Below, piece after piece: positions 1 through 64,000 of a stretch of 64,000 bases of DNA. The position numbers and the translations under genes are program-made. Position 1 is the first letter of the stretch. The number at the start of each line of letters is the position of its first letter. Below the pieces are notes generated by a model. That model saw only the letters and a list, made by a program, of their open reading frames with translations, was not told the origin of the DNA and did not search any database. The DNA comes from Bacteroidales bacterium. Lineage in GTDB: Bacteria; Bacteroidota; Bacteroidia; Bacteroidales; UBA1402. Location: assembly GCA_017446025.1 (NCBI GenBank), contig JAFSRR010000104.1, forward strand, positions 44,026-108,025, in the 5' to 3' direction.

Positions 1-2211
1 CAGCCTGATGGAGTCGGCCACGGCATCGGCGTTCAAGGCTACATTGTAGAGATTGCTGCCGTTGTCCACTGCCGAAGCCGCCGACAGATACAGACGTTTG
101 TCACCCTGGTTGTCGGCCATGATCTCGGGCTGGCTCAGCCGCATTTCCTGATAGAAGATTTCCCGGGAATGGGCCCTGAGATAGAAGTGGTCGTCCGGGT
201 GATCGTAATAGCCTTCCGCGCTAACCGATTCGGGCACGGTAAAGGGAAGGCTGAGGGCAGTGGACCAGCTTTTCGTTTGGCCCACTTCCAATTGGAAATG
301 ATAACTGTTGTCGGCTACCGATCGGCCTTCGGCCGGGAACAGCGTGGGCAGGTAGCGGGCCAGCACACCGTCGTGGATATCGTTGTAGAGCTCGGAGAAG
401 CGGTATTTGCCGATGAGTTCGCCTCGGATGACATCTGAGGCGATAGCGGTCCGGCCTTTTTCCAGACTCAATACCAGGGTGTCGGCATGGCAGGGTGTCA
501 GGTTGTTGTAAAAGTCGATGGAATCCACTCGAAGCTGCCCAAGCAGATTGTCCAGGTCGTTGCCTTCCAAATCGGTACTCAAGCTGAAGGATAAAGCCGA
601 TGTACCTTCTGTCTCAGGCAGGAAGTTCAACTGCTGCAGATCGACGTGCCGGACCTCCATATCGGCCTGTAGTCGATTGACGTCCTTTTGTTGCATGAAG
701 GCCGTCAGATTGAGTTGACAGTTGGGATCGTCCATATCTAGAAGGGCATGGTAGTGACCCTGTTCGTCGATACGGGCCTTCAAGTCGGCATCCCGATAGA
801 CATAGCCGTTGAAGGGCAGGCGGTGGATATCGGCCTGGACATCGGCCATGAGCGACTGGCCTTCACGCCGGACCGCCTTCACCTTCATGTCCATATCGGT
901 CGGACCAAGTGCCTTTTCGAGTTGGAAAAGCTCTTGCAAATCAAAGTTGTCTGTACTGATGCTCCCGGCCAGGTGTTGTTCGCTCGAGGCATAGTCGATC
1001 ACACTGGCCTGCAGTTGCATGGTGCCCGGGGCACTGGCCAATTGTCCTTTGGCCCTGATCATACTCGAATCCATCGACAACTCTCCTGTGTAGGAAGTGC
1101 GTCCCAAACGATAGACAAAATCGGGCAACTGCATGGAGGGAGATGAGGCGATTTGCCCGTACAACGCAGCTATTTCGGGACGTATCCAAATCTCGTCCCA
1201 ATGGGAATTGATGCGGCGGGACGGTTTGAGCGCATGTTGGAGGCTGGCTTGTCCATCCAGTCCGGCCAGATCGTCGAGGCTGAAATACAGGTGACGAATG
1301 TCCAGCAAGCTCATATCGCCGGCCAGTTGCAATTGCAGTGTTGCCTGGTGGTTGTCATTCTCCAGGTGGTACTGACGGGCAGTCTGCGGAAAATCCCATA
1401 GCGAGAGACGGGCTGTCAGGTCCATCTCTTCGGCTATTGCGATGGAATCGGGCCGGAAGCCGGGACAAAGCAGCAGCGTGGGGGTGACGGTGACGCTGGA
1501 ATGGGGCAGGGCCAGGGCAAAACGTTCGATGAGCAGGTAGCGCTGGTCGTAACCGGCAGCCAGGTCGAGATCCTGGATTTGGAACCCCTGGGGGGTGGCG
1601 CAACTGAGTTGCTCGACGTTCATCTTGATCCGTCCATCTTCCGAAAGGGCGTTGCCTTTGAGACTAATGTCTTTTACTTCAACATGATATGGGTCAAACC
1701 CTGAAGAGTAGGGCTCCGACAGGACATCGTATTGGATGCGGCAGTCTTTCAGCATCACGGATTCCAGATTCAGGTAGGGGAGAGACTGGCCGTTTTTCGT
1801 GGCTTTTCCATCGTCGGGTTGGGACTGGAACAGGGGCAGCTGTTTGATATTGAGCGGCGAGGAGGGCGTTTCCCTCCACAGGTGGATGTTGGCGCCTATC
1901 AATCGGATAGCATTGAATCCCAGTCGCTTGGAGAGAAGTTTACGGGGCTGGACATCAATGTCGGCACGGTCAATCGACAAGAGCGTGTTGCCAGTCGAAT
2001 CGGTCAGAACCACCTGGTAGAGATTCAGGCAGGAACGCTCCAGGCTGAAAGACAGGGAATCGAGCTTGACAAGGAGCCCTTGTTGCCCGACAGCGCCGTT
2101 CAGCCCTTTCTGCAAGGCCCAGCGCTGGAAGCGGCTGTTGGACAACACCAAGAGGATGACACCCAACAGTGCCACCACAATAAACGTCCAAAGCCAGCTT
2201 TTCTTTCTCAA
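1..2211 (-). CDS. TamB/AsmA-like translocation-and-assembly-module protein; the N-terminal 737 codons lie in the window and the 3' end runs off the left edge
   Basis: Hand translation of the reverse strand from TTG at 2211-2209 gives MRKKSWLWTFIVVALLGVILLVLSNSRFQRWALQKGL, a basic N-terminus followed by one TM helix. Spot translations at 1740, 1200, 660 and 60 stay open in the same phase and end GSNLYNVALNADAVADSIRL at the edge. There is no in-frame ATG after the upstream TAG (2283-2281), so the start is non-ATG. The gene is missing from the ORF track because it has no stop in the window. The family call rests on size, the N-terminal anchor and a remembered divergent pairing with tsaD. It is not motif-verified. 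Confidence 0.55.
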   Translation of the reverse strand, partial: MRKKSWLWTFIVVALLGVILLVLSNSRFQRWALQKGLNGAVGQQGLLVKLDSLSFSLERSCLNLYQVVLTDSTGNTLLSIDRADIDVQPRKLLSKRLGFNAIRLIGANIHLWRETPSSPLNIKQLPLFQSQPDDGKATKNGQSLPYLNLESVMLKDCRIQYDVLSEPYSSGFDPYHVEVKDISLKGNALSEDGRIKMNVEQLSCATPQGFQIQDLDLAAGYDQRYLLIERFALALPHSSVTVTPTLLLCPGFRPDSIAIAEEMDLTARLSLWDFPQTARQYHLENDNHQATLQLQLAGDMSLLDIRHLYFSLDDLAGLDGQASLQHALKPSRRINSHWDEIWIRPEIAALYGQIASSPSMQLPDFVYRLGRTSYTGELSMDSSMIRAKGQLASAPGTMQLQASVIDYASSEQHLAGSISTDNFDLQELFQLEKALGPTDMDMKVKAVRREGQSLMADVQADIHRLPFNGYVYRDADLKARIDEQGHYHALLDMDDPNCQLNLTAFMQQKDVNRLQADMEVRHVDLQQLNFLPETEGTSALSFSLSTDLEGNDLDNLLGQLRVDSIDFYNNLTPCHADTLVLSLEKGRTAIASDVIRGELIGKYRFSELYNDIHDGVLARYLPTLFPAEGRSVADNSYHFQLEVGQTKSWSTALSLPFTVPESVSAEGYYDHPDDHFYLRAHSREIFYQEMRLSQPEIMADNQGDKRLYLSAASAVDNGSNLYNVALNADAVADSIRL

Positions 2212-2273
2212 ATTAATTGTACTTTTGTGCGCCTGTTTGAGCAGGCGGAAAAACCGACAAATGTACGAATAAA

Positions 2274-3296
2274 ATGAGACCTATTTACATTTTAGGGATA
2301 GAATCTTCTTGTGACGACACTTCAGCGGCTGTAATTCAGGGAGATTGCCTGCTGTCAAATGTCATTGCCAGCCAGAAAGTCCACGAGATTTACGGCGGCG
2401 TGGTGCCCGAATTGGCCTCCCGTGCCCATCAGCACAACATCGTACCGGTGGTGGACCTGGCACTCAAGCAGGCCGGTATCGACAAATCCCAGCTTTCGGC
2501 CCTGGCCTATACCCGGGGACCGGGCCTGATGGGTTCGTTGTTGGTCGGCACTTCATTTGCCAAAGGTTTTGCCCGCGCCCTGAACCTGCCGATGATCGAT
2601 GTGAACCATCTCCAAGCGCATATTCTGGCCCATTTCATCCAGCAAAAAGGGGAGGAGCACACCCCGCCGGCTTTTCCATTCCTTTGTCTGCTGGTTTCGG
2701 GCGGCAACTCCCAGATTGTGCTGGTGAAATCGTACAAAGACATGGAAATCATCGGCCAGACCATTGACGATGCAGCCGGCGAGGCTTTCGACAAATGCGC
2801 CAAGATGCTGGGGCTGCCATACCCGGGCGGCCCGGTCATTGACAAACTAGCCCAAAGCGGTGATCCTGAGGCATTTCACTATAGTCATCCTCAAGTGCCT
2901 GATTTCAACTACAGCTTCAGTGGCCTGAAGACATCGTTCCTGTATCATTTGCGCGATGAAATGGCCAAAAATCCCAACTTCGCCGAAGAGCGCAAACCGG
3001 ATCTGTGTGCCTCCCTGCAGAAAGCGGTGGTGGACATCCTGATGGACAAGCTCTACAAGGCCACCAAGGCTCTCAAGATAAAAGAGGTGGCCGTGGCCGG
3101 CGGAGTGTCTGCCAATTCAGCGCTGCGGGCAGCCTTCCAGGACTATGCCCGCCGTTACCAGTGGCGTATCCATATTCCCAGGATCTCCTATACGACCGAC
3201 AATGCGGCCATGGTGGCCATATGCGGATATTTTAAGTACTTGGATGGAGATTTCTGTCCCATCGATGCAGCGCCTTTTTCCAGAGTGTCGGTTTAG
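2274..3296 (+). CDS. tsaD: tRNA N6-adenosine threonylcarbamoyltransferase TsaD (Kae1/Gcp family)
   Basis: 340 aa. The N-terminus ILGIESSCDDTSAAV, followed by GGVVPELASRAHQ and LLVSGGNSQI, is typical of TsaD. ATG start checked at 2274. Confidence 0.95.
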   Translation: MRPIYILGIESSCDDTSAAVIQGDCLLSNVIASQKVHEIYGGVVPELASRAHQHNIVPVVDLALKQAGIDKSQLSALAYTRGPGLMGSLLVGTSFAKGFARALNLPMIDVNHLQAHILAHFIQQKGEEHTPPAFPFLCLLVSGGNSQIVLVKSYKDMEIIGQTIDDAAGEAFDKCAKMLGLPYPGGPVIDKLAQSGDPEAFHYSHPQVPDFNYSFSGLKTSFLYHLRDEMAKNPNFAEERKPDLCASLQKAVVDILMDKLYKATKALKIKEVAVAGGVSANSALRAAFQDYARRYQWRIHIPRISYTTDNAAMVAICGYFKYLDGDFCPIDAAPFSRVSV

Positions 3297-3311
3297 TAAG
3301 TGCTTTATATT

Positions 3312-3342
3312 GAGCGCAATACAAATCGCTCTCGTTTTTTTT
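3312..3342 (+). terminator. Weak rho-independent terminator candidate after tsaD
   Basis: A 5-bp stem gagcg/cgctc (3312-3316 / 3327-3331) is followed by a T8 run at 3335-3342. The stem is short. Confidence 0.35.
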
Positions 3343-3485
3343 GAAAAATAATGGATGTAATAATTGCACAATTGACGAAAAAGTACGATTTTTGCACCCG
3401 CTAAAAAAATATTGTGCGCGACCGCCGTCGAGGCCGAGCAAAACATTGAAAGCAAGAAAAATATAAACCAGTAATATTAATTGCA

Positions 3486-3746
3486 ATGTCGAAAATTTGT
3501 CAGATCACAGGAAAGAGAGCTATGATTGGCAACAACGTCTCGCATTCCAAGAGACGTACCAAACGTAAATTCAATGTCAATCTTTTCCAGAAGAAGTTCT
3601 ATTGGGTAGAACAGGGTTGCTGGATTGCACTGACCGTTTCTGCAGCCGGTCTGCGCGATATCAACCGCAAAGGTTTGAACGCCGCCATGAACGATGCCGT
3701 CGCTGCCGGTCATCTGCGTATGGAAGATATTTTAATCATCGACTAA
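3486..3746 (+). CDS. rpmB: 50S ribosomal protein L28
   Basis: 86 aa. [33 protein letters not shown] is the L28 signature N-terminus. Confidence 0.95.
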
Positions 3747-3761
3747 GAGGAGAGTATAGCC

Positions 3762-3950
3762 ATGGCAAAGAAAGCAAAAGGTAACAGAGTCCAGGTCATC
3801 CTGGAATGCACTGAACATAAGGACAGCGGTATGCCGGGTACTTCCCGATACATCACCACCAAGAATCGTAAGAACACGACCGGGAGATTGGAGCTGAAGA
3901 AATACAATCCTATCCTGAAGAGAGTCACAGTACACAAAGAAATTAAATAA
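3762..3950 (+). CDS. rpmG: 50S ribosomal protein L33
   Basis: 62 aa. The sequence contains [23 protein letters not shown] and [20 protein letters not shown]. Confidence 0.95.
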
Positions 3951-3958
3951 TATAAGAG

Positions 3959-4114
3959 ATGGCAAAGAAAGCAATTTCAACCTTGCGTACCGGTGAAGGC
4001 CGTTCCACGGTGAAGGTTATCAAGATGATCAAGTCTCCGAAGACCGGAGCTTACGTTTTCAATGAAGAAATGGTAGCTGCTGACAAGGCTGCTGAATACG
4101 CCAAGAAGAAATAA
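3959..4114 (+). CDS. DUF4295-family small basic protein, the conserved third gene of the Bacteroidota rpmB-rpmG operon
   Basis: Hand-translated 51 aa: MAKKAISTLRTGEGRSTVKVIKMIKSPKTGAYVFNEEMVAADKAAEYAKKK, with TAA at 4112-4114. It falls below the ORF-track size cut-off. It sits 8 nt after rpmG and is followed by a strong terminator. Confidence 0.8.
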   Translation: MAKKAISTLRTGEGRSTVKVIKMIKSPKTGAYVFNEEMVAADKAAEYAKKK

Positions 4115-4146
4115 CTTGTTATTCAGAGTTTTGTCGATAAATATTC

Positions 4147-4179
4147 AAGGTTGTTTCTGATTCAGAGACAACCTTTTTT
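4147..4179 (+). terminator. Rho-independent terminator of the rpmB-rpmG-DUF4295 operon
   Basis: A 12-bp stem aaggttgtttct/agagacaacctt (one G-U pair) with a 5-nt loop is followed by a T6 run at 4174-4179. Confidence 0.8.
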
Positions 4180-4199
4180 CGCTTAATAAACAAGGTCAC

Positions 4200-5162
4200 A
4201 TGGGTATTTTCGGTTTGTTCTCCAAAGAAAAGAAGGCCACCCTGGATCAGGGCTTGGCACGCACCAAGGACAGTGTCCTGTCGAAGATAGGCCGGGCCAT
4301 CGCCGGCAAGTCCAAAGTGGACGACGAGGTGTTGGACCAACTGGAGGAAATCCTGATTTCCTCGGATGTCGGGGTGGACACCACCATACGCATCATCGAG
4401 CGTATCGAGGCGCGTATCAAGCGCGACAAATACCTCAATACCGACGAACTCTACGCCACGTTGAAAGCGGAGATTGTCGATCTGCTTACGGAGAATGACC
4501 TGGAAGCCAGCATGGATTTCGAAGTGCCTGCCGGCAAGCATCCCTACGTGATCATGGTGGTCGGCGTGAACGGGGTGGGTAAGACCACGACCATCGGCAA
4601 GATCGCCTGGCAGTTTACGCGCAAGGGCAAAAAGGTCTATCTGGGGGCTGCCGACACTTTCCGTGCCGCCGCCGTCGAACAACTCGACATCTGGGGGCAG
4701 CGCACCGGTGCCACCGTCGTCAAGCAGCGCATGGGCGCCGATCCGGCTTCCGTTGTCTTCGACACGCTCAAGTCGGCCCAGGCCAACGATGCCGATGTGG
4801 TGCTCATCGATACGGCCGGCCGGCTGCACAACAAGGTGGGGCTGATGAACGAGCTGACCAAGATCAAGAACGTCATGAAGAAGGTCTATCCCGAGGCACC
4901 GCACGAGATATTGCTCGTGCTGGATGGCTCGACCGGGCAGAATGCCTTCGAACAGGCCCGCCAGTTTACCTTGGCCACCGAAGTCAATACGCTGGCCATC
5001 ACCAAATTGGATGGCACCGCCAAAGGTGGTGTCGTGCTGGGTATTTCCGACCAGTTCAAGATTCCGGTCAAATACATCGGTCTGGGCGAGGGCATGGACG
5101 ACCTGCAGATATTCAACCGCCGGGAATTTGTCGATTCCCTGTTTGGCGACCAGTTGTCATGA
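4200..5162 (+). CDS. ftsY: Signal recognition particle receptor FtsY
   Basis: 320 aa. It carries the SRP-GTPase NG domain: VIMVVGVNGVGKTTTIGK, DTAGRLHN, and TKLDGTAKGG. Confidence 0.95.
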   Translation: MGIFGLFSKEKKATLDQGLARTKDSVLSKIGRAIAGKSKVDDEVLDQLEEILISSDVGVDTTIRIIERIEARIKRDKYLNTDELYATLKAEIVDLLTENDLEASMDFEVPAGKHPYVIMVVGVNGVGKTTTIGKIAWQFTRKGKKVYLGAADTFRAAAVEQLDIWGQRTGATVVKQRMGADPASVVFDTLKSAQANDADVVLIDTAGRLHNKVGLMNELTKIKNVMKKVYPEAPHEILLVLDGSTGQNAFEQARQFTLATEVNTLAITKLDGTAKGGVVLGISDQFKIPVKYIGLGEGMDDLQIFNRREFVDSLFGDQLS

Positions 5163-6457
5163 AGTCCTCAAAGGGAGTCACCGTCATTTCATTGGGCTGC
5201 TCGAAGAATCTGGTCGATTCTGAGCAACTGTTGCACCAATTCCGCCGGATAGGCTATGAAATACGCCACGACGAGCGTCCCCGCCGGGGTGATGTCGTAG
5301 TGATCAATACCTGCGGCTTTATCCAGGATGCCAAGCAGGAGTCGATTGAGACCATCTTGCAGTATTGTGAGGCCCGCCGCAAGGGCCAGATCGCCCGCCT
5401 GTATGTGATGGGCTGCCTTTCACAGCGTTATTTGGAGGAACTCAAGCTGGAGATTCCCGAAGTGGACGCTTTCTACGGCAAATTCAACTGGCAGGACATC
5501 CTGCGCGACCTGGGCCGTGAATACCTGGAAGCCGAGCATCACTGCCGTGTGCTGACCACGCCCTCGCATTATGCCTACATCAAGATAGCCGAAGGCTGCA
5601 ACCGGCATTGTTCTTTTTGTGCCATTCCTTTGATTACCGGGCCGTACCAATCGCGTCCGATAGAGGATATCAAGCAGGAAATCGTTGAATTGGTCGCTGC
5701 CGGTGTCAAGGAATTCCAGATTCTGGCCCAGGATCTTTCGTATTATGGCAAAGACCTGTACCACGAGTTCAAACTGGCACAATTGATAGAGGAAATATCT
5801 GATATAAAAGGAGTTGAGTGGATCAGACTGCATTATGCCTATCCATATTTGTTTCCGTACGACATTTTGCCGGTGATCCGGGAGAGAGCCAATGTCTGCC
5901 TGTATCTGGACATGGCCCTTCAGCATTGCAGCGACCATATTCTCCAGTTAATGAGACGTCATATCACTGGAAATGAGACAGTTGAATTGATTAATAGGAT
6001 ACGCCGCGAGGTACCTGGCATCCATCTGAGAACCACTTTGATGGTAGGCCATCCGGGTGAGACTGACGCTGATTTTGAGCAACTTAAGTCGTTTGTCAAG
6101 GAAATGCGTTTCGAGCGGATGGGAGCATTTGCATATTCGGCCGAGGAAGGCACCTACAGCGGTGACCATTACAAGGACGATGTACCTCAGAACGTCAAAC
6201 AAGCCCGTCTGGACGAGTTGATGGCCATCCAGCAGGAAATCTCCGAAGAGTTGAGTCAGGCCAAAGTCGGGCAGCGTCTGCGTGTCATCATCGACCGTGA
6301 AGAGGAAGACTATTACGTAGGACGCACGGAGTTCGATTCACCGGAGGTTGATCCGGAAGTATTCGTCGGCAAGGAACGTCCGTTGGGTATCGGAGCGTTC
6401 TACGACGTACAGATCGATGAAGCATCCACGTTTGATTTGTTCGGACACACTGTCTAA
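5159..6457 (+). CDS. rimO: Ribosomal protein S12 methylthiotransferase RimO
   Basis: 432 aa. It has an N-terminal MTTase domain (VISLGCSKN and INTCGF), the radical-SAM motif AEGCNRHCSFCAIP and a C-terminal TRAM domain. The ATGA overlap with the ftsY stop was checked. Confidence 0.9.
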   Translation: MKSSKGVTVISLGCSKNLVDSEQLLHQFRRIGYEIRHDERPRRGDVVVINTCGFIQDAKQESIETILQYCEARRKGQIARLYVMGCLSQRYLEELKLEIPEVDAFYGKFNWQDILRDLGREYLEAEHHCRVLTTPSHYAYIKIAEGCNRHCSFCAIPLITGPYQSRPIEDIKQEIVELVAAGVKEFQILAQDLSYYGKDLYHEFKLAQLIEEISDIKGVEWIRLHYAYPYLFPYDILPVIRERANVCLYLDMALQHCSDHILQLMRRHITGNETVELINRIRREVPGIHLRTTLMVGHPGETDADFEQLKSFVKEMRFERMGAFAYSAEEGTYSGDHYKDDVPQNVKQARLDELMAIQQEISEELSQAKVGQRLRVIIDREEEDYYVGRTEFDSPEVDPEVFVGKERPLGIGAFYDVQIDEASTFDLFGHTV

Positions 6458-6612
6458 GTAAGTTTTCCCGGGCAGCCTGAGATTTCTCTATTTGAATTAA
6501 TAGCCCTGTATAATCGCTGAGAATCGAATATTTGATGCCGAATAGTGGTATGGTGTGGGATTTTGAAAATATCTATTCAACATAATACTAATTATGGAAC
6601 AAAAGGGAGTTG

Positions 6613-6648
6613 AAAAAAGAAAGTCCCGGAATCTCTCCCAGGACTTTC
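6613..6648 (-). terminator. Rho-independent terminator of the TPR gene
   Basis: On the minus strand, ggaaagtcctgg / ccgggactttc (one mismatch) is followed by a T6 run, seen as the plus-strand A-run at 6613-6618. Confidence 0.65.
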
Positions 6649-6671
6649 CGAAATAATGCTGAGTTGATGTG

Positions 6672-7916
6672 TTACCTCATGCTCTTCATGAGTGCGTCCA
6701 TTTCTTCGTATTTCTTTTCGTAGCCTTTGCCCAGGTTGTAATAGATACCACGCAATGCTACGACATAGTCGCGTTCTGTCGGATTCAGCTGATGGGCTTT
6801 TTCCAGGTACGGCAGCGGCTTCATGAAGACATCCTTCATTTTGGCCTTCTCGGTGCGGTATTTCCTGTCGTCGCGGATGGCATTGACACGGTCCAACTCC
6901 TCTACAGCTTCGTTGTAATAGATACGACCGATGCTGCCCAGGGCGTCGGCAAATTCGGGATCCAGTTCGACGGCCTTTTCAAAATACTTCAGAGAACCCT
7001 TTACATCTCCCTCATGTTCAATAATTTGCGCTTTCAGGTTCCAGAATACGGCCGAGGTAGAATCGCCGTTGGCCATGGCGTTGTCGATCCATACCATAGC
7101 GGTCTTCAGGTCGTTGCGGCTCAGGTATTCATTGACCAGGCTTCTGGCATAATACTGGTTCTGCGGGAATTTCTGGGCACCGATCTTGTACATTTCAATG
7201 AGGTTGACCGTGTCCTTCAGGCGGCCATATTCGTAGATAACGAACTGATACATCTCCTCTTCCGGCTTGTAAACACCCAGCAGTTTCTTGAAGTATTTCA
7301 AGGCCGTGTAGGAATCGTTGGCCTGGGATGCCGAGGCACCGCAGTAATACTGCAGCGTCTGGATCATCGTGTCCTTGGTGAGGGCTTCCATCTTGACGTT
7401 GTCCCACATCTTCAGGTTCGGATAGTCCAAATAATACTCAAAAGCCTTGATGGCGTTCTGGTAGTCCTGATTCTTGAAATAATAGCCACCTGCATTGATG
7501 AAACCGTTCTGCATGACGTCCATTATTTCCACAATCTGCTTTCGTAACTTGTTGGGAACCTTGCCCTTGGCATTAGGTGTCTGATCCAGGGAGTCGGCCA
7601 CCTTCAGGCAGTCGTAGGCCTTCATCAGGGACGTGGCCATCAGTTCTTCGTTGGCCCGGCCGCCGGTCCACTGTTTCTTCTGTTCGTTGTCGAAGAGCTT
7701 GTAGTAGATCTTACCGGCCGTAAACCAGGTGTCGGCCTGCGTTTTGGTGATGGAATCCAACAGAGCCGGAGCGATGAATTTCTCGGCTTCGACGTAGTCG
7801 GGTTTTTCGGCCGTCATCTTGGCTTTTGCCTTACGTACATTGGTCTTCTGGGCGAAAACATCCCCCGAGCCGACCAGCAGTAACAAAGCGGTGGTGAATA
7901 AAACCAATCTTTTCAT
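6672..7916 (-). CDS. Secreted tetratricopeptide-repeat protein
   Basis: 414 aa. The signal peptide is MKRLVLFTTALLLLVGSGDVFAQ. TPR-like A/Y/F-spaced helices repeat throughout (AIKAFEYYLDY, ALKYFKKLLGV, SLKYFEKAVELDP, KAHQLNP). Confidence 0.75.
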   Translation of the reverse strand: MKRLVLFTTALLLLVGSGDVFAQKTNVRKAKAKMTAEKPDYVEAEKFIAPALLDSITKTQADTWFTAGKIYYKLFDNEQKKQWTGGRANEELMATSLMKAYDCLKVADSLDQTPNAKGKVPNKLRKQIVEIMDVMQNGFINAGGYYFKNQDYQNAIKAFEYYLDYPNLKMWDNVKMEALTKDTMIQTLQYYCGASASQANDSYTALKYFKKLLGVYKPEEEMYQFVIYEYGRLKDTVNLIEMYKIGAQKFPQNQYYARSLVNEYLSRNDLKTAMVWIDNAMANGDSTSAVFWNLKAQIIEHEGDVKGSLKYFEKAVELDPEFADALGSIGRIYYNEAVEELDRVNAIRDDRKYRTEKAKMKDVFMKPLPYLEKAHQLNPTERDYVVALRGIYYNLGKGYEKKYEEMDALMKSMR

Positions 7917-7973
7917 AGTTGCATTAATTAAAAGTTTTATTTGATATCATAGACGTTCACTTGTTGCCAGGCG

Positions 7974-10469
7974 CTACAGTTCAGTGATGGGAGCCTCCTG
8001 CCCTTCTTCACCGCTCTCCTCTTCCTTGTCGGACATGACGACGCAGACCGAGGCGATTTCATCGCTGCGTTTCTCGAGATTGATCAAACGTACGCCCTGG
8101 GTGGCACGACCCATGACGCGGATGTCGGCTAGCGGCAGGCGGATGGCGATGCCCGACTTGTTGATGATCATCAGGTCGTTCTCGTCATTGACATTGGTGA
8201 TGCTGACCAACTGGCCGGTCTTGTCGGTGATATTGAGCGTCTTGACGCCCTTGCCGCCACGGTTGGTGATACGGTAGTCCTCGATGTCCGAGCGTTTGCC
8301 GTAGCCCTTCTCCGAAACCACCATGATGGTCTCGTCGCCCGTGTGCTTGATGACAATCATGCCGACCACTTCGTCCTGGCCGTCCTCGTCGAGTGTCATG
8401 CCGCGTACACCGGTCGAGACACGGCCCATGCTGCGGACTTTGTCCTCGCTGAAGCGGATGGCACGTCCGTTGCGGTTGGCCAGTACGATTTCGCTGCCCT
8501 CACCGGCCAGGGATACCTGGATCACCTGGTCGTCCTCGCGGATGATGATGGCCTTGACACCGTTGATCTTGCTCTTGAAGTAGTCTTCCAGGGCGGTCTT
8601 CTTGATGACACCCTGACGGGTGGCGAAGACCAGGAAGTGCGATTTGAGGTACTCTTCGGAAGTGTCCTTGACACGGATATAGGCCGTCACCTTGTCGTCG
8701 CCTTCGATGTTGAGCACATTCTGGATGGCCCTGCCCTTGGATGTCTTGTTGCCCTCGGGGATTTCGTAGACTTTCAGCTTGTGGTATTTGCCTTTCTGGG
8801 TGAAGAACAGCATGGTGTTGTGCATGGAGGCTGGATAGATATGCTCCACGAAATCCTCATCGCGGGTGGTGCTGCCCTTGGAGCCTACCCCACCCCTGTT
8901 CTGGGCGCGGAAATCGGCCAGCGGCGTGCGCTTGATGTAGCCCAGGTGGGAGATGGTGATGACCATTTCATCGTCGGCATAGAAATCTTCGGGATTGAAC
9001 TCTTCCGAGGCGAAAACGATTTCGGTGCGGCGTTCGTCCCCGTATTTTTCCTTGATTTCGAGCAATTCCTGCTTGATGATGTCCATGCGCATCTCCACGC
9101 TCTCGAGCACCTGGTGGTACCAGTCGATCTTGGCCATCAGGTCTTCATATTCCTTGTGCAGCTTGTCCACTTCCAGGCCGGTGAGCTGGCGCAGACGCAT
9201 CTCGACGATGGCGCGGGCCTGGAGATCGGAGAGGTTGAATTCGGCCATCAGGCCTTCCTTGGCCACATCGGCGTTGGCCGACGAGCGGATGATGGCGATG
9301 ACCCGGTCAATGTTGTCGCAGGCGATGATCAGGCCCTGCAGGATGTGGGCGCGTTTCTCGGCCTCGGCCAGTTCAAATCGGGTGCGCCTGGTGACCACCT
9401 CATGGCGATGCTCCACGAAATAGTGAATCAAGTCTTTGAGGTTGAGCAGTTTGGGACGACCCTTGACCAGGGCGATGTTGTTCACGCTGAAGGAAGACTG
9501 CAAGGCGGTGAGCTTGAACAGCTTGTTGAGCACGACGTTGGCATTGGCGTCTTTCTTGACGTCGATGACAATGCGCATGCCGCTGCGGTCGGTTTCATCA
9601 TTGATATTTGAGATACCTTCGATCTTCTTGTCACCCACCAGGTCGGCAATGGCCTTGATGAGCTCGGCCTTGTTGACACCGTAGGGAATCTCGGTGACGA
9701 CGATCTGGTCGTGCGTGGGGGTGGATTCAATGGAGGCTTTCGAACGGATGACTATGCGTCCCTTGCCTGTCTCAAAGGCTTCCTTGACACCGGCATAGCC
9801 GTAGATGTAGCCGCCTGTCGGGAAATCGGGTGCCTTGATGTAGTGCATCAACTCCTCGACCGTGATGTCGTTGTTGTCGATGTAGGCCACCGTGCCGTCG
9901 ATGACTTCCGACAAGTTGTGGGTGGGCATGTTGGTGGCCATACCCACGGCAATGCCGGAAGCGCCGTTGACCAGCAGGTTGGGAATGCGGGTCGGCAAAA
10001 CAGTCGGTTCCTTGAGGGTGTCGTCGAAGTTCATCTGGAAGTCGATGGTGTCTTTGTCGATATCCAGGAGCATATCCTCGGCGATCTTGCGCAGGCGGCA
10101 TTCCGTGTAACGCATGGCAGCCGGGCTGTCACCGTCGACCGAGCCGAAGTTGCCCTGGCCGTCCACCAAAGGATAACGCATGTTCCAGTCCTGAGCCAGG
10201 CGGACCATGGCGAAATATACGGAGGAATCGCCGTGGGGATGGTATTTGCCCAATACGTCACCGACGATTCTTGCAGATTTCTTATAGGGTTTGTCAGAGT
10301 TGTTGCCCAGTTCGTTCATTCCGAACAGAACACGGCGATGAACAGGCTTCATTCCGTCTCTTACATCGGGCAAGGCGCGGGATACAATCACCGACATAGA
10401 ATAGTCTATGTAGGAGGACCTCATCTCCTCTTCGATGTTTACCGGAATAATTCTCTCATCTTCAAACAT
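7974..10469 (-). CDS. gyrA: DNA gyrase subunit A
   Basis: 831 aa. It contains [28 protein letters not shown], the AAMRYTE catalytic-Tyr motif and C-terminal beta-pinwheel repeats. Confidence 0.97.
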
Positions 10470-10504
10470 TTAATTCAAGTTTATAAGGGGTTAGTAAAAT
10501 CATG

Positions 10505-10536
10505 TAAATGTAGGACATTCCATCCGTTTTTCCAAA
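10505..10536 (-). promoter_or_regulatory. Candidate Bacteroidota-type promoter for gyrA
   Basis: The minus strand reads TTTG (10536-10533), N20, then TACATTTA (10512-10505). The last base deviates from the TAnnTTTG consensus. The site lies about 36 nt upstream of the ATG. Confidence 0.35.
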
Positions 10537-10641
10537 TAAAAAAACGAAGTTTTTTATGCCTTTCTCCGAAGAATAAAACTGACAATTTGTCCCATGGCAG
10601 GATTTTTGAGGGAAGATGAACCGCTATATATGAATAATAGG

Positions 10642-10649
10642 TATTTTTG
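10642..10649 (+). promoter_or_regulatory. Candidate -7 box for the clpC-like gene
   Basis: TATTTTTG matches TAnnTTTG and lies 33 nt upstream of ATG 10682. The nearest upstream TTTG (10615-10618) is 23 nt away, longer than the usual 19-21 nt. Confidence 0.3.
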
Positions 10650-10681
10650 CTGTCGAAAAAAAAGAAGAAAGGAACTTGCGC

Positions 10682-13225
10682 ATGATAATGAAAAACATTA
10701 CGAAAGATATGCATAAGGTGTTGGAATACAGTATCGAAGAAGCCCATCGCCTGGGGAATCCCACGCTCAATCCCGAGCATCTGCTGTTGGGAATGATCCG
10801 CAAGAAGGAGAACAAGGGCATGCAGTATCTCGACCAGCTGAACATCAACACCGCCATGCTGAAATATGTCATTGAAAACAGGATACGCCAGGAAAACACC
10901 ATTCCTGAAGACGAGAGCATTCCCCTCAGTGCCAAATCCGAGAAAATACTCCGTATGGGCATTCTGGAAGCCCGCGGGCTGAAAAGCGAGGCCATCGACA
11001 CGGATCATCTGCTGCTGGCCATTCTCCGCGACAATGACAATCTGGCATCCGAAGTGCTGGGCCAGGAAGGCGCCCGCTTCGACCGGGTCATGGCCCTGGT
11101 GTCGGGTCACCCCTCCCCTTCTGCCGGAGCCGGCTTTACCGAAAGCGAGGACGACGACGATGAATACGCCTCCGAGGAGGGACGTTCTTCCGAAAACTGG
11201 AAAGTGAAATCGGAGGATCAGGCCACCTACGGAAACGAAAATAAGAAGGACACACCTGCCCTGGACAATTTCGGCAACGATCTGACCCGTGCCGCCCAGG
11301 AAGGACGGCTCGATCCCATCGTGGGCCGGGAAGCCGAGATGCTGCGCATGGCACAGATCCTGAGCCGTCGCAAGAAGAACAACCCCGTGCTCATCGGCGA
11401 ACCCGGTGTGGGCAAATCGGCCATCGTCGAAGGCCTGGCCATCCGTATTACAGAGCGCAAGGTGCCCCGCCTGCTGTTCAACAAGCGCATTGTGGCCCTG
11501 GATCTGGCCTCCATGGTGGCCGGCACCAAATACCGCGGCCAGTTTGAGGAACGCGTCAAAGCCGTTATCAACGAGTTGGAAGAAAATCCCGATATCATCC
11601 TGTTTATCGACGAAATCCACACCATGGTGGGTGCCGGCAACGCGGCCGGTTCGATGGATGCCGCCAACATGCTCAAACCCGCCCTGGCACGTGGCAAGGT
11701 GCAGTGCATCGGAGCCACCACCCTGGACGAATATCGCAAGAGCATCGAAAAGGACGGTGCCCTGGAGCGCCGTTTCCAGAAGATCATCGTCGAGCCCAGC
11801 ACGCCCGAGGAGACGCTGCAGATTCTGCAGAACATCAAGGACCGTTATGAGGAGCATCACAACGTGGTCTATTCCGACGAGGCCCTGAAGGCCTGCGTCA
11901 ACCTGACCGCCCGTTACGTGTCCGACCGCAATCTGCCTGACAAGGCCATCGACGCCATGGACGAGGCCGGCGCCCGGGTGCATATCGACAATATCGCCGT
12001 TTCGCCCGACATCGAGCACCTGGAGTTGGAAATCGACGCCACCGACCGGCTCAAGTCGGATGCCATTAACCGCCAGCAGTTCGAGCAGGCGGCTGAATAT
12101 CGCGACCAAAGCCGTCAGTTGCAGGCCCGCCTCAAGGAATTGAAGGCCGAATGGGAGAAAACGCTCGACGGCCAGCGCAAGCCTGTCGATGAAGAGCAGG
12201 TGGCCGAAGTCGTCTCCATGATGTCGGGGGTGCCGCTTCAGAGCATTGCCCGCGAAGAAAGCGACAAACTGCTCCACCTGGCTGAGGTGCTCAAATCCAG
12301 GATCATCGGTCAGGATACGGCTGTCGATGCCGTGGTCAAGGCCATTCAGCGCAACCGTATCGGGCTGAAGGATCCCAACAAGCCCATTGGCACCTTCCTC
12401 TTTGTCGGCCCGACGGGTGTCGGCAAGACCCACCTGGCCAAATTGCTGGCCGAAAACCTCTTTGACACGGGCGACGCCCTGGTGCGTATCGATATGAGCG
12501 AATTCATGGAGAAATTCACCGTTTCGCGGCTGGTGGGAGCGCCTCCGGGCTACGTGGGCTATGAAGAGGGCGGACAGCTCACCGAAAAGGTCAGACGCAA
12601 GCCCTACTGCGTGCTGCTGCTCGATGAAATCGAGAAAGCCCATCCCGATGTCTTCAATCTGCTGCTGCAGGTGATGGACGAAGGTCGTTTGACCGACAGT
12701 CTGGGACGCCGGGTGGACTTCAAGAACACCATCCTCATCATGACCTCCAATGTGGGCACCCGCCAGTTGAAGGAATTCGGCAAGGGCATCGGTTTCAGCC
12801 AGCCTGAGGCCGGCATGGGGGAATACTCCAAAGGCGTGATCAACAAGGCCATCAGCAAGACCTTCTCGCCCGAGTTCCTGAACCGTATCGACGACACGAT
12901 TTTCTTCGACCAGTTGTCGCGCGAAGCCATCGGGCAGATCATCGACCTGGAACTGAAGCCTTTCTACGAGCGGGTACAGCGTCTGGGCTATACCCTTCAC
13001 CTAACCCCAGAGGCCAAGGATTTCATCGCCGAAAAAGGCTACGATATCCAGTTTGGCGCCCGTCCCCTGAAGCGTGCCATCCAGAAATATCTGGAAGACG
13101 GCCTGGCCGAGGTGGTGCTCTCGCACAGCATCAAAGGCGACAAAATCTATGCCCTGCTCAAGGAAGACCGTTCGGGCATCGTCTTGCAGAAAGAAGCGCC
13201 CAAACAGTTGGAATCCGCCAAATAA
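10682..13225 (+). CDS. clpC: AAA+ Clp ATPase, ClpC-like (two NBDs with a short UVR-type middle domain)
   Basis: It has Clp_N repeats (PEHLLLGM and TDHLLLAI), Walker [10 protein letters not shown] and GPTGVGKT, and a UVR-like stretch [20 protein letters not shown]. The track start at 10676 is TTG. ATG codons at 10682 and 10688 are the more likely starts. Confidence 0.85.
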
Positions 13226-13277
13226 GGGCACTGCCCCACGCTGTTGCTGACAATATTGCAGCAACGTCCGATAAAAA

Positions 13278-13308
13278 ATGTCAGTCCTTTGCGACTGGCA
13301 TTTTTTTT
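13278..13308 (+). terminator. Rho-independent terminator after clpC
   Basis: A 9-bp stem atgtcagtc/gactggcat (one G-U pair) is flanked by an A6 run upstream and a T8 run at 13301-13308. Confidence 0.75.
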
Positions 13309-13354
13309 GCTTGTGAGGGAGGCACATAAAACGACAATTTTAAAACATACAGAT

Positions 13355-15220
13355 ATGATCAAAGAAGGTAACATCGGGGTGACGACCGACAACATTTTCC
13401 CCGTCATCAAAAAGTTTTTGTACAGTGACCAGGAGATTTTCCTCCGTGAAATCGTGTCCAACGCCGTGGATGCCACGCAGAAGCTCAAGACGCTGTCCAA
13501 CCGCGGCGACTACAAGGGCGAGTTGGGCGACCTGGCCGTCCGTGTGAGCATCGACAAGAAAGCCAAGACGCTGACTGTCAGTGACCGTGGCATCGGTATG
13601 ACGGCCGAGGAAATCGACAAATACATCAACCAGATCGCTTTCTCCGGTGCTGAGGAGTTCCTGGAAAAATACAAGAACGACGCCAATGCCATCATCGGCC
13701 ATTTCGGACTGGGCTTCTACTCCTCCTTCATGGTCTCCAGCCGGGTCGATATCATCACCCGCTCCTGGCAGGAAGGCGCCCAGGCAGTGAAATGGAGCTG
13801 CGACGGCTCGCCGGCCTTCACCATCGAGGAGAGCGACAAGGCCGACCGCGGCACGGACATCGTGCTGCATATCGACGATGAATTCAAGGATTTCCTCAAG
13901 GAAGAGAAGATTTCATCACTGCTGGAGAAATACTGCAAGTTCCTGCCCGTGCCCATCGTCTTCGGCAAAAAGAAGGAATGGAAAGACGGCAAGCAGGTGA
14001 CCACCGATGAGGACAACCAGATCAACGACACCGAGCCGGCCTGGACGCGCAAACCCGCCGACCTGACCGAGGAAGACTACCTGAAGTTCTACAAGGCGCT
14101 TTATCCCTTCAGCGAGGATCCGCTTTTCCACATCCACCTGAATGTGGACTATCCTTTCAATCTGACGGGTATCCTCTACTTCCCGAAGATCAAGAACAGC
14201 ATCGAGATTCAGAAGAACAAGATCCAGCTCTATTGCAACCAGGTCTTTGTGACCGACTCGGTCGAAGGGATCGTGCCCAATTTCCTGACCCTTCTGCACG
14301 GTGTGATCGATTCGCCCGACATTCCGCTGAACGTGTCGCGTTCCTATCTGCAGAACGACGTCAATGTCAAGAAGATATCCAACCACATCACCAAGAAGGT
14401 GGGCGAAAGCCTGCTGAAGATCTTCAACAACGACCGCAAGCAGTTCGAAGAAAAATGGGACGATCTGAAGATATTCATTGGATATGGTGTATTGACCGAG
14501 GAAAAATTCTGGTCGCAGGCCGAGAAGTTTGCCCTCATCAAGAATACCGAAGGCAAATACTTCACCCTGGATGAGTACAAAACGCTGGTCGCTTCCGAGC
14601 AGACCGACAAGGACGGACAGCTGGTATGCCTGTATGCCGCCGACAAGGAAAAACAGTTCAGTTATATCGAGGCCGCTCGCAGCAAAGGCTATGACGTGCT
14701 GCTGATGGACGGCGAACTGGACGTGCCCTTCATGCAGCATCTGGAATCCAAGCTGGAAAAGACGCGTTTCGTGCGTGTGGACAGCGATGTCATCGACAAC
14801 CTGATCGCCAAGGCCGACAAGGCTGCTTTGACGCTGAGCGAGGAGGACCAGAACAAACTGAAAGATCTGTTCAAGAACAACCTGCCTACGCTCGACAAGG
14901 TCAATTTCGACGTCAAGTTGGAAAGCCTGGGCGAGGAAGCCGTGCCTGTCATGCTCACGCAGAACGAATTCATGCGCCGTATGAAAGACATGTCTGCCCT
15001 GCAGGCCGGCCTGAATTTCTACGGTGAAATGCCCGACAGCTACTCGGTGGTGGTCAATACCGACAACCGCTTGGTCAAAGATGCCCTGGCCGTTCCCGCA
15101 GAAGATGAAAACAATAAGCTGAAAATCAGTCAGATCGTGGATCTTGCCTTGCTTAGCAGCGGGATGTTGAAAGGCGAAGCCCTGGACAAATTCATCCACC
15201 GCAGCTACGATTTGATATGA
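13355..15220 (+). CDS. htpG: Molecular chaperone HtpG (Hsp90)
   Basis: 621 aa counted from ATG 13355. The sequence contains LYSDQEIFLREIVSNAVDATQKL, IGHFGLGFYSSFMV and GVIDSPDIPLNVSR. The track start at 13244 is a TTG lying inside the clpC terminator region and was rejected. Confidence 0.95.
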   Translation: MIKEGNIGVTTDNIFPVIKKFLYSDQEIFLREIVSNAVDATQKLKTLSNRGDYKGELGDLAVRVSIDKKAKTLTVSDRGIGMTAEEIDKYINQIAFSGAEEFLEKYKNDANAIIGHFGLGFYSSFMVSSRVDIITRSWQEGAQAVKWSCDGSPAFTIEESDKADRGTDIVLHIDDEFKDFLKEEKISSLLEKYCKFLPVPIVFGKKKEWKDGKQVTTDEDNQINDTEPAWTRKPADLTEEDYLKFYKALYPFSEDPLFHIHLNVDYPFNLTGILYFPKIKNSIEIQKNKIQLYCNQVFVTDSVEGIVPNFLTLLHGVIDSPDIPLNVSRSYLQNDVNVKKISNHITKKVGESLLKIFNNDRKQFEEKWDDLKIFIGYGVLTEEKFWSQAEKFALIKNTEGKYFTLDEYKTLVASEQTDKDGQLVCLYAADKEKQFSYIEAARSKGYDVLLMDGELDVPFMQHLESKLEKTRFVRVDSDVIDNLIAKADKAALTLSEEDQNKLKDLFKNNLPTLDKVNFDVKLESLGEEAVPVMLTQNEFMRRMKDMSALQAGLNFYGEMPDSYSVVVNTDNRLVKDALAVPAEDENNKLKISQIVDLALLSSGMLKGEALDKFIHRSYDLI

Positions 15221-15282
15221 TTATTGTGTAGCGTAACTCAAATAAAAAACGTCTGATGTATGGTCTTGAAGAAAAAAAGCAG

Positions 15283-15290
15283 TAAGTTTG
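15283..15290 (+). promoter_or_regulatory. Candidate -7 box upstream of the lipoprotein/TBDR/DUF4249 trio
   Basis: TAAGTTTG matches TAnnTTTG and lies 50 nt upstream of ATG 15340. No properly spaced TTTG -33 element is present. Confidence 0.3.
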
Positions 15291-15339
15291 CCCGAATTTA
15301 TCGATAGACGATACATTAATTTCATTAATAACAAAAACT

Positions 15340-16668
15340 ATGAAACTGACTAAACATTACCTGGTGCCCGCCCTTTTGTTGGCCGGCATGACCTTTGGCA
15401 TTGCCTCTTGCGATGACAAAAACAAAAAGGAACCTGAACAGCCGATGACCTCGGTTGAGCAGAAAGACAAGGTGGAAGATGCCGCTCTGGCTGCCATCAA
15501 TGCCGTCAATCCCGAAGATTTCCGCTATTTGGCTACGGAAGTGCTCTACGTTCGGGATGAATACGCTGATTTTTCCATGCTCACTCCCATACTGACGTGG
15601 GTTTCGGAAAATCTCAAGACCATTGAGGATACCCAGAAGACCAGAGTCGGACAGGATAGTCCTACTTCCGAGAAGGAAGGTGATTACACCAAATGGACTT
15701 ACAACGAGAATTTCCGCATGTTGTACAAGCTGGCCAACTTCACCGGCCACTTCACAGCCACCGATACGGCCTGGGTGCTGTCTGACAAGAAATACAACGA
15801 CCTCCAGTTTGCCTTCAAGGACCAGAACGGTGCTGACTGCACACTGACCCTGAGCCACGAAGGTGAAGGCGTTCCTGTCCATTTCTCCACAGATCGCCGG
15901 TATATTTCCTACAATCTTGACACGGCCAGTAAGACCCATACCGATTACTACGAAACTGTTGTCAGTGTGGTTGAAGTGCCCCAAGTCCTGGTTCTTTCGT
16001 TGAAGACTGGCAACACCGAACACTTCTGCCTCACCATGAAGCCCGACCTGACCGAGATGCAGGCCGAGGATTTCGACCTGAGCAAGGACAGCTACTCTTT
16101 TGAGGCTTCGCTCAAAGTGGAAAAGTATTTCTTCGAAATTGTCAAGATCAACTATGCTCCCGGCAAGCCCGCTGAGCTGACCATGAAGCTGAGCATCGAC
16201 AACAAGCCGGTTGTTTCCTTCTCCCTGTCTAGCAGCGAACTGAGAGCCGACAACAAAGGTCTGACCACGGCCAAGAACGTGGCTGTCAACATCGACCTGA
16301 TGGGTCAGGTACAGATCAAGGGCACCTGCGTCGATGCCTTGCGTTTCTCGCAGCTGATGGACGAAGCCGAAGACAACAATACCAATGAGGCTAAATACAA
16401 ATCCACGATCACCATGGCCAACGACCTGCTCGACCTCGGTGTCTATTACAACGGCGGAAGCCTGGAACAGGCCCGCGTCAAACTGGAAGTCTTCGAGGAC
16501 AAGGGAAAAGGCCGCTGGGAATGCGAGCCGGTCATCTATTTTGCCGATGGTTCCTCCTACACCACTTTCGAGGCTTTCTTCAACGAAGTTGACTTCGCCG
16601 ACGTAGTGGATGCTGCCAACAATCTGGTAGATGGATTTTATGCATTGGCTGAACCCACTGAGAAATAA
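15340..16668 (+). CDS. Lipoprotein of unknown function
   Basis: 442 aa. The lipobox is LLLAGMTFGIASC, followed by DDKNKKEPEQ. I recognise no family motif. It sits 16 nt upstream of the TBDR gene. Confidence 0.7.
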   Translation: MKLTKHYLVPALLLAGMTFGIASCDDKNKKEPEQPMTSVEQKDKVEDAALAAINAVNPEDFRYLATEVLYVRDEYADFSMLTPILTWVSENLKTIEDTQKTRVGQDSPTSEKEGDYTKWTYNENFRMLYKLANFTGHFTATDTAWVLSDKKYNDLQFAFKDQNGADCTLTLSHEGEGVPVHFSTDRRYISYNLDTASKTHTDYYETVVSVVEVPQVLVLSLKTGNTEHFCLTMKPDLTEMQAEDFDLSKDSYSFEASLKVEKYFFEIVKINYAPGKPAELTMKLSIDNKPVVSFSLSSSELRADNKGLTTAKNVAVNIDLMGQVQIKGTCVDALRFSQLMDEAEDNNTNEAKYKSTITMANDLLDLGVYYNGGSLEQARVKLEVFEDKGKGRWECEPVIYFADGSSYTTFEAFFNEVDFADVVDAANNLVDGFYALAEPTEK

Positions 16669-16684
16669 TCATTGATTTGTTGAC

Positions 16685-18733
16685 GTGAAACTGCGTCTGA
16701 CAATCGTAATACTGCATGTCGCTTTCGTTTCGGCTTTGTTTGCCCAGCAAACCGGTCGCAGCGGAAGCGACACTGCTTTTATCTCTTCCCGCGCCATTGA
16801 AGAGGTGTCGGTCAATGCCCGTCGCACCACTTCCCTGGTCCGCCTGGGACAAGGCGGCGAATTGCGCATGGACATGGAGATGACCCAGCAAATGCCACGC
16901 ATCCTGGGCAACGCCGATCCGGTGCGTTTCATGCAGACACTGCCAGGCGTCCAGACCAACAATGAATTCGACGCCGGCCTGCATATCCAGGGCAGCGAGA
17001 ACGGTCACAACCATGTCTCCATCAACGGGGTGCCACTCTACAATGTCAACCACATGCTGGGGTTGTTTTCGGTATTCATCCCCACTCATTTTTCTGGGCT
17101 CAGCCTGATCAAGTCGCCCAATAACGCCACCCTGTCCAACCGTCTGGGCGGTTTCCTGGATATGGTCTCTCCGTTGGAGATTCCCGATTCGCTGCATCTG
17201 AGTGCCTCGGTGGGCCCGATGTCCTCGCAGGGCAGCCTGCAGACTGCTGTCGGAAAGAAATCCGCCTTGACCTTGTCCTTGCGCTCCACCTATCTGAATC
17301 TGCTCTACGGTCCTCTCCTGAAGGTTGACGGCCAACAACTCAAGTACCGGTTCTACGATGCCGATGCCACCTGGATGCTGATGACAAGCGACACAGAGCG
17401 TTTTTGGATAGACCTCTACCTGGGCCAGGATCATGGTGCTGCGATGGAAAACAAATACTTGTCGCAAGACCAGATGGATTGGGGCAATGCCATGGGCGCA
17501 TTGCATTGGCAGCGGGAAAACCGTTCCGGAGCCGTGGAGCACCGGACCTTGTTTGCGTCTTATTACTACAACCATGTGGACGTAGCCATTGAAAACGAAT
17601 TCGCCCAGTTGCCTTCCAGCATGTTCACTGTGGGATATCGCGACAATATCCGCTATGGCGATTTGCAAGCCGGCCTGGAGGCCAATTATCATTGTATCAA
17701 TCCGCAGCGTCCTTCCCTGAGCGGTTCCTTGGTGATATCGGCAATGGACGACAGCAGCCGCCTCATGACGGCCGTCGAATTGTCCGAATATATCGACTGG
17801 CAGCATCAGTGGGACACCTGGACTCTGCGTGCAGGCCTGCGTCTGAACCAATATGCCCTGCTGGGCGAACGGCCCTTTGTCCATCTGGATCCTTCGTTGT
17901 CGGTTGCCAAGACCATCAACGTCGAGCAACAGTTGGAGCTGGTCTATAGTCACCGTCACCAGTATCTTTTCCAGAGCGGTTTCTCCGCGGTAGGCTTCCC
18001 CACGGAATTCTGGTATCCATCCAGCCGGGCCCTGCTGCCACAGTCGGCCCACATGGTTTCACTGTCCTACTCTCTGCCGCTCATCCACCATGATTATTGG
18101 CTCAGTGCCGAAATCTATTACAAACATCTTTCTCATCAGGTGGAATACGATGACAACATCTTCAGCCTGCTCTCGTCCGACTATCGCCTGGAGGATGCCT
18201 TCCTGTCCGGACACGGCTACAACTGCGGTCTGAATGTCATGCTCAACAAGCGCACCGGCCACCTGAAAGCCTGGTTGAGCTATGCCTATACCCTGGCCCG
18301 CCGCCGTTTTGACGATGAAAGCAGGGATTACTGGTTTCCGGCCAGTCACGAACGCCCGCACGAGCTCAATCTGGTGATGAGCTACGATATCAACCCCCAC
18401 TGGCAGGTGGGCGGCACCATGGTCTATGCTTCCGGCACGCCGTTCACAGCGCCTGAATGCTTCTACTATATCAACGGCAACGTCATTACCTATTTCAGCC
18501 ACTACAATGCCAACCGTCTGGGAGCCTACAGTCGGACCGACCTGTCGCTGAGCTATCTCTTTTCCCGGCACGGCAAACGGCAAAGCGGCCTGAATTTTTC
18601 GGTATATAATGTTTTCAGCCGGAAGAACCGGATTTATTACCGGCTTAAGTTCAAAGACGGCGCTTTTGCCTATGTGCCGGTCCATCTCCTGGTGGAAACC
18701 ATTCCTTCGATCAACTATTTCATCAACTTCTAA
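16685..18733 (+). CDS. TonB-dependent outer-membrane receptor (plug plus barrel, no CarboxypepD_reg or SusC-type N-terminal extension)
   Basis: 682 aa with a GTG start. The signal peptide is KLRLTIVILHVAFVSALFAQQ. Plug motifs are DPVRFMQTLPGVQ and HIQGSENGHNHVSINGVPLYN. The C-terminus ends INYFINF with an aromatic beta-signal. Confidence 0.8.
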   Translation: MKLRLTIVILHVAFVSALFAQQTGRSGSDTAFISSRAIEEVSVNARRTTSLVRLGQGGELRMDMEMTQQMPRILGNADPVRFMQTLPGVQTNNEFDAGLHIQGSENGHNHVSINGVPLYNVNHMLGLFSVFIPTHFSGLSLIKSPNNATLSNRLGGFLDMVSPLEIPDSLHLSASVGPMSSQGSLQTAVGKKSALTLSLRSTYLNLLYGPLLKVDGQQLKYRFYDADATWMLMTSDTERFWIDLYLGQDHGAAMENKYLSQDQMDWGNAMGALHWQRENRSGAVEHRTLFASYYYNHVDVAIENEFAQLPSSMFTVGYRDNIRYGDLQAGLEANYHCINPQRPSLSGSLVISAMDDSSRLMTAVELSEYIDWQHQWDTWTLRAGLRLNQYALLGERPFVHLDPSLSVAKTINVEQQLELVYSHRHQYLFQSGFSAVGFPTEFWYPSSRALLPQSAHMVSLSYSLPLIHHDYWLSAEIYYKHLSHQVEYDDNIFSLLSSDYRLEDAFLSGHGYNCGLNVMLNKRTGHLKAWLSYAYTLARRRFDDESRDYWFPASHERPHELNLVMSYDINPHWQVGGTMVYASGTPFTAPECFYYINGNVITYFSHYNANRLGAYSRTDLSLSYLFSRHGKRQSGLNFSVYNVFSRKNRIYYRLKFKDGAFAYVPVHLLVETIPSINYFINF

Positions 18734-18745
18734 AACAGCCTGCAT

Positions 18746-19603
18746 ATGAAACATCTCCTATTTCTCGGAATCATGGCAACCATGCTGTTGCTGGCAGGCT
18801 GCCAAGGCGATGAACTGAACAGGGCCGATCCTGTATTGGTGGTGGAAGGCTGGATAGAAGACGGTGAGTTTCCCTGTGTCTTTGTCACTTCCAGTATCCC
18901 GGTCAGCACAGCCTACCAGTCGCTGGACGATTTGGGCCAGTATTTGATCCGCTATGCCCGGGTGGCCGTCAGTGACGGGGACACCACAGTGATCCTGACG
19001 GGCAAGGTGGATCGTGACATTTTCCCTCCATACCATTATACCACCAGCTATCTGAGAGGCAAAGCGGGTAAGACATACACACTGACTGTCGATTACGGAG
19101 ATCATCATGTCAGCGGACAGACCACCATTCCGGCCCCTGTGCCGGTAGATTCTTTCGTGGTCGAACCAAGCCGGGCGGATTCATTCTACTCCATGAAGGC
19201 CTGGTTCTACAATGAACGGAGCGAGGATCGTTATTACAAGGTTTTCACGCGTCATCATTCGAGCGAGGACAGGCTGTATTATTCGCCCTTTATCTGCAGT
19301 TATGAGGGAGCCATCCTGCCCGATACGGCAGCCATCGAGGTGTTCTGGGAAAAACGGCTGGGCTGGGGCGAATACAGAATCTATTTTCATATAAACGACA
19401 CGGTAGATATACGCTTCTGCACCATGGACTATGCCGCTTGGCAGTATTGGAGCGACTATGAGGCCATCATTGCCTTGTCGCGCAACCAATTGCTGAACGT
19501 GACCGACAATCTGCCCACCAATCTGAGCGGCGGTATCGGCTACTGGTGCGGCTACGGCTCCCGCTATTACACAGTGAGCATCAGGGAAGCCATCGGTGAG
19601 TGA
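18746..19603 (+). CDS. DUF4249-family lipoprotein, the usual partner of this TBDR subclass
   Basis: 285 aa. The lipobox is LLLAGC. The sequence contains VVEGWIEDGEFPCVFVTSSIPV, KAGKTYTLTVDY and NLSGGIGYWCGYG, which I remember as typical of DUF4249. Confidence 0.7.
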   Translation: MKHLLFLGIMATMLLLAGCQGDELNRADPVLVVEGWIEDGEFPCVFVTSSIPVSTAYQSLDDLGQYLIRYARVAVSDGDTTVILTGKVDRDIFPPYHYTTSYLRGKAGKTYTLTVDYGDHHVSGQTTIPAPVPVDSFVVEPSRADSFYSMKAWFYNERSEDRYYKVFTRHHSSEDRLYYSPFICSYEGAILPDTAAIEVFWEKRLGWGEYRIYFHINDTVDIRFCTMDYAAWQYWSDYEAIIALSRNQLLNVTDNLPTNLSGGIGYWCGYGSRYYTVSIREAIGE

Positions 19604-19644
19604 TTCCCTGCTTGAAAAATTTTCAGAAAAAATTTACTCAAACC

Positions 19645-19675
19645 TTTGGCGATACCAAAATTGGTTGTACCTTTG
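19645..19675 (+). promoter_or_regulatory. Bacteroidota-type promoter of the tRNA Gly-Leu-Leu cluster
   Basis: TTTG (19645-19648), N19, then TACCTTTG (19668-19675). This matches the consensus exactly and ends 11 nt before the tRNA-Gly 5' end. Confidence 0.6.
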
Positions 19676-19686
19676 CATCCGCAATC

Positions 19687-19762
<76 letters not shown>

Positions 19763-19812
19763 AGCCGCGGAAGCGTCCGCAAAGAGGCTATCTTCTCAAT
19801 GTCAGAATGAAT

Positions 19813-19896
19813 ACCCAGGTGGTGGAATTGGTAGACACGCTACTTTGAGGGGGTAGTGGACATTAGTCCGTGTGAGTTCGAGTCTCATCCTGGGTA
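19813..19896 (+). tRNA. tRNA-Leu (anticodon GAG), class II with a long variable arm
   Basis: The acceptor stem is acccagg/cctgggt (A1:U72), the anticodon stem is ctact/ggtag with loop ttGAGgg, and the T arm is gtgag-ttcgagt-ctcat (one G-U pair). There is no encoded CCA. Confidence 0.8.
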
Positions 19897-19917
19897 CTTT
19901 CTCACATTTGACAGTAT

Positions 19918-20001
19918 GCCTAGATGGTGAAATTGGTAGACACGCTAGTTTCAGGTACTAGTGGCCGCAAGGCTGTGCAGGTTCGAGTCCTGTTCTGGGC
20001 A
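19918..20001 (+). tRNA. tRNA-Leu (anticodon CAG), class II
   Basis: The acceptor stem is gcctaga/tctgggc (one G-U pair), the anticodon stem is ctagt/actag with loop ttCAGgt, and the T arm is gcagg-ttcgagt-cctgt. Confidence 0.85.
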
Positions 20002-20009
20002 CTGAAAAA

Positions 20010-20042
20010 AGAGGATCGTTTATATAACGACCCTCTTTTTTT
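20010..20042. terminator. Bidirectional rho-independent terminator between the tRNA cluster and the convergent lipoprotein gene
   Basis: An 11-bp stem agaggatcgtt/aacgaccctct (one mismatch) is flanked by an A6 run upstream and a T7 run downstream. Confidence 0.65.
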
Positions 20043-20100
20043 ATACCACTTCTCCACCCTTTTCTCCCGCTCCAAACAGTTTTTTGTGCGAATGGTTGTT

Positions 20101-20754
20101 TTACATGCGTGCAATGGATACGCTGCCAATGTTGCCGCGGAGTTGCATGATGAGAGCATCAACTTTATTGCCGTTCTTATTGACTTCCATGATAAGAAAA
20201 CCGAAGGCGTTCCAACTGGATTCTGCGTCATCTATCGCCCGGTAATTGATGGGAGTTTCTGCATTGTTGAAGGAGCAGGTGTAGTCATCTTCTTCCGTCC
20301 TGTTGCCGTTAATCTCTACATCCCAATCCCGATGACCATCGGCCGATGGATCGACAGCGGTAGCTGTCAGATTGAAGTGTGTGTCGAATCTGTTTCCATT
20401 GAAACTAAACTTTCCATCGAATTCTATCGTCCAGGCTTGCTTTCCCGAAACCTTTGTGATGGTAGCCCCAGAGAGTGCACCGTCACGAAGCACCTTCCAC
20501 ATACTGCCATCTGCCGACAGCGAGGTCCCGTTTGACTGATAGAAGTACTTTGCCATCGTGCTCTCCTTGTCCATTTTCAGGGCCGATTCCAACTCTTCGA
20601 GAGTAGCTGTGACGATATCATTGGAGATGCAAAGCATATATTCCTTTAGTGGCGTACTTACATAGGTGGGCGAAAAATGTTCCGTTCCGTCGTATCTCTG
20701 GCACGATGTCATGGATGCAACGACAAGAGTTATAACAAATATGATTCTTTTCAT
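20101..20754 (-). CDS. Lipoprotein of unknown function (low-GC islet)
   Basis: 217 aa. The lipobox is VVASMTSC. I recognise no family. GC is about 42% in a sampled 60-nt line, against about 60% in core genes. Confidence 0.65.
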   Translation of the reverse strand: MKRIIFVITLVVASMTSCQRYDGTEHFSPTYVSTPLKEYMLCISNDIVTATLEELESALKMDKESTMAKYFYQSNGTSLSADGSMWKVLRDGALSGATITKVSGKQAWTIEFDGKFSFNGNRFDTHFNLTATAVDPSADGHRDWDVEINGNRTEEDDYTCSFNNAETPINYRAIDDAESSWNAFGFLIMEVNKNGNKVDALIMQLRGNIGSVSIARM

Positions 20755-20766
20755 GACTCGACAGTA

Positions 20767-21402
20767 TTAAAAATAAAAACCAAGACCCAAGCGGATAAAA
20801 TAACCAGTTCCATATCCAATATCCTCGAATACATATGTTTTGTTACCTCCAAGAGCCCATCCCAGAAACGTAATCTCATAAGCAGGCTCCAAATGTGTCG
20901 ACTCATATTGTCCTACTGATAGATAGGTTCCGGCGGATAACATTGAATACATACTAAAATGCAACGGAACAAATCCGTAATGTACGACCTCAAACCACCT
21001 TGCCTTTATAGAAGGCATGACAGATACAATATGCTGTGTAAGGACGGTCCCTTCTTCCTCTTCGTCCTGCCGAAAGGCATATCCCGGTCTTATATCAGCG
21101 CTGACAAACCCCCAGGAAGCATTCACGCCCACGCTTAACCATTTTTTGAGGAAATAGTTGTATTGAGCTCCCAGTACAATGTCTCCCGACACATACTTCT
21201 GGTCTTCATAAAGGTTTTTAAGTCGAAATCTATTGTAGTAGTGGGCATACTCACTTTCTCCAAATCCATAAACCCCCATGGCTGGACCTCCGAAAGAGAA
21301 CTCAATGCTGTGACGATGCTCTGTTTGACTTGCATCCTGCTCCTGTGCCACAACCGCTACACAGGCCAGGAGTCCCCAAAATGATAGTAATATCTTTTTC
21401 AT
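20767..21402 (-). CDS. Small outer-membrane beta-barrel protein (OmpW/OprF-N-like class)
   Basis: The signal peptide is MKKILLSFWGLLACVAVVAQE. Alternating aromatic and small-residue strands run through the sequence, and the C-terminus ends GLGFYF. The track start at 21408 is TTG, and I prefer ATG at 21402. Sampled lines have 32-47% GC. Confidence 0.65.
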   Translation of the reverse strand: MKKILLSFWGLLACVAVVAQEQDASQTEHRHSIEFSFGGPAMGVYGFGESEYAHYYNRFRLKNLYEDQKYVSGDIVLGAQYNYFLKKWLSVGVNASWGFVSADIRPGYAFRQDEEEEGTVLTQHIVSVMPSIKARWFEVVHYGFVPLHFSMYSMLSAGTYLSVGQYESTHLEPAYEITFLGWALGGNKTYVFEDIGYGTGYFIRLGLGFYF

Positions 21403-21482
21403 GCCCAAATAGCTTTAACGCGGCAATATTACATATCATTTCGCGCAATAACAACAAAAATCTTTTTTTTTAAGTCAGGGCG

Positions 21483-22406
21483 TTAAAAGCCGGTTTTGAC
21501 TGCGGCGAGGAACTCTTCGGGAATTTTGCTCTCGAAGCTCATGGCTTCGCCCGTGACGGGATGGGTGAACGACAAGACGCAGGCATGCAGGGCCATGCGG
21601 TTCATAGGTGATTTGTGGCCGCCGTATTTCAAGTCGCCCAGCACCGGATAGCCGATGCTGTTCATCTGCACGCGGATCTGGTTCTTGCGACCCGTGTCCA
21701 GCTTGAATTCCACCAAACTGCAGCCCCTGCCCGTCTGCAGCACTTTGTAGTGGGTTACTGCCTTGACGCCGTCCTCAGGGTTCTGGCTGGCATAGACGAT
21801 AAAAGCCTTGCTTTCCCACAGATAGGAAGTGACGGTGCCCTGCCCCGTGCCGTCGCCGGTCTTCAGTTCGCCCTCCAGAACGGCCACGTATTTGCGCTGG
21901 CTCACGGCAAAGCGCCAGTTGTCTTGCATGAGGGACTGCACTTCGGGCGTCTTGGCAAAGAGCAGCAGACCGGAGGTCTCGCGGTCCAGCCGATGGACGA
22001 CAAATATCTTGTTTCCGGGCGACTTCTGCTTGACGTATTCACTCAGGATGGAATAGGCGGTCTTCTGACGCTCGCGGGGCGTAGCTATGGTGAGCAGCCC
22101 GGCGCCCTTTTCGACCACGATCAGGTATTTGTCCTCGAATACGATTTTCAGTTTGGGATGCTTCAGCGTCGAACGGCCTTTGTCCCAATGCACTTCCACT
22201 GTGTCCCCTTTTTCCAATGGATGGTCGAATTGCCTGACAACCTGTTTGTTGACCAACACCTGTTGATGTGAGAGCAAGCTCTTGACACTAGTGCGTGACA
22301 GATCTTTGAAGCGCTTTTCAAGAAAAGCCATCAGCGTGTCGGGCTCTTCTATCTGGCATTGCGTGGTGCGGTCGCGGTGTACGGGCCTTTTGTTGTCGGA
22401 CTTCAT
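21483..22406 (-). CDS. RluA-family pseudouridine synthase with an N-terminal S4 domain
   Basis: 307 aa. It carries the catalytic motif HRLDRETSGLLLFAK and the sequence GRKNQIRVQM. Confidence 0.85.
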   Translation of the reverse strand: MKSDNKRPVHRDRTTQCQIEEPDTLMAFLEKRFKDLSRTSVKSLLSHQQVLVNKQVVRQFDHPLEKGDTVEVHWDKGRSTLKHPKLKIVFEDKYLIVVEKGAGLLTIATPRERQKTAYSILSEYVKQKSPGNKIFVVHRLDRETSGLLLFAKTPEVQSLMQDNWRFAVSQRKYVAVLEGELKTGDGTGQGTVTSYLWESKAFIVYASQNPEDGVKAVTHYKVLQTGRGCSLVEFKLDTGRKNQIRVQMNSIGYPVLGDLKYGGHKSPMNRMALHACVLSFTHPVTGEAMSFESKIPEEFLAAVKTGF

Positions 22407-22415
22407 AATAAAACT

Positions 22416-23183
22416 TTAACTGGTTTGACGGGGCAGGTGGGCTTTGATACGGCTGAAACTGAATTTATGCAAGCGGAAACAGAAGAAGATGAAGGCGATG
22501 CTGAGCAAGGCAGACAAGGCGGGCATGATGCTCGACACCATCAGGATGCTGTCGAAAATGCCATGGGCCAGCACCGGGGCAGCCCAGACCAACAGGCGGC
22601 TGCGGTCGCGCCGGCCGACGGCGGTGTCGTCTATGCGGAAGATCAATTCTCCGTTTTCATCGGTCTTCAGGCTGATCTGCTGCGTGCTGAAATGCACCAG
22701 GGAATAATAGTAGCCCATCAAGACGGCAAAAGCAAAATGGCCGGGCACCGAGATGAGGGCGCGCATGATGCCCACGCTGACCCAATCCTCATAGTTTTGG
22801 AAGAGGTACATGATATTCTCGGTGGCGGCAAAGCCCATGCCCACGCAGACGGCATAGACGATACCGTCCATTTTCTCATCGAAATAAGGATTGCGTCTCA
22901 GCAACAGCCATAGCATGAAGAGTTTGGCTGTCTCTTCGGGGATGGCGGCACCGAAAAAAGCCACGCCGATCTGGCCGAGCATGGTCTGGCTCTCGGAGGC
23001 ATAGATGCCCAGTGCTTCCAAAGGCTTGGAGATGGCCAGGGAAGCAAACACAGAAAGGACACCGAAGAAAAAACCTTTCAGTAACTGGCCGACAGGCTCT
23101 GGCTGCTGGCCGTCCTTGCGATAGATGTAGAACAGCAGCACAAATGCCGGCATGACGGCGGCTATGACAATGTAGAGGGCCAT
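22416..23183 (-). CDS. PrsW-family intramembrane glutamic/metallo-protease
   Basis: 255 aa and polytopic. The motifs are EETAK (EExxK), FAATENIMY and HGIFD (HxxxD). Confidence 0.7.
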   Translation of the reverse strand: MALYIVIAAVMPAFVLLFYIYRKDGQQPEPVGQLLKGFFFGVLSVFASLAISKPLEALGIYASESQTMLGQIGVAFFGAAIPEETAKLFMLWLLLRRNPYFDEKMDGIVYAVCVGMGFAATENIMYLFQNYEDWVSVGIMRALISVPGHFAFAVLMGYYYSLVHFSTQQISLKTDENGELIFRIDDTAVGRRDRSRLLVWAAPVLAHGIFDSILMVSSIMPALSALLSIAFIFFCFRLHKFSFSRIKAHLPRQTS

Positions 23184-23184
23184 G

Positions 23185-24024
23185 TTATTTTCGTTTCCGG
23201 ATAAAGTACATCAGTTTGTAATAGAGGTATTTCACGGTAGAGAACGGCCGGATTTCACGGCTCATGGCCAAGGTACGGCGGTTCATCTGCCAGGTGTCGC
23301 GCAGGTGATACAAACGGCGCAGGTAGTACTCCGCCCCCACCGATTGTGCCCCTACTTCATTGTCACCGTGCTGCCGGTAGAGAATGGTCGGTTGAGGCAC
23401 ATAGCCGAGCACACCGTCGGGATGGTCGGCCACCTTCAGGGCTATCCATTTGTCGTGCATCAGGGCTTTCTCGCCCAGAGGCAGGCTCAAGGCCCGGGCC
23501 TGGCTGTTGATCATCATCGTGCAGCCGGTGAAGGCATTGCAGACAGTCAGGTAGTTGAAGTTGTGTATCAACTTGCGATCGATGCCGTTGTATTTCCAGA
23601 AGGAAGGATGGATGACATGCAGTTCGTTGTCCACGACACAAAGATCGGTATTGACAGCCACCGGACTGCCGGGGTGTTTTTTTTCACAGACCCTCATCCT
23701 GGTCAGGGTCAGACTGATCTTTTCGGGCAACCAGACATCGTCGTGGTCGCAGAACATGTAGTACTGGTGGCCGGGATGCTGCTCGAGCAGCCACATGAAA
23801 CTGCCCATGGCCTGCCGGCCGGGTTGCGGATCGTGGTCGAGTTGCAGCCGGCCGTAACGCTGGCGGTATTTTTCCAGAATATCCAAGGTTTCGTCCGTCG
23901 AGCCGTCGTCGTGGACATAGACGGTGAAATCCTGACAGGTTTGGGTATAGAGCGAATCGAGCAAATCCGGCAGATAGTCGGCACTGTTGTATACACAGAG
24001 AAGTATGGCGATATCGGCATTCAT
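23185..24024 (-). CDS. Family 2 glycosyltransferase
   Basis: 279 aa from ATG 24024. The sequence starts MNADIAILLCVYNSADYLPDLLDSLYTQTCQDFTVYVHDDGSTDET, and later has CDHDDVW as the DxD region. The start overlaps the upstream stop as ATGA. The track's 88-codon N-terminal extension was rejected. Confidence 0.85.
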   Translation of the reverse strand: MNADIAILLCVYNSADYLPDLLDSLYTQTCQDFTVYVHDDGSTDETLDILEKYRQRYGRLQLDHDPQPGRQAMGSFMWLLEQHPGHQYYMFCDHDDVWLPEKISLTLTRMRVCEKKHPGSPVAVNTDLCVVDNELHVIHPSFWKYNGIDRKLIHNFNYLTVCNAFTGCTMMINSQARALSLPLGEKALMHDKWIALKVADHPDGVLGYVPQPTILYRQHGDNEVGAQSVGAEYYLRRLYHLRDTWQMNRRTLAMSREIRPFSTVKYLYYKLMYFIRKRK

Positions 24025-25922
24025 CAGTCTTCGAATTGAGGCAAGGCAAAGATAACATAGCCCGTCATGCTTGACAAGTCCCCATGGGCGTGAGGCAGGC
24101 GGAAAAACAGCGTGAAAGGCACGGAAGGGTCTATCTCGTCGAAACGGATTTCCAGCTTTTGCCAGGTATCCGGGCGGTTTAGGTCGTAGAGCGCCGTGTA
24201 TCTGTAGATGTCGGCGTATGAAGAGGTGCGCAGCATGACTGCCCGCCCGTTGAAATCGCGGCTCACGTAGCACCAGGCACTGAAACAATGCTTGGTTGTG
24301 TCGCGCAGGCAGAAGCCCGTGTTGAAGTCGACGGCGTTGATGTCAGGCATATCGTATCCTTTCGAAATATGGGTAATCTGATAGCCTTGGCAACCTTGCA
24401 ACTCGGCCGGTACCTGACCGGGCAGTTCACGAGCCAGTGTATAGGGTTTCACGGCATAGGTCTGCGGCCGGCGGGGATCGTGTCCCCTGGGTCCGCAGCA
24501 AAGAAAAAGCACTGTCAAGATCACAGACAAGGCGGCCACGCTGAACAGAACGGCCCAAATGCGACAGACGACCTTGTTTTCCATCCATCGGCTGTTTTCC
24601 TGACAACTGGCACTCTCCTGCCGGCCGTAATCGGTCATTGCCCAGACAAACTGCATCAGGGCGAAGGTGATGAACCCTCCGGCCTGCATGGTCACCGTCT
24701 CGGTCATCATCAGCAGCAGCCAGCACAGGGTGGCCGCCAACAGTAGCGGGCGCTGTTGACGGGTGCAAAGCAGCAGGGGCAGCAGCAGGATGGCTGTCCA
24801 GATCAAAACTGCAGACAAACCGCTTTCGAGGGCGGTGTGCAGGAAAGTGTTGTGGGCATGGGAGCGGTTGGCGATGATGTCATCGGCCAGATGCAAGTCT
24901 TTGTATTTGGCCATCAGAAGATCTTTGGCATCGCCCACGCCGGCCCCCGTGAGCCAGATATGGTCTTCCCTGAGCACGTCCACAGCCGCGGTCCAGATGC
25001 CGATGCGCCCTTCCTGCAACTGCTCGTTGTCCTGTTTTTTCAACTGATCGGGCTGGATGCGGTCGAAGGCAGGATGATAGTGCCAGACCAAACCGACGAC
25101 TATCAGGGCCAGGCCAAGCAGCGAGACAATGGCCAGCCGGTATTTGCGGGCATATTCACGACTGAGGTCGATCAGCATCCAGAAAAGCAATAAAATGGCC
25201 AAAATCAGATTCAGACGCCCTTGCGACAGGATGCACCATGCCATGAGCAGCAGGCTGTAGCTGCAGAACAGCAACCAGGAGCGTTTCTGCAGCCTGTCGG
25301 GCAGTCTTTTTTTGCGGAAGGCGGCATAGAAAGTGAGCCAGGCCATCAGCTGGATAATGCCGAAAAATGCCCGGTGCTTGTAGGCTAGCATGCTCACGAC
25401 ATAGGCCGAGGGAAACTGATGCAGGTAGTTGCGGAAACCGAAATCACTCAGATAGTGCAACACCGGCCAGGCCAGCATCAGCGTAAGATGGCAGGCGGCA
25501 CCGGCTACAAAGGCAGTGAGCAAGGGTTTGAGCCGGTAGTCGGGATGCAGCCGGAAGATGGCCATCAGCATCAAGACAATGAACGACACCCGACGTTCCA
25601 GCATGCGCTTGGAATAGTGCAGATTGTCGGTATAGAGCAAGGATATAAGCATTACTACATAGAACAGCACCATCAGATAGAGCACGATGTGCCGCTTGTC
25701 AAAGCGGGGATGCAGCAGGCGTCCGTTGACGAGGGCTTCCAAAAACCAGGTGAGCGCCCAGAAAAAGAAACAGTTGCAGACCCAGATATCCGGCATGCAT
25801 AGCGAAAAAGCCATGACCAGGGCCAGCAGCCAGTTCAGGCGGAAGAGCATCTCCCCCACTTGCTCGCGGAGCGTACCTTGCGGCCAGCTAAGCCATGACT
25901 TCAAATCGATCGGTCTTTCCAT
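24024..25922 (-). CDS. O-antigen ligase/polymerase-like (Wzy_C) membrane protein with an extra TM helix and a ~155-aa C-terminal soluble domain
   Basis: 632 aa with about 11 TM segments. The Wzy_C-like loop reads RSHAHNTFLHTALESGL. Residues 451-476 form an additional TM helix. Residues 478-632 (nt 24027-24491) are a Cys/Tyr/Phe-rich, beta-type domain. Confidence 0.7.
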   Translation of the reverse strand: MERPIDLKSWLSWPQGTLREQVGEMLFRLNWLLALVMAFSLCMPDIWVCNCFFFWALTWFLEALVNGRLLHPRFDKRHIVLYLMVLFYVVMLISLLYTDNLHYSKRMLERRVSFIVLMLMAIFRLHPDYRLKPLLTAFVAGAACHLTLMLAWPVLHYLSDFGFRNYLHQFPSAYVVSMLAYKHRAFFGIIQLMAWLTFYAAFRKKRLPDRLQKRSWLLFCSYSLLLMAWCILSQGRLNLILAILLLFWMLIDLSREYARKYRLAIVSLLGLALIVVGLVWHYHPAFDRIQPDQLKKQDNEQLQEGRIGIWTAAVDVLREDHIWLTGAGVGDAKDLLMAKYKDLHLADDIIANRSHAHNTFLHTALESGLSAVLIWTAILLLPLLLCTRQQRPLLLAATLCWLLLMMTETVTMQAGGFITFALMQFVWAMTDYGRQESASCQENSRWMENKVVCRIWAVLFSVAALSVILTVLFLCCGPRGHDPRRPQTYAVKPYTLARELPGQVPAELQGCQGYQITHISKGYDMPDINAVDFNTGFCLRDTTKHCFSAWCYVSRDFNGRAVMLRTSSYADIYRYTALYDLNRPDTWQKLEIRFDEIDPSVPFTLFFRLPHAHGDLSSMTGYVIFALPQFED

Positions 25923-27013
25923 CAGAATACCAGCATATAGGGTCTCAGATATCCTTGCATCAAGATGTTACCGAAAAGGGCCAGCGCCACCAGCACGGTG
26001 ATGAGCTCGGGCAGCCAGCGTGGTTTGATGAAGTATATCAGGTAGGGAATCAGAAATATCAGGATGATGTTGAGCATCTCCCAAAGACGGAAGGCAAAGA
26101 CGGCCAAAGGCATGAACAAATAGAACACGCCGATGGATATCATGTTGATTTTCAAGAACAGTATGCCGTAGGGTGATTTTTCGGGCAGTTCCTTGCGATA
26201 ATACAACAGAAAGCCTGACAACAGCAACTGGAACAACAACGTGGCATTCATCTCGTTGATTTTGAATCCTTTGAAGAACTGTTCGGCCTGGTAGATACGT
26301 ATTTTCTCGGAATAGACCCCCAGGTCGTATTTCGACAACAAGGTGATGGGGTCCACCCCGGCCTTCATCAGCAAGTATGGCACCACAATGACGGCAATAT
26401 ATGTCAATGGATTGATATTCTTTGTATTGAGGAAATAGAAGGGGAAAAAGATGATGGCCGAATAATGGAACATGGTGGCCAGCAGGATGACCAGGGCGAA
26501 TTTTCCGAAATCGCGCGAGATGATATAGCGGAAACTCATCATGGCGATACCGGCGGCCAGACCGGCGCGCACCTGTACGATCTCATGCAGCAGGAAATAG
26601 TCGCATACATAGATGAACAGGGAGAAGAAGGCAAACTCGGAATAGTCGTGGATGGCTTTCAGTTTCAAGCCCACAGCCGCAAGGGCAAAAAGAAAGATCA
26701 ATATCGCATACCCCGTATCGAAAGGGAAGATGAATTTGAGCAGCGAAGATATGAGCAGGAAGGAGGGCTCCACACTGTCGGCCAGGAAAAAGGCTTTGGG
26801 CTGCAGTACCAGCATATAGAGCGGCATGGCGTTCTTGTAGAAATCCAGGAACACATGGTCGTCGACACTGACATTGCGGCCTTTCAGACCGGCTATCAAA
26901 GCCAGGGCAACCCCCATGACAAGCAGCCAGATCCAACGGTTCACCTTGATCTGTTCACCAGTCAGGCACAAGACCAGGGCGGCCAGGACGACGACATAAT
27001 AAAAGGTAATCAT
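25922..27013 (-). CDS. EpsG-family polytopic membrane protein (putative Wzy-type glycan polymerase)
   Basis: It is highly hydrophobic with about 10 TM segments. Overall EpsG-like organisation. The stop overlaps the downstream start as ATGA. The track start at 27046 is TTG, and I prefer ATG at 27013 (MITFYYVVVL). Confidence 0.6.
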   Translation of the reverse strand: MITFYYVVVLAALVLCLTGEQIKVNRWIWLLVMGVALALIAGLKGRNVSVDDHVFLDFYKNAMPLYMLVLQPKAFFLADSVEPSFLLISSLLKFIFPFDTGYAILIFLFALAAVGLKLKAIHDYSEFAFFSLFIYVCDYFLLHEIVQVRAGLAAGIAMMSFRYIISRDFGKFALVILLATMFHYSAIIFFPFYFLNTKNINPLTYIAVIVVPYLLMKAGVDPITLLSKYDLGVYSEKIRIYQAEQFFKGFKINEMNATLLFQLLLSGFLLYYRKELPEKSPYGILFLKINMISIGVFYLFMPLAVFAFRLWEMLNIILIFLIPYLIYFIKPRWLPELITVLVALALFGNILMQGYLRPYMLVF

Positions 27014-27082
27014 GCGATACTGCGAGGGAGCTTTTCTGAAGGACAAAAGTAATGATTTTTATTTATTTTGCAGCCATTCGTT

Positions 27083-27112
27083 TTTGTGTTTGGTGCGAAA
27101 AATGTACTTTTG
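27083..27112 (+). promoter_or_regulatory. Candidate promoter of rlmD
   Basis: TTTG (27083-27086), N18, then TACTTTTG (27105-27112). The site ends 22 nt upstream of the TTG start codon. Confidence 0.45.
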
Positions 27113-27134
27113 AGGTCGAATAAATACAAGAGGC

Positions 27135-28559
27135 TTGGGAAAACGGAAAAACCTTCCATTGCTTGAAAATGTGACCATCACTGATGTCGCTGCCGAGGGA
27201 AACGCCTTGGCACGAGTGGATAATATGGTCATTTTCATGCCTTTTGGCGCTCCGGGAGATGTCGTGGATGTGCAGATAGTCAAGAAACGCAAGCAGCATG
27301 CCATCGGGCGGATTGTCCGCTTTGTGAGCCGCTCTGAGGAGCGTGTCGAGCCTTTCTGCAGCCATTTCGGCGTGTGCGGCGGCTGTCAGTGGCAGCACCT
27401 GCCCTACCCGGCCCAATTGCGTTTCAAACAGCAACAGGTGATGGACAATCTCACCCGCATCGGCCATGTCGAATTGCCGGAGCCGCGTCCCATCCTGGGT
27501 TCTGAAAAGCAGATTGAATACCGCAACAAGCTGGAATTCACCTTTTCTGACAAACGCTGGCGCACTTATGAAGAAGTGGCCTCCGGCCAGGAATTCTCTC
27601 CGCAGGACAATCTCGCCCTGGGATTCCATATCCCCGGCATGTTCGACAAAGTGCTTGACATCGACACCTGTCATCTGCAGGAGAACTTTTCCAACCTGTT
27701 GCGTCGCGATATCAAAGCCTGGTGTCAGGCACACGGGTATCCTTTCTTCAATCTGCGCAGCCAAACGGGCTTGATGCGCAATCTGATCGTGCGTACGGCC
27801 TCGACGGGCGAAAAGATGGTCATCGTGGTCTTCCACGACCCTGACCAGCCGCGCATCCAGGCGCTCATGCAGCATATTGCCGAGACTTTTCCCGAGATCA
27901 CTTCCCTGCTCTATATCGTCAACGACAAGTGCAACGACACCGTCTTCGACCGCGAGGTCTTTGTCTTCAGTGGACGCGACTACATTTTTGAGAAAATGGA
28001 AGACCTGAAGTTCAAGATTGGTCCCAAGTCGTTCTACCAGACCAATTCGGCGCAGGCCTACCGTTTATATGGCGTAGTCAGGGAGTTTGCCGCCCTGACG
28101 GGCTCTGAATTAGTCTATGACCTTTATACCGGTACGGGCACCATCGCCAATTTCCTGGCCCTGCAAGCCCGGCAGGTGATCGGGGTGGAATACGTGCCCG
28201 AGGCTATCGAGGACGCCAAGGTCAATGCCGCCCTGAACGGTCTGGACAACACCCTGTTCTTTGCCGGCGATGTCAAGGACATTGTCAATGAGGATTTTCT
28301 GGCCAAATATGGCACCTCCGACGTGCTCATCACCGACCCGCCCCGGGCTGGCATGCACGAAGATGTGGTTCGTACCATCCTGTCGGCACGCCCCCGTCGG
28401 GTGGTCTATGTGAGCTGCAATCCTGCCACCCAGGCCCGCGACTTGAGCCTGCTCGATGTGGCATACCAGGTGACGGCCATCCAGCCGGTGGATATGTTTC
28501 CGCATACGCAACATGTGGAGAATGTGGTATGTCTCGACCTCAGAAAAGAATGTTCGTAA
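27135..28559 (+). CDS. rlmD: 23S rRNA (uracil-5)-methyltransferase RlmD/RumA
   Basis: 474 aa. It has a TRAM domain (ITDVAAEGNALARV), the Fe-S motif CSHFGVCGGCQWQH and a SAM-methyltransferase C-terminal half ending YVSCNPATQARD. The start is TTG, because the next ATG would delete the TRAM domain. Confidence 0.85.
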   Translation: MGKRKNLPLLENVTITDVAAEGNALARVDNMVIFMPFGAPGDVVDVQIVKKRKQHAIGRIVRFVSRSEERVEPFCSHFGVCGGCQWQHLPYPAQLRFKQQQVMDNLTRIGHVELPEPRPILGSEKQIEYRNKLEFTFSDKRWRTYEEVASGQEFSPQDNLALGFHIPGMFDKVLDIDTCHLQENFSNLLRRDIKAWCQAHGYPFFNLRSQTGLMRNLIVRTASTGEKMVIVVFHDPDQPRIQALMQHIAETFPEITSLLYIVNDKCNDTVFDREVFVFSGRDYIFEKMEDLKFKIGPKSFYQTNSAQAYRLYGVVREFAALTGSELVYDLYTGTGTIANFLALQARQVIGVEYVPEAIEDAKVNAALNGLDNTLFFAGDVKDIVNEDFLAKYGTSDVLITDPPRAGMHEDVVRTILSARPRRVVYVSCNPATQARDLSLLDVAYQVTAIQPVDMFPHTQHVENVVCLDLRKECS

Positions 28560-28592
28560 GATTTTTATATACCAATTAGAATTTATAACTGT

Positions 28593-31500
28593 ATGAAAAC
28601 CAAAGCTTTGTTTATGTCTGTGCTGATGATCGGCTTGTTCCTGACCCCGGCATGGGCATTGATCACGGATCCGGAGGATTATGTGATCTATGATTCGGGC
28701 CAGCTCTGCGAGAGAGGCAGTTTCACCAAGCCTGATTTCTTCAGCGCTACGGGCTGGGAATTCGGAGAGGCCGCCTCTTCCCTCTCGGGAAACTCCTCCC
28801 TGGCTGCTTTCCTGGGCGCTTCATCAACGACCGACCCGCTCAACGCCATCCTGATCGGCAAGACCGACACGCTGGTGCTGACGCTCCCTGCCTGCGACTC
28901 CATCTATATCGAGTATTGGGGCACAGGTATGCGCGGTCTGAAAATCACCAACGACCACAACAACAGCTATGCCTGGCATTCGGTCAATGGTATGCGTGAC
29001 AGAGGCCGGGTCGGAGCCCGCTTCGATGCCAAGGATTCCATCCGCATTTATCTGACCGGCACCAAGTTGGAGGTGACCACCCCCTTGAACAACAACGAAA
29101 AGGTCAACATCAACCGCATCAAAATCTACGCCGGTATCGAGGACAGTGATGTGCCTGAATTCGACGGCACCATCGCCGGCTGGACCTTCCAGTATCATCC
29201 CAAAGCCAGCGGCACGGTCGATCTGACCTCGCTTGTCACTTCCGAAGAAGGCTTTGAATCGGCCAAATACGACATCTATGCTTCCGATCTGGGCGTGGTC
29301 CGTGGCAAACTGACGGCCTCCAAGGGCTTCTCGCTGGGTTACGACGGTACGGAACATGCCGCCCGTATCCAGGGCATGCAGGCCAACCAGTCGGTGGATT
29401 TCACCAAGGACGAGCAACACAAGGATTATTTCCAGATTGAAGTGCCGACTACCGGATTCCAGGACATGGAACTCCAGTTCAACTTCAGCCTGCTCTCTTC
29501 GGCTTCCTCGGCCGTTGTAGTGACCCGGGCTTCCGGTCAGACCGACTGGACGCTTGCCGGCAAGTTCGAACAGAACGGCAGCAAGACGTCGGTCAATGTG
29601 CCGCTCACTGGCATGGACAATGCAGCCACTACCCAGATTCGTATCATGCCCGACAACGGCACCTACGGCAACGGCGGCGAACTGATGATTTCCGCTTTGA
29701 AGATCAAAGGCTACGATGACTATTATAAGGTGAACGAAGGTGCTTTGAAGATCGCCTACATCAACAATGCCACCGACCGTATCCACATCCTGGACCGCGC
29801 AACCACCTCCGATTCGCTGGATACCAAGTTGTTGCCTGCCCTGTTGAAGAACGCCGACCTGGATGTCGACGTGCTGCACCAGCAACTTTGGCAGGACATC
29901 ACCGCCGAAAACATTCTTGAAAGACTGGCCGGTTACGACCTGGTCATCCTGAGTGATTTTGTTCCGGCCAACTCCTCCATTGCCCAGGCATGCCTGGCAC
30001 TCGTCGGTCACAAACCGCTGTTGAACTTGAGTGCCAATGTCTATAACAGCACTGCCTGGAACTGGAGTCCCGTTCAAACCAGTCAGGCCGTCCAGCTGGC
30101 TTCCAACAGCCACTTCACGTTCCATCCTGTTTTCAGTGATGTAAAACTGACCGAGCTGCTTACCGGCCAGCTGTTTGCCGACGCTCCTGAAGCCTTGTCC
30201 ACGACAGCAGGTTTCAGCGCCGCCCAGTACAACGGACAGGAAGGTTATATGATCGCAACGCCTGCCGGTGCCAGCGGTGTGGTCGCCATCCACGAGCTGA
30301 ACAGCAATCCGGCCGCCAAATACATGCTGGTGGCCCTGCCTGTGGCTGGCCAGCCCTATTTGAGCGACATTGCCCTGAAGATTGTCAACAACGCCATCCG
30401 CTATGTCAGCTCGGCCAATGTCTTTGTTGAGCCGCTGTTTACGATGGTGGCCGGCGGAGCCCTGGTTGAGAACATCTCTGAACTGCAGGGAGCCTTGGTG
30501 TATGACTATGCAGCCTTGAATCTCAAGCAGATCGTCATTGAAATGAAACCCAGTACCGATGCCAACGGCATTTATCTCCTGCCTTCCGAAGGCCTGACCA
30601 TCGATGCTTCGCTCAACAATGTGGTATTCCGCGGCAGCCAGGGCAAGGATGTCGTACTGTCCGGTCAGTTCAAGGGCAAGACGGCTATGAAGTTCAACGA
30701 CCTGATGTTTGACAACCTGATTCTGGCCCAGGACAAGTCGGGCAAGTTCATCTCATTGGCAGCCAACGACACCATTACCGGCAGCTTGACCATCCAGAAC
30801 TGCCGTGCCGGACGGGATGCCGATGTGGCCGGCACCCTGGTTGAAGTCAACGGCGGTGCACAACTCAGTCAGTTGACTGTCAACAACAATGCATTCGGAC
30901 AGAAGGCTGCCACCTTGCTGTGCAAAGTCACAGACGGCACAGTGGCCATAGATAATGTCACCGTCAAGGAGAACTGCTTCTACGGATCTTCCCTGCGTGA
31001 AATGATAGCCTTCGGCCAGACCGCATTCAGCAATGACCAGCTGGCCCTGGCTGTTGTCAACAACACTTTCTATGCCTGCGACGCTGCCAACAGCAACCTG
31101 ATCAGCTTTGAAAAGGCTCCTCAGATTCCTGTGACAACTCAGGTAAACAACAACTTGATGTTCCAGAGCAAGAACTCAGCCCTCAGTGCCGCTCCTTATC
31201 ACGGATTGCATTTCTATCAGCCTGCCGAAGGCTTGAAAGTCCAGGTATTGAACAACCTGTTGGCTGAGCCGGCAGAGAATGTCACGGCCTTCGGTGTATG
31301 GCCCGACACGCTCACCATTGAAAGCAAGACGCTTGATGCTGCCCGTTTCGGCGCCATCTTCCAGGGAGATGACATGGAGATATCCAAAGCTTCTGCTCTC
31401 TACACGGCTGGTGTCAACCACACGTATGTCGGTTCGGTCGATTGCTACGTGGATCGTGCCCAGGCCGGTGTCCTGACTGTCCACAACGTACCCGAACTGA

Positions 31501-32834
31501 AGGTGGCCCTGCAGATTTCCGTACCAGGTGACACCATCGAACTGGCCGCTTGCGACGAAGACAACGGCGTCTATCTGCTGGGTGCCTCCGGGTTGGTTTA
31601 TCCGCAGCATCACGGTTCGTTGCTGATCCGCAATGCCAAGGACGAAGAGCCCGTGCTGTTCGGCCGCATTTCTTCGAGCAACGGCGCCAAGCTGAGCAGC
31701 CTGGTCTTCGAAGGTTTGACCTGGCGCGACAATACCACCTATACAGGTTACAACCTGGAGACCTACTCTCCTTTCTATGTCAACGTCCGCGACTCGATTA
31801 TGGAGACCTGGACCGTGCGTCAGTGCAACTTCTACGATTTGGACAACCAGGAAATCTTCCGTACCAACACAGGTTGCAACTTTGCTGTCATCAAGGAACT
31901 CCGTTTCGAGAACTGCTACTTCGACAACATGGGTGGTTCCCGTCCTTGCGACGGCAAATCCATGGGTGCCCACTTCATCCAGTTTGTCAACAATTCGAGC
32001 ATCAAGTACGAGCTCGACAGCTTTGTCTTTGTACACAACATCGTGTCCAACTTCCACGGCAGCCAGCTGTTCAACATTGCCCGTCAGGCCTCGACTTCGC
32101 AGGATTCGACCATCAGCATCACCATCTGCCACAACCTGTTCTACAAGCTGGGCGGCCATGCTGAGAAGAACCGCAACTTCTTGGAGTTCACTTCCAACGC
32201 CAATGGCTTCGATATCAATATCGACATCAACGACAACATCTTCTATCGTCGCTGGAGCGACCAGTACTACCCCGTTTCCAACCTGGCCTTGTTTATGCCG
32301 GCCAAGGGACAGCAGGTTTCGATCAATTTGCTGAACAACTATTTCGACGGTGAGTATTACGATGGTGACGGAGAAGATCCCAATCCCGTCGCTCAGAAGA
32401 ACAAGAGCCAGAACCTCTATGTTTCCTCTGGTGACGAAAAGATGGTGAACCGCGGCAAGCCGCTCTTCTGGTTCGATCTGGAAATCGATGAACTCTTCGA
32501 AGATGAAAACACCTTCTTCATCGGCAACGAATCGCCTTTGTTCACAGCCGGCACCAACGGCGGCTATGTCGGTCCGAAAATCTGCTACAACATTGCTCCG
32601 GAGCCTGTTGACGCCATCCGCCCGAATCACAGCCGTGAGGGTCTGCAGGTTGTTGTCCGTGAGTCTCAGGTACTGCTCTTCACCAGCGAAACAGCTGTCG
32701 TGAACATCTACAATGTTTTTGGACAAACGGTTCGCAGTCTGCGTCTGGAAGCTGGCGAGCACAGCGTTGAAGGTCTGGCTCCCGGTCTCTATCTGATTAC
32801 CGACGGCAAGAAATCGGCCAAGGTGCTCTTCTAA
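28593..32834 (+). CDS. 1413-aa secreted multidomain protein with two right-handed beta-helix modules and a T9SS type-A C-terminal sorting domain; function unknown
   Basis: The signal peptide is MKTKALFMSVLMIGLFLTPAWA. Residues 23-385 are beta-rich. Residues 386-607 form an alpha/beta module (KIAYINN, YDLVILSDF and HKPLLNL). Two blocks of NNxF-type beta-helix rungs follow, and the second opens with LKVALQISVPGDTIEL at nt 31524. The C-terminus reads VVNIYNVFGQTVRSLRLEAGEHSVEGLAPGLYLITDGKKSAKVLF. Confidence 0.8.
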   Translation: MKTKALFMSVLMIGLFLTPAWALITDPEDYVIYDSGQLCERGSFTKPDFFSATGWEFGEAASSLSGNSSLAAFLGASSTTDPLNAILIGKTDTLVLTLPACDSIYIEYWGTGMRGLKITNDHNNSYAWHSVNGMRDRGRVGARFDAKDSIRIYLTGTKLEVTTPLNNNEKVNINRIKIYAGIEDSDVPEFDGTIAGWTFQYHPKASGTVDLTSLVTSEEGFESAKYDIYASDLGVVRGKLTASKGFSLGYDGTEHAARIQGMQANQSVDFTKDEQHKDYFQIEVPTTGFQDMELQFNFSLLSSASSAVVVTRASGQTDWTLAGKFEQNGSKTSVNVPLTGMDNAATTQIRIMPDNGTYGNGGELMISALKIKGYDDYYKVNEGALKIAYINNATDRIHILDRATTSDSLDTKLLPALLKNADLDVDVLHQQLWQDITAENILERLAGYDLVILSDFVPANSSIAQACLALVGHKPLLNLSANVYNSTAWNWSPVQTSQAVQLASNSHFTFHPVFSDVKLTELLTGQLFADAPEALSTTAGFSAAQYNGQEGYMIATPAGASGVVAIHELNSNPAAKYMLVALPVAGQPYLSDIALKIVNNAIRYVSSANVFVEPLFTMVAGGALVENISELQGALVYDYAALNLKQIVIEMKPSTDANGIYLLPSEGLTIDASLNNVVFRGSQGKDVVLSGQFKGKTAMKFNDLMFDNLILAQDKSGKFISLAANDTITGSLTIQNCRAGRDADVAGTLVEVNGGAQLSQLTVNNNAFGQKAATLLCKVTDGTVAIDNVTVKENCFYGSSLREMIAFGQTAFSNDQLALAVVNNTFYACDAANSNLISFEKAPQIPVTTQVNNNLMFQSKNSALSAAPYHGLHFYQPAEGLKVQVLNNLLAEPAENVTAFGVWPDTLTIESKTLDAARFGAIFQGDDMEISKASALYTAGVNHTYVGSVDCYVDRAQAGVLTVHNVPELKVALQISVPGDTIELAACDEDNGVYLLGASGLVYPQHHGSLLIRNAKDEEPVLFGRISSSNGAKLSSLVFEGLTWRDNTTYTGYNLETYSPFYVNVRDSIMETWTVRQCNFYDLDNQEIFRTNTGCNFAVIKELRFENCYFDNMGGSRPCDGKSMGAHFIQFVNNSSIKYELDSFVFVHNIVSNFHGSQLFNIARQASTSQDSTISITICHNLFYKLGGHAEKNRNFLEFTSNANGFDINIDINDNIFYRRWSDQYYPVSNLALFMPAKGQQVSINLLNNYFDGEYYDGDGEDPNPVAQKNKSQNLYVSSGDEKMVNRGKPLFWFDLEIDELFEDENTFFIGNESPLFTAGTNGGYVGPKICYNIAPEPVDAIRPNHSREGLQVVVRESQVLLFTSETAVVNIYNVFGQTVRSLRLEAGEHSVEGLAPGLYLITDGKKSAKVLF

Positions 32835-32857
32835 GCCTAAAGACACTCTCTTATACA

Positions 32858-32900
32858 AACGGTCCCCGGAAGTTTCGGACTTCCGGGGACCGTTGTTTTT
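32858..32900 (+). terminator. Strong rho-independent terminator
   Basis: A perfect 16-bp stem aacggtccccggaagt/acttccggggaccgtt with a 5-nt loop is followed by gTTTTT. Confidence 0.85.
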
Positions 32901-32941
32901 GCTTCGGATGTGGGAAAGGTACACTGCCCTGTCAGGGTCGC

Positions 32942-34033
32942 TCAAAGCAGCAATCCCAAACCGCCGAGCAGCAAGGCTAGCGACATTTTGATGCCCTTGA
33001 CCACGACAAAGGCTTTCTTGTCTTCGGCAAACAAAGGCAGGCTGCTGTGGCCGTCCTGTACCAGGGCATTGGCCAGCAAAATGCAGAAAGGAATATGACC
33101 GCCCAGGAACAGGCCGACAAAGATCAGATGCGGGCCGGATTCGGGAATCAGTCCGACGGCTACAGCCAGCAGAAGCAGCACATAGGGGTTGCGGTTTATC
33201 CAATTGAGGGCATCCATGCGGTATTCCAGCATGTGGACCAATGCCAGGGCCGCCAGGGTCCACAGGAAGATCTTTAGGAAATGCTTGCGGATGACATGCT
33301 CCCAAAGGTGATGCTCGAGAAAATGCTCGCTGACAGTGAGCACGGTCATCAGCACGGCCAGGGCCAGGACCAGGAAGACATAGTTGAACCAACGTTCTTC
33401 CAAAGGCAGATGCAATCCTGTGGAAGGGCCTGCTGCCATTTCATGCGGCATATCATGGCCATGCTCAAATCCGCCCATGGCCAGCAGAATGATAAAACCG
33501 ACCAGACCGGCAGCCAACAGGGCACGCGCAAAACTGGGATGCAGCAAATGCTTTTTCCAACGGCCGGGCAAATCTTTCAAGCGAATGTGTCCAGGCTGTT
33601 CGTGTTGGTGTAGGACCAGGTGTTCGGGATGAACGGCTGCCGGTGATATGCGCGGAAACAGTTTCCGGGCGGCAAAACCCGCCGGCAGCGCCAGGGCAAA
33701 AAGGATAGCCAGGATCATCAGGGTCTTTTCAGGCATTTGAACCAGCATGACAAAAGATTCGTCGCCGATGCTGGTGATCATGGCGGCCAGCAGCGCCCCT
33801 GAATGCAATATGCCGTGGGAATACATCGACACGACGGCAAAGCCGCCGAAACAGCCGGGAATCAGCCCCAGCAAAGCTGCCACTATGGTCTGCAGACGGG
33901 GCGAACGCGACAGGCCGCGATGCCAATTGCCCTGGGTGGAGATGTTCAATATCTCTATAAACAACATGATGACCAGCACAAAAGTGGTGATCATCAAGGT
34001 GTCTTTGAAAACGTCCAAAAATAGATGGGTCAT
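32942..34033 (-). CDS. Polytopic His-rich membrane protein, putative 10-TM metal transporter (ArsP_2 / putative manganese transporter family)
   Basis: 363 aa from ATG 34033. The two halves share motifs: GLIPGCFGGFAVVSMY against GLIPESGPHLIFVGLF. Three His-rich stretches are present: HPEHLVLHQHEQPGH, FEHGHDMPHE and EHFLEHHLWEH. The ATGA overlap with the rlmB stop was checked. The family name is from memory. Confidence 0.55.
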   Translation of the reverse strand: MTHLFLDVFKDTLMITTFVLVIMLFIEILNISTQGNWHRGLSRSPRLQTIVAALLGLIPGCFGGFAVVSMYSHGILHSGALLAAMITSIGDESFVMLVQMPEKTLMILAILFALALPAGFAARKLFPRISPAAVHPEHLVLHQHEQPGHIRLKDLPGRWKKHLLHPSFARALLAAGLVGFIILLAMGGFEHGHDMPHEMAAGPSTGLHLPLEERWFNYVFLVLALAVLMTVLTVSEHFLEHHLWEHVIRKHFLKIFLWTLAALALVHMLEYRMDALNWINRNPYVLLLLAVAVGLIPESGPHLIFVGLFLGGHIPFCILLANALVQDGHSSLPLFAEDKKAFVVVKGIKMSLALLLGGLGLLL

Positions 34034-34797
34034 TGTCTTTGTCTGACTGCTTCGTAAATCATGATACCGGCCGCTACCGAGACATTGAGCGAAGCGATGT
34101 TGCCCAGGATGGGAATCTGGACCAGTTCGTCGCAAATGCGCAGGTGTTCGGGAGCGATGCCCGTATCCTCTGCCCCCATGATGATGGCCGTAGGACCGCT
34201 GTAATCGGCCCCTGTATACATTTGGGATGCTTTCTCCGTGGCAGCGATCAGATGAAAACCGGAGTCTTTGAGATAGCGCAGTGCATCGCGCAGGCTGTTC
34301 TCGCGGCAGACGGGCAAGGTGTGCAAGGCTCCGGCCGAGGTCTTCACGGCATCGGCATTGACCGTGACGCTGTTGTTCATCGGCAGGACGATGGCATCCA
34401 CACCGGCACAGGCGCAGGTACGGGCAATGGCTCCGAAATTGCGCACATCGGTTACACTGTCCAAGACAACGACCAGAGGCTGCTTGCCGGCCTCATACCA
34501 TAGCGGCACCATTTGTTCGAGCCGCTGATAGGTGACGGGCGAGACAAAGGCGATCACTCCCTGGTGGTTCTTGGTGGTGATATGGTTGAGCTTTTCCTGG
34601 GGGACACGCTGGACGGGAATATTCGTGCCCTTCAACTGCTCGAAGAGTTCCCGGGCCAGATTGTTTTCCAAGTTCTTGCGTATCCAGATCTTATCGACAT
34701 CCTTGCCAGCGGCGACAGCCTCCATGACGGCACGTATGCCGAAGATCATCTCGTTGCCGCTGCCGGGTTGTTTTCTGTTGTAATACATGGGGTTCAA
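34030..34797 (-). CDS. rlmB: 23S rRNA (guanosine-2'-O)-methyltransferase RlmB (SpoU/TrmH family)
   Basis: 255 aa. It has an N-terminal SpoU substrate-binding domain (IFGIRAVMEAV and NHQGVIAFVS) and the SpoU knot motifs (LDSVTDVRNFGAIARTC, GAEDTGI and SLNVSVAAGIMIYE). Confidence 0.85.
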   Translation of the reverse strand: MNPMYYNRKQPGSGNEMIFGIRAVMEAVAAGKDVDKIWIRKNLENNLARELFEQLKGTNIPVQRVPQEKLNHITTKNHQGVIAFVSPVTYQRLEQMVPLWYEAGKQPLVVVLDSVTDVRNFGAIARTCACAGVDAIVLPMNNSVTVNADAVKTSAGALHTLPVCRENSLRDALRYLKDSGFHLIAATEKASQMYTGADYSGPTAIIMGAEDTGIAPEHLRICDELVQIPILGNIASLNVSVAAGIMIYEAVRQRQ

Positions 34798-34803
34798 AAA
34801 AGT

Positions 34804-36459
34804 TTAATCTCCGTAAATCAAGTGTTTTGCATTCTTGACGGCTGCCTCGCTCAGGGCGGCACCGCTCAGCATCTGGGCTATTTCTTCCACTCTTTCCGCT
34901 TCGTTGAGCAAGCGGGCCGAGCTCAGGCTCTGCTGCTCCGTGTCGGATTTCTCGACTTTGTAGTGCCAGGCGCCACGAGCGGCGATCTGAGGCAGATGTG
35001 TGATGCACAATACTTGTCTGTTTCGGGCAATTTCCTGCATGAGCAAGGCCATTTTATGGGCAATCTCTCCCGACACGCCCGTGTCGATCTCGTCAAACAG
35101 CAGTACGGAACCCTGCCCGACATCTGCGATCAAAGCCTTCAGACAGAGCATCAGCCGGGAAATCTCACCGCCCGAGGCAATCTGGCTGATGGGCTGTACA
35201 GTAGCATTCTTGTTGGCCGAAAAAAGGAATACGACTTTGTCCGCCCCACTGGCATCCATTTCCTTGGGCGTCATCTCCACTTGAAAACGGGCATGCGGCA
35301 TACCCAGCTGTTGCAGTTGGGCCACCATGTATTGCTCGATGGCGGTCGTAACCGACGTTCGCTTTCGGGACAAGGCAGCTGCCGCTTCCAAGGCCTGCTG
35401 AAGGGCAGCTTCCATGGCCTGCCGGGCGAGTTTCAACTGTTCGTCGCCTGTGTCGATGTTGTGCAGACGCTTTTCGTAATCGTCTTTCAAGGCCAGCAGT
35501 TCTTCCTCACTCTTGACGTGGTGACGCTGCTGCAGGTCGAAGAGCAGGCCGAGACGGTCTTCCACCTGTTGCAGCCGCGAAGGATTCATTTCGACCGAAG
35601 CGTCCCAGTGTTCGACATCACGGCTCAGGTCTTTGAGTTCGATCAGCGCCGAATCCAGCCGGTCGCAGGCCTCCTGGATCTTGGGGAATACGCCCGACAG
35701 GTGACCGGCAATCTGCGTGGCAGCCTTCAGGCGGACGCAGAGTCCGCTGTCTTCGCCTTCGAAACACTCCCTGAGTTGAGCCAGCCCGCTTTTGATTTCT
35801 TCGGTATGGCTGAGCACTTCCAATTCCTCTTCGAGTTCAGCTTGCTCGCCCGCTCTCAGGCAGGCTTGATCCAACTGCTTGAATTGAAAGCTGATATAGT
35901 CTTTTTCTTCTTGTCCTTTTTGAAGCTCTTCAGACAACTTCTCCACCGTCCTTGCTTTGTCCTGATAATCATGCCATGCCCTGTGGTACGAAGCTAGCTC
36001 GCCGGCTGTCCGGGCCACGGTGTCAAGGGCGTCGAGCTGGAAGGGCTCCTTGCCGAGCAAAAGATTCTCGTGTTGGGAATGGATGTCCACCAGCCGGCTG
36101 CCCAGGTCCTTGAGCTGGGTCAGGGAGACGGGGGAATCGTTGACAAAAGCCCGGCTTTTGCCGTTGGCATACAACTCGCGCCGGACAACGCAGGACAAAG
36201 GATCGTACTCAAGATCGTTCTCTTTGAAATATGATTCCAAAGGATTAATCTCCGTGAACTCGGCTTCGATCAAGCAGCGATCGCGGCCTTCCTTGATCAT
36301 CTTCAGATCGGCACGCTGGCCCAGCACCAGAGTGACGGCGCCGAGAAGCACCGACTTGCCGGCACCGGTCTCGCCGGTAATGACAGAAAAGCCCGGAGCG
36401 AACTCCAGGTCGAGGGCCTCGATGAGGACATAGTTTTCGATGTGCAGTTTGTGTAACAT
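34804..36459 (-). CDS. recN: DNA repair protein RecN
   Basis: 551 aa. The N-terminus is MLHKLHIENYVLIEALDLEFAPGFSVITGETGAGKS. A long coiled-coil middle follows, and the C-terminal region has ASGGEISRLMLCLK and LLFDEIDTGVSG. Confidence 0.95.
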   Translation of the reverse strand: MLHKLHIENYVLIEALDLEFAPGFSVITGETGAGKSVLLGAVTLVLGQRADLKMIKEGRDRCLIEAEFTEINPLESYFKENDLEYDPLSCVVRRELYANGKSRAFVNDSPVSLTQLKDLGSRLVDIHSQHENLLLGKEPFQLDALDTVARTAGELASYHRAWHDYQDKARTVEKLSEELQKGQEEKDYISFQFKQLDQACLRAGEQAELEEELEVLSHTEEIKSGLAQLRECFEGEDSGLCVRLKAATQIAGHLSGVFPKIQEACDRLDSALIELKDLSRDVEHWDASVEMNPSRLQQVEDRLGLLFDLQQRHHVKSEEELLALKDDYEKRLHNIDTGDEQLKLARQAMEAALQQALEAAAALSRKRTSVTTAIEQYMVAQLQQLGMPHARFQVEMTPKEMDASGADKVVFLFSANKNATVQPISQIASGGEISRLMLCLKALIADVGQGSVLLFDEIDTGVSGEIAHKMALLMQEIARNRQVLCITHLPQIAARGAWHYKVEKSDTEQQSLSSARLLNEAERVEEIAQMLSGAALSEAAVKNAKHLIYGD

Positions 36460-36463
36460 GGTT

Positions 36464-37372
36464 TTAAGGTCTTTCTTTGATGGCCTGCAGGCGGTTGCCC
36501 TGCCCCGGCCAGATATCGTTGAGTTGGTCGTAAACGATTTGCTTCTCGCTGTCCGGTGCCTTGGAATAAAGCTGTATCCACTCGTCTATCTTGGTATCGG
36601 AGAGATTGCCCAGCAAGGGGCTGCGTGGATTGTCGTCACGAGCCGGCTTGAGGGTTTCGAACAGCCCGGTGACGGTTTGGCGGGCCTCTTCCATCTGTTC
36701 GGACATGCGGTCCAGGCCCTGGCGGTGATACTGGTAGTTGAACAGCCGCAGGCATTTCTGCCCTTCGTCGTTGATGGCATTCATCCAGCCCCAGCAGTTG
36801 CGGTCGTCATCGCGGGCCCGCCAGCTGTCGCCCAGCATGCCCTGGGCCTGGGAGACAATGTTCTGGGCTTCCTGGAAGAATGGCTCGCCTCCCAGGCTGG
36901 CGAAAGAATCAAAGTCCATGCCCAGGATGATATAGCTCCAGAAGGCCAGCAAAGCCACCAGGTTGTCGTCGATGCTATTGGGATTGTAATCGAGCCGTTT
37001 GCCCTCCTGATAGTCGAATTCGACCACCTGTCGCACGTTGAGCATGGGCGACATGTAGGAGGCGTTGAAGACCGGTCTTCTCGAGGTGATCTGCATTTCG
37101 GCCGTGTGGTGGGCATCTTCCCTCTTTTGGAAGATGAAAACAAAGCTGCAGTCGATCTTTTCGTTGCGTGCAAAAGCCACCTGCGTCCACAGCCGGGTGT
37201 TGAGAAACTCGGTCACGGCCGTGCGGAAACTCTCATAGACGGCCTTGTCCGTGCCGCTGATCTGGTCGGTGTTGATCTGCACGCGGGCATTCAGTTCCTG
37301 TGCCCGGGCAAAGGAAATCGACATCCCAGCGAGGAGGAGTGTCAGCAGCCATATTTTTTTTGAGCAGGTCAT
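36464..37372 (-). CDS. DUF4835-family secreted protein
   Basis: 302 aa. The signal peptide is MTCSKKIWLLTLLLAGMSISFARAQ. The family call comes from its remembered conserved position between coaBC and recN in Bacteroidota and from overall sequence character. Confidence 0.6.
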   Translation of the reverse strand: MTCSKKIWLLTLLLAGMSISFARAQELNARVQINTDQISGTDKAVYESFRTAVTEFLNTRLWTQVAFARNEKIDCSFVFIFQKREDAHHTAEMQITSRRPVFNASYMSPMLNVRQVVEFDYQEGKRLDYNPNSIDDNLVALLAFWSYIILGMDFDSFASLGGEPFFQEAQNIVSQAQGMLGDSWRARDDDRNCWGWMNAINDEGQKCLRLFNYQYHRQGLDRMSEQMEEARQTVTGLFETLKPARDDNPRSPLLGNLSDTKIDEWIQLYSKAPDSEKQIVYDQLNDIWPGQGNRLQAIKERP

Positions 37373-37382
37373 GGTTCCTTGT

Positions 37383-38579
37383 TCAGCGCAGGTATGTTGT
37401 CAGGCAGTCGACGATATCCTCGGCTACGGCCGCTTTGCTCTTGAGCGGATAGGCCTGGGCTCCCTGACGGGAGATGACAGTCACTTTGTTGGTATCGGTA
37501 CGGAAGCCGGCGCCGGGATCCTGCAGGGAATTCAGGACAATGAAATCCAAGTGCTTTTTCTCCAGCTTGGCCTGGGCGTTGGCTGCTTCGTTGTCGGTTT
37601 CCAGGGCGAATCCGACCAACACCTGGCCGGGACGCTTGGCCTCCCCCAGGGAGGCGGCGATATCGGTCGTGGGCTCCAGCGTCAGGGTCATGCCACCCTT
37701 CTCCCGTTTGATCTTGCTGTCGGCGCAGGCGGCCGGACGGAAATCCGCCACGGCGGCACACAGGATGGCGGCCTGGCAGTCGGGAAAAATCTTTTCACAG
37801 GCTTCGTGCATCTGGGCGGCCGATTCCACGTCGGTGCGGTGGATGTCTCCCTGCGGTGTGGAAAGGGATACCGGGCCGCTGACCAATTCCACCCGGGCCC
37901 CGCGTGCGGCGCAGGAACGGGCCAGCGCAAAGGCCATCTTGCCCGAGGAATAATTGCCGATGAAGCGTACCGGGTCTATTTTCTCGTAGGTCGGGCCAGC
38001 CGTGATCAGTATGGTCTTACCGTTCAGACTGGCCGCTTGTTGAAAAAAACGTTCCAGGGTGGCCACAATGGCATCGGGCTCCTGCATCCGTCCCTTGCCT
38101 TCCAGGCCGCTGGCCAGCTCACCGCTGGCGGGCTCGATGATGTGGTTGCCGTAGGAAGTCAGCAGCTGCAGGTTGTGCTGTGTGGAAGGATGACGGTACA
38201 TATCCAGGTCCATGGCCGGAGCGACAAAGACCGGACATTTCATCGACAGATAGGTGGTGATGAGCATGTTGTCGGCTATTCCGTTGGCCATCTTGCCGAT
38301 GGTGGAAGCCGTCGCGGGCGCCACCAGCATGGCATCGGCCCAGAGTCCGAGATCGACATGGCTGTGCCAAACCCCGTCGTTGGCCGAGAAAAACTCACTG
38401 ACCACGGGCCGTCCGCTCAAGGGAGAGAGCGTGACGGGAGTGATGAACTCCTTGGCGGCAGGGGTCATGACCACCTGCACTTCAGCGCCTTTCTTGCGAA
38501 GGGCCCTGACCAGATAGGCAGCCTTGTAGGCAGCGATGCTGCCGGTGATGCCCAGAATGATTTTCTTTCCTTCCAGCAT
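37383..38579 (-). CDS. coaBC: Bifunctional phosphopantothenoylcysteine decarboxylase / phosphopantothenate-cysteine ligase
   Basis: 398 aa. The flavoprotein N-terminal domain reads KKIILGITGSIAAYKAAYLVRALRK and PAMDLDMY. The DFP ligase C-terminal domain reads ITAGPTYEKIDPVRFIGNYSSGKMAFALA. Confidence 0.95.
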   Translation of the reverse strand: MLEGKKIILGITGSIAAYKAAYLVRALRKKGAEVQVVMTPAAKEFITPVTLSPLSGRPVVSEFFSANDGVWHSHVDLGLWADAMLVAPATASTIGKMANGIADNMLITTYLSMKCPVFVAPAMDLDMYRHPSTQHNLQLLTSYGNHIIEPASGELASGLEGKGRMQEPDAIVATLERFFQQAASLNGKTILITAGPTYEKIDPVRFIGNYSSGKMAFALARSCAARGARVELVSGPVSLSTPQGDIHRTDVESAAQMHEACEKIFPDCQAAILCAAVADFRPAACADSKIKREKGGMTLTLEPTTDIAASLGEAKRPGQVLVGFALETDNEAANAQAKLEKKHLDFIVLNSLQDPGAGFRTDTNKVTVISRQGAQAYPLKSKAAVAEDIVDCLTTYLR

Positions 38580-38582
38580 GGC

Positions 38583-39359
38583 TTAAAACAGTGTCTGCTG
38601 CTGACGCAGCCGGATATTGGTCAATACTTTCTTGGTGTTCAGCGGAAAATCGCCGTTCATCATCCAACCGTAATAGCCGGTGTCTTTTTTCAGCACCTCC
38701 TCGACGGGCATGTCCTTGTATTTGCCGAAATTGAAGACTTCCACGCCGTTGGCGTTGTACACAATTTTGCCGGCAAAATCAACATTGCGGGTCTGATGGG
38801 AGAACTCAGAGAGCTTGGCGATGTCGTTTTCCAGATCGTTCGGATAGCGGTCCAACTGAGCCTTGAGCACTTCGTAGGTGGCCTTGGTGTCGGCTTCTGC
38901 GCCATGGGCGCCGACCAGGTCCTTGTTGCAATAGAACTTGTAGGCGGCCGTCAGGGTGCGCTGTTCCATGCGGTGGAAAATCACCTGCACGTCGATCATC
39001 TTGCGCGTGCTCAGATCGATGTCTATGTCGTTGCGCAGAAATTCCTCGGCCAACAGCGGGATGTCGAAGCGGTTGGAATTGAAGCCGGCCAGGTCGCAGC
39101 CCTTGATGTCGTTGGCGATGACCTTCCCGATTTCACGGAAGGTGGGACAATCCTTTACATCCTCATCGGTGATGTGATGCACGTCCGAAGCCTCCTTGGG
39201 GATGGGCATGCCGGGATTGACCCTATAGGTGTGGCTTTCCTCGTGACCGTCGGGATAGACCTTGAGATAGGATATCTCCACGATGCGGTCGGTGACGATA
39301 TTGATGCCGGTTGTCTCCAGGTCGAAGAATACCAGCGGGTTTTTCAGATTTAGCTCCAT
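38583..39359 (-). CDS. DEDDh 3'-5' exonuclease (DnaQ / Pol III epsilon-like)
   Basis: 258 aa. The exonuclease motifs are FFDLETTG (Exo I), GFNSNRFDIPLL (Exo II) and HGAEADTKATYEV (Exo III). Confidence 0.85.
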   Translation of the reverse strand: MELNLKNPLVFFDLETTGINIVTDRIVEISYLKVYPDGHEESHTYRVNPGMPIPKEASDVHHITDEDVKDCPTFREIGKVIANDIKGCDLAGFNSNRFDIPLLAEEFLRNDIDIDLSTRKMIDVQVIFHRMEQRTLTAAYKFYCNKDLVGAHGAEADTKATYEVLKAQLDRYPNDLENDIAKLSEFSHQTRNVDFAGKIVYNANGVEVFNFGKYKDMPVEEVLKKDTGYYGWMMNGDFPLNTKKVLTNIRLRQQQTLF

Positions 39360-39368
39360 AGGACAAGC

Positions 39369-40508
39369 TTAGGCTTTGATCATCATCGGCATGAGCAGCA
39401 TGAGCAGGTCCTCATTCTCCTCGTTTTCGGCAGGCATGATCAGGCCGGCATGGGCGGGATCGGCCAGTTTGATGACCACATCCTGGGTGGTGATGTTCGA
39501 CAGGATGTCGATCAGGAACTGGGCCTTGAAACCGATCACCAGCTCGGCGTCGCCATACTGGCAGCTGACAGCTTCCTGGGCCGAGGTGGAGAAATCGGAG
39601 TTCTGGGCCGAAATCTTCAACTGGTTGTCCTTGATGTCCATACGGATCAGGCCGTTGGACTGGTCTGAACAGATGGACACACGCTTCAGGGCGTTGAGCA
39701 TCGACTGACGGTCAATCCAGATGGTATATGGGTTGTTCTGCGGAATGACGGCCTTGTAGTTTGGGAAACGGCCCTCTATGAGCAAGGAGGAAATGGTGTA
39801 GTCGCCCAGGCGGATGACCACGCGGTTTTCGTCGAACACAATGTTCACTTCCCCATCCTCACGCGCCAGGATGCTCTTCAGGACGTTGAGCGGTTTCTTG
39901 CGCAGGATGAGCATGGAATGTGCGTCTGCATCCATGTTGTCACCGTGGAAGGCGGTGTTGGTGAGGCGTACCAGTTTATGGGCGTCGGAAGCTACAAAAG
40001 TCAGGTCCTGACCGGTGATGTCCAGGACGACACCGTTCATGACCGGACGAAGCTCGTCATCGGCCGATGCGAAGATCGTCGAGGATATGCCTTTGAGCAG
40101 GGCTGCCGGGGAGATGGTCAGATTGCCCGTCGTACGCTCCATGGGCTTCATGGTGGGATATTCGTCGCCAGCCAGGGCGACAAAGTTGAACGAACCGTTC
40201 TGGTAGTCGATGCGCACGGCCATGTTCTGTTCGTTGACTTCGATGGTGACGGGCTGCTCGGAAATCTCCTTGAAGGCGTCGAGCATGTTCTTGGCAGAGA
40301 TGGCGAAGACTCCTGATTTGTCGGCTTCGATCAGATCCATCACGGTCACCATGGTGGTTTCTGCATCGGAAGCGGTAACGGTCAGACGGTTGTCCTGGAT
40401 GTCAAACAGGAAATTGTCCAGCACGGGCAAGGCGTTTTTGGGGTTCATCACTTTGCTGATGGCTTGCAGACGGCTGGAAAGAGCGGAACTGGAGGCAATG
40501 AATTTCAT
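39369..40508 (-). CDS. dnaN: DNA polymerase III beta sliding clamp
   Basis: 379 aa from ATG 40508. The N-terminus is MKFIASSSALSSRLQAISKVMNPKNALPVLDNFLF, and the three-domain clamp pattern is present. The track's 34-codon upstream extension was rejected. Confidence 0.95.
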   Translation of the reverse strand: MKFIASSSALSSRLQAISKVMNPKNALPVLDNFLFDIQDNRLTVTASDAETTMVTVMDLIEADKSGVFAISAKNMLDAFKEISEQPVTIEVNEQNMAVRIDYQNGSFNFVALAGDEYPTMKPMERTTGNLTISPAALLKGISSTIFASADDELRPVMNGVVLDITGQDLTFVASDAHKLVRLTNTAFHGDNMDADAHSMLILRKKPLNVLKSILAREDGEVNIVFDENRVVIRLGDYTISSLLIEGRFPNYKAVIPQNNPYTIWIDRQSMLNALKRVSICSDQSNGLIRMDIKDNQLKISAQNSDFSTSAQEAVSCQYGDAELVIGFKAQFLIDILSNITTQDVVIKLADPAHAGLIMPAENEENEDLLMLLMPMMIKA

Positions 40509-40557
40509 AGGGTTCTGTATTTTTATTGTTATTATTGTTCTTATCTGCTCAGAGAAA

Positions 40558-40565
40558 CAAAGGTA
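40558..40565 (-). promoter_or_regulatory. Candidate -7 box for dnaN
   Basis: The minus strand reads TACCTTTG, 50 nt upstream of ATG 40508. No properly spaced -33 TTTG is present. Confidence 0.3.
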
Positions 40566-40634
40566 CAAATTTTTATGGCAATCTGCTGTCGCATGCCATG
40601 TTTTTTGCATGAAAAAATTTGTCCGGAGGCCACA

Positions 40635-41690
40635 CTACGCTTCCTGCCCAAGGATGATGACCTCAGGCCGCAGGGTGACGGAAAATTTTTGGCTGACATC
40701 GTCGATGATCTGCCGGGCCAGCGAAAGGATGTCCTCCCCGGCCGCCTGTCCGTAATTGACCAGCACCAGCGGCTGCGAGGGCCATACGCCGGCATCGTCC
40801 AGACGGCGTCCTTTCCAGCCGCAGGAGTCGATGAGCCAGGCTGCCGACAGTTTGTAGCGGTCGTCGGACAGCTGCCAGGCCGGCATATCGGGATAATCGC
40901 TTTTCAGTTTCAGGTATTGCGGCTTCCCCACTTCGGGATTCATGAAGAAACTGCCGGCATTGCCCACCTTGGCCGGATCGGGCAGTTTTTCGTCACGGAT
41001 GGCCAGGATGGTCCGGCGGATGAGTTGCAGGTTGTCCTTGACGCTTTGCGTGTCGTCACCGGCCTTCAGGCCGCCCTGCGTTGCCAGACGGGCGGACACG
41101 GCTCCGTAATTCACCTGGAACACAGGTTTTTTGCTTAGACGATAATGGACATGGGTGACGATATACCGGTCTTTCCAATCCGTCTTGAAACGGCTGCGAC
41201 GGTAACCGAAGTCACAATCCGCAGCTGCTATGGTCTGCTGCGACAAGTCTGTCCGGTCAAGCACTTCGACGGCCTCGATGATGTCCTTGGCTTCCACGCC
41301 GTAGGCACCGATGTTCTGGACGGGGGTCGCCCCCACCTCGCCGGGGATGCCCGAAAGGTTCTGCATGCCACCCCAGCCCTGGGCCACGCACCAGGCCACC
41401 AGTTCGTCCCAATTATGTCCGGCGCCGACTTTTATGAGCACGGCATCGTCGTTTTCTTCCAAAACAGTCCTTTCCCTCAGGCAGGAATGCAGCAGGATGC
41501 CTGGATAGTCGTTGACAAACAGCAAATTGTTGCCACCGCCGACAGGCAGGATCGGCAGCCCGAAATCAGCGGCATCGTTCAGCACGCTGCGCAATTCCTC
41601 CACACTGTCGTAGTCCACCCAGTAGCGGGCCTGGACATCGATATGGAAGCTGTGCCGGTCTTTGACAGGGTAAAATGGCTGTATCTTCAT
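40635..41690 (-). CDS. murB: UDP-N-acetylenolpyruvoylglucosamine reductase
   Basis: 351 aa. The FAD-binding domain reads PILPVGGGNNLLF, followed by GIPGEVGATPVQNIGAYGVE and a GNAGSFF motif. Confidence 0.9.
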   Translation of the reverse strand: MKIQPFYPVKDRHSFHIDVQARYWVDYDSVEELRSVLNDAADFGLPILPVGGGNNLLFVNDYPGILLHSCLRERTVLEENDDAVLIKVGAGHNWDELVAWCVAQGWGGMQNLSGIPGEVGATPVQNIGAYGVEAKDIIEAVEVLDRTDLSQQTIAAADCDFGYRRSRFKTDWKDRYIVTHVHYRLSKKPVFQVNYGAVSARLATQGGLKAGDDTQSVKDNLQLIRRTILAIRDEKLPDPAKVGNAGSFFMNPEVGKPQYLKLKSDYPDMPAWQLSDDRYKLSAAWLIDSCGWKGRRLDDAGVWPSQPLVLVNYGQAAGEDILSLARQIIDDVSQKFSVTLRPEVIILGQEA

Positions 41691-41758
41691 TGTCTGGTCA
41701 ATCTGAGGGCGAAGATACGAAAAAAAACACTATCTTCGCTCCCAAAACAAAAGCACCA

Positions 41759-43609
41759 ATGCTATCCGTCTGCATTCCTGTCTACAACCAGCCCGTAGCG
41801 CCGCTGCTCAAGGCCCTGCTTGCCCAGTTTTCAACGCTTGGGCAGTCCTTCGAGATTTTGCTCGCCGACGACTGCTCCACTCCGGAAATCCAGCGGATGA
41901 ATGCGGCCGACTGCCCCGACGATTCCCATATCCACTGGCTGCAGCCGGGGGGCAAGATGGGCCGGGCGGCCCTGCGTAACTTCCTGGGAGATGCCGCCCA
42001 ATACGAATGGATTCTCTTTATGGATTGCGACGTGCTGATTGATAACCAGGAATATATAAATAATTACTTAAAGCATTTTCCTCAGGCTGATGTCCTGGTC
42101 GGAGGCTGTGCCTATCAAGCTACCCCGCCGGCGGCAGACCGGCTGTTGCGCTGGTCGTATGGGCGGCAGCGGGAAATGCGGCCGGCCGAGCTACGCAATC
42201 AACACCCTTACGCATCGTTTTCGTCCTTTAATTTCTGCATCAAAAAAGAAGTCTTCCGCCGATGCCGTTTTGACGTCGATTTTCACGATTACGGCCACGA
42301 AGACACCTTGTTTGGGCTGCAATTGCAGGCGTTCGCAATATCGGTGTTGCATATAGACAATCCACTGATACATACTGGCTTGACGGAAAATGCCGCCTAC
42401 TTGTCCCAGAGTTTGGAGGCAGTCAGGAAGTTTCTCTGCCAGCCTGTTTTCCGCCAGGCGGAAACCATCGCCGCCATCAAGATACTTCGCTGGTACCAGT
42501 ACTGTTGCCGATGGGGGCTCAAACCCCTGTTGAGGGGGCTTTGGAACGGCTTCCACCCGTCCATGGCCTGGCAGCTCTGCGGACCGGCTCCCAAGATGCG
42601 GCTGTTCGACCTCTATCGCCTCTCCTACCTTTGTTCTCTCGATCCTCAGGTAGTTGGTCAGGAATATGGCGGCAAAGAAGTCCCGCTCATATCGGTCATT
42701 GTCCCCTACTACAATCGTGAGGCCTGCTTGCCTGCCTGTCTGGAAAGCATCCGCATACAGCGTCTGAGGCCTTTGGAGCTCATTCTGGTCGACAACTGTT
42801 CCCAGGACGGCAGTGCCGCCGTCTGCCGGCAGTTCCAGCAAGCCAACCAGTCGGATGATTTCCGCATCGTACTACTCGAAGAGCCCCGCCAGGGTGCCTG
42901 CAAGGCCCGTAATGCCGGTTTGAAGGCCGCCAGTGGACAATATGTGCTCTGCTTTGATTCGGACGATGTGATGCGCCGCGACTATCTGAAGCGGCTGCGC
43001 CGCATACTTGGCCACATGGGAGCCCCCCAGCTGCTTGCCTGCCGTTTCCGTACCGACCGTGGGCAGTTGCTGCCCAAGCACATGCGTTTTGACGCCGCCC
43101 AACAGCTGATCGATCCGGTGGTGATGACCCACAACGTCTGCCTGCGTCGCTCCCTGCTCGATACCGCAGGCTGTTGGAACGAGCGCCTGGATCGCTGGCA
43201 AGACCTGGAATTCGGCTTCAGGCTCCTGTTGCACGCCAGCAGCAAACGCTGGATCAACGAAGCCTTATACACGGTAAACACTTCGGCCGATGCCATCTCA
43301 GCCCGCAGTTGGAGCGATGATGCCGACAAGTTGCTGGCCAGTCTGGAGGCCATCCGCCAGGACATCGCCGCACAGCCGGAGGCAGAGCGCCCCAGACTGA
43401 CGGCCGCCTGGTGCTTCAAACTGGTTTCCCTGGCCGCCTCCCTTTATCGCGAAGATGCCTGCCACCGGGCCGACGATCTCTACTGTCAGGCCCTTTCCTC
43501 GCTCCCCGACAGCCATAAAAAGTACCGCCTCTTGTTGGCGGCCCATTACGGCTACACCAAAAGAGGCGGCAGGGGTTTCTGGCGGCTTGCGGCCGCAGCC
43601 TTTCACTGA
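41759..43609 (+). CDS. Tandem double family-2 glycosyltransferase (two GT2 domains in one polypeptide)
   Basis: 616 aa from ATG 41759. Domain 1 reads MLSVCIPVYNQPVAPLL and ILLADDCS, with DCDV. Domain 2 reads LISVIVPYYNREACLPACLESI and LILVDNCSQDGS, with FDSDD. The track start at 41675 would overlap murB and was rejected. Confidence 0.8.
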   Translation: MLSVCIPVYNQPVAPLLKALLAQFSTLGQSFEILLADDCSTPEIQRMNAADCPDDSHIHWLQPGGKMGRAALRNFLGDAAQYEWILFMDCDVLIDNQEYINNYLKHFPQADVLVGGCAYQATPPAADRLLRWSYGRQREMRPAELRNQHPYASFSSFNFCIKKEVFRRCRFDVDFHDYGHEDTLFGLQLQAFAISVLHIDNPLIHTGLTENAAYLSQSLEAVRKFLCQPVFRQAETIAAIKILRWYQYCCRWGLKPLLRGLWNGFHPSMAWQLCGPAPKMRLFDLYRLSYLCSLDPQVVGQEYGGKEVPLISVIVPYYNREACLPACLESIRIQRLRPLELILVDNCSQDGSAAVCRQFQQANQSDDFRIVLLEEPRQGACKARNAGLKAASGQYVLCFDSDDVMRRDYLKRLRRILGHMGAPQLLACRFRTDRGQLLPKHMRFDAAQQLIDPVVMTHNVCLRRSLLDTAGCWNERLDRWQDLEFGFRLLLHASSKRWINEALYTVNTSADAISARSWSDDADKLLASLEAIRQDIAAQPEAERPRLTAAWCFKLVSLAASLYREDACHRADDLYCQALSSLPDSHKKYRLLLAAHYGYTKRGGRGFWRLAAAAFH

Positions 43610-44635
43610 TCAGTCTTTCTCAACGTATTTTACAGCCAGGGGATCCCAATCGCCGAAGACATTCTTCAACGTGTATTCCTTGGCCTGCTTGTCGGTGAGC
43701 TGATGGCTCCAGGCAACACGTCCCTTGGTGTCGGCACCGGGACCGTAGTTCTTGTATTCGCTGTAACGGGCCGTCCGCTCCTTGTCTCTGTTTCCCCAGT
43801 TGTTCCAGCCGGCCGGCACGATGAAATCACCCAGCTCGCAGTACATGAACAAGGTCATGCCGTAGGCGCGCCAGGGCCTGCCCAGGTGCATCTTGGTCAC
43901 GTCCTCGTTGGCCGTTACCTTGCAGTGGCTCAGGATGTAGCCGTATTTGATATTTTCGGGCGTCGAGGCGGCCGTGATGAAGGAATTGCGTTTGCAATGC
44001 AGGTGGCAGGCTTCAAACCAGGCGGTCGAGGGACCGAAGATGTAGTCGGTGGTGCCTTCGATGTAGCAGTTGTCGAAATAGATACGGGCGGCTTCACGAC
44101 CGGTGTAGATGGTGTCCTGGTTGCCGATGATGCGGCAGTTGAAGAAGCAGACACGGTCGCCTTCCACATGCAGGGCCACGGCCTGTCCCAGCTGGGGAGC
44201 GGCATTCTCGATGGTCAGGTTCTGGTAGGTGATGTCATTGCCCTGCACCAGCACCGTATAGGTGCGGAAGGTGCCCATCTTGTTGATGTTGGCGTGGTCA
44301 TCCCACATGATGACGGTATTCTCCAGGTCTTCGCCGATGAACACCACATTGGTGATCCAGGTGGGAATGATCAGCTTCTCCTTGTAGATGCCTTTCTTGA
44401 TAAACACGGTGGTCCGCTCTCCGGGACGGAAGGCCTGGATGCTCTCGACGGCATCCTGGATGTTGCGGAAATCGCCCGTGCCGTCGCGTGCAACGACAAT
44501 GGTGTACTTCTTTTCTTGTACCGGAGCCTGACCCTGGTTCTGAGGCGGGAAAGGTCTGGCATTCTGCCCTTGGTTTTGGGCACATACGGCGGTCATCATC
44601 ATCAGAGCGCCGATGAGGATCATGACTTTTTTCAT
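43610..44635 (-). CDS. Pectinesterase (carbohydrate esterase family 8), secreted
   Basis: 341 aa from ATG 44635. The signal peptide is MKKVMILIGALMMMTAVCAQ. The CE8 motifs are GNQDTIY, GTTDYIFG and LGRPWRAYG. Confidence 0.9.
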   Translation of the reverse strand: MKKVMILIGALMMMTAVCAQNQGQNARPFPPQNQGQAPVQEKKYTIVVARDGTGDFRNIQDAVESIQAFRPGERTTVFIKKGIYKEKLIIPTWITNVVFIGEDLENTVIMWDDHANINKMGTFRTYTVLVQGNDITYQNLTIENAAPQLGQAVALHVEGDRVCFFNCRIIGNQDTIYTGREAARIYFDNCYIEGTTDYIFGPSTAWFEACHLHCKRNSFITAASTPENIKYGYILSHCKVTANEDVTKMHLGRPWRAYGMTLFMYCELGDFIVPAGWNNWGNRDKERTARYSEYKNYGPGADTKGRVAWSHQLTDKQAKEYTLKNVFGDWDPLAVKYVEKD

Positions 44636-44640
44636 AACGA

Positions 44641-46821
44641 TTATCTGATAAATAAAAGTTCTCTGTATTTGGGCAGGGGCCAAAGCTCGTTGTCGACCAT
44701 CAGCTCCAGCTTGTCTATCTTGTTGCGGATCTTGGAGAAATACGGCTCGACCGTGTCGTGGTAGGCAATGGCCTTTTCGCGTTCGGCAGTGATTTTATTG
44801 GCCACCTTGCGTGCCTCGACCATGGCATCGGTAAAGGTCTGTATGTCGTCCATATAGCTTTCTATCTTCTTGATTTTGTCGGACTTGACTACCGACAAGG
44901 CTCGATAGTCCTCCTCGCTGTAAAGCGTTTTGAGCTTGTAGAGGTTGTCGAGCAGGGCCGACTGGTAGCGGGTGGCCACCGGGATGATGTGGTTCAGGGC
45001 CAGGTCGCCCAGCACCCGGGCCTCGATCTGGATCTTCTTGGTGTAAGTCTCCCACTTGACTTCGTTGCGGGCATGCAGCTCCTTTTCGTTGAGCACGCCT
45101 GTCTGCTTGAATAGTTCGATGGAAGAAGGCCGCAGGTAGGCATCGTATTGGAGCGGGATGCTGTTTTCGCAGTCCAGGCCGCGGGCGGCAGCCTCCTGTT
45201 TCCATTCGTCGCTGTAGCCGTTGCCGTCGAAGCAGATGGGCTTGGCGATGCTGATGTATTCCCGAAGGATGGAATAGACCGCCTTGATCTTGTCCTCACC
45301 CCCTTCGACACGTTTCCTCAAAGCGGCGTTGAAGTCGCTCAGCTGGCCGGCCACGGCGGTATTGAGCACGATCATCGAGCAGGCACAGTTGGCCGACGAT
45401 CCGACGGCACGGAACTCAAAACGGTTGCCTGTGAAGGCAAAGGGCGAGGTGCGGTTGCGGTCGGTGTTGTCGACCATCAGTTCGGGAATCATGCCTATGT
45501 TGAGGTTCAGCCGGGCCTTGTCGCCCAGCTTGATCTCGTCGGAAGATTCTATTTCTTTGAGGATGCGGGTCAACTGGTTGCCCAGGAAGACTGAGATGAT
45601 GGCCGGCGGAGCCTCGTTGGCCCCCAGGCGGTAGGCGTTGCCGGCACTGCCCACCGAGGCCTTGAGCAAAGCGTTGTGCCGATAGACCGCCATCAGCGTG
45701 TTGACCAGGAAGGCTACGAACACCAGGTTGTCGTGCGGCGTCTTGCCCGGCGAGAACAAGTTGATGCCCGTATCGGTCGAAAGCGACCAGTTGCAATGCT
45801 TGCCGCTGCCGTTGATGCCGGCGAAGGGCTTTTCGTGCAACAGCACCCGGAAATGGTGCTTGGGCGCCACTTTGCGCATCAAGTCCATCAGAATGAGGTT
45901 GTGATCGACCGCCAGGTTGGTTTCTTCGTAGATGGGTGCGAACTCAAACTGGTTGGGGGCCACCTCGTTGTGGCGGGTCTTAAGGGGCACGCCCAGCCGA
46001 TAGGCCTCGATTTCCAGATCTTTCATGAATTCCACCACCCGCTTGGGAATGGAACCGAAATAATGGTCTTCCAGTTGCTGGTTCTTGGCCGATTCGTGCC
46101 CCATGATGGTACGTCCGCACATCATCAGGTCGGGACGTGAGGAAAACAGGGCTTCGTCGACCAGGAAATACTCCTGTTCCCAGCCCAGGTTAGAAATCAC
46201 TTTGCCGGCGGGCACATCCAAAAGGGCGCAGGTGTCGAGGGCGGCTGTCGTGACGGCCGAAAGAGCCCTGAGCAGCGGCGTTTTGTAGTCGAGCGCTTCG
46301 CCTGTATAGGAAATGAATATGGTGGGGATACACAACGTATCATCGACGATGAAGGCCGGCGAGGACGGATCCCAGGCACTGTAGCCGCGGGCCTCGAAGG
46401 TGTTGCGGATACCGCCGTTGGGGAAACTCGATGCGTCGGGCTCCTGCTGCACGAGCAGCTTGCCGTTGAACTTCTCTATCACATGGCCGGGATCGGCATG
46501 CTGGATGAAGGCGTCGTGCTTTTCGGCCGTACCGTCGTTGAGCGGATGAAACCAATGGGTATAATGCGTGGCACCCCTTCTCATGGCCCACCTTTTCATG
46601 GCGCGGGCCACCTGCTCGGCAATATCGGGACTGATGGAGCCGCCCTGCTCGACCGACTGGCAGAGTTTGCGGTAGACGCCCCTTGTGAGGTAGCGCCGCA
46701 TAGTCGACATGTTGAAAACGTTTTCCCCATAGTAGTCAGATACTTTGCGTCCGACTTTCTGGGCGGGTACTACCTGGTGGTCGAAGGCTTCTTTTACCAG
46801 ATGGAATCTCAGGTTTGCCAT
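44641..46821 (-). CDS. glnN: Type III glutamine synthetase
   Basis: 726 aa from ATG 46821. The sequence starts MANLRFHLVKEAFD and continues with THYTHWFHPLNDGTAEKHDAF, NGSGKHCNWS and NRTSPFAFTGNRFEFRAVGSS. Confidence 0.92.
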   Translation of the reverse strand: MANLRFHLVKEAFDHQVVPAQKVGRKVSDYYGENVFNMSTMRRYLTRGVYRKLCQSVEQGGSISPDIAEQVARAMKRWAMRRGATHYTHWFHPLNDGTAEKHDAFIQHADPGHVIEKFNGKLLVQQEPDASSFPNGGIRNTFEARGYSAWDPSSPAFIVDDTLCIPTIFISYTGEALDYKTPLLRALSAVTTAALDTCALLDVPAGKVISNLGWEQEYFLVDEALFSSRPDLMMCGRTIMGHESAKNQQLEDHYFGSIPKRVVEFMKDLEIEAYRLGVPLKTRHNEVAPNQFEFAPIYEETNLAVDHNLILMDLMRKVAPKHHFRVLLHEKPFAGINGSGKHCNWSLSTDTGINLFSPGKTPHDNLVFVAFLVNTLMAVYRHNALLKASVGSAGNAYRLGANEAPPAIISVFLGNQLTRILKEIESSDEIKLGDKARLNLNIGMIPELMVDNTDRNRTSPFAFTGNRFEFRAVGSSANCACSMIVLNTAVAGQLSDFNAALRKRVEGGEDKIKAVYSILREYISIAKPICFDGNGYSDEWKQEAAARGLDCENSIPLQYDAYLRPSSIELFKQTGVLNEKELHARNEVKWETYTKKIQIEARVLGDLALNHIIPVATRYQSALLDNLYKLKTLYSEEDYRALSVVKSDKIKKIESYMDDIQTFTDAMVEARKVANKITAEREKAIAYHDTVEPYFSKIRNKIDKLELMVDNELWPLPKYRELLFIR

Positions 46822-46848
46822 AGCATGAAGGGATGGTGGTTTATCGTG

Positions 46849-46856
46849 CAAAAATA
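46849..46856 (-). promoter_or_regulatory. Candidate -7 box for glnN
   Basis: The minus strand reads TATTTTTG, 28 nt upstream of ATG 46821. No properly spaced -33 element is present. Confidence 0.3.
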
Positions 46857-46937
46857 ATCATTTGGCGGCAAAAGCCGCAATACTTCCCCGGCTTTATTTT
46901 CAAAAAAACCGACGCGGAAATATTTCTGCAGATTTAA

Positions 46938-46969
46938 TTTGCAACAAGTCTCAAATAAATCTATATTTG
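46938..46969 (+). promoter_or_regulatory. Bacteroidota-type promoter of the uxaE-like/SDR/larA-like (and possibly pdxB-gnd) gene string
   Basis: TTTG (46938-46941), N20, then TATATTTG (46962-46969). This implies a leader of about 75 nt before ATG 47049. Confidence 0.55.
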
Positions 46970-47048
46970 TAGGCTCATATGTGCGCATAAGGGAGAACAT
47001 ATTATCAATCAACATACAATTATCAACGAACTAATTTGATTTAAAGCT

Positions 47049-48302
47049 ATGAGAATCAGCAAGTATTCCTTCGGTACCGGTGACCGTTTCGCCCATCAGG
47101 GTGAAGCCCAGCTGAGTGCACTGATCAAGGCCCGCAAAGAACTGGGCATCGATTTCACCCCTGTGTGGAACAAATCGAACCGCGAACACAACATTGTCCA
47201 TTCCGAACCGATTGACACCCGCCGGGAAGCTGACGCCGCTGTCAAGGCCCTGGGATATACCGGCCCCTACTTTGTCGATGCCGACCACATCAACATGAAC
47301 AATGTCGACCGTTTCATCGACTGCTCCGATTTCTTCACCATCGACGTGGCCGACTATATCGGCAAGGCTGCTCCCGCCGACGACATCGACGCTTTTGTCA
47401 AGCGCAATGCCAAGTATGTGGGCAAGCTGACCATCCCCGGCATCGCCGAGCCTTTCGACATCACCGAGAAACTGCTGCGCGAAAACGCTGAGAAATTCCT
47501 CTTCGCCGCCCAGGAAGCCGGTCGCATCTACCGTCATATCGCCGAAGTGAAGGGTGCCGACAATTTCGTGCCTGAGGTTTCCATGGACGAAGTCGACGAA
47601 GCCCAGACCCCGATCGAAATGTTCCTGATCCTGAGCGCACTGGCTGGCGAAAAAGTGCCTGCCCAGACCATCGCTCCCAAGTTCACCGGCCGTTTCAACA
47701 AGGGTGTCGACTATGTCGGCAACGTGGCCCAGTTCACCAAGGAATTCGAACAGGACCTGCTGGTGATCGATTTCGCCGTCAAGGAATTCGGCCTGCCCGA
47801 CAACCTCAAGCTCAGCATACACTCCGGCAGTGACAAGTTCACCATCTATCCCATCATGGGCGACCTCATCCGCAAGTATGACAAGGGTATCCACGTCAAG
47901 ACCGCCGGCACTTCCTGGCTGGAAGAACTGATCGGTCTGGCCATGGCCGACGACGCCCAGGCCCTGAAGATGGCCAAGGCTGTATATAAAGGTGCCTACG
48001 GCCGCTTCGACGAGCTCTGCGCCCCCTACGCCACCGTCATCGATATCGACCGCAGCAAGCTGCCGACTATCGAGGAAGTGGAATCCTGGAGCGGCAAGAA
48101 ATTTGCCGACACGCTGCGTCATATCCCCGGCAACAAGGATTACAACCCCAACTTCCGTCAGTTGATCCATGTAGGTTACAAAGTGGCTGCCGAACTGGGC
48201 AAGGACTACACCGACGCCCTCAGCCGCAACAAGGCTGTATGCGCCGAACAGGTCATCAGCAACATCTACGAGCGTCACATCCTGAGAATGTTCAAAAAAT
48301 AA
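47049..48302 (+). CDS. Tagaturonate/fructuronate epimerase-like protein (UxaE family), tentative
   Basis: 417 aa. The N-terminus MRISKYSFGTGDRFAHQGEAQL, then WNKSNREH and VDADHI, resemble what I remember of UxaE-family proteins. Not verified by search. Confidence 0.45.
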   Translation: MRISKYSFGTGDRFAHQGEAQLSALIKARKELGIDFTPVWNKSNREHNIVHSEPIDTRREADAAVKALGYTGPYFVDADHINMNNVDRFIDCSDFFTIDVADYIGKAAPADDIDAFVKRNAKYVGKLTIPGIAEPFDITEKLLRENAEKFLFAAQEAGRIYRHIAEVKGADNFVPEVSMDEVDEAQTPIEMFLILSALAGEKVPAQTIAPKFTGRFNKGVDYVGNVAQFTKEFEQDLLVIDFAVKEFGLPDNLKLSIHSGSDKFTIYPIMGDLIRKYDKGIHVKTAGTSWLEELIGLAMADDAQALKMAKAVYKGAYGRFDELCAPYATVIDIDRSKLPTIEEVESWSGKKFADTLRHIPGNKDYNPNFRQLIHVGYKVAAELGKDYTDALSRNKAVCAEQVISNIYERHILRMFKK

Positions 48303-48326
48303 ATACTAACCCAAAACTACAAGATT

Positions 48327-49175
48327 ATGAACAAATATTCATTTGAAGACCTGAAAGGTAAAGTATGCGTCATGACCGGCGGTGCCGGTGTCATCGGTGC
48401 CACCCTGGCTCGCGGTCTGGCTTCGGCCGGCGTGAAGACTGCCATTGTCGATATCAACGAAGAAGCCGCCACCAAACTGGCTGCCGAAATCCAGAAGGAA
48501 TACGGTGTCAAGACCATCGGCGTAGTGGCCAATGTACTTGAGAAGGAATCCCTGGAAGCTGCCAAGGCCAAAGTCAACAAGGAACTGGGCAAGATCGAGA
48601 TCCTGATCAACGGTGCCGGCGGCAACTCTCCGAAGGCCACCACGGGTGTCGAACAGATGGTCGAAGAAGACAAGAAGAATCTGGATGCCACTTTCTACGG
48701 TCTGTCGATGGACGGTTTCCAGAGAGTCTATGACCTCAACTTCAAGGGCACGCTGCTGCCCACCATGGTTTTCACCGGCGATATGCTGGAAGCCGGCAAG
48801 GGTGCCATCATGAACATCTCATCGATGAACTCCTACCGTCCTCTGACCAAGATTCCCGCCTACTCCGCCGCCAAGGCTTCCATCAACAACCTGACCGAAT
48901 GGCTGGCCGTACACTTTGCCAAGATCGGCATCCGCGTCAACGCCATCGCTCCCGGTTTCTTCCTGACCAACCAGAACCGCTTCCTGTTGATGAAAGAAGA
49001 CGGCACGCCTACGCCTCGTACTGAGAAGATCCTGAACAACACCCCGATGGGCAAGTTCGGTGAACCCGAAGACCTGATCGGTGCCACCCTGTACCTGCTG
49101 AGCGACATCTCTTCGTTCGTCACGGGTATCGTCATCCCCGTCGACGGTGGTTTCAGCGCCTACAGCGGTGTCTAG
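48327..49175 (+). CDS. SDR-family oxidoreductase, UxuB-like (fructuronate / D-mannonate oxidoreductase type)
   Basis: 282 aa. It has TGGAGVIG, NGAGGN with a long insertion after it, and a catalytic YSAAK. The substrate is inferred from the neighbouring genes. Confidence 0.55.
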   Translation: MNKYSFEDLKGKVCVMTGGAGVIGATLARGLASAGVKTAIVDINEEAATKLAAEIQKEYGVKTIGVVANVLEKESLEAAKAKVNKELGKIEILINGAGGNSPKATTGVEQMVEEDKKNLDATFYGLSMDGFQRVYDLNFKGTLLPTMVFTGDMLEAGKGAIMNISSMNSYRPLTKIPAYSAAKASINNLTEWLAVHFAKIGIRVNAIAPGFFLTNQNRFLLMKEDGTPTPRTEKILNNTPMGKFGEPEDLIGATLYLLSDISSFVTGIVIPVDGGFSAYSGV

Positions 49176-49200
49176 TCGTTCATTCTAATCATTTGTTGCA

Positions 49201-50481
49201 ATGTTATATTACAGCAGAGGTTCCAAAACCGACAATATCACTCCCGATGAGGTTCGAGCCATATTGAAGGAGGTTTTCGACAAAATGGGTAAGAAAAATC
49301 GGGTGTTGGCTTTGCCCCCCGATTTTACCCGTTTCAATTCCTATGCCGGACCGATCACCGAAATGGTCTATGACTATTACGGCGACACGCTGACGGATGT
49401 CATGCCGGCCTTGGGCACCCATTCCCCGATGACCGAAGAACAGATCCGCACCATGTTCGGCCACGTGCCCATGGACAAGTTCCGTGTGCACGACTGGCGC
49501 AACGACGTGGTGACGGTGGGCGAAGTCCCGGCAGAATATGTCAACAAGATATCGGAAGGCCGTTTGAACTATTCCTGGCCCGCCCAGGTCAACAAACTGC
49601 TGCTCGATCCCTCTTTCGACCTGATCCTGTCTATCGGCCAGGTGGTGCCGCACGAGGTCATCGGCATGGCCAACTACACCAAGAACCTGTTTGTCGGTGT
49701 AGGCGGCAGCGAAGGCATCAACAAGAGTCATTTCATCGGTGCCACCTATGGCATGGAACGCATCATGGGCCGGGCCAAATCACCCGTGCGTGACGTGATG
49801 GAATATGCCAAGCAGCACTTTATCAGCCAATTGCCAATCGTATTCATTCAGACCGTTTTGGCCAAGAATTATGAGACGGGCAAGATGGAGCTCAAGGGCA
49901 TCTTCATCGGCGACGATTTCGAATGCTTCCAGAAAGCAGCCGATTTGTCGCTGGAGACCAACTTCATCATGGTGGACCACGAGATCAAGAAATGTCTGGT
50001 CTATCTCGATCCCGAAGAGTTCAAGAGCACCTGGCTGGGCAACAAGAGCATCTACCGCACCCGTATGGCCTTGGCCGACGGTGCCGAGCTCGTCGTGCTG
50101 GCCCCTGCCCTGAAGGAATTCGGCGAAGACAAGACCATCGACGGCCTGATCCGCAAATACGGCTACAAAGGCACGCCCCACACACTCAAGTGCACCAACG
50201 AGAACCAGGACCTGCAGGACAATCTGGGCGCTTCGGCCCACCTCATCCACGGTTCTTCCGAAGGCCGCTTCACGATTACCTATTGCCCCGGCCCGGACAT
50301 GAGCCGCGAGGAAATCGAAAGTGTCGGCTTCAACTACGGTGACCTGGATGCTGTGATGGCCCACTACGATGTGGCCCATTTGAAAGACGGATGGAACACC
50401 ATGCCCGACGGCGAGGAAATCTATTACATTTCCAATCCCGCACTGGGTTTGTGGGCCTATCCCGACCGTTTCAAAGACTAA
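49201..50481 (+). CDS. LarA-like (DUF2088) nickel-pincer-dependent 2-hydroxyacid racemase/epimerase family protein
   Basis: 426 aa. An eye alignment to LarA places GQVVPHEVIGMANYTKNLFVGVGG against SHFFAGFSGGRKSVLPG, with the His and Lys retained. NKSHFIG aligns with the second catalytic His region. Confidence 0.5.
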   Translation: MLYYSRGSKTDNITPDEVRAILKEVFDKMGKKNRVLALPPDFTRFNSYAGPITEMVYDYYGDTLTDVMPALGTHSPMTEEQIRTMFGHVPMDKFRVHDWRNDVVTVGEVPAEYVNKISEGRLNYSWPAQVNKLLLDPSFDLILSIGQVVPHEVIGMANYTKNLFVGVGGSEGINKSHFIGATYGMERIMGRAKSPVRDVMEYAKQHFISQLPIVFIQTVLAKNYETGKMELKGIFIGDDFECFQKAADLSLETNFIMVDHEIKKCLVYLDPEEFKSTWLGNKSIYRTRMALADGAELVVLAPALKEFGEDKTIDGLIRKYGYKGTPHTLKCTNENQDLQDNLGASAHLIHGSSEGRFTITYCPGPDMSREEIESVGFNYGDLDAVMAHYDVAHLKDGWNTMPDGEEIYYISNPALGLWAYPDRFKD

Positions 50482-50484
50482 AAG

Positions 50485-51615
50485 ATGAAGATCGTCTGCG
50501 ACAATAAGATTCCCTTCCTCAGAGGAACGCTGGAGCCCTACGCCGAGGTGGTTTACCTGCCCGGTGCCCAGACTACGGCGGAGGTCGTTCGCGACGCCGA
50601 TGCCATCATCACCCGCACCCGTACCATCTGCAACGAGCAGTTGCTCAAGGGTTCGAAGGTAAAGGTGATTGCCACGGCCACCATCGGTTACGACCATATC
50701 GACACGCATTGGTGTGAACAAAACGGCATCGTCTGGAAAAACTCCCCGGGTTGCAACTCCTGGTCGGTCAAGCAGTATATCGCCTCTGTGCTGGTCTGTC
50801 TGGCCCAGCGGCACGGCTTCCGTTTCCAGGATATGACCCTGGGCGTCGTGGGGGTGGGCAATGTCGGCGGCAAAGTCGCCGAAGTCGCTTCGCTCATGGG
50901 CTTCAAAGTCCTGCTCAACGACCCGCCACGTGCCCGCAAAGAAGGCAGCCGGGGTTTTGTATCGCTCGATACCCTGCTCTCCAAGAGCGATATCGTGACG
51001 GTACATGTGCCCCTGACGGCCGAAGGCGAGGATGCCACCTGGCACTTGTTCGACAAAGAACGCCTTTCCCGGCTTCGTTCTGACCAGATCCTGATCAACA
51101 GCTCCCGGGGCGAGGTGGTCGACAACCAGGCGCTCAAGGCGGTGTTGAAGGCCGGTGGCATGAAGGCAGCCGTACTGGATGTCTGGGAGGGCGAGCCCGC
51201 CCTGGATGCGGAATTGGTCGGTCTGTTGGACATCACCACCCCGCACATCGCCGGCTATTCGGCCGACGGCAAGGCCAACGGCACGACCATGAGTGTCCGC
51301 ACCGTGGCTCAGTACCTGGGCTTGCCCCTGACCGACTGGACGGCTTCGGGTGTGCCTGCTCCCGCCCAGTCGTTGGAGTTCTCGATCGATGCCAAAGGCA
51401 AAACAGACCAGGAGGTCATTTCGCAGGCCATCCTCTACACCTACGATGTCCGCACCGACAGCGATTTGTTGCGCGGTTGTCTGGAAGGTTTCGAGCAGCA
51501 GCGGGGCGATTATCCCGTGCGTCGGGAATTCACCGCCTTCACACTTCATCTCTCCCATGCCGGTGCCGATTTGGCGGCACGTCTGGCAAAAATAGGATTC
51601 AAAATCATTCAATAA
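50485..51615 (+). CDS. pdxB: 4-phosphoerythronate dehydrogenase
   Basis: 376 aa. It aligns by eye along its whole length with E. coli PdxB, including GVVGVGNVGG, LNDPPRA, INSSRGEVVD, LDVWEGEP and PHIAGYS, plus the PdxB-specific C-terminal dimerisation domain. Confidence 0.85.
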   Translation: MKIVCDNKIPFLRGTLEPYAEVVYLPGAQTTAEVVRDADAIITRTRTICNEQLLKGSKVKVIATATIGYDHIDTHWCEQNGIVWKNSPGCNSWSVKQYIASVLVCLAQRHGFRFQDMTLGVVGVGNVGGKVAEVASLMGFKVLLNDPPRARKEGSRGFVSLDTLLSKSDIVTVHVPLTAEGEDATWHLFDKERLSRLRSDQILINSSRGEVVDNQALKAVLKAGGMKAAVLDVWEGEPALDAELVGLLDITTPHIAGYSADGKANGTTMSVRTVAQYLGLPLTDWTASGVPAPAQSLEFSIDAKGKTDQEVISQAILYTYDVRTDSDLLRGCLEGFEQQRGDYPVRREFTAFTLHLSHAGADLAARLAKIGFKIIQ

Positions 51616-51633
51616 CTATCTAAACATTTAATT

Positions 51634-53091
51634 ATGAAAGCAGTATCTGATATTGGACTGGTCGGTTTGGCCGTCATGGGTGAAAACCTGGTCCTGAACA
51701 TGGAGAGCAAAGGTTTCCATGTCAGCGTGTTCAACCGTACCGTCGAAAAAGTTGACAGATTCATCAATGGTCGCGGCGCCGGCAAGAATTTCTACGGAGC
51801 CCATTCTCTCGAAGAGCTGGTGGCTTCCCTGAAATCCCCGCGTCGCGTGTTCCTGATGGTCAAGGCCGGTCAGGCAGTCGATGATTTCATCGAAAAGCTT
51901 ATCCCCCTGCTCGATCCGGGCGACATCATCATCGACGGCGGCAACTCCCATTTCCCCGACACCGCACGTCGTACGGCCTATGTCGAAAGCAAAGGCCTGC
52001 TCTACATCGGTACCGGTGTTTCGGGCGGTGAAGAAGGTGCGCTGAAAGGCCCGTCCATGATGCCTGGCGGATCTCCCGCCGCATGGCCCTATGTCAAGCC
52101 CATTTTCCAGTCCATCTGCGCCAAGGTCGAAGATGGTTCGCCTTGCTGCGACTGGGTAGGTGAAAACGGTGCCGGCCACTTTGTCAAGATGGTCCACAAC
52201 GGCATCGAATACGGTGACATCCAGCTTATCTGCGAATGCTACCAGATCATGAAGGACATCCTGGGCATGACCAACGAGGAAATGCACCAGACCTTCGCCG
52301 AATGGAACAAGGGCGACCTGGACAGCTATCTGGTCGAAATCACCCGTGATATCCTGGCCAAGAAGGACGAGGACGGCAAGTATGTCCTCGACTACATTCT
52401 CGACACCGCCGGTCAGAAAGGTACCGGCAAATGGACTGCAATCGCTTCCCTGGATCAGGGTGTTCCCTTGACGCTGATCGGTGAGAGCGTATTCGCCCGT
52501 TGCCTGTCGGCCCAGAAGGAAGAGCGCGTCGCTGCCAGCAAGGTGCTGGTCGGCCCCAAGCCTCAGAAGTTCACCGGCGACAAGAAGGCCTTCCTGGAAG
52601 ACCTGCGCAAGGCTTTGTTCTCGGCTAAGGTGGTTTCCTACGCCCAGGGCTACACCCTGATGCGTGCCGCTGCCAAGGAATACAACTGGAACCTGAACTA
52701 CGGCGGCATCGCCCTGATGTGGCGTGGCGGCTGTATCATCCGTTCGGTCTTCCTGGGCAAGATCAAGGAAGCCTTCGACAAGAAGCCCGATCTGGCCAAC
52801 CTGCTGCTCGATTCCTATTTCCAGAGCAAGCTGGCCGATGCCCAGCAGAGCTGGCGTAATGTCATCGCCTGCGCTGTCATGAACGGCGTTCCGGCTCCCT
52901 GCCTCTCGGCTGCCCTTGAGTATTACGACGGCTACCGCAGCGAACGCCTGCCCGCCAACCTGCTGCAGGCCCAGCGCGATTACTTCGGCGCCCACACCTA
53001 CGAACGTACCGACAAGCCCAGAGGTGAGTTCTTCCACACCAACTGGACAGGTCATGGCGGCGACACGGTTGCCGGCACCTACATTGCCTAA
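51634..53091 (+). CDS. gnd: 6-phosphogluconate dehydrogenase (decarboxylating)
   Basis: 485 aa. It contains IGLVGLAVMGENLVLN, GGNSHF, GTGVSGGEEGA, HFVKMVHNGIEYGD and QRDYFGAHTYER. Confidence 0.95.
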   Translation: MKAVSDIGLVGLAVMGENLVLNMESKGFHVSVFNRTVEKVDRFINGRGAGKNFYGAHSLEELVASLKSPRRVFLMVKAGQAVDDFIEKLIPLLDPGDIIIDGGNSHFPDTARRTAYVESKGLLYIGTGVSGGEEGALKGPSMMPGGSPAAWPYVKPIFQSICAKVEDGSPCCDWVGENGAGHFVKMVHNGIEYGDIQLICECYQIMKDILGMTNEEMHQTFAEWNKGDLDSYLVEITRDILAKKDEDGKYVLDYILDTAGQKGTGKWTAIASLDQGVPLTLIGESVFARCLSAQKEERVAASKVLVGPKPQKFTGDKKAFLEDLRKALFSAKVVSYAQGYTLMRAAAKEYNWNLNYGGIALMWRGGCIIRSVFLGKIKEAFDKKPDLANLLLDSYFQSKLADAQQSWRNVIACAVMNGVPAPCLSAALEYYDGYRSERLPANLLQAQRDYFGAHTYERTDKPRGEFFHTNWTGHGGDTVAGTYIA

Positions 53092-53114
53092 AGCAAGTAT
53101 CTTCCTGATATATG

Positions 53115-53150
53115 ACGAGGACGGCCCATCGGACCGCCCTCGTTTCTTTT
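53115..53150 (+). terminator. Imperfect rho-independent terminator after gnd
   Basis: The hairpin acgaggacggcc/ggaccgccctcgt has two imperfections and is followed by ttcttttat. Confidence 0.45.
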
Positions 53151-53193
53151 ATGCCGGCTGACATGACAGCCGTCGCAGTCTGGCAAGGCAGAC

Positions 53194-55341
53194 TTATCTG
53201 ACAATGACTTTCTGCTGCACTGAGCGGCCATCGACCGTGAGCCGTACCAGATAGATACCCGGCTGGGCGGCCGAAGAAAGCGGCAGGCAGTAGCGGGCGC
53301 CGCCGGTGACCATCAGGCGACGGATCTGCTCAACCCGACGTCCCTGCATATCGTACAGTTCCAGACGGGCCAGGCCGTCACAGGGCACGGTAAAAGTCAA
53401 CTGTCCGTCGGACACAGCCAGGGACAAATGCGCTTCCCTGCCCAAAAAGACTTGCTCGGCTGCCGTGGGTGCCTGCTCATATTCGTAGGGACCCAGGTCA
53501 CGGGCGGCACCGCTCACAGGCTGCCAGGTAAAGGGGAAAGCCTCGTAGAGCGGACTGCGCAGATCCAGCCCTTTGTCTATCAAGACAGAATTGGCGCGAA
53601 GACGGGCGAAACGCGTCGGCAGGCTTCCGTCCACACCGCGGGGCGCTTTGGCATCCTCTTCCGACAGACTGATGTAGTCGGCCTCCGAGAAACCATTATT
53701 GATCACCTGGCGGGTCCAGGCGTTCTTGATGACGGTCAGTGCGTTGTGGGAATCGCTGAAGCGGCCTTTGATTTCAATCCGGCCCAGGCAGACATTGTTG
53801 TAGAACTCAAACTTGGTCGAATCCTCGCAATCTTCGAACATGAAATCGTAGCCGTTGCCGAATGCCAGGCAGTTGACCAGTTTGACGCCGTCCTTGTGGC
53901 TGTTTTCATCGAAGCCTTTCACCGAGCCGGTCTTGTTATTGTTGAAAGCCACGCAATTCCATGCCTCGTGCACACCCTTGGAAGAGCCGCCCGTACCGTT
54001 GCCGCCCAGTTTGATGCCATTGCCGTTGCCCTGGAAGGAGCCCGATGCTTCCACCCAGTCGAACAGACTGGCACGTCCCGAACCCCAGGCCCAGCATTCG
54101 ATCAACTGGACGCCGAAATCGGTCTCATACAGGTCCCAGGCATCGTCGCTGTTGTCCCAGGCCCGGCAGCGGATAAAGCGGTTGCCCAGGCCATTGTGCA
54201 TTTTGCAGGCAAAACCGTCGGCATCGCTGCCGAAGTTGTCGCTGTCGCAATTCAGGTAGGAATCGCAGTCGATGATGTCGTTGTAGGCGCAATAAGAACC
54301 GTCGTTGGCGCTGATGCCGGGGTGCGAGTCGCTGAACTTGTGTCCGAAGCCCAGTTGCAGTCCCGTGTCGTCGTTGTAGCTGAAAGTGCAGCGCTCGATG
54401 ATGTTGTGCGAGCCCTCCAGTTTGATGCCGTTGTCGCCGGCCCGGGTGATGTGCAGACCGTAGATATGCCAGTAGTCACCTGCGAGCAAAATGCCGCGGA
54501 TACTCTGTTTCTTGGGCTGATCCTTGAAATTGAGCACCGGAAACTCGCCGGGGAAGGTCTTGATGGTATAACGGGCTGCTGCCGTGCCGCTTTTGGTGAT
54601 CCTGACCGTGGTCTTGGATCCGTCGGCTTTCATTGTGGGATAATAGGTGCCGCCGCGCACGTAAATGGTATCGCCCGGCACAGCAGTATCGACAGCCTTC
54701 TGGAGATTATAGTAAGGATGTTCCCACGACCCGTCGCCGCTGTCGTTGCCCCAGGTGGCCACATACAGGCAGTGCTCCGTGCTGTGCGGGCCCTCCCAGA
54801 GGAGCGTATCCTGCGGCTCGGAATTGACGGGTTCTCCTTCACTTCCCTGTCCGCCGCTGACGGAGCCCAGGACGATTTGTATGTCGTCCAGGTAAATGGT
54901 ACCGTTCTGGCAGGTGAACCTGACATAGACAGCCGTGTCGTTTTCCTGCGATTGGAGACTGTAGGAAGCGCTGCCATAGGGAGTGGACGACGAGGCGATG
55001 GCCGTACCGACATCATTCCAGTTGATGCGGTCGGTGGATTTCTGGATCAGTAAGGGTTTGCCGCTACCCGACCCCCGGAACTTGAAACTGAGACTGCCGG
55101 GTTGGAAAAGGGCCGGTGTCTCGACATAGCTGCCCGTCGACATGGTGGCCCGCTGACTGTTGTTGTCCTTCTTGCCATAGACGCCCAAGATGCGCCACAC
55201 TCCGGAAGACAAGGTAACCTCTGTTTCAGTGTCAGGGGCCGAAGAAGGCAGTCCCTGTTCGAACCCTTCGGTCAGTGTCTCTGCTCGAGAAAGGAGCAAT
55301 CCACTGATAGTCAATACTATTATAACAATCGTTTTTCTCAT
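53194..55341 (-). CDS. T9SS-secreted right-handed beta-helix pectate-lyase-like enzyme (PL9/DUF1565 type) with an N-terminal beta-sandwich domain
   Basis: 715 aa from ATG 55341. The signal peptide is MRKTIVIIVLTISGLLLSRA. The entry motif is YVATWGNDSGDGSWEHPYYNLQKAVDTAVPGDTIYVRGGTY. Beta-helix rungs include GIKLEGSHNIIERCTFSYNDDTGLQL, DGFACK and NSDDAWDL. The T9SS C-terminal domain reads LELYDMQGRRVEQI and PGIYLVRLTVDGRSVQQKVIVR. Confidence 0.8.
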   Translation of the reverse strand: MRKTIVIIVLTISGLLLSRAETLTEGFEQGLPSSAPDTETEVTLSSGVWRILGVYGKKDNNSQRATMSTGSYVETPALFQPGSLSFKFRGSGSGKPLLIQKSTDRINWNDVGTAIASSSTPYGSASYSLQSQENDTAVYVRFTCQNGTIYLDDIQIVLGSVSGGQGSEGEPVNSEPQDTLLWEGPHSTEHCLYVATWGNDSGDGSWEHPYYNLQKAVDTAVPGDTIYVRGGTYYPTMKADGSKTTVRITKSGTAAARYTIKTFPGEFPVLNFKDQPKKQSIRGILLAGDYWHIYGLHITRAGDNGIKLEGSHNIIERCTFSYNDDTGLQLGFGHKFSDSHPGISANDGSYCAYNDIIDCDSYLNCDSDNFGSDADGFACKMHNGLGNRFIRCRAWDNSDDAWDLYETDFGVQLIECWAWGSGRASLFDWVEASGSFQGNGNGIKLGGNGTGGSSKGVHEAWNCVAFNNNKTGSVKGFDENSHKDGVKLVNCLAFGNGYDFMFEDCEDSTKFEFYNNVCLGRIEIKGRFSDSHNALTVIKNAWTRQVINNGFSEADYISLSEEDAKAPRGVDGSLPTRFARLRANSVLIDKGLDLRSPLYEAFPFTWQPVSGAARDLGPYEYEQAPTAAEQVFLGREAHLSLAVSDGQLTFTVPCDGLARLELYDMQGRRVEQIRRLMVTGGARYCLPLSSAAQPGIYLVRLTVDGRSVQQKVIVR

Positions 55342-55394
55342 CTTTGCAAAGGATTTGTCGGAGCAAAGAAAACGATTATTTCTGAGAAACACAC

Positions 55395-55430
55395 AAAAAA
55401 AAAGACGGTTCTCTTCGTGAGAATCGTCTC
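55395..55430 (-). terminator. Rho-independent terminator after cysK
   Basis: The minus strand has an 11-bp stem agacgattctc/gagaaccgtct (one A-C mismatch) with loop acga, followed by a T9 run (plus-strand A-run 55395-55403). Confidence 0.65.
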
Positions 55431-55450
55431 TTTTGCCACAGAATTGGATG

Positions 55451-56377
55451 TTATTCCGAAAACAGCGCTGTCGAGAGGTATCTCTCGCCCGTATCGGGCA
55501 GCAGTACAACGATGTTTTTGCCGGCGTTCTCAGGACGGCTGGCCAGCTCTGTGGCAGCCGACAAGGCTGCTCCCGAGGAAATACCCACCAGGATCCCTTC
55601 GCGCTTGGCCAGCAAACGGCTGGCCTCGAAGGCGGCCTCGTTTTCCACGGTCAGGATTTCGTCCACTACCTCGCGGTTGAAGGTGGCAGGGACAAAACCG
55701 GCACCGATGCCCTGGATCTTGTGCGGACCGGGGGCTCCTCCACTCAATACGGGCGAGGATGCCGGTTCGACAGCCACGATGCGTATGGCCGGATTCAGCT
55801 GTTTGAGGCGCTTGCCCACGCCGCTCACCGTGCCCCCGGTGCCTACGCCGGCTACAAAGATATCGACTTTGCCCTGGGTGGCATCCCAGATTTCCTGGCC
55901 GGTCGAAGCATAGTGTTTCTGGGGATTGGCCATGTTCTCGAACTGCTGCAGGATGATGCTGCCGGGAATGTTGTCGCGCAGTTCCTCAGCCTTGGCGATG
56001 GCTCCTTTCATGCCGGCAGCGCCGGGCGTGAGTTCCACCTGTGCCCCGTAGGCCTGCACCAGACGACGACGCTCGATGCTCATGGTCTCGGGCATGGTCA
56101 GAATCAGATGATAGCCTTTGACGGCCGACACCCAGGCCAGTCCCACACCAGTGTTGCCGCTGGTGGGTTCGATGATGGTGTCACCCGGTTTGAGCAGGCC
56201 ACGCTTTTCGGCATCTTCGATCATGGCAAGAGCGATGCGGTCTTTGACGCTGCCACCCGGATTAAAAAACTCCACCTTGGCAATCAAGGCATTGTCAAGT
56301 CCCTGTGCTTTCGAGAAGCGGGACAATTCGACCAGAGGGGTGTTCCCCACCAAGTCCGTGATGTTTTTCGCAATCAT
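55451..56377 (-). CDS. cysK: Cysteine synthase A (O-acetylserine sulfhydrylase)
   Basis: 308 aa. It contains NPGGSVKDR (the PLP lysine), [12 protein letters not shown] and GVGTGGT. Confidence 0.95.
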
Positions 56378-56404
56378 AGTAATAGAAATTTATTGAGTTA
56401 ATAA

Positions 56405-57697
56405 TCAGATTTGTTCCAGGGCCTGCGAAAGGTCGGCGATCAGGTCGTCCACATGCTCCGTGCCGATCGACAGACGGATCGAGGCAGGCGTGATATGCTG
56501 CTGCTTGAGTTCTTCTGGGGTCATCTGCGAATGCGTGGTGGTGTAAGGATGGATCACCAGGCTCTTCACATCGGCCACATTGGCCAGCAGGGAGAATATC
56601 TTCAATGAGTCGATAAAACGCCAGGCTTCCTTCTCTCCCCCCTTCACCTCAAAGGTAAAGATGCTGCCGGCTCCCTGGGGATAGTATTTCTCATAAAGTG
56701 CATGATCGGGGTGGTTTTTCAAGGAAGGATGATTGACTTTGGCCACCTTGGGATGGGAAGCCAGGAACTCGACCACCTTCAAGGCATTGGCCACATGACG
56801 CTCCACGCGCAACGACAGTGTCTCCAGCCCCTGCAACAGGATCCAGGCATTAAACGGCGATATGGCCGCGCCGGTGTCGCGCAGGATGACCGCCCGGATA
56901 CGTGTCACGAAGGCGGCTGCCCCGGCCACGTCGGCAAACACGGCCCCATGATAGCTGGGATCTGGCTTGGCCAGTGTGGGATATTTGTCGGCATTGGCCT
57001 TCCAGTCGAAAGTGCCGCCATCGACGATGACACCGCCCAGGCTGCTGCCATGTCCGCCGATAAACTTGGTGGCCGAATGGACCACGATGTCGGCCCCATG
57101 CTCAATGGGCCTGATTAAATAAGGAGTACCGAAGGTGTTGTCAATGATCAGCGGAATATGATGGGCATGGGCCAACTTGGCTAGATTGTCCAGATCGGTG
57201 ACATCTGAATTGGGGTTGCCGAAAGTCTCGGCATAGATCACCTTGGTCTCGGGGCGAATGGCCGCCTCGACAGCTGCCAGGTCATTGACATTGACAATGC
57301 TGTTGCTGATGCCCTGGGTGGCCAGCGTGTGGGTAATCAGGTTGAACGAGCCTCCATAGAGGTTGTCGGCTGCGACGATGTGGTCGCCCACACCCAGAAT
57401 GTTCTGCAGTGCATAGGTGACGGCAGCGGCGCCGGAAGCGACGGCCAGGGCGGCCACTCCGCCTTCCAGTGCAGCGATTCGCTGCTCGAAGACATCCTGG
57501 GTGCTGTTGGTCAGACGGCCATAGATGTTGCCCGGATCCTTCAGGGCAAAACGGTCGGCGGCATGCTGTGAATTGCGGAACACATAGGAAGTGGTCTGGT
57601 AAATAGGCACGGCGCGGGCATCGGTCGCGGGATCCGGCTGTTCCTGTCCGACATGCAGTTGCAATGTCTCGAAATGAAGTTTTCTGTTCGTACTCAT
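56405..57697 (-). CDS. metY: O-acetylhomoserine/O-acetylserine sulfhydrylase (PLP, Cys/Met metabolism family)
   Basis: 430 aa from ATG 57697. The sequence starts [18 protein letters not shown] and continues with [10 protein letters not shown] and [10 protein letters not shown] (the PLP lysine). Confidence 0.85.
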
Positions 57698-57751
57698 AGT
57701 CTTGTTTTTTATGTTTGAAATTTGTTTGAGTTTTCTGTTGTTTCGACGTGG

Positions 57752-57784
57752 CAAAATTACATCGACAAAGAATAATCTTCCAAA
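57752..57784 (-). promoter_or_regulatory. Bacteroidota-type promoter of metY-cysK
   Basis: The minus strand reads TTTG (57784-57781), N21, then TAATTTTG (57759-57752). The leader is about 48 nt. Confidence 0.5.
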
Positions 57785-57788
57785 TTAT

Positions 57789-57819
57789 TTTGTAAGTTCA
57801 GTAAATAATTCTACATTTG
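57789..57819 (+). promoter_or_regulatory. Bacteroidota-type promoter of the Lrp/AsnC regulator gene
   Basis: TTTG (57789-57792), N19, then TACATTTG (57812-57819). Its -33 element lies 4 nt from the -33 element of the divergent metY promoter. Confidence 0.55.
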
Positions 57820-57888
57820 CACATTCAAACAAAATTTTCAACCAATACGAGACTCAAATATGGGTCCCCGCAGAATAAAAAACTTCCC

Positions 57889-58386
57889 ATGGCATATCTG
57901 GATCAGACCGACATCCTGCTGCTGCAGGCCCTGCAAGAAGACGCCTCCCTCACCACCAAGGAACTGGCCGCCAAGGTCAACCTCTCGCCCAGTCCAGTGT
58001 TCGAGCGCATCAAAAGGCTCAAGGAACAAGGATTTATCCGCAAATACATTGCTGTTTTGGATGCAGAGAAACTCAACTGCACCTTCGTGGCCTTCTGCTA
58101 CATCAAGATGAAGCAGCATTCCTTCGAGAACGCCCAACTCATCATGAAAGCGGTGCAGCACATGGAGGAAGTGTCCGAGTGTTACAATATCACCGGTGAC
58201 TACGACTTCCTGCTCAAAGTCTATGTGGAAAGCATGAAAGCCTACCAGGAGTTTGTGTTGAGAATCCTGGGTGAACTGGACTGCATCGGCGGGCTGAACA
58301 GTTCCTTTGTAATGGGCGAAGTGAAGAATACCCGTCAGATTCCCTTCAAGGCCGTACTCAGACAGGCCTCTTCAGATAACCTCTAA
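57889..58386 (+). CDS. Lrp/AsnC-family transcriptional regulator
   Basis: 165 aa from ATG 57889. The HTH region is MAYLDQTDILLLQALQEDASLTTKELAAKVNLSPSPVFERIKRLKEQGFI, followed by a RAM/ACT-like C-terminal half. Confidence 0.88.
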   Translation: MAYLDQTDILLLQALQEDASLTTKELAAKVNLSPSPVFERIKRLKEQGFIRKYIAVLDAEKLNCTFVAFCYIKMKQHSFENAQLIMKAVQHMEEVSECYNITGDYDFLLKVYVESMKAYQEFVLRILGELDCIGGLNSSFVMGEVKNTRQIPFKAVLRQASSDNL

Positions 58387-59090
58387 TCAAAGGCCAGGCC
58401 GCTGTAGCGGCGCAGATAGAACTGGTCGATTACGCCATTTCCCTTGCGTGTGACCAGAAAACGGACGATCTCGGCCACTTCCTCGGGCTGGATGAGTTCT
58501 GAGGGCTTGATGTCCGGACGCATTTGGGTGACCATTTCCGTGGCTACTCCACCCGGTGAAATGAGATGTACGCGGATGCCGAAGGGCTGCACCTCCTTGG
58601 CAAACACTTTGGTGAACCCCGTCAGGGCATGTTTCGACGAAGCATAGACCGATTGGTTGATATAGCCTTTGAAGCCCACCACCGAAGCAATATTGATGAC
58701 AATGGGCCTGGTTGATTGCTTGAGGTAAGGCAGCGCCTCCTTGCAAAGGAAGAAAGGCGCACGGGCATTCACAATCATGATCCGGTCCCACTGTTGCGGT
58801 GTGACATCGATAAAACTGCCCGATTGGGACAAGCCGGCACAATTGACCAGCACATCGATGCCACCAAACCGGGCAACCGTCTGGCGGACAATGTCGGCCG
58901 GCGCTTTTTCCTCAGCCAAATCGGAAACAATTGGAATGGCTTTCACGCCTTTTTCCCGTGCTGCTTCGACCACGGTTGTCAAGGCCGTGCTGTCGCGGCC
59001 CACCAATGCCAGATCATAGCCGCAAGCGGCCAGTTCAAGGGCAATACACTTGCCTATTCCGCGCGATGCGCCTGTCACCAATGCTATCAT
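58383..59090 (-). CDS. Classical SDR-family oxidoreductase
   Basis: 235 aa. It contains MIALVTGASRGIGK, NCAG and YASSKHAL. It overlaps the convergent lrp-family gene by 4 nt. Confidence 0.85.
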   Translation of the reverse strand: MIALVTGASRGIGKCIALELAACGYDLALVGRDSTALTTVVEAAREKGVKAIPIVSDLAEEKAPADIVRQTVARFGGIDVLVNCAGLSQSGSFIDVTPQQWDRIMIVNARAPFFLCKEALPYLKQSTRPIVINIASVVGFKGYINQSVYASSKHALTGFTKVFAKEVQPFGIRVHLISPGGVATEMVTQMRPDIKPSELIQPEEVAEIVRFLVTRKGNGVIDQFYLRRYSGLAFD

Positions 59091-59135
59091 AGTCGCTATT
59101 ATTATAAGGTGTCCCTGCCATCATTCGCAGGCATG

Positions 59136-59175
59136 AAAAAAGGCTCTGCCACGGTCGTCAAAGACTTGCAGAGCC
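59136..59175 (-). terminator. Terminator candidate after tRNA-Gly
   Basis: The minus strand has a perfect 8-bp stem ggctctgc/gcagagcc with an 18-nt loop, followed by a T6 run. Confidence 0.5.
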
Positions 59176-59176
59176 T

Positions 59177-59252
<76 letters not shown>

Positions 59253-59289
59253 GTTTGCATTTCAGGACAGGATTTCCCTCAATGCGGGG

Positions 59290-59320
59290 CAAAAATACAG
59301 CCTTTTCCTGAAACTGCAAA
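59290..59320 (-). promoter_or_regulatory. Bacteroidota-type promoter of the second tRNA-Gly
   Basis: The minus strand reads TTTG (59320-59317), N19, then TATTTTTG (59297-59290). The site ends 37 nt upstream of the mature 5' end. Confidence 0.55.
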
Positions 59321-59360
59321 TCTTTTTTTTCGGAAATGTTCGAAAAACCTCCAGGCTCCC

Positions 59361-60572
59361 CTATTTGATGCCCAGTTTCTTGCGGATGTCCTTGGGCACG
59401 GCATCCTTGTGGACCAGGATATAAATGGTCTTGTAACGGACGAATGCCTCCGACACATACCAGATGCCCTGATACTTGCTGCTGGTGCCCCATGAGTTCT
59501 TGACCATGTAGTATGGCTTGCCGCTCTGGTCTTTGGCCAGGCCATAGATGAGCATGCCATGGTCGTCGGTGGTTTCCCAGTTGTCGTAGCCCTGCTGACG
59601 CATTTCCTCGGTCACTTCCATCTCAGGCAGCGGCTTGGCCGTGAGTTCCTTGCGCTTGTCGGCGGCCGACAGTCCCAGCCAATGGGCCATGTCACTGCCG
59701 GTGAGATCGGCTCCCTTGCCTTCATCGACCACCACGCCGATACCCTGGCGGCTGAAGCCCGTTTCGCTCACATCGGCGCCCCAGGCGATGGTATAGCCCT
59801 GGTTGATGGCATAGGAGAACACTTGCATGAACTCGTCGAGCGGCAGATTGTACGACTGGGCCTGACGCCAGTTGTCCTGGATCTCCAGGGCGAAAGTGGT
59901 ATAAAAGGGATGGTGTGTGAAAGATGTCAGCGACACATAGTCGTCCATATTGAGACCCAGCGACTCGGCATAGGACTTCGGGGTGTATTTCTTGCCTTTG
60001 TAAACGAATTCCTCGGGGCAAACACCCAAATAGGCGTCGTAAATACCTTTTAATCCGTTCTTCCAGACAGGGGTGAGCTTTTTGGGATTGCTGGCCAGCA
60101 AGGCCTTGAGATAGCCCTCGGCCACAGCATCAAGTTCGTTGTGGACAGGCAGCGTGTCACCGTAAAGGATGCCAGGCATCACCTCCTGGGGCACCATGCC
60201 GTAGTTGCGCCAGCAATAGGCCACATCGAAGAAGCTGCCGCCGGGTGAGAACGACACGTCGCCATGCAACCGCACAGTGCGCTCTGCCCGGTCTTCCATG
60301 GTCTTGTGCACCACAAACATTTCCGACAGATCATACTCTCCTTTGCCCAGCCGGAGGAGCTCCGACTCAAAGAAACCGATCGACGAGAAACTCCAGCACG
60401 TGCTCGAACGGTTCTGGTTCTTCACCGTCGTGATGGGATTCTCCTTGACGGTGGTAAACTGGAAGCCTTCTTCCTGCGTTTTTTTCTGCTCTTCCTGAGC
60501 GGCCGCTGGCAAGGTCGGGACTGTGGCCAGCAGGAAAGCCGTCACTTTGGCGAAACGGGATATTTTTTTCAT
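59361..60572 (-). CDS. Secreted C1-family cysteine peptidase (aminopeptidase C / bleomycin hydrolase-like)
   Basis: 403 aa from ATG 60572. The signal peptide is MKKISRFAKVTAFLLATVPTLPAAAQ. The catalytic Cys motif is QNRSSTCWSFSS, and a DDHGMLIYG His region and KNSWG are present. Confidence 0.75.
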   Translation of the reverse strand: MKKISRFAKVTAFLLATVPTLPAAAQEEQKKTQEEGFQFTTVKENPITTVKNQNRSSTCWSFSSIGFFESELLRLGKGEYDLSEMFVVHKTMEDRAERTVRLHGDVSFSPGGSFFDVAYCWRNYGMVPQEVMPGILYGDTLPVHNELDAVAEGYLKALLASNPKKLTPVWKNGLKGIYDAYLGVCPEEFVYKGKKYTPKSYAESLGLNMDDYVSLTSFTHHPFYTTFALEIQDNWRQAQSYNLPLDEFMQVFSYAINQGYTIAWGADVSETGFSRQGIGVVVDEGKGADLTGSDMAHWLGLSAADKRKELTAKPLPEMEVTEEMRQQGYDNWETTDDHGMLIYGLAKDQSGKPYYMVKNSWGTSSKYQGIWYVSEAFVRYKTIYILVHKDAVPKDIRKKLGIK

Positions 60573-60598
60573 ACTGTGTATTTTGTTTGATTGTGGCA

Positions 60599-60606
60599 CA
60601 AAGATA
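60599..60606 (-). promoter_or_regulatory. Candidate -7 box for the C1 peptidase gene
   Basis: The minus strand reads TATCTTTG, 27 nt upstream of ATG 60572. No properly spaced -33 element is present. Confidence 0.3.
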
Positions 60607-60722
60607 ATCATCTTCGCCTAATAAGAATCCATTCAAAGATTTTCTTTTCCACAGCCCGGCAAAAGCCGTCATCAGACAGGTAAAATCGTCAAACCACCCG
60701 GTAAATCACACAAGCAAATTTA

Positions 60723-60828
60723 ATTGTGGGTTCATTGTAGGTTCTTTGTGGGTTTATTGTAGGTACATTGAAGGTTCATTGTGGGTTCATTGTGGGTTTA
60801 TTGTAGGTTCATTGAAGGTAGATTGTCG
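60723..60828. repeat. Degenerate 11-bp tandem repeat array, about 9.6 units, consensus ATTGTGGGTTC
   Basis: Units read in register from 60723: attgtgggttc, attgtaggttc, tttgtgggttt, attgtaggtac, attgaaggttc, attgtgggttc, attgtgggttt, attgtaggttc, attgaaggtag, attgtcg. The array is non-coding. Confidence 0.9.
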
Positions 60829-60836
60829 ATGAGTTT

Positions 60837-61619
60837 TTGAACGGCAGAGACATCATATTTGGACTGTACAAGGAAATCTTGCTTTTTGATGTATTTCGTT
60901 CGGTGTTTTTGATGTGCTTTATTCAATACTTCGACTACTACAACAACCCAACCAGTCCCATTATTGCCTATTACGCTCCCGCCTGGGCGACAGATGCCGA
61001 TATTGCCGCCTGGCGGGCCGACGACCCCTACGGACAGAAAGCCAACACCATTATTACGAAGACCACGCTGGAGAATGTCGGTATCGGGCCCTCCACTCAG
61101 GTGAACGCCACCTGGAAAGAGCGGCGTTCGATGGACCTGGGCGTTCCCTGTATCAAGAAGTTCGACGACTATACAGCTGCTTCCATCGCCAACCGTTCCT
61201 CGTCGTGTAGCACCCACGATGTAGTTCTTTCCCGTCTTGGCGAAGCATACCTGATTGCTGCAGAAGCATACCTTCAGTGCAACGACAGGCTCAAGGCCGC
61301 CGACATGATCAACAAACTGCGTCAGCGTCCGGGCACTGTCAAGACCGGATTCGAAGCTGCCATGAATGTGACTGCCGGCGATATCACCATCGACTTCATC
61401 CTGGACGAACGAGCCCGCGAAATGGCCGGTGAATATGTCCGTTATACTGATCTGAAACGTACCCACAAGCTGGTTGAATATGTAACAGCCTACAATGAGG
61501 ACGGCGTCACGGATGCACAGATGAAGGGCGACGACGGAAAGTACAAGATACTGCGTCCGATTCCACAGGATGCTCTCGACAAGAACCAAACCAAGGTCGC
61601 ACAGAATCCCGGCTATTGA
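60837..61619 (+). pseudogene. 5'-truncated SusD/RagB-family gene remnant (C-terminal ~230 aa only), with no adjacent susC
   Basis: The C-terminal half of the SusD family is recognisable: SRLGEAYLIAAEAYL, DFILDERAREMAGEYVRYTDLKRT and ILRPIPQDALDKNQTKVAQNPGY at the very end. Full-length members are about 500-600 aa. The apparent TTG start and first ~25 codons look non-homologous. Confidence 0.7.
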
Positions 61620-62515
61620 CAGCGAGATCCGAATGTGTCAGCCCCGGCCCTGAACTGCCAGGGCGACATTACTTTCCGGCGTGAGAAGAACTTGCTGAAC
61701 GAGGAGGCGTCGGCAAAGTTGAGTCGGTCGGCTATCTGGGCGATGCCCATCGACGTGGTGCGCAGCAGGAAGGAGGCTTCCATGAGCAGCATCTGGTTGA
61801 CATAGTCGACCACGGTGCGTCCCGACACCTGACGGACCACGCGCGAGAGATAGACGGGCGAGATATTGAGCCGGCCGGCATAGAAGGCGATGTTGCGGTG
61901 CCGGGCAAAGTGGGCGGGCAGCAGGCGGATGAAACCGATGAAGATATCTTCCACGCGCCTGGTCATCGGCCGTTGGACGATGACCCGCTGCTGGGCGTTC
62001 TGCACATCGAGCAGGAAGAGGGCGTAGAGCATGCGCAGGGTCTCCTGCCTGTAGAGATGGTCGGAGTGCAGGTAGGCGATGATCTCGCGCATCCGCGAGG
62101 CCAGGTGCAGGGCCGTGGCATGGGGCAGCGTGAGCTTCGGTTCGTGCAGCTGCACGACGGGCAGGCAGGCAATGCCCACCAGGTCGCGCACGGTGGGCAT
62201 GTCGATGGTCGTGTGCTCGTCGGCCAAAAGACAGATGGCGCGGTAGTTTTCCGAGGCCGAGACGATGGTGACCGAAAGCCCCGGCGAGTAGAAATAGAGA
62301 TCGTCGGCATTGAGTGTCAGGACTTTGCCGTTGTAGATAAATGTCAGCCAGCCTTGCGTGACCAGCGTGAAGGTGTAGGCCGAGAGGTAGCCTTGCGTCT
62401 CGTTCGAGCGGAAAGTCTTGGCCGCATCGGTCTCGATGCAGTACATCTTGCCGTCCCAGTTGTCCATCGGCATCGCGCCGAACATCGCATGCCAGCTTTC
62501 CTTGAGTGTGTACAT
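61613..62515 (-). CDS. AraC-family transcriptional regulator
   Basis: 300 aa from ATG 62515. An N-terminal ligand/dimerisation domain is followed by a C-terminal double HTH (IAFYAGRLNISPVYLSRVVRQVSG and IAQIADRLNFADASSFSKFFSR). It overlaps the end of the susD remnant by 7 nt. Confidence 0.88.
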   Translation of the reverse strand: MYTLKESWHAMFGAMPMDNWDGKMYCIETDAAKTFRSNETQGYLSAYTFTLVTQGWLTFIYNGKVLTLNADDLYFYSPGLSVTIVSASENYRAICLLADEHTTIDMPTVRDLVGIACLPVVQLHEPKLTLPHATALHLASRMREIIAYLHSDHLYRQETLRMLYALFLLDVQNAQQRVIVQRPMTRRVEDIFIGFIRLLPAHFARHRNIAFYAGRLNISPVYLSRVVRQVSGRTVVDYVNQMLLMEASFLLRTTSMGIAQIADRLNFADASSFSKFFSRRKVMSPWQFRAGADTFGSRCQ

Positions 62516-62557
62516 AGCACGAATCGGATCGGCAAAGATAAGAAAAGATGGCGGAAC

Positions 62558-62594
62558 TGTATCGTTCCGGACAAATATTGTATTGTTTCGGACA
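62558..62594. promoter_or_regulatory. Direct-repeat candidate operator (two 16-nt half sites phased 21 bp apart) between the AraC gene and the ferritin-like gene
   Basis: tgtatCgttCcggaca (62558-62573) and tgtatTgttTcggaca (62579-62594) match at 14 of 16 positions. The offset is exactly 21 bp. Confidence 0.45.
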
Positions 62595-62658
62595 GCGGCC
62601 GTGTCGGGCAACAAGGCTATCTTAGCGCCACATTATAATATATAAAAACAAAACGACT

Positions 62659-63120
62659 ATGACTAAACAAGAAGCATTGAAAAAGTTCGCCGAACTCGGC
62701 GCCGTATGGTTTGGAAACAGTAAACAGCATTTCGCCTTCTCAGCCTACTGCCGCCTGCAGGGCTGGAGCAAGCTGGCCGACAAATGGAAGGAAGAGGCCG
62801 AGGAAGAATGGGACGAGGCCGAAGAGGTGCTGCAGCGCCTGGTCGAGCTCGGCTGCAAGCCTGCCCAGCTGCAGGAGGCCATGAAGACGGTCGAGTTTCC
62901 CTTCTACGACGATCCCAGGCAGCAGATCGAATCCGACTATCAGCCCGAGGCCGTCAGGGAGCTCAGCGAGCTGGCCGAGGCCTTCAAGGACGACTACCCC
63001 ACGCAGAAACTCATCTACAAGTGGATCGACGGCGAGAAGGACCACATGGCTTGGGAGGCCCAGTATCTCCACTATATCGACAAGCTGGGCTACGAGAATT
63101 TCCTCACGGCCATGATGTAA
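62659..63120 (+). CDS. Ferritin-like four-helix-bundle protein (bacterioferritin-like, atypical ligand set)
   Basis: 153 aa. An eye alignment to bacterioferritin pairs KLADKWKEEAEEEWDEAEEVLQRLV with [25 protein letters not shown], and WIDGEKDHMAWEAQYLHYIDKLGYENFL with [24 protein letters not shown]. One His ligand position reads Glu. Confidence 0.45.
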   Translation: MTKQEALKKFAELGAVWFGNSKQHFAFSAYCRLQGWSKLADKWKEEAEEEWDEAEEVLQRLVELGCKPAQLQEAMKTVEFPFYDDPRQQIESDYQPEAVRELSELAEAFKDDYPTQKLIYKWIDGEKDHMAWEAQYLHYIDKLGYENFLTAMM

Positions 63121-63134
63121 GGGCGAGCTGTCTT

Positions 63135-64000
63135 ATGGAGATCAAAGCAGTAAAATTCCGGAAGGACGGGTTCTATACCCAGCCTTTCGCTTTCGGCGGT
63201 GAAGAAGGCGTGGACAAGTTCGACAGGAACATCCGCTATCGCGGCAGCCTGCAGAACTATCTGATCGACACGGGCAAGGAGGTGATACTGGTCGATACGG
63301 GGCTGCCCGGGAACTTTCCCGAGGAAGTGCCCGACGAGTCGGCCCTGGCCTATACGGGCAAGGCTGTCTGCGGCTACATGGAAGCCCTGGCCGCGCTGGG
63401 CTATCGCCCCGGGCAGGTCACGAAGATCCTCCTGACCCACAGGCACAGCGACCACAGCGGCGAGCTGCGCAGCTTCCCCAATGCCCGGATCTATGTCAAT
63501 GCCGACGAGACCGGCGCGGAGGAGCTCAAGGACATCCCGAACCTGGAGCCTGTGCATTTCACCGACGGCCCCTACTATAATTTTCCCGAGAGCCAGCAGA
63601 TCGCAGAGGGCGTCTATCTGATCAAGGCCAAGGGCCATACCCGGGGCAACAGCCTCGTGATAGCTGAGAACGAAGGGCTCTTCTACATGTTCCAGGCCGA
63701 CATCACCTACGTGGACGAGGCACTGTATGAGAACAAGCTCTCCGTCGTCTTCGACGACCTCGCTGCGGCCCGCGAGACGATGGACCGCGTGCGCGAGTTC
63801 GTCCGCAACCACCCCACCGTCTATATGGGCACGCACACGCCCCAGGGCTACGAAAACCTGGAGGCCAGGCGTGTCATCGATCTGGACCGTCCCGTGCCGA
63901 CCATCCCGGCCGAAGTCGATTTTGCCGGCAGGCAGGCCAGCGGCAAGTATGTGTGCAGCATCTGCGGCTATGTGTACGACCCCGCCGAGCACGAGGGCGT
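63135..64000 (+). CDS. MBL-fold metallo-hydrolase fused to a C-terminal rubredoxin domain (3' end runs off the right edge)
   Basis: Hand translation from ATG 63135 gives MEIKAVKFRKDGFYTQPFAF, then LLTHRHSDHSGE (the HxHxDH motif), KAKGHTRGNS and GTHTP, ending GKYVCSICGYVYDPAEHEG (the first rubredoxin CxxCG knuckle). It is open to the window edge and absent from the ORF track because it has no stop. Confidence 0.75.
   Translation, partial: MEIKAVKFRKDGFYTQPFAFGGEEGVDKFDRNIRYRGSLQNYLIDTGKEVILVDTGLPGNFPEEVPDESALAYTGKAVCGYMEALAALGYRPGQVTKILLTHRHSDHSGELRSFPNARIYVNADETGAEELKDIPNLEPVHFTDGPYYNFPESQQIAEGVYLIKAKGHTRGNSLVIAENEGLFYMFQADITYVDEALYENKLSVVFDDLAAARETMDRVREFVRNHPTVYMGTHTPQGYENLEARRVIDLDRPVPTIPAEVDFAGRQASGKYVCSICGYVYDPAEHEG

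Follow-up and report, generated by a model that had tools for sequence, protein, structure and literature searches.

The window analysed here, a stretch of 64,000 nucleotides, belongs to an uncultured rumen-type herbivore-gut Bacteroidales bacterium. Its longest ORF, already singled out as the largest gene in the preliminary description, encodes a protein of 1413 aa, and the next ORF reaches only 849 aa (Table 1). Judged from sequence comparison, the gene is real and a chance ORF is ruled out, because 23 full-length homologs with 29-99% identity were found, and further ones in 24 genomic loci. The gene starts 33 nt after the end of an upstream ORF (27135-28559) taken for rlmD, whose syntenic relative carries TRAM and tRNA U5 methyltransferase domains. 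A sigma-70 scan of this gap found no promoter match, in line with the earlier remark that no promoter was readable there. The terminator following the gene (32858-32894) had been described as 16 bp long, and its stem is indeed made up of 16 Watson-Crick pairs together with a single G-T pair. A lower GC content than in core genes had also been suggested; this did not hold, as 1-kb windows over the gene gave 0.52-0.56, the same as the remainder of the window.

Table 1 Features of the locus, with positions in the window.
Feature	Position	Strand	Residues	Remarks
ORF	28593-32834	+	1413 aa	ATG start
Signal peptide	28593..28658	+	1-22	MKTKALFMSVLMIGLFLTPAWA; read from translation
Jelly-roll beta-sandwich 1 (JR1)	28662..29156	+	~24-188	CBM-like; all-beta in AlphaFold2 model
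Jelly-roll beta-sandwich 2 (JR2)	29157..29729	+	~189-379	AlphaFold2 model
Alpha/beta module (AB)	29730..30428	+	380-612	folded core 385-608; beta/alpha order alternates in AlphaFold2 model
Right-handed beta-helix 1 (BH1)	30429..31454	+	613-954	solenoid ~617-950; AlphaFold2 model
Right-handed beta-helix 2 (BH2)	31455..32618	+	955-1342	solenoid ~960-1340; AlphaFold2 model
Candidate substrate groove of BH2	31848..32258	+		five consecutive rungs; placement inferred from model DSSP
C-terminal T9SS sorting domain (CTD)	32619..32831	+	~1343-1413	seven-strand sandwich 1352-1412
Intrinsic terminator	32858..32904	+		17-pair stem, 3-nt loop, T-rich tail; between convergent genes
Downstream ORF	32942-34135	-		ArsP_2 permease

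The gene lies among housekeeping genes, upstream of which there is an O-antigen/EPS-like cluster (Wzy_C, EpsG, GT2), and no T9SS genes were seen within the window. A comparison of the loci of relatives, which had been proposed for the neighbour of rlmD, reduced the link between the two genes to lineage-specific synteny; the neighbourhood is not conserved across the family. The family was found only in ruminant/herbivore-gut Bacteroidales MAGs, and a single genome can have as many as six loci. Some paralogs adjoin a BD-FAE esterase, CBM9 and GH43, others GH78 and GH29, and their N-terminal insertions vary.

Modular architecture and sorting signals

AlphaFold2 models show that the signal peptide is followed by two jelly rolls of CBM-like type, then by a mobile alpha/beta domain, a pair of paralogous beta-helices and finally a T9SS sorting domain, which bears out the module order first read from the translation. 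The model of residues 24-625 (mean pLDDT 84.8) contains two all-beta domains followed by the alternating beta/alpha module, and that of residues 609-1413 (mean pLDDT 85.1) contains two beta-solenoids, each opened by a capping helix, and then the seven-strand sandwich. Neither a curated family nor a characterised protein matched over the full length.

A Sec signal peptide can be read at the N-terminus, MKTKALFMSVLMIGLFLTPAWA followed by LITDPEDY. The mature N-terminus follows the pattern I24-T-D26-P27-x-D29, and A22, I24, D26, P27 and D29 are invariant among 18 homologs. In the model, the two all-beta domains cover residues ~24-184 and ~188-375, and a low-confidence linker lies at residues 185-187. 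The best conserved N-terminal motif is located in JR2 (Y201, S206-G-T-V209, Y229-A-S-D-L-G234 and R237), and this domain gave weak matches to Reelin_subrepeat-B in three homologs. Foldseek searches of the PDB with the N-terminal model returned tandem jelly-roll/CBM-like matches, namely Vip3A, Cry toxins, reelin, GH101, SGBP-B and BcsB. BcsB, a cellulose synthase protein that guides a polysaccharide chain, has carbohydrate-binding jelly rolls alternating with flavodoxin-like domains, and its alignments to the whole N-terminal 600 residues, jelly rolls and alpha/beta module together, cover 550-710 columns with E 1e-9 to 8e-8. However, TM-scores were only 0.12-0.13, with an rmsd of ~26 Å and 8-10% identity, and the number and order of domains are not the same.

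The proposal that the protein is secreted T9SS-type cargo was supported by fold and weakly by sequence. Foldseek matched the C-terminal sandwich to the sorting domains of RemA (8gl6_D, prob 1.00, TMt 0.61) and RgpB (7pq4, TMt 0.54), and to 5hfs; the sequence matches were to PF18962 (E 0.03), TIGR04183 (E 0.03), 8glj_D (E 0.046-0.13) and HBP35 (E 0.053). The protein resembles type A T9SS cargo such as RgpB, RemA and HBP35 in having a Sec signal and, as its very last ~70 residues, a seven-strand sandwich (fold prob 1.0, TMt 0.54-0.61), but it stays below the cutoffs of the curated models (15 vs 27 bits for PF18962, 14.3 vs 23 bits for TIGR04183). Every family member, and many an AB-carrying protein besides, has a match to the CTD profile, and DUF6383 fits five relatives better than the T9SS models do.

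The alpha/beta module and its relation to ThuA

The limits first given for the central module, residues 386-607, agree with the folded core in the model, where strands and helices alternate. AB had no sequence match in Pfam or the PDB, and Pfam ThuA matched none of 75 scanned AB members. A likeness to the ThuA/class I amidotransferase fold had been proposed, and this was weakly supported. AB shares its strand/helix order with ThuA (PF06283, class I glutamine amidotransferase-like fold), with corresponding segments YDLVVLS/YDAVIFL, W-x-W/DWPWY and HPIF-G/HP-T-G and a C-terminal helix. In hhalign, AB was collinear with real ThuA domains over 175 columns, with a score of 28-30; 100 column shuffles gave no more than 17.5, the other modules at most 19 and a reversed control 22. 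The match is statistically weak, however (P 0.001-0.002, probability 14-21%), and most of the invariant or near-invariant ThuA residues, H87, E147, Y149, R183 and G190-H191 (L013 numbering), have no counterpart in the AB alignment. The position of the amidotransferase nucleophile is variable (K, S, N or T), and AB, unlike ThuA, is extracellular and often tandem. Membership of AB in the ThuA family was rejected.

The module is no peculiarity of this protein, being carried by 545 representative protein clusters in many architectures. On this count, AB is a widespread mobile accessory domain that is absent from curated libraries. Giant proteins that also contain cadherin-like, He_PIG, Flg_new and FG-GAP domains have it in tandem arrays of 2-4 copies, and other extracellular proteins carry AB as an accessory domain, one of them a true PL11 rhamnogalacturonan lyase. 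P0040, a short type of paralog, is composed of JR1-JR2-AB-CTD with no helices at all.

Two beta-helices arranged as in two-domain PL6 lyases

The likeness of the helices to PL6 and DUF4957 proteins, suggested from the translation, was supported by structural comparison. With residues 609-1413, Foldseek gave nine PDB matches with E <0.001, all of them chains of four two-domain PL6 alginate lyases (AlyGC 5GKQ, BcAlyPL6 7DMK, the metagenomic 8BWK and Patl3640 7O77; E 1.5e-8 to 3e-6, ~840 aligned columns, prob 1.0), followed by other polysaccharide-active beta-helices and T9SS CTDs. These results show that the two helices have the pectate-lyase fold and are arranged as in PL6 lyases, whose single chain likewise holds one right-handed beta-helix of ~350 residues directly after another, with a conserved site in just one of them. 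There are differences. Identity is 11-13%, and TM-scores of 0.19-0.32 with an rmsd of ~26-27 Å indicate that the domain packing differs. The conserved helix is the second here and the first, catalytic one in AlyGC, and the protein has ~600 extra N-terminal residues and the T9SS domain. By sequence, the family had no Pfam PL6 match, the full-length profile weakly matched the C-terminal helix of BcAlyPL6 (E 7e-4), the BH2 profile matched no solved structure, and the Pfam models Chondroitinas_B, Pectate_lyase and GH28 matched none of 18 members at E up to 1.

Among curated sequence families, DUF4957 and DUF5123 alone touch either helix, with sub-threshold matches in both; the former fits the N-terminal half of a helix, the latter its C-terminal half. 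DUF4957 scored 28.0-28.6 bits on the protein (28.6 at residues 691-798, in BH1), below the cutoff of 30.8 bits, which only some relatives pass (36.4 bits). Proteins of these families, such as BT1026 and BT4112, are Bacteroidota surface proteins tied to acidic plant polysaccharides. As far as known, they are single-helix proteins of ~500 residues encoded in SusC/D loci, whereas the protein described here has a double helix and extra modules, is T9SS-sorted and lies outside any PUL. In B. thetaiotaomicron, the families sit in pectin PULs (PMC10434189, PMC8002723), and BT4112 (DUF5123) was described as a homogalacturonan surface binding protein (PMC8002723). The presence of a non-catalytic binding protein in the families closest by sequence was counted against reading BH2 as a lyase.

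BH1 and BH2 align in BLASTP with 22% identity over 387 columns (E 5e-10) and their HMMs cross-hit, which supports that they are paralogs, duplicates of one another. After its capping helix, BH2 opens with PGDTIEL (978-984), as noted before, and conservation within the C-terminal half peaks in this helix. The groove residues are Q1086, R1090, H1127, Q1130, H1155-G-S1157-Q1158, N1161, Y1184, R1194, R1220 and S1222. In comparisons of 32 non-redundant BH2 and 21 BH1 copies, ten polar residues (those listed except Y1184, S1222 and the glycine) were kept in 31-32 of the 32 BH2 copies and in only 1-8 of the 21 BH1 copies. Y1184 was found in 32/32 and 14/21, respectively, and S1222, outside the 32-copy count, is invariant in 18 aligned homologs. 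The Asn ladder and the core Phe/Tyr are kept in both helices. In the aligned sequences, a stripe made of Arg, His, Gln, Asn and Tyr is near-invariant in BH2 only. BH2 is presumed to be the working module and BH1 a degenerate duplicate, since the ten residues are mostly lost in the latter. From secondary structure and periodicity in the model, we infer that the stripe occupies, rung after rung, the loop and strand that follow the Asn-ladder turn, which is where pectate-lyase-fold enzymes have their T3/PB1 substrate cleft. A check for PL6 catalytic residues turned out negative: no Lys or Glu is conserved among the 32 BH2 copies, so the PL6 catalytic set, base and calcium site included, is absent and the known PL6 mechanism is inapplicable.

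Proposed function at the cell surface

It is likely that this surface protein binds or processes a polysaccharide. The best explanation overall, though a tentative one, is an exported, multi-modular, glycan-acting protein with BH2 as a lyase; true catalysis by BH2, taken by itself, is possible but somewhat doubtful. The protein would be exported by Sec and T9SS and attached at the cell surface, where it would act on glycans. Type A T9SS cargo is known to lose its CTD and to be anchored on the outer surface, and the same may apply here. The jelly rolls, and possibly AB, would hold plant cell-wall polysaccharide, and a chain would lie along the BH2 groove across about five rungs. Arg, Gln and Asn of BH2 would neutralise uronate carboxylates and a His or Tyr would abstract the C5 proton, leading to a metal-independent beta-elimination unlike the Lys/Arg-plus-calcium chemistry of PL6. 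BH1 may extend the platform or mediate assembly, comparable to the second helix, a non-catalytic one, in PL6 enzymes of the AlyGC type.

A rather unlikely alternative is that the protein has no catalytic role and serves as a surface glycan-binding protein or adhesin, in which BH2 would be an inactive lyase-like lectin, comparable to the homogalacturonan-binding BT4112, and the jelly rolls and AB would add avidity, tethering the cell to plant fibre or capturing polysaccharide for other enzymes. This would agree with the closest sequence families, DUF4957/DUF5123, one member of which is a described surface glycan-binding protein (PMC8002723), with a BH2 that lacks conserved acidic pairs and the Lys/Glu of known beta-helix lyases, with the adhesin-typical AB arrays, with the helix-free P0040 and with several paralogs per genome. 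However, ten polar residues remain near-invariant even at ~30% identity while the duplicate has lost them, a stronger conservation than most lectin sites need, and all nine Foldseek matches with E <0.001 are enzymes. The His/Tyr/Arg/Gln/Asn make-up also suits a metal-independent lyase chemistry that is known with such residues.

A beta-helix glycoside hydrolase resembling GH28, GH55, GH87 or GH110, using D1111 and D1171 or the helix interface as in GH55, is improbable. GH55, GH87 and GH110 structures were among the weaker Foldseek matches (E 0.03-0.25), D1171 is present in 31/32 BH2 copies and an alignment of 13 sequences has D1111 nearly invariant; D-N, D-N, H-G and R on successive rungs may loosely recall the NTD, GDD, GHG and RIK motifs of GH28. 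The PL6 matches were nevertheless at least five orders of magnitude better, no GH Pfam model matched 18 members at E up to 1, D1084 is variable (D/E/Q/N), and a BH2-specific pair of invariant carboxylates is absent; D1171 looks structural, because it is also common in the degenerate BH1 (13/21). Equally improbable is a surface-coat or protein-binding part unrelated to glycans (a cell-cell adhesin, a phage/predator decoy or structural T9SS cargo, with a stripe binding protein or lipid), which would fit the housekeeping and O-antigen/EPS-like context and a paralog expansion with variable N-terminal insertions like that of variable surface proteins, but every module with a detectable relative indicates carbohydrate, from the CBM-like jelly rolls and the polysaccharide-active beta-helices in Foldseek to the AB module on a PL11 lyase and the CAZyme neighbours of several paralogs.

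Taken as a glycan-acting protein, the product of this gene is probably a surface glycan-binding protein or lyase, and an acidic plant polysaccharide is the probable target that its conserved BH2 binds or cuts.

Architecture of the protein and setting of its gene

The gene encoding the 1413-residue protein starts with ATG and is the longest ORF in the window, as the preliminary description had held. Its full-length homologs (n=23, 29-99% identity), referred to here as the family, and 24 loci added by a genome scan support that it is a genuine gene and not a chance ORF. Two antisense ORFs within it were rejected as genes and taken as coding-frame shadows in a gene of 55% GC, because the homologs conserve the plus frame. 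The start lies 33 nt past the stop of a 474-aa ORF, the distance originally noted, and this ORF is called rlmD-like because the corresponding ORF of a syntenic relative has TRAM and tRNA-U5 methyltransferase domains. No sigma-70-like site was found in the 33-nt gap, in line with the claim that the gene has no readable promoter of its own. A hairpin beginning 23 nt past the stop lies between the gene and a convergent ArsP_2 permease gene; the perfect 16-bp terminator described earlier does have 16 Watson-Crick pairs, a 3-nt loop and a T-rich tail, and its stem additionally includes one G-T pair. The GC content of the gene was 0.52-0.56 per kb, the same as in the rest of the window, which contradicts the lower value (about 50%) read at first, and horizontal acquisition was rejected since the GC is not low.

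The neighbours of the gene in the window are housekeeping genes and an O-antigen/EPS-like cluster. This cluster, just upstream of rlmD, encodes Wzy_C-type and EpsG-type membrane proteins and a GT2 by synteny with an annotated relative, which suggests an O-antigen or exopolysaccharide cluster. No T9SS components were found among the 10 large window ORFs scanned. A 771-aa ORF elsewhere in the window matched the Pel9A-like right-handed beta-helix model PF22842 (E 2e-10, residues 243-541) and had no match to the sorting-domain, alpha/beta or helix profiles of the family; the window thus holds another beta-helix protein that is unrelated to the first and may be a pectate lyase of PL9 type. For two further ORFs, of 682 and 610 aa, Pfam gave nothing at E <=1e-5; the 610-aa ORF, which plus-strand ORFs overlap, may be a shadow.

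Positions of the features discussed (window nucleotides, unless residues or another locus are named)
Feature	Position	Strand	Remark
Gene of the 1413-residue protein	28593-32834	+	
I-T-D-P-x-D-Y motif	28662-28682 (residues 24-30)	+	
JR1, jelly-roll sandwich	residues ~24-184		all-beta in AF2
JR2, jelly-roll sandwich	residues ~188-375		all-beta in AF2
AB, alpha/beta module	residues 380-612		alternating strand/helix 385-608, long final helix
Helix 1 (BH1)	residues 613-954		beta-solenoid; short capping helix 628-635
Helix 2 (BH2)	residues 955-1342		beta-solenoid; short capping helix 966-974
PGDTIEL motif	residues 978-984		
Sorting domain	residues 1352-1412		seven-strand sandwich
Terminator hairpin	32858-32894		
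Antisense ORF, 489 aa	28824-30293	-	
Antisense ORF, 738 aa	31176-33392	-	
Wzy_C/EpsG/GT2 genes	24024-27046	-	
PF22842-matching ORF, 771 aa	53194-55509	-	
ORF, 682 aa	16685-18733	+	
ORF, 610 aa	49780-51612	-	
Tandem family pair, locus L022	5986-10410 and 10688-14380		
BD-FAE esterase, locus L032	3375-5024		
CBM9 protein, locus L032	5053-5781		
GH43 with GH43_C2 domain, locus L032	11948-13564		

No curated model reached its cutoff on the whole protein. We predicted the structure with AF2 as two overlapping pieces, each from an alignment of 19-20 homologs, and obtained a pLDDT of 84.8 for residues 24-625 and of 85.1 (pTM 0.76) for residues 609-1413. The models reproduced the module order and boundaries of the preliminary description to within about 10 residues: two all-beta domains, an alpha/beta module, a pair of beta-solenoids that each follow a short capping helix, and a C-terminal sandwich. 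Foldseek matched the first two domains, JR1 and JR2, to tandem jelly rolls resembling carbohydrate-binding modules, such as Vip3A and Cry toxins, reelin repeats, GH101 accessory domains, an alpha-1,6-glucosyltransferase and SGBP-B, a protein that binds xyloglucan. Residues 201-240 in JR2 are the best conserved stretch of the N-terminal half. The N-terminal model was also aligned over its full length with BcsB, which is built from carbohydrate-binding jelly rolls and flavodoxin-like domains, with poor TM-scores. Right past the predicted signal-peptide cleavage, residues 24-30 are invariant or nearly so in 18/18 aligned homologs, which is unusual at a mature N-terminus.

Like type A cargo of the T9SS, the protein has a Sec signal peptide, read from its sequence, and its last 70-80 residues or so form a beta-sandwich. 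Foldseek matched this domain to the sorting domains of RemA and RgpB and to 5hfs (probability 1.0, TMt 0.54-0.61), although it scored below the curated cutoffs of both type A sorting families, TIGR04183 (14.3 versus 23 bits, E 0.03) and PF18962, Por_Secre_tail (15 versus 27 bits, E 0.03). The sorting domains of relatives gave weak matches to PF18962 in 6/18 and matches to DUF6383 in 5/18, and the full-length profile found T9SS domains among PDB sequences at E ~0.05.

A duplicated beta-helix and a candidate site in helix 2

The opening motif of the second helix had been likened to that of PL6/DUF4957-type helices, and both halves of this label found a counterpart, PL6 in fold and DUF4957 in sub-threshold sequence similarity. 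Tandem right-handed parallel beta-helices also occur in one subgroup of PL6, and the nine Foldseek matches of residues 609-1413 in PDB with E <0.001 were all chains belonging to four two-domain PL6 alginate lyases (8bwk, 7dmk, 5gkq, which is AlyGC, and 7o77; E 1.5e-8 to 3e-6, probability 1.0, ~840 columns, 11-13% identity), followed by other polysaccharide-active beta-helices and T9SS sorting domains. The global TM-scores of these matches were 0.19-0.32 with an rmsd near 26 A, which shows that the two helices are positioned relative to each other in another way than in PL6. The sole sequence link to PL6 was a weak match (E 7e-4) of the helix 1 region of the full-length profile to the C-terminal, non-catalytic helix of BcAlyPL6. 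A helix 2 profile retrieved nothing from PDB sequences, including PL6 chains; with an E limit of 1, Chondroitinas_B (PF14592) matched neither the protein nor a single one of 18 family members, and the pectate lyase and GH28 Pfam models likewise matched none of the 18. Leucine-rich-repeat matches of the full-length profile (ribonuclease inhibitor, NLRP) were confined to helix 1 and were rejected as solenoid periodicity artefacts. A lead to PL40 was dropped, as no entry labelled ulvan lyase or PL40 was among the 50 listed Foldseek matches. A word-indexed search with the helix 2 profile returned two fragments, both of the same family, and tblastn of helix 2 against plasmids gave no useful match.

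The closest sequence families of the helices are DUF4957 and DUF5123. DUF4957 (PF16318) scored 28.0-28.6 bits on residues 693-798, against a cutoff of 30.8, and was matched in 12/18 relatives (best E 1.7e-9); DUF5123 (PF17161) was matched in 6/18, with a best score of 30.7 against 35.1. When the helices were scanned singly, DUF4957 was found in the first half of both and DUF5123 in the second half of helix 2 of one relative; helix 1 of one relative passed the DUF4957 cutoff (36.4 bits), and every other helix match was below cutoff. The literature on the two families yielded one expression table.

Comparisons between the helices show that they are duplicates of which only helix 2 is conserved. 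The HMM from each helix matched the other, and BLASTP within the protein aligned them end to end at 22% identity (E 5e-10), pairing FHGSQL of helix 2 with FYGSSL of helix 1. Catalysis in PL6, as in chondroitinase B and AlyGC, uses a Lys base, an Arg acid and a calcium site of Asn and two Glu. The preliminary description had proposed looking for the catalytic Lys/Arg/Asp residues of PL6-type lyases, and the PL6 set was found to be absent: judged by conservation, no Lys and no Glu inside the helix reached 90% in 32 non-redundant helix 2 copies, and thus the Lys base and the Asn/Glu/Glu calcium site are lacking. Of the PL6-type residues Arg alone passed 90%, at R1090, R1194 and R1220, and helix 1 was less conserved still.

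We compared the 32 helix 2 copies with 21 helix 1 copies, drawn from all collected relatives. Structural residues were kept in both sets, including the Asn ladder (N1149, N1181, N1215, N1249), the core residues F1183 and F1217, and Y994 and G1024. Ten polar residues (Q1086, R1090, H1127, Q1130, H1155, S1157, Q1158, N1161, R1194 and R1220) were present in 31-32/32 helix 2 copies versus 1-8/21 helix 1 copies. In the DSSP string of the model they fall on the loop and strand following the Asn-ladder turn, over five consecutive rungs. The Asn ladder of the pectate-lyase fold lies in turn T2, and its substrate cleft is formed from T3 and PB1; given this position, the ten residues would form a stripe of about 24 A on the canonical substrate face.

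The alpha/beta module

The alpha/beta module, AB, matched nothing in Pfam or PDB sequences, alone or as a profile, and has no NCBIfam model. Among 1.84 billion representatives, a search with its profile recovered 545 proteins at E <=0.001, of which 239 were at E <=1e-10, and six module HMMs were mapped onto the best 142. The full six-module architecture was confined among these to the family. Elsewhere AB had a sorting domain as its sole companion (P0074, 270 aa), was repeated 2-4 times in tandem (P0028, P0058, P0072) or lay inside proteins of 2000-3800 residues (largest 3840 aa). One 750-aa protein, P0040, consists of JR1, JR2, AB and the sorting domain without beta-helices, from which the N-terminal 600 residues seem to be an independent unit; its cluster includes MDD2618014.1 from the Bacteroidales MAG PHT87, a label shared with the partial full-type relative P0023. 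Extracellular-type partners such as CHB_HEX_C_1, Fn3_assoc, Por_Secre_tail, DUF5018, Flg_new, He_PIG and cadherin-like domains were found in 62 scanned carriers, in which no Pfam model covered AB itself. Among the carriers is a true PL11 rhamnogalacturonan lyase (P0062, 1000 aa; RGI_lyase and RGL11_C, E 1e-196), with AB at 71-258 followed by CHB_HEX_C_1. Cluster look-ups named the carriers solely 'hypothetical' or 'T9SS sorting domain-containing'. By these profile matches, AB represents a mobile, uncurated domain family with 545 or more clusters at 50% identity.

AB had been called ThuA/GATase1-like. Its alpha/beta nature and a weak, collinear profile match would fit a resemblance in fold, and membership in ThuA did not stand. 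ThuA (PF06283) had no match in 13 AB sequences (E up to 10) or 62 other carriers (E up to 0.001). We assembled ThuA sequences by tblastn with a probe sequence, which gave 12 annotated ThuA genes from plasmids, and these gave 120 more PF06283 proteins. In hhalign, a 174-sequence AB alignment scored 29.6 against the 12 sequences (P 0.0011, probability 21%, 100 columns) and 27.9 against all 132 (P 0.002, probability 14%, 175 columns), versus a mean of 11.4 and a maximum of 17.5 for 100 column shuffles, at most 19 for the other five modules and 22.1 for reversed ThuA. The resemblance thus exceeds background but is weak. The alignment is collinear along the entire domain, pairing YDLVVLS with YDAVIFL, strand KPLLN with GGFVGIH, W-x-W with DWPWY, HPIF-G with HP-T-G, and NA-x-x-YL with GGI-x-WA in the last helix. 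However, residues (near-)invariant in the 12 real ThuA domains (H87, H118-P119, E147, Y149, G182-R183 and G190-H191 in the numbering of sequence L013) mostly lie opposite non-conserved AB positions, and the HP motif of AB aligns with the second, less conserved HP of ThuA. Class I glutamine amidotransferases carry a Cys nucleophile after the fourth strand, whereas AB has K, S, N or T there, past KPLLN-L; from the strand order of the AF2 model we infer the equivalence of this site. H511 and E568 of AB are invariant without a Cys partner. These comparisons point to AB as a separate uncurated family that is not a member of ThuA and probably shares its GATase1-like fold. No relevant match was found in the literature on ThuA and type IX secretion.

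Distribution and proposed function

The genomic relatives were all from uncultured Bacteroidales MAGs, from yak rumen, roe deer omasum and rectum, cattle colon and similar samples. The yak-rumen MAG RGIG10352 carries six loci (L020, L025, L031, L034, L036 and L037), two or three were counted in other MAGs, and on one contig two family genes lie in tandem. The comparison of rlmD neighbourhoods showed no family-wide conservation of the adjacency: synteny was kept only among relatives at >=74% identity, and more distant members adjoin unrelated genes, on which grounds a functional link to rlmD was rejected. In one subclade (L032, L029, L033 and L041) the flanking genes encode a BD-FAE esterase, a CBM9 protein and a GH43 that has a GH43_C2 domain, and a 973-aa ORF without a Pfam match is a recurrent downstream neighbour. 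Next to another family member lie a GH78 rhamnosidase, a GH29 fucosidase and genes of pentose and galactose catabolism.

The reading best supported by the sequence comparisons and models is that the protein would be a T9SS-delivered surface protein engaging a polysaccharide of the plant cell wall that is most likely acidic. Helix 2 would provide the working groove and may cut the chain, with helix 1 as a degenerate spacer or assembly element and the jelly rolls and AB as accessory modules. Cleavage by helix 2 would fit the near-invariance of its ten polar residues down to 30% identity and the fact that the closest structural neighbours are all enzymes; metal-independent lyases likewise use a repertoire of His/Tyr and Arg/Gln/Asn. 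Alternatively, helix 2 may bind glycan without cutting it. The distribution of AB, which is adhesin-like, agrees with binding, and so do the nearest sequence families, since the literature presents BT4112, listed as a DUF5123 protein in the homogalacturonan locus of B. thetaiotaomicron, as a surface protein that binds glycan (PMC10434189, PMC8002723). That helix 2 is a glycoside hydrolase is less likely, as it has no carboxylate pair specific to it; nor was there a helix 2-specific Asp triad of the kind that goes with the NTD/GDD/GHG/RIK motifs of GH28.

Of the parts of the protein, the T9SS cargo signature, the CBM-like sandwiches and the pectate-lyase-fold helix are of known kinds, and the family as a whole is new and uncharacterised. 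Also new, as judged from the alignments, are an internal duplication of which one copy has decayed, marking out a candidate site different from that of PL6, and the recognition of AB as a large uncurated mobile domain family. We think it rather unlikely that both parts of the boldest proposal hold, namely that helix 2 founds a new family of polysaccharide lyases (or C5-epimerase-like enzymes) acting on a polyuronide of plant walls in the rumen through metal-independent His/Tyr and Arg/Gln/Asn chemistry, and that AB is a new carbohydrate-binding or assembly family of ThuA-like fold that hundreds of extracellular proteins share; if true, one protein would yield two new CAZy-type families.

Among the major degraders of fibre are rumen and hindgut Bacteroidales that use T9SS-secreted enzymes instead of classical Sus-type loci, and many of the large proteins on their surface lack annotation. 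In this family the degenerate helix 1 serves as a built-in negative control that singles out ten residues of helix 2 and offers a tractable catalytic hypothesis; if helix 2 is catalytic, it would represent new lyase chemistry on a beta-helix scaffold. Defining the AB family would better annotate many extracellular proteins, including giant adhesin-like ones and a PL11 lyase.

Follow-up and report, generated by a model that had tools for sequence, protein, structure and literature searches.

A candidate hexuronate-to-6-phosphogluconate operon in a Bacteroidales bacterium carries a conserved LarA homologue-Gnd module with an inserted pdxB gene

The window analysed in this study is a 64,000-nt stretch of a rumen-type genome from a Bacteroidales bacterium (GCA_017446025.1, JAFSRR010000104.1, positions 44,026 to 108,025 of the forward strand). 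The original prediction described five co-oriented genes in this region, and the ORF list indeed contains five plus-strand reading frames between positions 47049 and 53091, separated by exactly the 24, 25, 3 and 18 nt that had been given. Bacteroidetes promoters follow a consensus of TTTG at -33 and TAnnTTTG at -7. Elements fitting this consensus are present on the plus strand at 46938-46969, where a -33-like TTTG (46938..46941) is separated by 20 nt from the -7 box TATATTTG (46962..46969), and the first ATG is located 80 nt downstream. Our reading of the sequence agrees with the proposal that this is the single promoter ahead of the five genes, as it includes the only plus-strand TAnnTTTG near the operon, and a motif scan of the same strand detected none inside it. 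In the whole window, TAnnTTTG occurs 28 times versus 18.25 expected, with many occurrences just 5' of genes, and it lies 32-87 nt before the first gene at seven of ten operon starts (the window plus nine close relatives). A generic sigma-70 scan yielded nine sites versus 4.3 +/- 2.1 expected, which is not significant alone, and a riboswitch search of the operon leader returned no match.

A scan of the plus strand from 47049 to 53091 gave no terminator-like site, consistent with the claim that a terminator appears only after the last gene, gnd. An intrinsic-terminator-like hairpin (GACGAGG..CCCUCGU) followed by a U-tract is found 3' of gnd (53114..53150, plus strand); the G+C-rich hairpin proper spans 53114-53144, with UUUCUUUU directly 3' of it. 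The 74-nt stretch that includes this hairpin has a z-score of just -1.59, and the hairpin is absent from the output of a simple scanner because its stem has bulges.

The first gene (47049..48302, plus strand) encodes a 417-amino-acid protein that had been called UxaE-like, and its membership of the tagaturonate/fructuronate 3-epimerase family is confirmed by a PF16257 score of 178 bits (cut-off 27) and by the retention of catalytic residues. In an alignment with Cohnella UxaE, whose catalytic residues are Glu126 and Asp159, the corresponding positions are E46 and D79, and a family profile matches the UxaE structures 6IL9, 6ILA and 6ILB (E 2e-35). The protein lacks an N-terminal segment of approximately 90 residues that is present in the characterised enzymes. 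Its GenBank label is 'hypothetical protein'. The second gene (48327..49175, plus strand) encodes a 282-amino-acid, UxuB-like short-chain dehydrogenase/reductase (SDR) of the fructuronate reductase/D-mannonate oxidoreductase type, as had been proposed, with a score of 392 bits against NCBIfam NF006132 (cut-off 281).

The product of the third gene (49201..50481, plus strand) is a 426-amino-acid LarA homologue of group 18 (LarAH18), a putative nickel-pincer nucleotide (NPN)-dependent hexonate 2-epimerase. In line with the prediction, this protein does not group with lactate or malate racemases: the model NF052594 ('nickel-dependent putative hexonate epimerase'; cut-off 500) matches it with 659 bits, compared with approximately 40 bits for malate racemase models. 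The closest solved structure is that of the Thermotoga maritima D-gluconate 2-epimerase GntE2 (PDB 4NAR; single-sequence match, E 2.7e-29). Judging from the alignment, all NPN-binding and catalytic residues are kept, with D41, R44, H74, H151, K161 and H177 corresponding to LarA residues D72, R75, H108, H174, K184 and H200. Group 18 has already been predicted to comprise hexonate epimerases of the mannonate/gluconate type, like GntE1 and GntE2, which epimerise D-mannonate to D-gluconate (PMC7583248). The 426-amino-acid protein is a member of this group with no family-level difference from it (Desguin et al. 2020, PMC7583248), and the group-18 examples examined from that paper come from Acidobacteria rather than Bacteroidales. 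No assayed group-18 protein was found in the literature examined, and the NCBIfam name is still 'putative'.

The last two genes encode a 376-amino-acid protein of the 4-phosphoerythronate dehydrogenase family (pdxB, 50485..51615, plus strand) and a 485-amino-acid decarboxylating, NADP-dependent 6-phosphogluconate dehydrogenase (gnd, 51634..53091, plus strand). The former carries the DUF3410 dimerisation domain, scores 442 bits against NF001309 (cut-off 434) and shares 40-42% identity along its whole length with the PdxB structures 5DT9 and 3OET from Vibrio and Salmonella. It is a genuine PdxB-family dehydrogenase, and its gene is probably co-transcribed with gnd. The Gnd protein scores 770 bits against TIGR00873 (cut-off 427).

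Pectin-related genes had been noted on both sides of the operon, and this holds for the CE8 pectinesterase (43610..44683, minus strand; PF01095, 237 bits) and for the PL9-like pectate lyase (53194..55509, minus strand), a Pel9A-like beta-helix protein whose gene is convergent with gnd. Both provide context and lie outside the operon. The type IX secretion tail ascribed to the Pel9A-like protein is weakly supported, as its C-terminus reaches no more than 19.6 bits with Por_Secre_tail (cut-off 27). Between the pectinesterase gene and the operon there is a gene for a type III glutamine synthetase.

The reported lack of uxaC, a gluconate kinase and larBCE in the window was borne out by Pfam scans of most of its predicted ORFs, which found no sugar-acid kinase, uxaC, uxuA, kdgA or larB/C/E. 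These scans left out a few ORFs (for example, 20101-20754 on the minus strand), and the long ORFs at 15340-16668, 16685-18733 and 28593-32834 had no Pfam match or one below threshold. Clustering with related loci likewise placed no window ORF in any of these families.

Loci from 80 species-representative related genomes were compared, with some counts made out of 81 loci. The layout seen most often is [mfs eda kdgK uxaC uxaE]< lacI SDR pfkB larAH18 (gfo) pdxB gnd, and neighbouring genes encode UxaC, KduI, GH28 and TRAP and MFS transporters. The SDR family occurs in 60 of 81 loci, the UxaE-like family in 37 of 81, and gnd downstream of the epimerase gene on the same strand in 59 of 81. Among the 42 Bacteroidota loci with enough downstream sequence, 40 carry a same-strand gnd no more than 4.5 kb past the epimerase gene. 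LarAH18 and Gnd thus form a conserved module within hexuronate loci. Genes for larB, larC and larE are absent from the recurrent neighbour families annotated across the 80 loci.

In most relatives, the epimerase gene is directly preceded by a gene for a dedicated PfkB-family enzyme, a candidate for the kinase step. These enzymes form a distinct clade with approximately 65% identity among its members and approximately 30% identity to the KdgK encoded beside eda. In Acidobacteria, a GntK-type gluconokinase takes the place of PfkB. It is fused to the epimerase in some proteins, and stand-alone versions are found in Acidobacteriaceae clusters. Four gluconokinase-LarAH18 fusions were found, and all four exceed the TIGR01313 cut-off.

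We consider it probable that the five genes are one transcription unit encoding most of a shunt that would lead from hexuronates to 6-phosphogluconate, and we infer its substrates and direction of flux as follows. UxaC, encoded outside the window, would convert galacturonate to tagaturonate, which the UxaE-like enzyme would epimerise to fructuronate for reduction to D-mannonate by the SDR. The LarA homologue, with its NPN cofactor, would then invert C2 to yield D-gluconate, or would act on the corresponding 6-phosphates. A kinase encoded elsewhere in the genome would produce 6-phosphogluconate, and Gnd would decarboxylate this compound to ribulose 5-phosphate. Conversion of galacturonate to pentose phosphate in this manner would be redox-neutral overall (NADH in, NADPH out), which would suit a fermenting gut anaerobe; the advantage of redox neutrality in such a route has been argued previously (PMC6978723). 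The linkage to gnd, together with gluconokinases fused or adjacent to the epimerase in other lineages, provides independent support for this route.

The gene calls and synteny therefore favour the path from tagaturonate to 6-phosphogluconate that had been predicted, but the path is not new, as a route of this kind was proposed earlier for Thermotoga. What is added here is the conserved LarAH18-Gnd module, the pdxB insertion and the kinase variants. The description that PMC3750489 gives of work by Rodionova et al. 2012 includes a pectin-induced, UxaR-regulated T. maritima operon, aldH-pelB-gnd-uxaR-uxaE-uxaD-gntE-gntK. The two systems follow one logic and share a UxaE epimerase, a fructuronate reductase, a LarA-family C2 epimerase and 6-phosphogluconate dehydrogenase, all in a single cluster adjoining pectinolytic genes. 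However, the Thermotoga reductase gene is named there as uxaD, separate from its uxuB (PMC3750489), whereas the reductase of the window is an SDR. The Thermotoga epimerase GntE2, whose activity has been demonstrated, belongs to LarA homologue group 20 (PMC7583248) rather than group 18. The window also differs from Thermotoga in having pdxB between the epimerase gene and gnd, and in the shorter N-terminus of its UxaE. GntK of Thermotoga is an FGGY-type kinase, whereas the window encodes no sugar-acid kinase and the kinases of its relatives are of the PfkB or GntK/IdnK type.

The hybrid isomerase-phosphoketolase pathway of Lactobacillus suebicus (PMC6978723) is similar in that mannonate formed by UxaC, UxaE and UxuB is passed on to 6-phosphogluconate and Gnd, giving a redox-neutral path from galacturonate to ribulose 5-phosphate. 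In that organism, a kinase acts before an epimerase on phosphorylated intermediates, and the genes of the module described here are candidates for these activities. The canonical isomerase (Ashwell) pathway (UxaC-UxaB-UxaA/UxuB-UxuA-KdgK-KdgA) has UxaC and the reduction of fructuronate in common with the proposed shunt, but the window lacks the altronate branch, mannonate dehydratase and the KDG kinase and aldolase, and its predicted carbon exit is 6-phosphogluconate. Many relatives have kdgK-eda, and at times uxuA, close to the module, and therefore the shunt would coexist with the canonical route in these organisms.

A different order of steps, in which PfkB phosphorylates D-mannonate and LarAH18 is a 6-phosphomannonate/6-phosphogluconate 2-epimerase, is possible although unlikely. 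These genes would then account for two orphan activities of L. suebicus, whose extracts turn mannonate and ATP into 6-phosphomannonate, interconvert this with 6-phosphogluconate, produce no gluconate from mannonate when ATP is omitted, and derive from cells with an abundant GntE homologue in their proteome (PMC6978723); no other paper found in the literature searched names either activity. Most loci are ordered SDR-PfkB-LarAH18-(PdxB)-Gnd, and the downstream PdxB and Gnd both use phosphorylated aldonates. Moreover, the characterised GntEs have high Km values for free D-mannonate (9-120 mM, with GntE1, GntE2 and LarAH15 all in the millimolar range; PMC7583248, PMC11770544), and the physiological substrate may therefore differ. 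However, free mannonate is accepted by three characterised GntEs, the fused or adjacent kinases seen in other lineages are gluconokinases of the GntK/IdnK family, whose known members use D-gluconate, and none of the sequence features examined identified a phosphate-binding site. We regard it as improbable that LarAH18 acts on another aldonate (D-altronate/D-allonate, L-gulonate/L-idonate or D-galactonate/D-talonate) or on an aldarate, with gnd linked for some other reason. The signature residues of group 18, itself without an assayed member in the literature, are slightly unlike those of groups 19 and 20, a different native substrate has been suspected for GntE1 as well (PMC7583248), and a Gfo/Idh/MocA oxidoreductase gene lies between the epimerase gene and pdxB in approximately 20 loci. 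Yet the epimerase is linked in six phyla to the D-mannonate oxidoreductase-type SDR, gluconokinase (fused or adjacent) and Gnd, as expected from a mannonate/gluconate pair, and genes for altronate or idonate metabolism do not recur in the related neighbourhoods.

The co-orientation of the five genes might instead reflect two unrelated units, a hexuronate set (uxaE-SDR-larAH) and a housekeeping pdxB-gnd pair for vitamin B6 and the pentose phosphate pathway. The two units would then not be coupled in catabolism. The pdx genes of E. coli are known for residing in operons with unrelated genes. Furthermore, the pdxB product scores as an ordinary PdxB, and the module occurs without pdxB in Acidobacteria, Verrucomicrobia, Planctomycetes, Spirochaetes and some rumen Bacteroidales. 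This arrangement is nonetheless quite improbable given the gaps of 3 and 18 nt and the absence of a promoter motif inside the operon. The order larAH18-pdxB-gnd recurs across Bacteroidota orders and Ignavibacteria, many gaps between the epimerase gene and pdxB are below 30 nt, a four-gene pfkB-larAH18-pdxB-gnd module is seen in unrelated flanking contexts, and gnd still accompanies the epimerase gene where pdxB is missing. Operation in reverse, from gluconate through mannonate to UxuA, KdgK and Eda for gluconate catabolism, is very unlikely even though LarA-type epimerases are freely reversible (PMC7583248) and uxuA is immediately 5' of the epimerase gene in a few loci (L049, L054 and L057). 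The co-transcribed gnd and the gluconokinase fusions argue against this direction, uxuA is missing from the window and from most related loci, and UxaE and fructuronate reductase point to mannonate as the input.

For the favoured shunt ending at Gnd, the most economical role of PdxB would be the removal of 4-phosphoerythronate, which would be handed to vitamin B6 synthesis. This role is suggested by gene linkage and by literature on other organisms. 4-Phosphoerythronate, which arises from erythrose 4-phosphate as a by-product, inhibits 6-phosphogluconate dehydrogenase, and a Bacillus subtilis mutant unable to clear it is poisoned by carbon sources that supply the pentose phosphate pathway (PMC6449344, PMC12445079). 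PdxB may thus hold down the level of this compound in a setting of high flux through Gnd and the pentose phosphate pathway. The same logic, protection of 6-phosphogluconate dehydrogenase, applies to 4-phosphoerythronate proofreading by yeast Pho13, mammalian PGP and B. subtilis CpgA (PMC6449344). However, those enzymes are phosphatases that hydrolyse the inhibitor, whereas the linkage seen here suggests that a B6-pathway dehydrogenase would consume it. The presence of pdxB in the gene string, which had been considered unexplained, is real, but pdxB is not an oddity, as its place between the LarA homologue gene and gnd makes it a conserved module member in Bacteroidota (38 of 55 loci) and Ignavibacteria (two of four); it is in none of the 15 loci from other phyla. 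Three close pdxB homologues that were looked up (72-75% identity) all lie within pfkB-larAH18-pdxB-gnd, with differing flanks.

Five co-oriented genes lie on the + strand of the window, separated by the predicted gaps of 24, 25, 3 and 18 nt: a uxaE-like ORF (47049-48302, 417 aa, Pfam UxaE), an ORF for a UxuB-like reductase (SDR) of the D-mannonate oxidoreductase type (48327-49175, 282 aa, NF006132), an ORF for a group 18 LarA homologue and putative hexonate 2-epimerase, LarAH18 (49201-50481, 426 aa, NF052594), pdxB (50485-51615, 376 aa, NF001309) and gnd (51634-53091, 485 aa, TIGR00873). The promoter proposed at 46938-46969 (+) is readable in the sequence upstream of these genes, with the upstream element TTTG (46938-46941) located 20 nt from the -7 box TATATTTG (46962-46969), a TAnnTTTG match. 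This combination of TTTG, 20 nt and TATATTTG agrees with the Bacteroidetes -33/-7 promoter consensus. Sites matching TAnnTTTG number 28 in the window against 18.25 expected and often lie immediately 5' of genes; on the + strand, there is a single occurrence around the operon and none inside it. The motif is also found 32-87 nt 5' of the first gene at 7/10 operon starts, counting the window and nine close relatives. As originally predicted, a terminator-like structure comes only after gnd, where a G+C-rich hairpin (53114-53144, +) is followed by UUUCUUUU, and no terminator-like site was found within the gene string. The five-gene feature is confirmed as real, and the observation of an operon is upheld.

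Several smaller features were observed in the region preceding the first gene. The leader matches no family in Rfam. The element ATGTGCGCA(T), which carries the palindrome TGCGCA, resides at 46979-46988, past the -7 box and ahead of the ATG that opens the operon, and also occurs 5' of pfkB in L084 (4591-4600), a related module of unrelated context. This element could act as an operator; the 9-mer ATGTGCGCA shows no overall enrichment across 1.45 Mb of loci. A terminator-like hairpin, GCGGAAATATTTCTGC, with a T-rich tail (46914-46929, +) lies directly 5' of the operon promoter, and the gene upstream of it is on the - strand while the hairpin is on the + strand.

The 426-aa protein belongs to the LarA superfamily, given a score of 32.9 bits for PF09861 (Lar_N; cut-off 23.3), and it falls within group 18, with a score of 659 bits (cut-off 500) for NF052594, ‘nickel-dependent putative hexonate epimerase’. 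It stands apart from malate racemases, with the next-best LarA models scoring 40.5 bits or less. The family profile matches structures 4NAR, 2YJG, 5HUQ and 6D6Z, and the closest solved structure to the window protein is 4NAR. This is GntE2 of T. maritima, a demonstrated D-gluconate 2-epimerase (GntE) that epimerises mannonate (PMC7583248). In L. plantarum LarA numbering, the catalytic residues His108 and His174 align to H74 and H151, Lys184 (the covalent tether of the nickel-pincer nucleotide) to K161, the nickel ligand His200 to H177, and Asp72 and Arg75 to D41 and R44. Across 20 family members sharing 38-85% identity, each of these six residues is either invariant or conserved to 90% or more. 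At the level of sequence comparison, matches to solved structures settle the folds.

Group 18 was predicted to comprise hexonate epimerases in 2020 (PMC7583248), and assayed GntE activity comes only from groups 19 and 20 and from Phytophthora LarAH15 (PMC7583248, PMC11770544). The termini of the Phytophthora protein, as derived from primers, are like those of group 18, and no counterpart with such termini was found among 150 representatives. The family is abundant, with at least 8,000 scored candidates (all E ≤ 1e-20), the best 120 of which share at least 82% identity with the window protein, and 350 representatives of a 50%-identity set match it at E ≤ 1e-30. Yet the source record, an NCBI MAG labelled ‘Bacteroidales bacterium’, annotates the epimerase only as ‘DUF2088 domain-containing protein’. 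Its nearest species representatives carry the labels Muribaculaceae and Candidatus Cryptobacteroides (84% identity each). One representative, P0143 (823 aa), consists of a group 18 homologue fused to a C-terminal AGE-family domain resembling cellobiose 2-epimerase or mannose isomerase (NF041848, 366 bits, under the cut-off), and would join two distinct 2-epimerase-type chemistries in one polypeptide.

The remaining gene assignments of the original prediction also hold. The 417-aa protein is a member of the UxaE family (PF16257, 178 bits; cut-off 27) and matches UxaE structures 6IL9/6ILA/6ILB and 9LHW with E values of 1e-21 to 2e-35. The UxaE catalytic residues Glu126 and Asp159 (C. laeviribosi (Cohnella) numbering; PMC11194214) align to E46 (motif NREH) and D79 (motif DADH), which are invariant across seven cluster-linked UxaE-like homologues. 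The full-length architecture is not retained: characterised UxaE proteins have about 480-507 aa, and the match begins at profile position 79/475 and at residue 93 of the 6IL9 chain, such that ~90 N-terminal residues are missing. This protein matches no NCBIfam model, and its gene is labelled ‘hypothetical protein’ in the GenBank source record. The 282-aa SDR scores 392 bits (cut-off 281) with the D-mannonate oxidoreductase model NF006132, and models for gluconate 5-dehydrogenase and KduD score well under their own cut-offs. The 485-aa protein is a typical Gnd (TIGR00873, 770 bits; cut-off 427). All three Pfam domains of PdxB (2-Hacid_dh, NAD-binding and DUF3410) are present in the 376-aa protein, which marginally passes the PdxB equivalog model NF001309 (442 bits; cut-off 434). 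Its full-length identity to the PdxB structures 5DT9 (Vibrio) and 3OET (Salmonella) is 40-42%. It looks like an ordinary PdxB.

Gene neighbourhoods were compared using 80 loci from species-representative genomes (epimerase identity 60-84%), giving 81 with the window. All ORFs of these loci were clustered and recurrent families were annotated, with a codon-usage score added for window ORFs; greedy longest-ORF calling was discarded because long antisense ORFs outcompeted real genes. The most frequent layout is [mfs eda kdgK uxaC uxaE]< lacI SDR pfkB larAH18 (gfo) pdxB gnd, where gfo encodes a Gfo/Idh/MocA oxidoreductase. PfkB kinase is present in 58/81 loci, PdxB in 43/81, UxaE-like proteins in 37/81 and UxaC in 28/81. 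The family also exhibits GntE-type linkage, to SDR (60/81), to Gnd (59/81, 98% on the epimerase strand) and to an adjacent or fused PfkB or GntK, the window itself being without the kinase. Among the Bacteroidota loci whose downstream sequence reaches 3.2 kb or more, 40/42 carry gnd on the same strand within 4.5 kb. The epimerase is tied to Gnd in Bacteroidota, Ignavibacteria, Acidobacteriota, Planctomycetota, Spirochaetota and others, and its further neighbours include KduI, GH28, DUF4861, and TRAP and MFS transporters. Given these recurrent neighbours, the epimerase regularly forms part of hexuronate and pectin loci.

The arrangement of these clusters varies among lineages. In the window lineage, and likewise in L010 and L012, the genes run uxaE-SDR-larAH18-pdxB-gnd with no kinase, and in the Verrucomicrobia loci L039, L071 and L078 the PfkB kinase alone adjoins the epimerase. 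A core of pfkB-larAH18-pdxB-gnd occurs in L083-L088 and in most of the loci retrieved by epimerase similarity (L003-L082) with very different flanks, which may be GH28/GH43 genes, a two-component system or housekeeping genes, and the uxaE-SDR pair is upstream of the core in some loci and downstream in others. These varied flanks and the variable placement of uxaE-SDR suggest that the core moves as one unit. Among culturable relatives, the complete module is present in Paludibacter, Mariniphaga and Draconibacterium. The gfo product (~348 aa, under every NCBIfam equivalog cut-off) is encoded between larAH18 and pdxB in L015, L017, L020, L024, L025, L030, L037, L041-L044, L051, L062, L074 and L075, which derive from Prolixibacteraceae, one Paludibacter locus (L051) and other Bacteroidota.

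The genes said to be missing from the window, namely uxaC, a gluconate kinase gene and larB/C/E, were indeed not detected when the majority of ORFs predicted across the 64 kb were scanned with Pfam, and neither were a KDG kinase gene, uxuA or eda. Likewise, clustering with the related loci placed no window ORF with uxaC, an aldonate/KDG kinase, uxuA, eda or larB/C/E, and larB, larC and larE are absent from the annotated recurrent neighbour families within 10 kb of the 80 loci. By Pfam, the window carries housekeeping genes, one pectinesterase and one PL9-like lyase. Of the Thermotoga-type shunt set (UxaC, UxaE, reductase, C2 epimerase, kinase and Gnd), 4/6 are within the window; UxaC and the kinase were not found there, but occur in the clusters of many relatives.

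Candidates for the kinase step come from these relatives. Four representative proteins of the epimerase family (P0126, P0127, P0134 and P0156; 588-612 aa) carry a GntK/IdnK-type gluconokinase fused N-terminally to LarAH18, with 4/4 kinase domains above the TIGR01313 cut-off and 3/4 epimerase domains above that of NF052594. A stand-alone gluconokinase of this type is present in Acidobacteriaceae clusters, and a PfkB-family kinase is encoded directly 5' of the epimerase in most other loci. These three independent observations argue that an aldonate kinase works with the epimerase. The epimerase-linked PfkB kinases are ~65% identical to one another and ~30% identical to the KdgK encoded beside eda in the same loci, and they score 157-172 bits with the KDG-kinase part of an NCBIfam model versus 501 for eda-linked KdgK. 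A homologue search with the epimerase-linked PfkB of the closest relative recovered only close homologues, on contigs other than that of the window. Two non-homologous kinase families therefore fill the aldonate-kinase slot of the clusters, and Thermotoga GntK is of a third kinase type, FGGY.

The best-supported reading of the operon is a hexuronate shunt in which free D-mannonate is epimerised before phosphorylation. Tagaturonate would be converted to fructuronate by the UxaE-like protein, and fructuronate to D-mannonate by the SDR. LarAH18 would then yield D-gluconate, a kinase would form 6-phosphogluconate, and Gnd would produce ribulose 5-phosphate. Gene identities and conserved clusters support this tagaturonate-to-6-phosphogluconate interpretation, which was part of the original prediction. 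In the main rival explanation, the same genes operate with the kinase first, such that the epimerase acts on 6-phosphomannonate. This order has been established biochemically in L. suebicus, where no genes are assigned to either step (PMC6978723), and our literature search recovered no other paper naming mannonate kinase or 6-phosphomannonate epimerase activities. The Km values of characterised GntE enzymes for free mannonate are high (9-120 mM; PMC7583248, PMC11770544), which leaves room for the kinase-first order, whereas the fusions of gluconokinase-family domains to the epimerase argue mildly against it. For the conserved module pfkB-larAH18-pdxB-gnd, we consider rather improbable the combined reading that LarA-type ‘gluconate epimerases’ are phospho-aldonate epimerases and that PdxB has been recruited to a catabolic operon as a guard of Gnd. 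If true, PfkB and LarAH18 would account for the orphan mannonate-kinase and 6-phosphomannonate-epimerase activities, and pdxB would protect Gnd, each of which would raise the significance of the operon. In such a guard role, PdxB would clear 4-phosphoerythronate, the Gnd inhibitor, under conditions that drive carbon through the pentose phosphate pathway.

The presence of pdxB within the string had been left unexplained. It proves to be no oddity of this genome but a conserved part of the module, and its role is one that we still infer from gene linkage, with PdxB as a remover of 4-phosphoerythronate. This compound is an adventitious product of erythrose 4-phosphate that inhibits 6-phosphogluconate dehydrogenase, and a B. 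subtilis mutant unable to clear it is poisoned by carbon sources entering the pentose phosphate pathway (PMC6449344, PMC12445079). If made alongside Gnd, PdxB would use up the inhibitor. The pdxB gene lies between the epimerase gene (or gfo) and gnd in 38/55 Bacteroidota and 2/4 Ignavibacteria loci, and has the same position in both MAGs labelled Gammaproteobacteria; it was found in 0/15 loci of other phyla. Many of the epimerase-to-pdxB gaps are shorter than 30 nt, and three close PdxB homologues, at 72-75% identity, are all encoded in pfkB-larAH18-pdxB-gnd modules whose flanks differ. Of the DXP-dependent vitamin B6 pathway genes, pdxA, pdxJ and serC were not found within the 64-kb window.

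Two other proposals for pdxB were rejected. Action of a PdxB-like enzyme on 6-phosphogluconate has no supporting features, and of 98 positions conserved in both canonical and cluster-linked PdxBs, 77 are identical between the groups. Interconversion of 4-phosphothreonate and 4-phosphoerythronate by LarAH18 on behalf of PdxB was set aside because the epimerase keeps its links to Gnd, the mannonate oxidoreductase-type SDR and gluconokinase in phyla that lack cluster pdxB. Separately, loci without PfkB at that slot encode a ~300-aa HAD-superfamily protein directly 5' of the epimerase (L049, 8797-9780; L054, 8967-9923; L058, 9056-9991; L063, 9049-9939), which resembles phosphoglycolate phosphatase weakly (E about 1e-5). 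This broad superfamily also includes the 4-phosphoerythronate phosphatases of eukaryotes.

Galacturonate is the main pectin monomer, and Bacteroidales are major pectin degraders of the gut and rumen. The standard galacturonate route proceeds via KDG to pyruvate and glyceraldehyde 3-phosphate and uses up reducing power. A redox-neutral 6-phosphogluconate shunt would alter predicted fermentation balances and yields of CO2 and NADPH, and passage through LarAH18 would render pectin use nickel-dependent. The proposed protection of Gnd also offers a testable reason for a vitamin B6 gene travelling with gnd. Rather than a new pathway, the operon represents a variation on one already known, as it would encode the route proposed for T. 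maritima, where the pectin-induced operon aldH-pelB-gnd-uxaRED-gntEK has the same enzyme roles (PMC3750489). Unlike that system, the window operon uses a LarA of group 18, which has no assayed member, an SDR as reductase and a shortened UxaE, while its relatives use other kinase families, pdxB is conserved in the operon and its relatives, and the hosts are gut and rumen Bacteroidales. Our literature search found no paper joining lactate racemase, 6-phosphogluconate dehydrogenase, galacturonate and Bacteroid*.

Elsewhere in the window, ORFs at 15340-16668 (442 aa), 16685-18733 (682 aa) and 28593-32834 (1413 aa) have good codon-usage scores, and Pfam gave no match for them or only a sub-threshold one (DUF4957, 28 bits). 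A DUF4249 gene (18746-19603) follows the first two. Three consecutive tRNA genes are located at 19687-20001 (+) and a fourth at 59180-59252 (-). An ORF overlapping the third tRNA (19924-20532) has no Pfam matches and is probably spurious. The ORF at 60837-61616 (+, 260 aa) matches only positions 99-297 of the SusD/RagB profile, the C-terminal two thirds, and may represent a SusD-like gene that is truncated or was assigned the wrong start. It is adjoined by a gene for an AraC-family regulator (61616-62614).

What the first reader, a model, noticed from the sequence alone, without database searches (positions are those of the whole stretch)
60723..60828. Ten-unit degenerate 11-bp tandem array (ATTGTGGGTTC-like) at the truncation point of a susD remnant
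Nine full units and a partial tenth follow each other without spacers. In the nine full units the positions TTG-N-(A/G)GGT are nearly invariant, while the flanks drift (gggttc, aggttc, gggttt, aggtac, aggtag). An 11-bp period is close to one helical turn, so every conserved core faces the same side of the duplex. That arrangement is expected for cooperative binding of a protein array or for intrinsically bent DNA. It is not coding, because the unit length is not a multiple of 3 and stops occur in several frames. It is not a CRISPR array, because there are no spacers. The degeneracy argues against a recent slippage expansion. The array lies in a 264-bp AT-richer gap between the C1 peptidase promoter region and the point where SusD homology starts abruptly. 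The upstream susC and about half of susD are absent. It could be a recombination or rearrangement scar, the binding array of an unknown site-specific DNA-binding protein, or the end of a degraded mobile element. I know of no described Bacteroidota element with this repeat.
Basis: partly seen in the sequence, partly recalled or inferred. Interest (0 to 1): 0.7.

Follow-up and report, generated by a model that had tools for sequence, protein, structure and literature searches.

The report
Dispersed 11-bp repeat upstream of pepC
A real, non-coding array of nine 11-bp repeats lies upstream of an aminopeptidase gene in an uncultured rumen Bacteroidales genome; it is one copy of a small 'leader + repeat' element family, not a scar of the broken susD gene beside it, and what it does is untested.

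Summary
The array is real: window 60723-60828, nine 11-bp units plus a partial tenth, core TTG-N-R-GGT invariant, and found nowhere else in the window.

It is not a product of the susD truncation. A sister species (C1 peptidase/pepC 92% identical) has the same array at the same place and in the same orientation upstream of pepC, with 8 units instead of 9. There the far flank is yccF, not susD. The synteny and susD breakpoint lies at about 60921-60926, some 95 bp beyond the array.

The sister genome holds a second array with the same core, in the tRNA-Pro/tRNA-Phe spacer. It is part of a ~163-bp insertion that three related lineages lack. It shares a weakly similar ~65-bp 'leader' with the pepC copy. 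Two strains differ in unit number (4.5 versus 8.5).

I found no coding potential, no Rfam match, no folded RNA, no adjacent transposase or integrase, and no terminal inverted repeats.

Best reading: a copy of a small dispersed leader-plus-minisatellite element, comparable in concept to BrickBuilt of Porphyromonas gingivalis, retained in the pepC upstream region. It may act as a phased, curved or protein-binding module.

The pepC copy diverges far less than other spacers (93% versus 65% identity). A recombination tract could explain that as well as selection. Interest is low to moderate.

The parts
60723..60828 (.). 11-bp tandem array: nine full units plus a partial tenth. On the + strand the unit is (A/T)TTG-W-R-GGT-W-N; on the pepC-sense (-) strand it is ACC-Y-W-CAA-W-R-A. 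There is a 44-bp higher-order structure.
   Evidence: The array is identical in two other assemblies of the same species. The orthologous array has 8 units in the sister species.
60653..60722 (.). 'Leader': non-repetitive flank on the pepC side of the array. It is weakly similar to the flank of the second array copy (L030:3879-3937).
   Evidence: Local alignment score 15 against 7.7 +/- 1.5 in shuffles (2 of 2000 reach it); 0.15% of random genomic segments reach it. 90% identical to the sister species.
60573..60652 (-). Promoter-proximal region of pepC. It contains a Bacteroidetes-type -7 box, TATCTTTG, at 60599-60606 on the - strand. The transcription start is inferred at about 60592, which puts the array at about -131 to -236.
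   Evidence: Sequence read. 80 of 80 bases are identical to the sister species. The promoter consensus TAnnTTTG comes from my own knowledge (Bayley et al. 2000) and was not tested here.
60829..60882 (.). 54-60-bp segment present in the window species only. It separates the array from the distal conserved block and is either an insertion here or a deletion in the sister.
   Evidence: Alignment A4; 54 gap columns.
60883..60923 (.). Distal conserved block containing two copies of TTTTTGATGT, 23 bp apart. This is the last sequence shared with the sister species.
   Evidence: Repeat family D3. 37 of 39 bases identical to the sister, where the block abuts the yccF stop codon.
60921..60926 (.). Junction. 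Homology to the sister's pepC upstream region ends here, and homology to intact susD of relatives begins here.
59361..60572 (-). pepC (C1-family aminopeptidase, 403 aa), the gene downstream of the element.
   Evidence: Pfam Peptidase_C1_2. P0121 is 100% identical and P0122 92%.
60926..61619 (+). SusD C-terminal remnant. This is context and not part of the element.

Best explanation
The array is the repeat core of a small, non-coding 'leader + 11-bp minisatellite' element that occurs at more than one place in this lineage of rumen Bacteroidales. The pepC copy was already present in the common ancestor of the window species and its sister species. It lies 151-256 bp upstream of the pepC start codon. 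It has been kept there while the DNA beyond it was rearranged: a susD fragment in one species, and yccF plus an accessory island in the other.

Array length changes by whole units or by 22/44-bp blocks, most likely through slipped-strand mispairing or unequal recombination. Such changes preserve the helical phase.

How new copies arise is unknown; no transposase, terminal inverted repeats or target duplication were found.

Its most likely effect, which is inferred and not shown, is architectural. Identical short sites repeated every 11 bp give a curved stretch of DNA and a same-face platform for cooperative protein binding upstream of the promoter on the leader side (pepC here; tRNA-Pro at the second locus).
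For: Shown:
(1) The same array, in the same position and orientation upstream of pepC, occurs in the sister species. It has 8 rather than 9 units, homologous flanks on both sides, and a different far flank.
(2) The sister genome has a second array with the same core (ACCTTCAAAGA/ACCCACAAAGA) in the tRNA-Pro/tRNA-Phe spacer. That spacer is 135-139 bp and has no array in relatives L240, L241 and L243. L245/L246 also lack it. So the ~163-bp leader+array+tail is most parsimoniously an insertion.
(3) The ~65-bp flank next to the array is similar at the two loci (z about 4-5; 2 of 2000 and 8 of 2000 shuffles; 0.15% of genomic controls).
(4) The tRNA copy has 4.5 units in one strain and 8.5 in another. 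The pepC copy differs by units between species and shows a 44-bp block duplication.
(5) There is no coding frame, no Rfam match and no RNA fold better than shuffles on either strand.
(6) The wedge model predicts a bend of ~71 degrees over 106 bp, in the top 1% of windows.
(7) The pepC copy is 93% identical between species, against 65% for other spacers pooled (p = 3e-9). All 6-7 substitutions fall at the variable unit positions.

Concept precedent: BrickBuilt of P. gingivalis, which has a leader, a 23-nt minisatellite and a tail, is always intergenic, occurs 19 times, and has promoter activity (PMC4596501).
Against: The family size is therefore unknown.

The leader similarity is weak: about 60% identity with gaps, and invisible to blastn-short. 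The tails are not similar. I saw no terminal inverted repeats or target-site duplication, and no mobilising enzyme. The gene next to the second copy is an outer-membrane-type protein, not a transposase.

The low divergence of the pepC copy may not reflect selection. The first 90 bp of the pepC CDS are also 88/90 identical (p = 1e-4 against the rest of the CDS). This fits a recombination tract, 60483-60925, lying next to the variable flank.

The curvature is not unit-specific. Arrays of shuffled 11-mers give 72 +/- 28 degrees. No expression or binding data exist.
Confidence: 0.55

Rival explanations
1. A dedicated operator array. The nine head-to-tail sites evolved, or are maintained, as the binding platform of a specific DNA-binding protein that oligomerises along one face of the helix. 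It would resemble PhoB/OmpR-type winged-helix regulators on 11-bp direct repeats. The protein would control pepC, and the same regulator would control the tRNA-Pro promoter at the second locus.
For: The period is 11 bp. Six core positions (ACC..CAA) are invariant in 24 units from three arrays, and variation is confined to five positions. The two species share an identical consensus unit despite 31% divergence at third codon positions. Indels are whole units, which preserves phase. Orientation relative to the leader-side promoter is the same at both loci, and the distance upstream is similar. One extra unit-like site, CCACAATCA, lies next to the pepC -7 box (repeat family D5).
Against: No candidate regulator is conserved next to both loci. 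The OmpR-type pair near pepC is present in one sister strain only. The array lies far upstream (-131 to -236), not over the promoter. Unit number doubles between strains at the tRNA locus, which is unusual for a tuned operator. The conservation could result from a recombination tract. A shared non-repeat leader and an insertion origin fit copying better than in-place evolution.
Confidence: 0.22
2. A selectively neutral local minisatellite that arose in place upstream of pepC by slippage and is simply inherited. The second array would be an independent, coincidental expansion.
For: 11-bp G/T-rich tandem arrays are common in many phyla: 119+ and 109 loci came from two loose pattern scans. Units turn over between species. 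No function has been shown.
Against: Two arrays in one genome share the same 8-base core and also a similar non-repeat flank. One of them is an insertion of leader plus array together. The pepC copy diverges 5-fold less than other spacers.
Confidence: 0.15
3. A rearrangement scar, or the terminal repeat of an IS, ICE or transposon that broke susD.
For: The array lies ~95 bp from the point where susD homology and synteny with the sister species end. Both known copies sit beside variable regions.
Against: The array and both its flanks exist in the sister species, which has no susD there. There is no transposase, integrase or inverted partner anywhere in the 64-kb window, and the 28 kb to the left is housekeeping DNA. 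There was no match in the phage collection and only an unrelated analogue in plasmids.
Confidence: 0.03
4. A replication or partition site: iterons, a parC-like centromere, or an array of low-affinity DnaA boxes.
For: The architecture resembles R1 parC (ten 11-bp repeats) and the 11-bp-spaced DnaA sites of E. coli oriC (my own knowledge). The unit GAACCCACA matches the DnaA box TTATCCACA at 6 of 9 positions. A Pseudomonas plasmid has comparable 11-bp arrays 1.1 kb from its rep gene.
Against: There are no par, rep or dnaA genes beside either copy. In the sister species genes run through the site in one direction, so it is not a divergence point. The other unit types (CCTACA, CCTTCA) match the DnaA box worse.
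Confidence: 0.03

Closest known systems
BrickBuilt MITE of Porphyromonas gingivalis (Klein et al. 2015, PMC4596501)
   Same: It is from the same phylum and always intergenic. It has an imperfect tandem minisatellite without spacers, with conserved and variable positions within the unit. It has non-repeat 'leader' and 'tail' flanks, the copy number of units differs between loci and strains, and it lies tens to hundreds of bp from neighbouring genes. Effects on transcription have been proposed.
   Different: The unit is 23 nt, not 11. BrickBuilt has 19 copies per genome with small terminal inverted repeats. Here only 2 loci are known, no inverted-repeat ends or target duplications were seen, the tails are not shared, and there is no sequence similarity.
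Pho boxes and other OmpR/PhoB-family operator arrays
   Same: Head-to-tail direct repeats with an 11-bp period and a conserved core of 6-8 bp plus 3-5 variable bases. Several repeats in a row are bound cooperatively on one face of the DNA (my own knowledge).
   Different: Pho boxes number 2-8 repeats and overlap or replace the -35 region. This array has 9 repeats far upstream. The core sequence is different, and no cognate regulator has been identified.
parC centromere of plasmid R1, and plasmid iterons
   Same: Ten 11-bp direct repeats bound cooperatively by one protein (my own knowledge). A Pseudomonas plasmid in PLSDB shows similar G/T-rich 11-bp arrays near its rep gene.
   Different: This array is chromosomal, has no parM/parR or rep genes beside it, and lies upstream of housekeeping genes.
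Palindromic (GAGGGTTCATT)n repeat elements of Paludibacter-like genomes
   Same: The 11-nt unit is nearly the same (ATTGAGGGTTC versus ATTGTGGGTTC). They are found in Bacteroidales, are intergenic, and have many copies per genome.
   Different: Those arrays are followed at once by their own inverted complement, giving long hairpins like REP elements or terminators. The array here has no inverted partner. The search pattern itself selected for the shared bases, so the likeness is not evidence of common descent.
Bacterial VNTR or minisatellite loci in promoter regions
   Same: Unit number changes by slippage (4.5 versus 8.5 between strains; 9 versus 8 between species).
   Different: Classic contingency loci use perfect short units that lie between promoter elements or in coding sequence. 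The pepC copy is degenerate, far upstream, and invariant in 3-4 assemblies per species.

Membership tests
MITE with internal minisatellite (BrickBuilt-like) | Several dispersed copies in one genome | tested here: inconclusive
   Two loci were found in the sister genome: upstream of pepC and in the tRNA-Pro/Phe spacer. The full copy number could not be obtained because scans are capped.
MITE with internal minisatellite (BrickBuilt-like) | Filled versus empty site, showing insertion | tested here: met
   The tRNA spacer is 135-139 bp without an array in L240, L241 and L243, and 299 bp with leader+array+tail in L030 and L244.
MITE with internal minisatellite (BrickBuilt-like) | Terminal inverted repeats and target-site duplication | tested here: not met
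   None is recognisable at the L030 insertion boundaries. Boundaries are uncertain by about 10 bp because the flanking spacer is itself diverged. The 16-nt inverted pair around the window array (I2) is absent from the sister species.
MITE with internal minisatellite (BrickBuilt-like) | Shared non-repeat leader and tail | tested here: inconclusive
   The leader is similar (z about 4-5). The tail is not (z = -0.4). blastn-short finds nothing.
CRISPR array | Repeats separated by unique spacers | tested here: not met
   Units abut head to tail with no spacers.
IS/ICE/transposon terminal repeats | Adjacent transposase or integrase, and a matching inverted end | tested here: not met
   The neighbours are pepC, a susD remnant, an AraC-type regulator and a ferritin-like gene. 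The 28 kb to the left is housekeeping DNA. No reverse-strand copy of the unit exists in the 64 kb.
OmpR/PhoB-type operator (Pho-box-like) | Head-to-tail direct repeats at 10-11 bp with a conserved core | tested here: met
   The period is 11 bp and the core ACC..CAA is invariant in 24 units.
OmpR/PhoB-type operator (Pho-box-like) | Binding by a cognate response regulator, at a position that contacts RNA polymerase | not testable with these tools
   No conserved regulator lies beside both loci. The array is at about -131 to -236 from the inferred start.
Plasmid centromere (parC) or iterons | Adjacent partition or replication genes | tested here: not met
   None at either locus.
VNTR / minisatellite | Unit-number variation among strains | tested here: met
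   The tRNA copy has 4.5 units in L030 and 8.5 in L244. The pepC copy has 9 versus 8 units between species, but is invariant within each species across 3 and 4 assemblies.
Structured non-coding RNA | Rfam match, or folding better than shuffled sequence | tested here: not met
   No Rfam match at E <= 1. z-scores are +0.61 and -0.39.

The most novel reading that the evidence does not exclude
The leader+array is a portable promoter-upstream cassette. Its 11-bp units would be the binding sites of an as yet unknown Bacteroidales DNA-binding protein that polymerises head to tail along one face of the helix. By inserting upstream of promoters (pepC, tRNA-Pro) the cassette would bring new genes under that protein's control, and unit-number changes would tune the response.
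Probability: 0.12. Interest if true: 0.6.

Novelty: new member of a known kind. Interest (0 to 1): 0.3.

Why it matters
If the element only drifts, it is one more bacterial minisatellite. Its value is then practical: a strain marker for an uncultured rumen lineage, and a warning that tandem repeats near pseudogene breakpoints need not be scars.

If the low divergence of the pepC copy reflects selection, it would be an example of a repeat element co-opted as upstream promoter architecture in Bacteroidota. Promoter-upstream control is poorly known in that phylum. It would also offer a simple test system, namely unit-number and half-turn phasing series.

Tried and rejected
(1) A 1413-aa ORF in the window (28593-32834) has the same length as the gene upstream of the intact susC/susD in relative L124. 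I suspected a 28-kb insertion or inversion, but the proteins are unrelated and the intervening DNA is housekeeping.

(2) Loose pattern scans of genome and metagenome collections returned mostly unrelated 11-bp arrays from many phyla, plus a Paludibacter-type hairpin family. They say nothing about homology, because the pattern fixes most of the shared bases.

(3) I looked for an association with tRNA genes among other Bacteroidales arrays. There is none.

(4) Curvature as a unit-specific property: rejected, because shuffled-unit arrays bend equally.

(5) Structured RNA or Rfam family: none.

(6) Phage, plasmid and viral-contig matches: none that are related.

(7) The gene beside the second copy as a possible transposase: it is an outer-membrane-like protein.

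(8) Similarity between the tail and the distal block at the two loci: none.

(9) An outward promoter at the array-leader junction. TAAATTTG is a perfect -7 box in the window, but the sister has GAAATTTG and the second copy has CGAATTTG, so it is not conserved.

(10) A sigma-70-type hit inside the array is not relevant to Bacteroidetes promoters.

Full report
**1.

Tandem Repeats Finder reports window 60723-60819 with period 11, 8.8 copies, 81% matches and score 124. It also reports a 44-bp higher-order period at 60729-60826 (2.2 copies, 90%, score 161). Reading the sequence gives nine full units and a partial tenth (ATTGTCG). TTG-N-R-GGT is invariant. On the opposite strand the unit reads ACC-Y-W-CAA-W-R-A.

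The unit with up to one mismatch occurs 7 times against 1.76 expected. A two-unit pattern occurs 8 times against 0.12 expected. All matches lie inside the array, on one strand only, and nowhere else in the 64 kb.

- a C1-family aminopeptidase (pepC) at 59361-60572(-);
- a SusD C-terminal remnant on the + strand (Pfam SusD_RagB positions 99-297 of 297);
- an AraC-type regulator on the - strand;
- a ferritin-like gene on the + strand.

**2. Where susD breaks**

Protein and DNA alignments with relatives that have susC and susD show that homology starts at about window 60926 (QYFDYY...). About 231 of ~575 residues remain. The array ends 95 bp before this point. Two further assemblies of the same species (L120, L121; rumen metagenomes) have the same gene order and a 100% identical intergenic region.

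**3. The array is older than the truncation**

The closest other pepC (P0122, 92% identity) comes from MAG RGIG4402 (GCA_017464285.1) and three other assemblies (L126-L129). Downstream of pepC the gene order matches the window: tRNA-Gly, SDR, AsnC-type regulator, Cys/Met enzyme, PALP enzyme, Pel9A-like protein, gnd. Upstream it does not. The sister has yccF, a HigB/HTH pair and other accessory genes, all on the pepC strand.

Alignment A4 shows the same array in the same place and orientation, with 8 units instead of 9. On one side are 150 bp of homologous sequence reaching to the pepC ATG. On the other is a homologous 40-bp block (window 60883-60923), which in the sister abuts the yccF stop codon. 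The window has an extra 54-60 bp between the array and that block.

Homology with the sister ends at about 60921-60925, where susD homology begins. So the array, its flanks and the distal block form the ancestral pepC upstream region. The rearrangement joined foreign DNA to the outer edge of that region. The 'scar' reading is refuted.

No transposase, integrase or inverted copy of the unit exists in the window, and the 28 kb to the left is housekeeping DNA such as dnaN, murB, glnA, coaBC, recN and gnd.

**4. A second copy, and evidence of insertion**

The capped genome scan happened to return another contig of the same sister MAG (L030). That contig carries GGTTCTTTGAAGGTTCTTTGTGGGTTCTTTGAAGGTTCTTTGTGG. 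On the other strand this is ACCTTCAAAGA/ACCCACAAAGA, the same core. It lies in the divergent spacer between tRNA-Pro(-) and tRNA-Phe(+), next to serS.

I used SerS to fetch the locus from relatives:
- L240 (SerS 96%) and L241/L243 (89%) have the same tRNA pair with a 135-139-bp spacer and no array.
- L245/L246 (97%) lack the array as well; tRNA-Phe is replaced there.
- L030 has a ~163-bp extra segment (alignment A6).
- L244, a second strain of the sister species (SerS 99%), has the same insertion with 8.5 units instead of 4.5. The difference is two 22-bp double units.

One insertion in the sister lineage is more parsimonious than repeated precise losses.

The ~65 bp next to the array on one side (the 'leader') is similar between the pepC locus (window 60653-60720) and the insertion. 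The local score is 15 against 7.7 +/- 1.5 in shuffles (2 of 2000 reach it). For the sister's own pepC leader, 8 of 2000 shuffles reach the score. Only 0.15% of random genomic segments score as well. This similarity is weak, about 60% identity with gaps, and blastn-short misses it. The sequences on the other side are not similar.

At both loci the leader faces a minus-strand gene whose Bacteroidetes-type -7 box lies 45-70 bp from the leader. These boxes are TATCTTTG at window 60599-60606 and TACCTTTG at L030 3804-3811. The consensus is from my own knowledge.

**5. What it is not**

- There is no reading frame, because the period is not a multiple of 3 and the region is intergenic in the sister.
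- There are no spacers, so it is not a CRISPR array.
- There is no Rfam match at E <= 1.
- Neither strand folds better than shuffles (z = +0.61 and -0.39).
- There is no match in the phage collection. Two unrelated high-GC arrays turned up in viral contigs.
- One plasmid hit is an analogue, not a relative: 11-bp arrays between inverted repeats, 1.1 kb from the rep gene of a Pseudomonas plasmid.
- The gene beside the second copy is an outer-membrane-type protein, not a transposase.

**6. Constraint or recombination?**

Identity between the window and the sister species, feature by feature:

| Feature | Identity |
|---|---|
| Promoter-proximal 80 bp | 100% |
| Leader | 90% |
| Array | 93% (plus whole-unit gaps) |
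| Distal block | 95% |
| Five other spacers in the same syntenic block | 51-74% (pooled 65%) |
| Coding sequences | 78-87% |
| pepC third codon positions | 69% |

The array differs from the other spacers at p = 3e-9. All 6-7 substitutions in the array fall at the five variable unit positions and none in ACC..CAA. This has a probability of 0.004-0.009 if substitutions were spread evenly, but the positions were defined after the fact. The consensus unit is the same in both species. All this fits purifying selection.

The first 90 bp of the pepC CDS are also 88/90 identical, against 84.5% for the rest (p = 1e-4). Synonymous sites should not be that constrained. A recombination tract running from about 60483 to the variable flank is therefore a real alternative. 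I cannot separate the two with the data available.

**7. Physical properties**

A dinucleotide wedge model, with Bolshoy-Trifonov parameters recalled from memory, predicts a bend of ~71 degrees over the 106 bp. That is the top 1% of windows in this sequence. Arrays built from shuffled 11-mers bend equally (72 +/- 28 degrees). Curvature therefore follows from the 11-bp period and not from this particular unit.

**8. Interpretation**

The facts fit best a small dispersed 'leader + 11-bp minisatellite' element.
- One old copy is retained upstream of pepC. It is degenerate, shows a 44-bp block duplication, has 9 versus 8 units between species, and is invariant in 3 and 4 assemblies within each species.
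- One young copy is inserted in a tRNA spacer. It is a perfect 22-bp double unit and varies between strains.

The nearest described thing is BrickBuilt of P. gingivalis. BrickBuilt has a leader, a 23-nt minisatellite and a tail. It occurs at 19 intergenic sites and has promoter activity (PMC4596501). There is no sequence similarity, and the defining terminal inverted repeats were not found here. I therefore call this a comparable element and not a member of that family.

The following are inferred and not shown: growth and shrinkage by slippage or unequal recombination, and any effect on the adjacent promoter through curvature or cooperative binding. A dedicated operator for an unknown head-to-tail binding protein, like Pho boxes in geometry, remains possible. 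It is compatible with the element having been co-opted.

**9. Limits**

- The genome and metagenome scans are capped.
- No outgroup with an alignable pepC upstream region was available; the next pepC is 77% identical, with different synteny.
- The promoter and start site are predicted from a consensus.
- No expression or binding data exist.

**10. Verdict**

The scar and terminal-repeat interpretations are rejected. The 'binding array' idea is still open. This is a new member of a known kind of element, namely minisatellite-bearing intergenic repeats. Interest is low to moderate.

Noticed in passing
window 60483-60652: The 80 bp upstream of the pepC ATG are 100% identical to the sister species and the first 90 bp of the CDS are 88/90 identical. 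The rest of the gene is 84.5% identical and other spacers 51-74%. This is either an unusually constrained promoter and 5' region, or the end of a recombination tract next to the variable flank.
   Followed up: partly
window 60883-60923: A conserved 40-bp block with two copies of TTTTTGATGT, 23 bp apart. It is 95% identical in the sister species, where it directly follows the yccF stop codon. It marks the outer edge of the shared pepC upstream region. Function unknown.
   Followed up: partly
window 60586-60596: A single unit-like site (TTTGATTGTGG; CCACAATCA on the pepC strand) lies immediately downstream of the predicted -7 box of pepC, 130 bp from the array. A 7-mer match in 150 bp is expected about 0.02 times by chance.
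   Followed up: no
window 60912-61619: The susD fragment keeps an open frame and is annotated as a 235-aa RagB/SusD protein. It is 100% identical in three assemblies. It has no susC partner and no N-terminal half. Whether it is expressed is unknown.
   Followed up: partly
window 59177-59252: tRNA-Gly(GCC) lies on the - strand between pepC and the SDR gene. It is 100% identical in the sister species, while the spacers on either side are 66-71% identical. A second tRNA-Gly(GCC) and two tRNA-Leu lie at 19687-20002.
   Followed up: yes
L003, L024, L026, L028, L041, L046, L062, L111 (Paludibacter sp. STB_57) and many of the JGI contigs L131-L239: An abundant family of long imperfect palindromes. 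An array of (GAGGGTTCATT)/(GAGGGTTGAGA) units is followed by a short loop and then the inverted complement of the array. Contigs have 32-42% GC and one MAG has at least 8 copies. They look like REP- or terminator-type hairpin elements built from 11-nt modules.
   Followed up: partly
L247 2010-2190 (Pseudomonas sp. TMP25 plasmid pPTMP25-1, NZ_CP150892.1): Two adjoining unannotated 11-bp tandem arrays, (CGCTGTTTATT)n and (GGGTKTGTTGT)n. They are framed by a ~35-bp inverted repeat and lie 1.1 kb from the replication initiator gene. They are probably iterons or a centromere.
   Followed up: no
L126 1-9000 versus L127 1-5200: Two strains of the sister species differ upstream of the HigB/HTH pair. 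One has an intact OmpR-type regulator plus histidine kinase. The other has kinase fragments with LacI-type, HipA, Fic and UmuCD genes. The DNA beyond the pepC element is a plasticity zone in this lineage.
   Followed up: no
L243 2090-3199; L241 2064-3553; L245 1-2327: The tRNA-Phe side of the serS/tRNA-Pro locus carries different cargo in different relatives: a tyrosine integrase with an Arm-DNA-binding domain, a HipAB module, or an RHS/SpvB toxin gene that replaces tRNA-Phe. This is a second variable region adjoining a copy of the element.
   Followed up: no
L122 8997-10714; L124 8754-10489; L123 3315-5064: In three relatives the full-length susD is called as two overlapping ORFs. In L123 this is due to a run of N. 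In the other two it looks like a frameshift, either real or an assembly error. It explains why many database 'SusD' hits are ~160-240 aa.
   Followed up: partly
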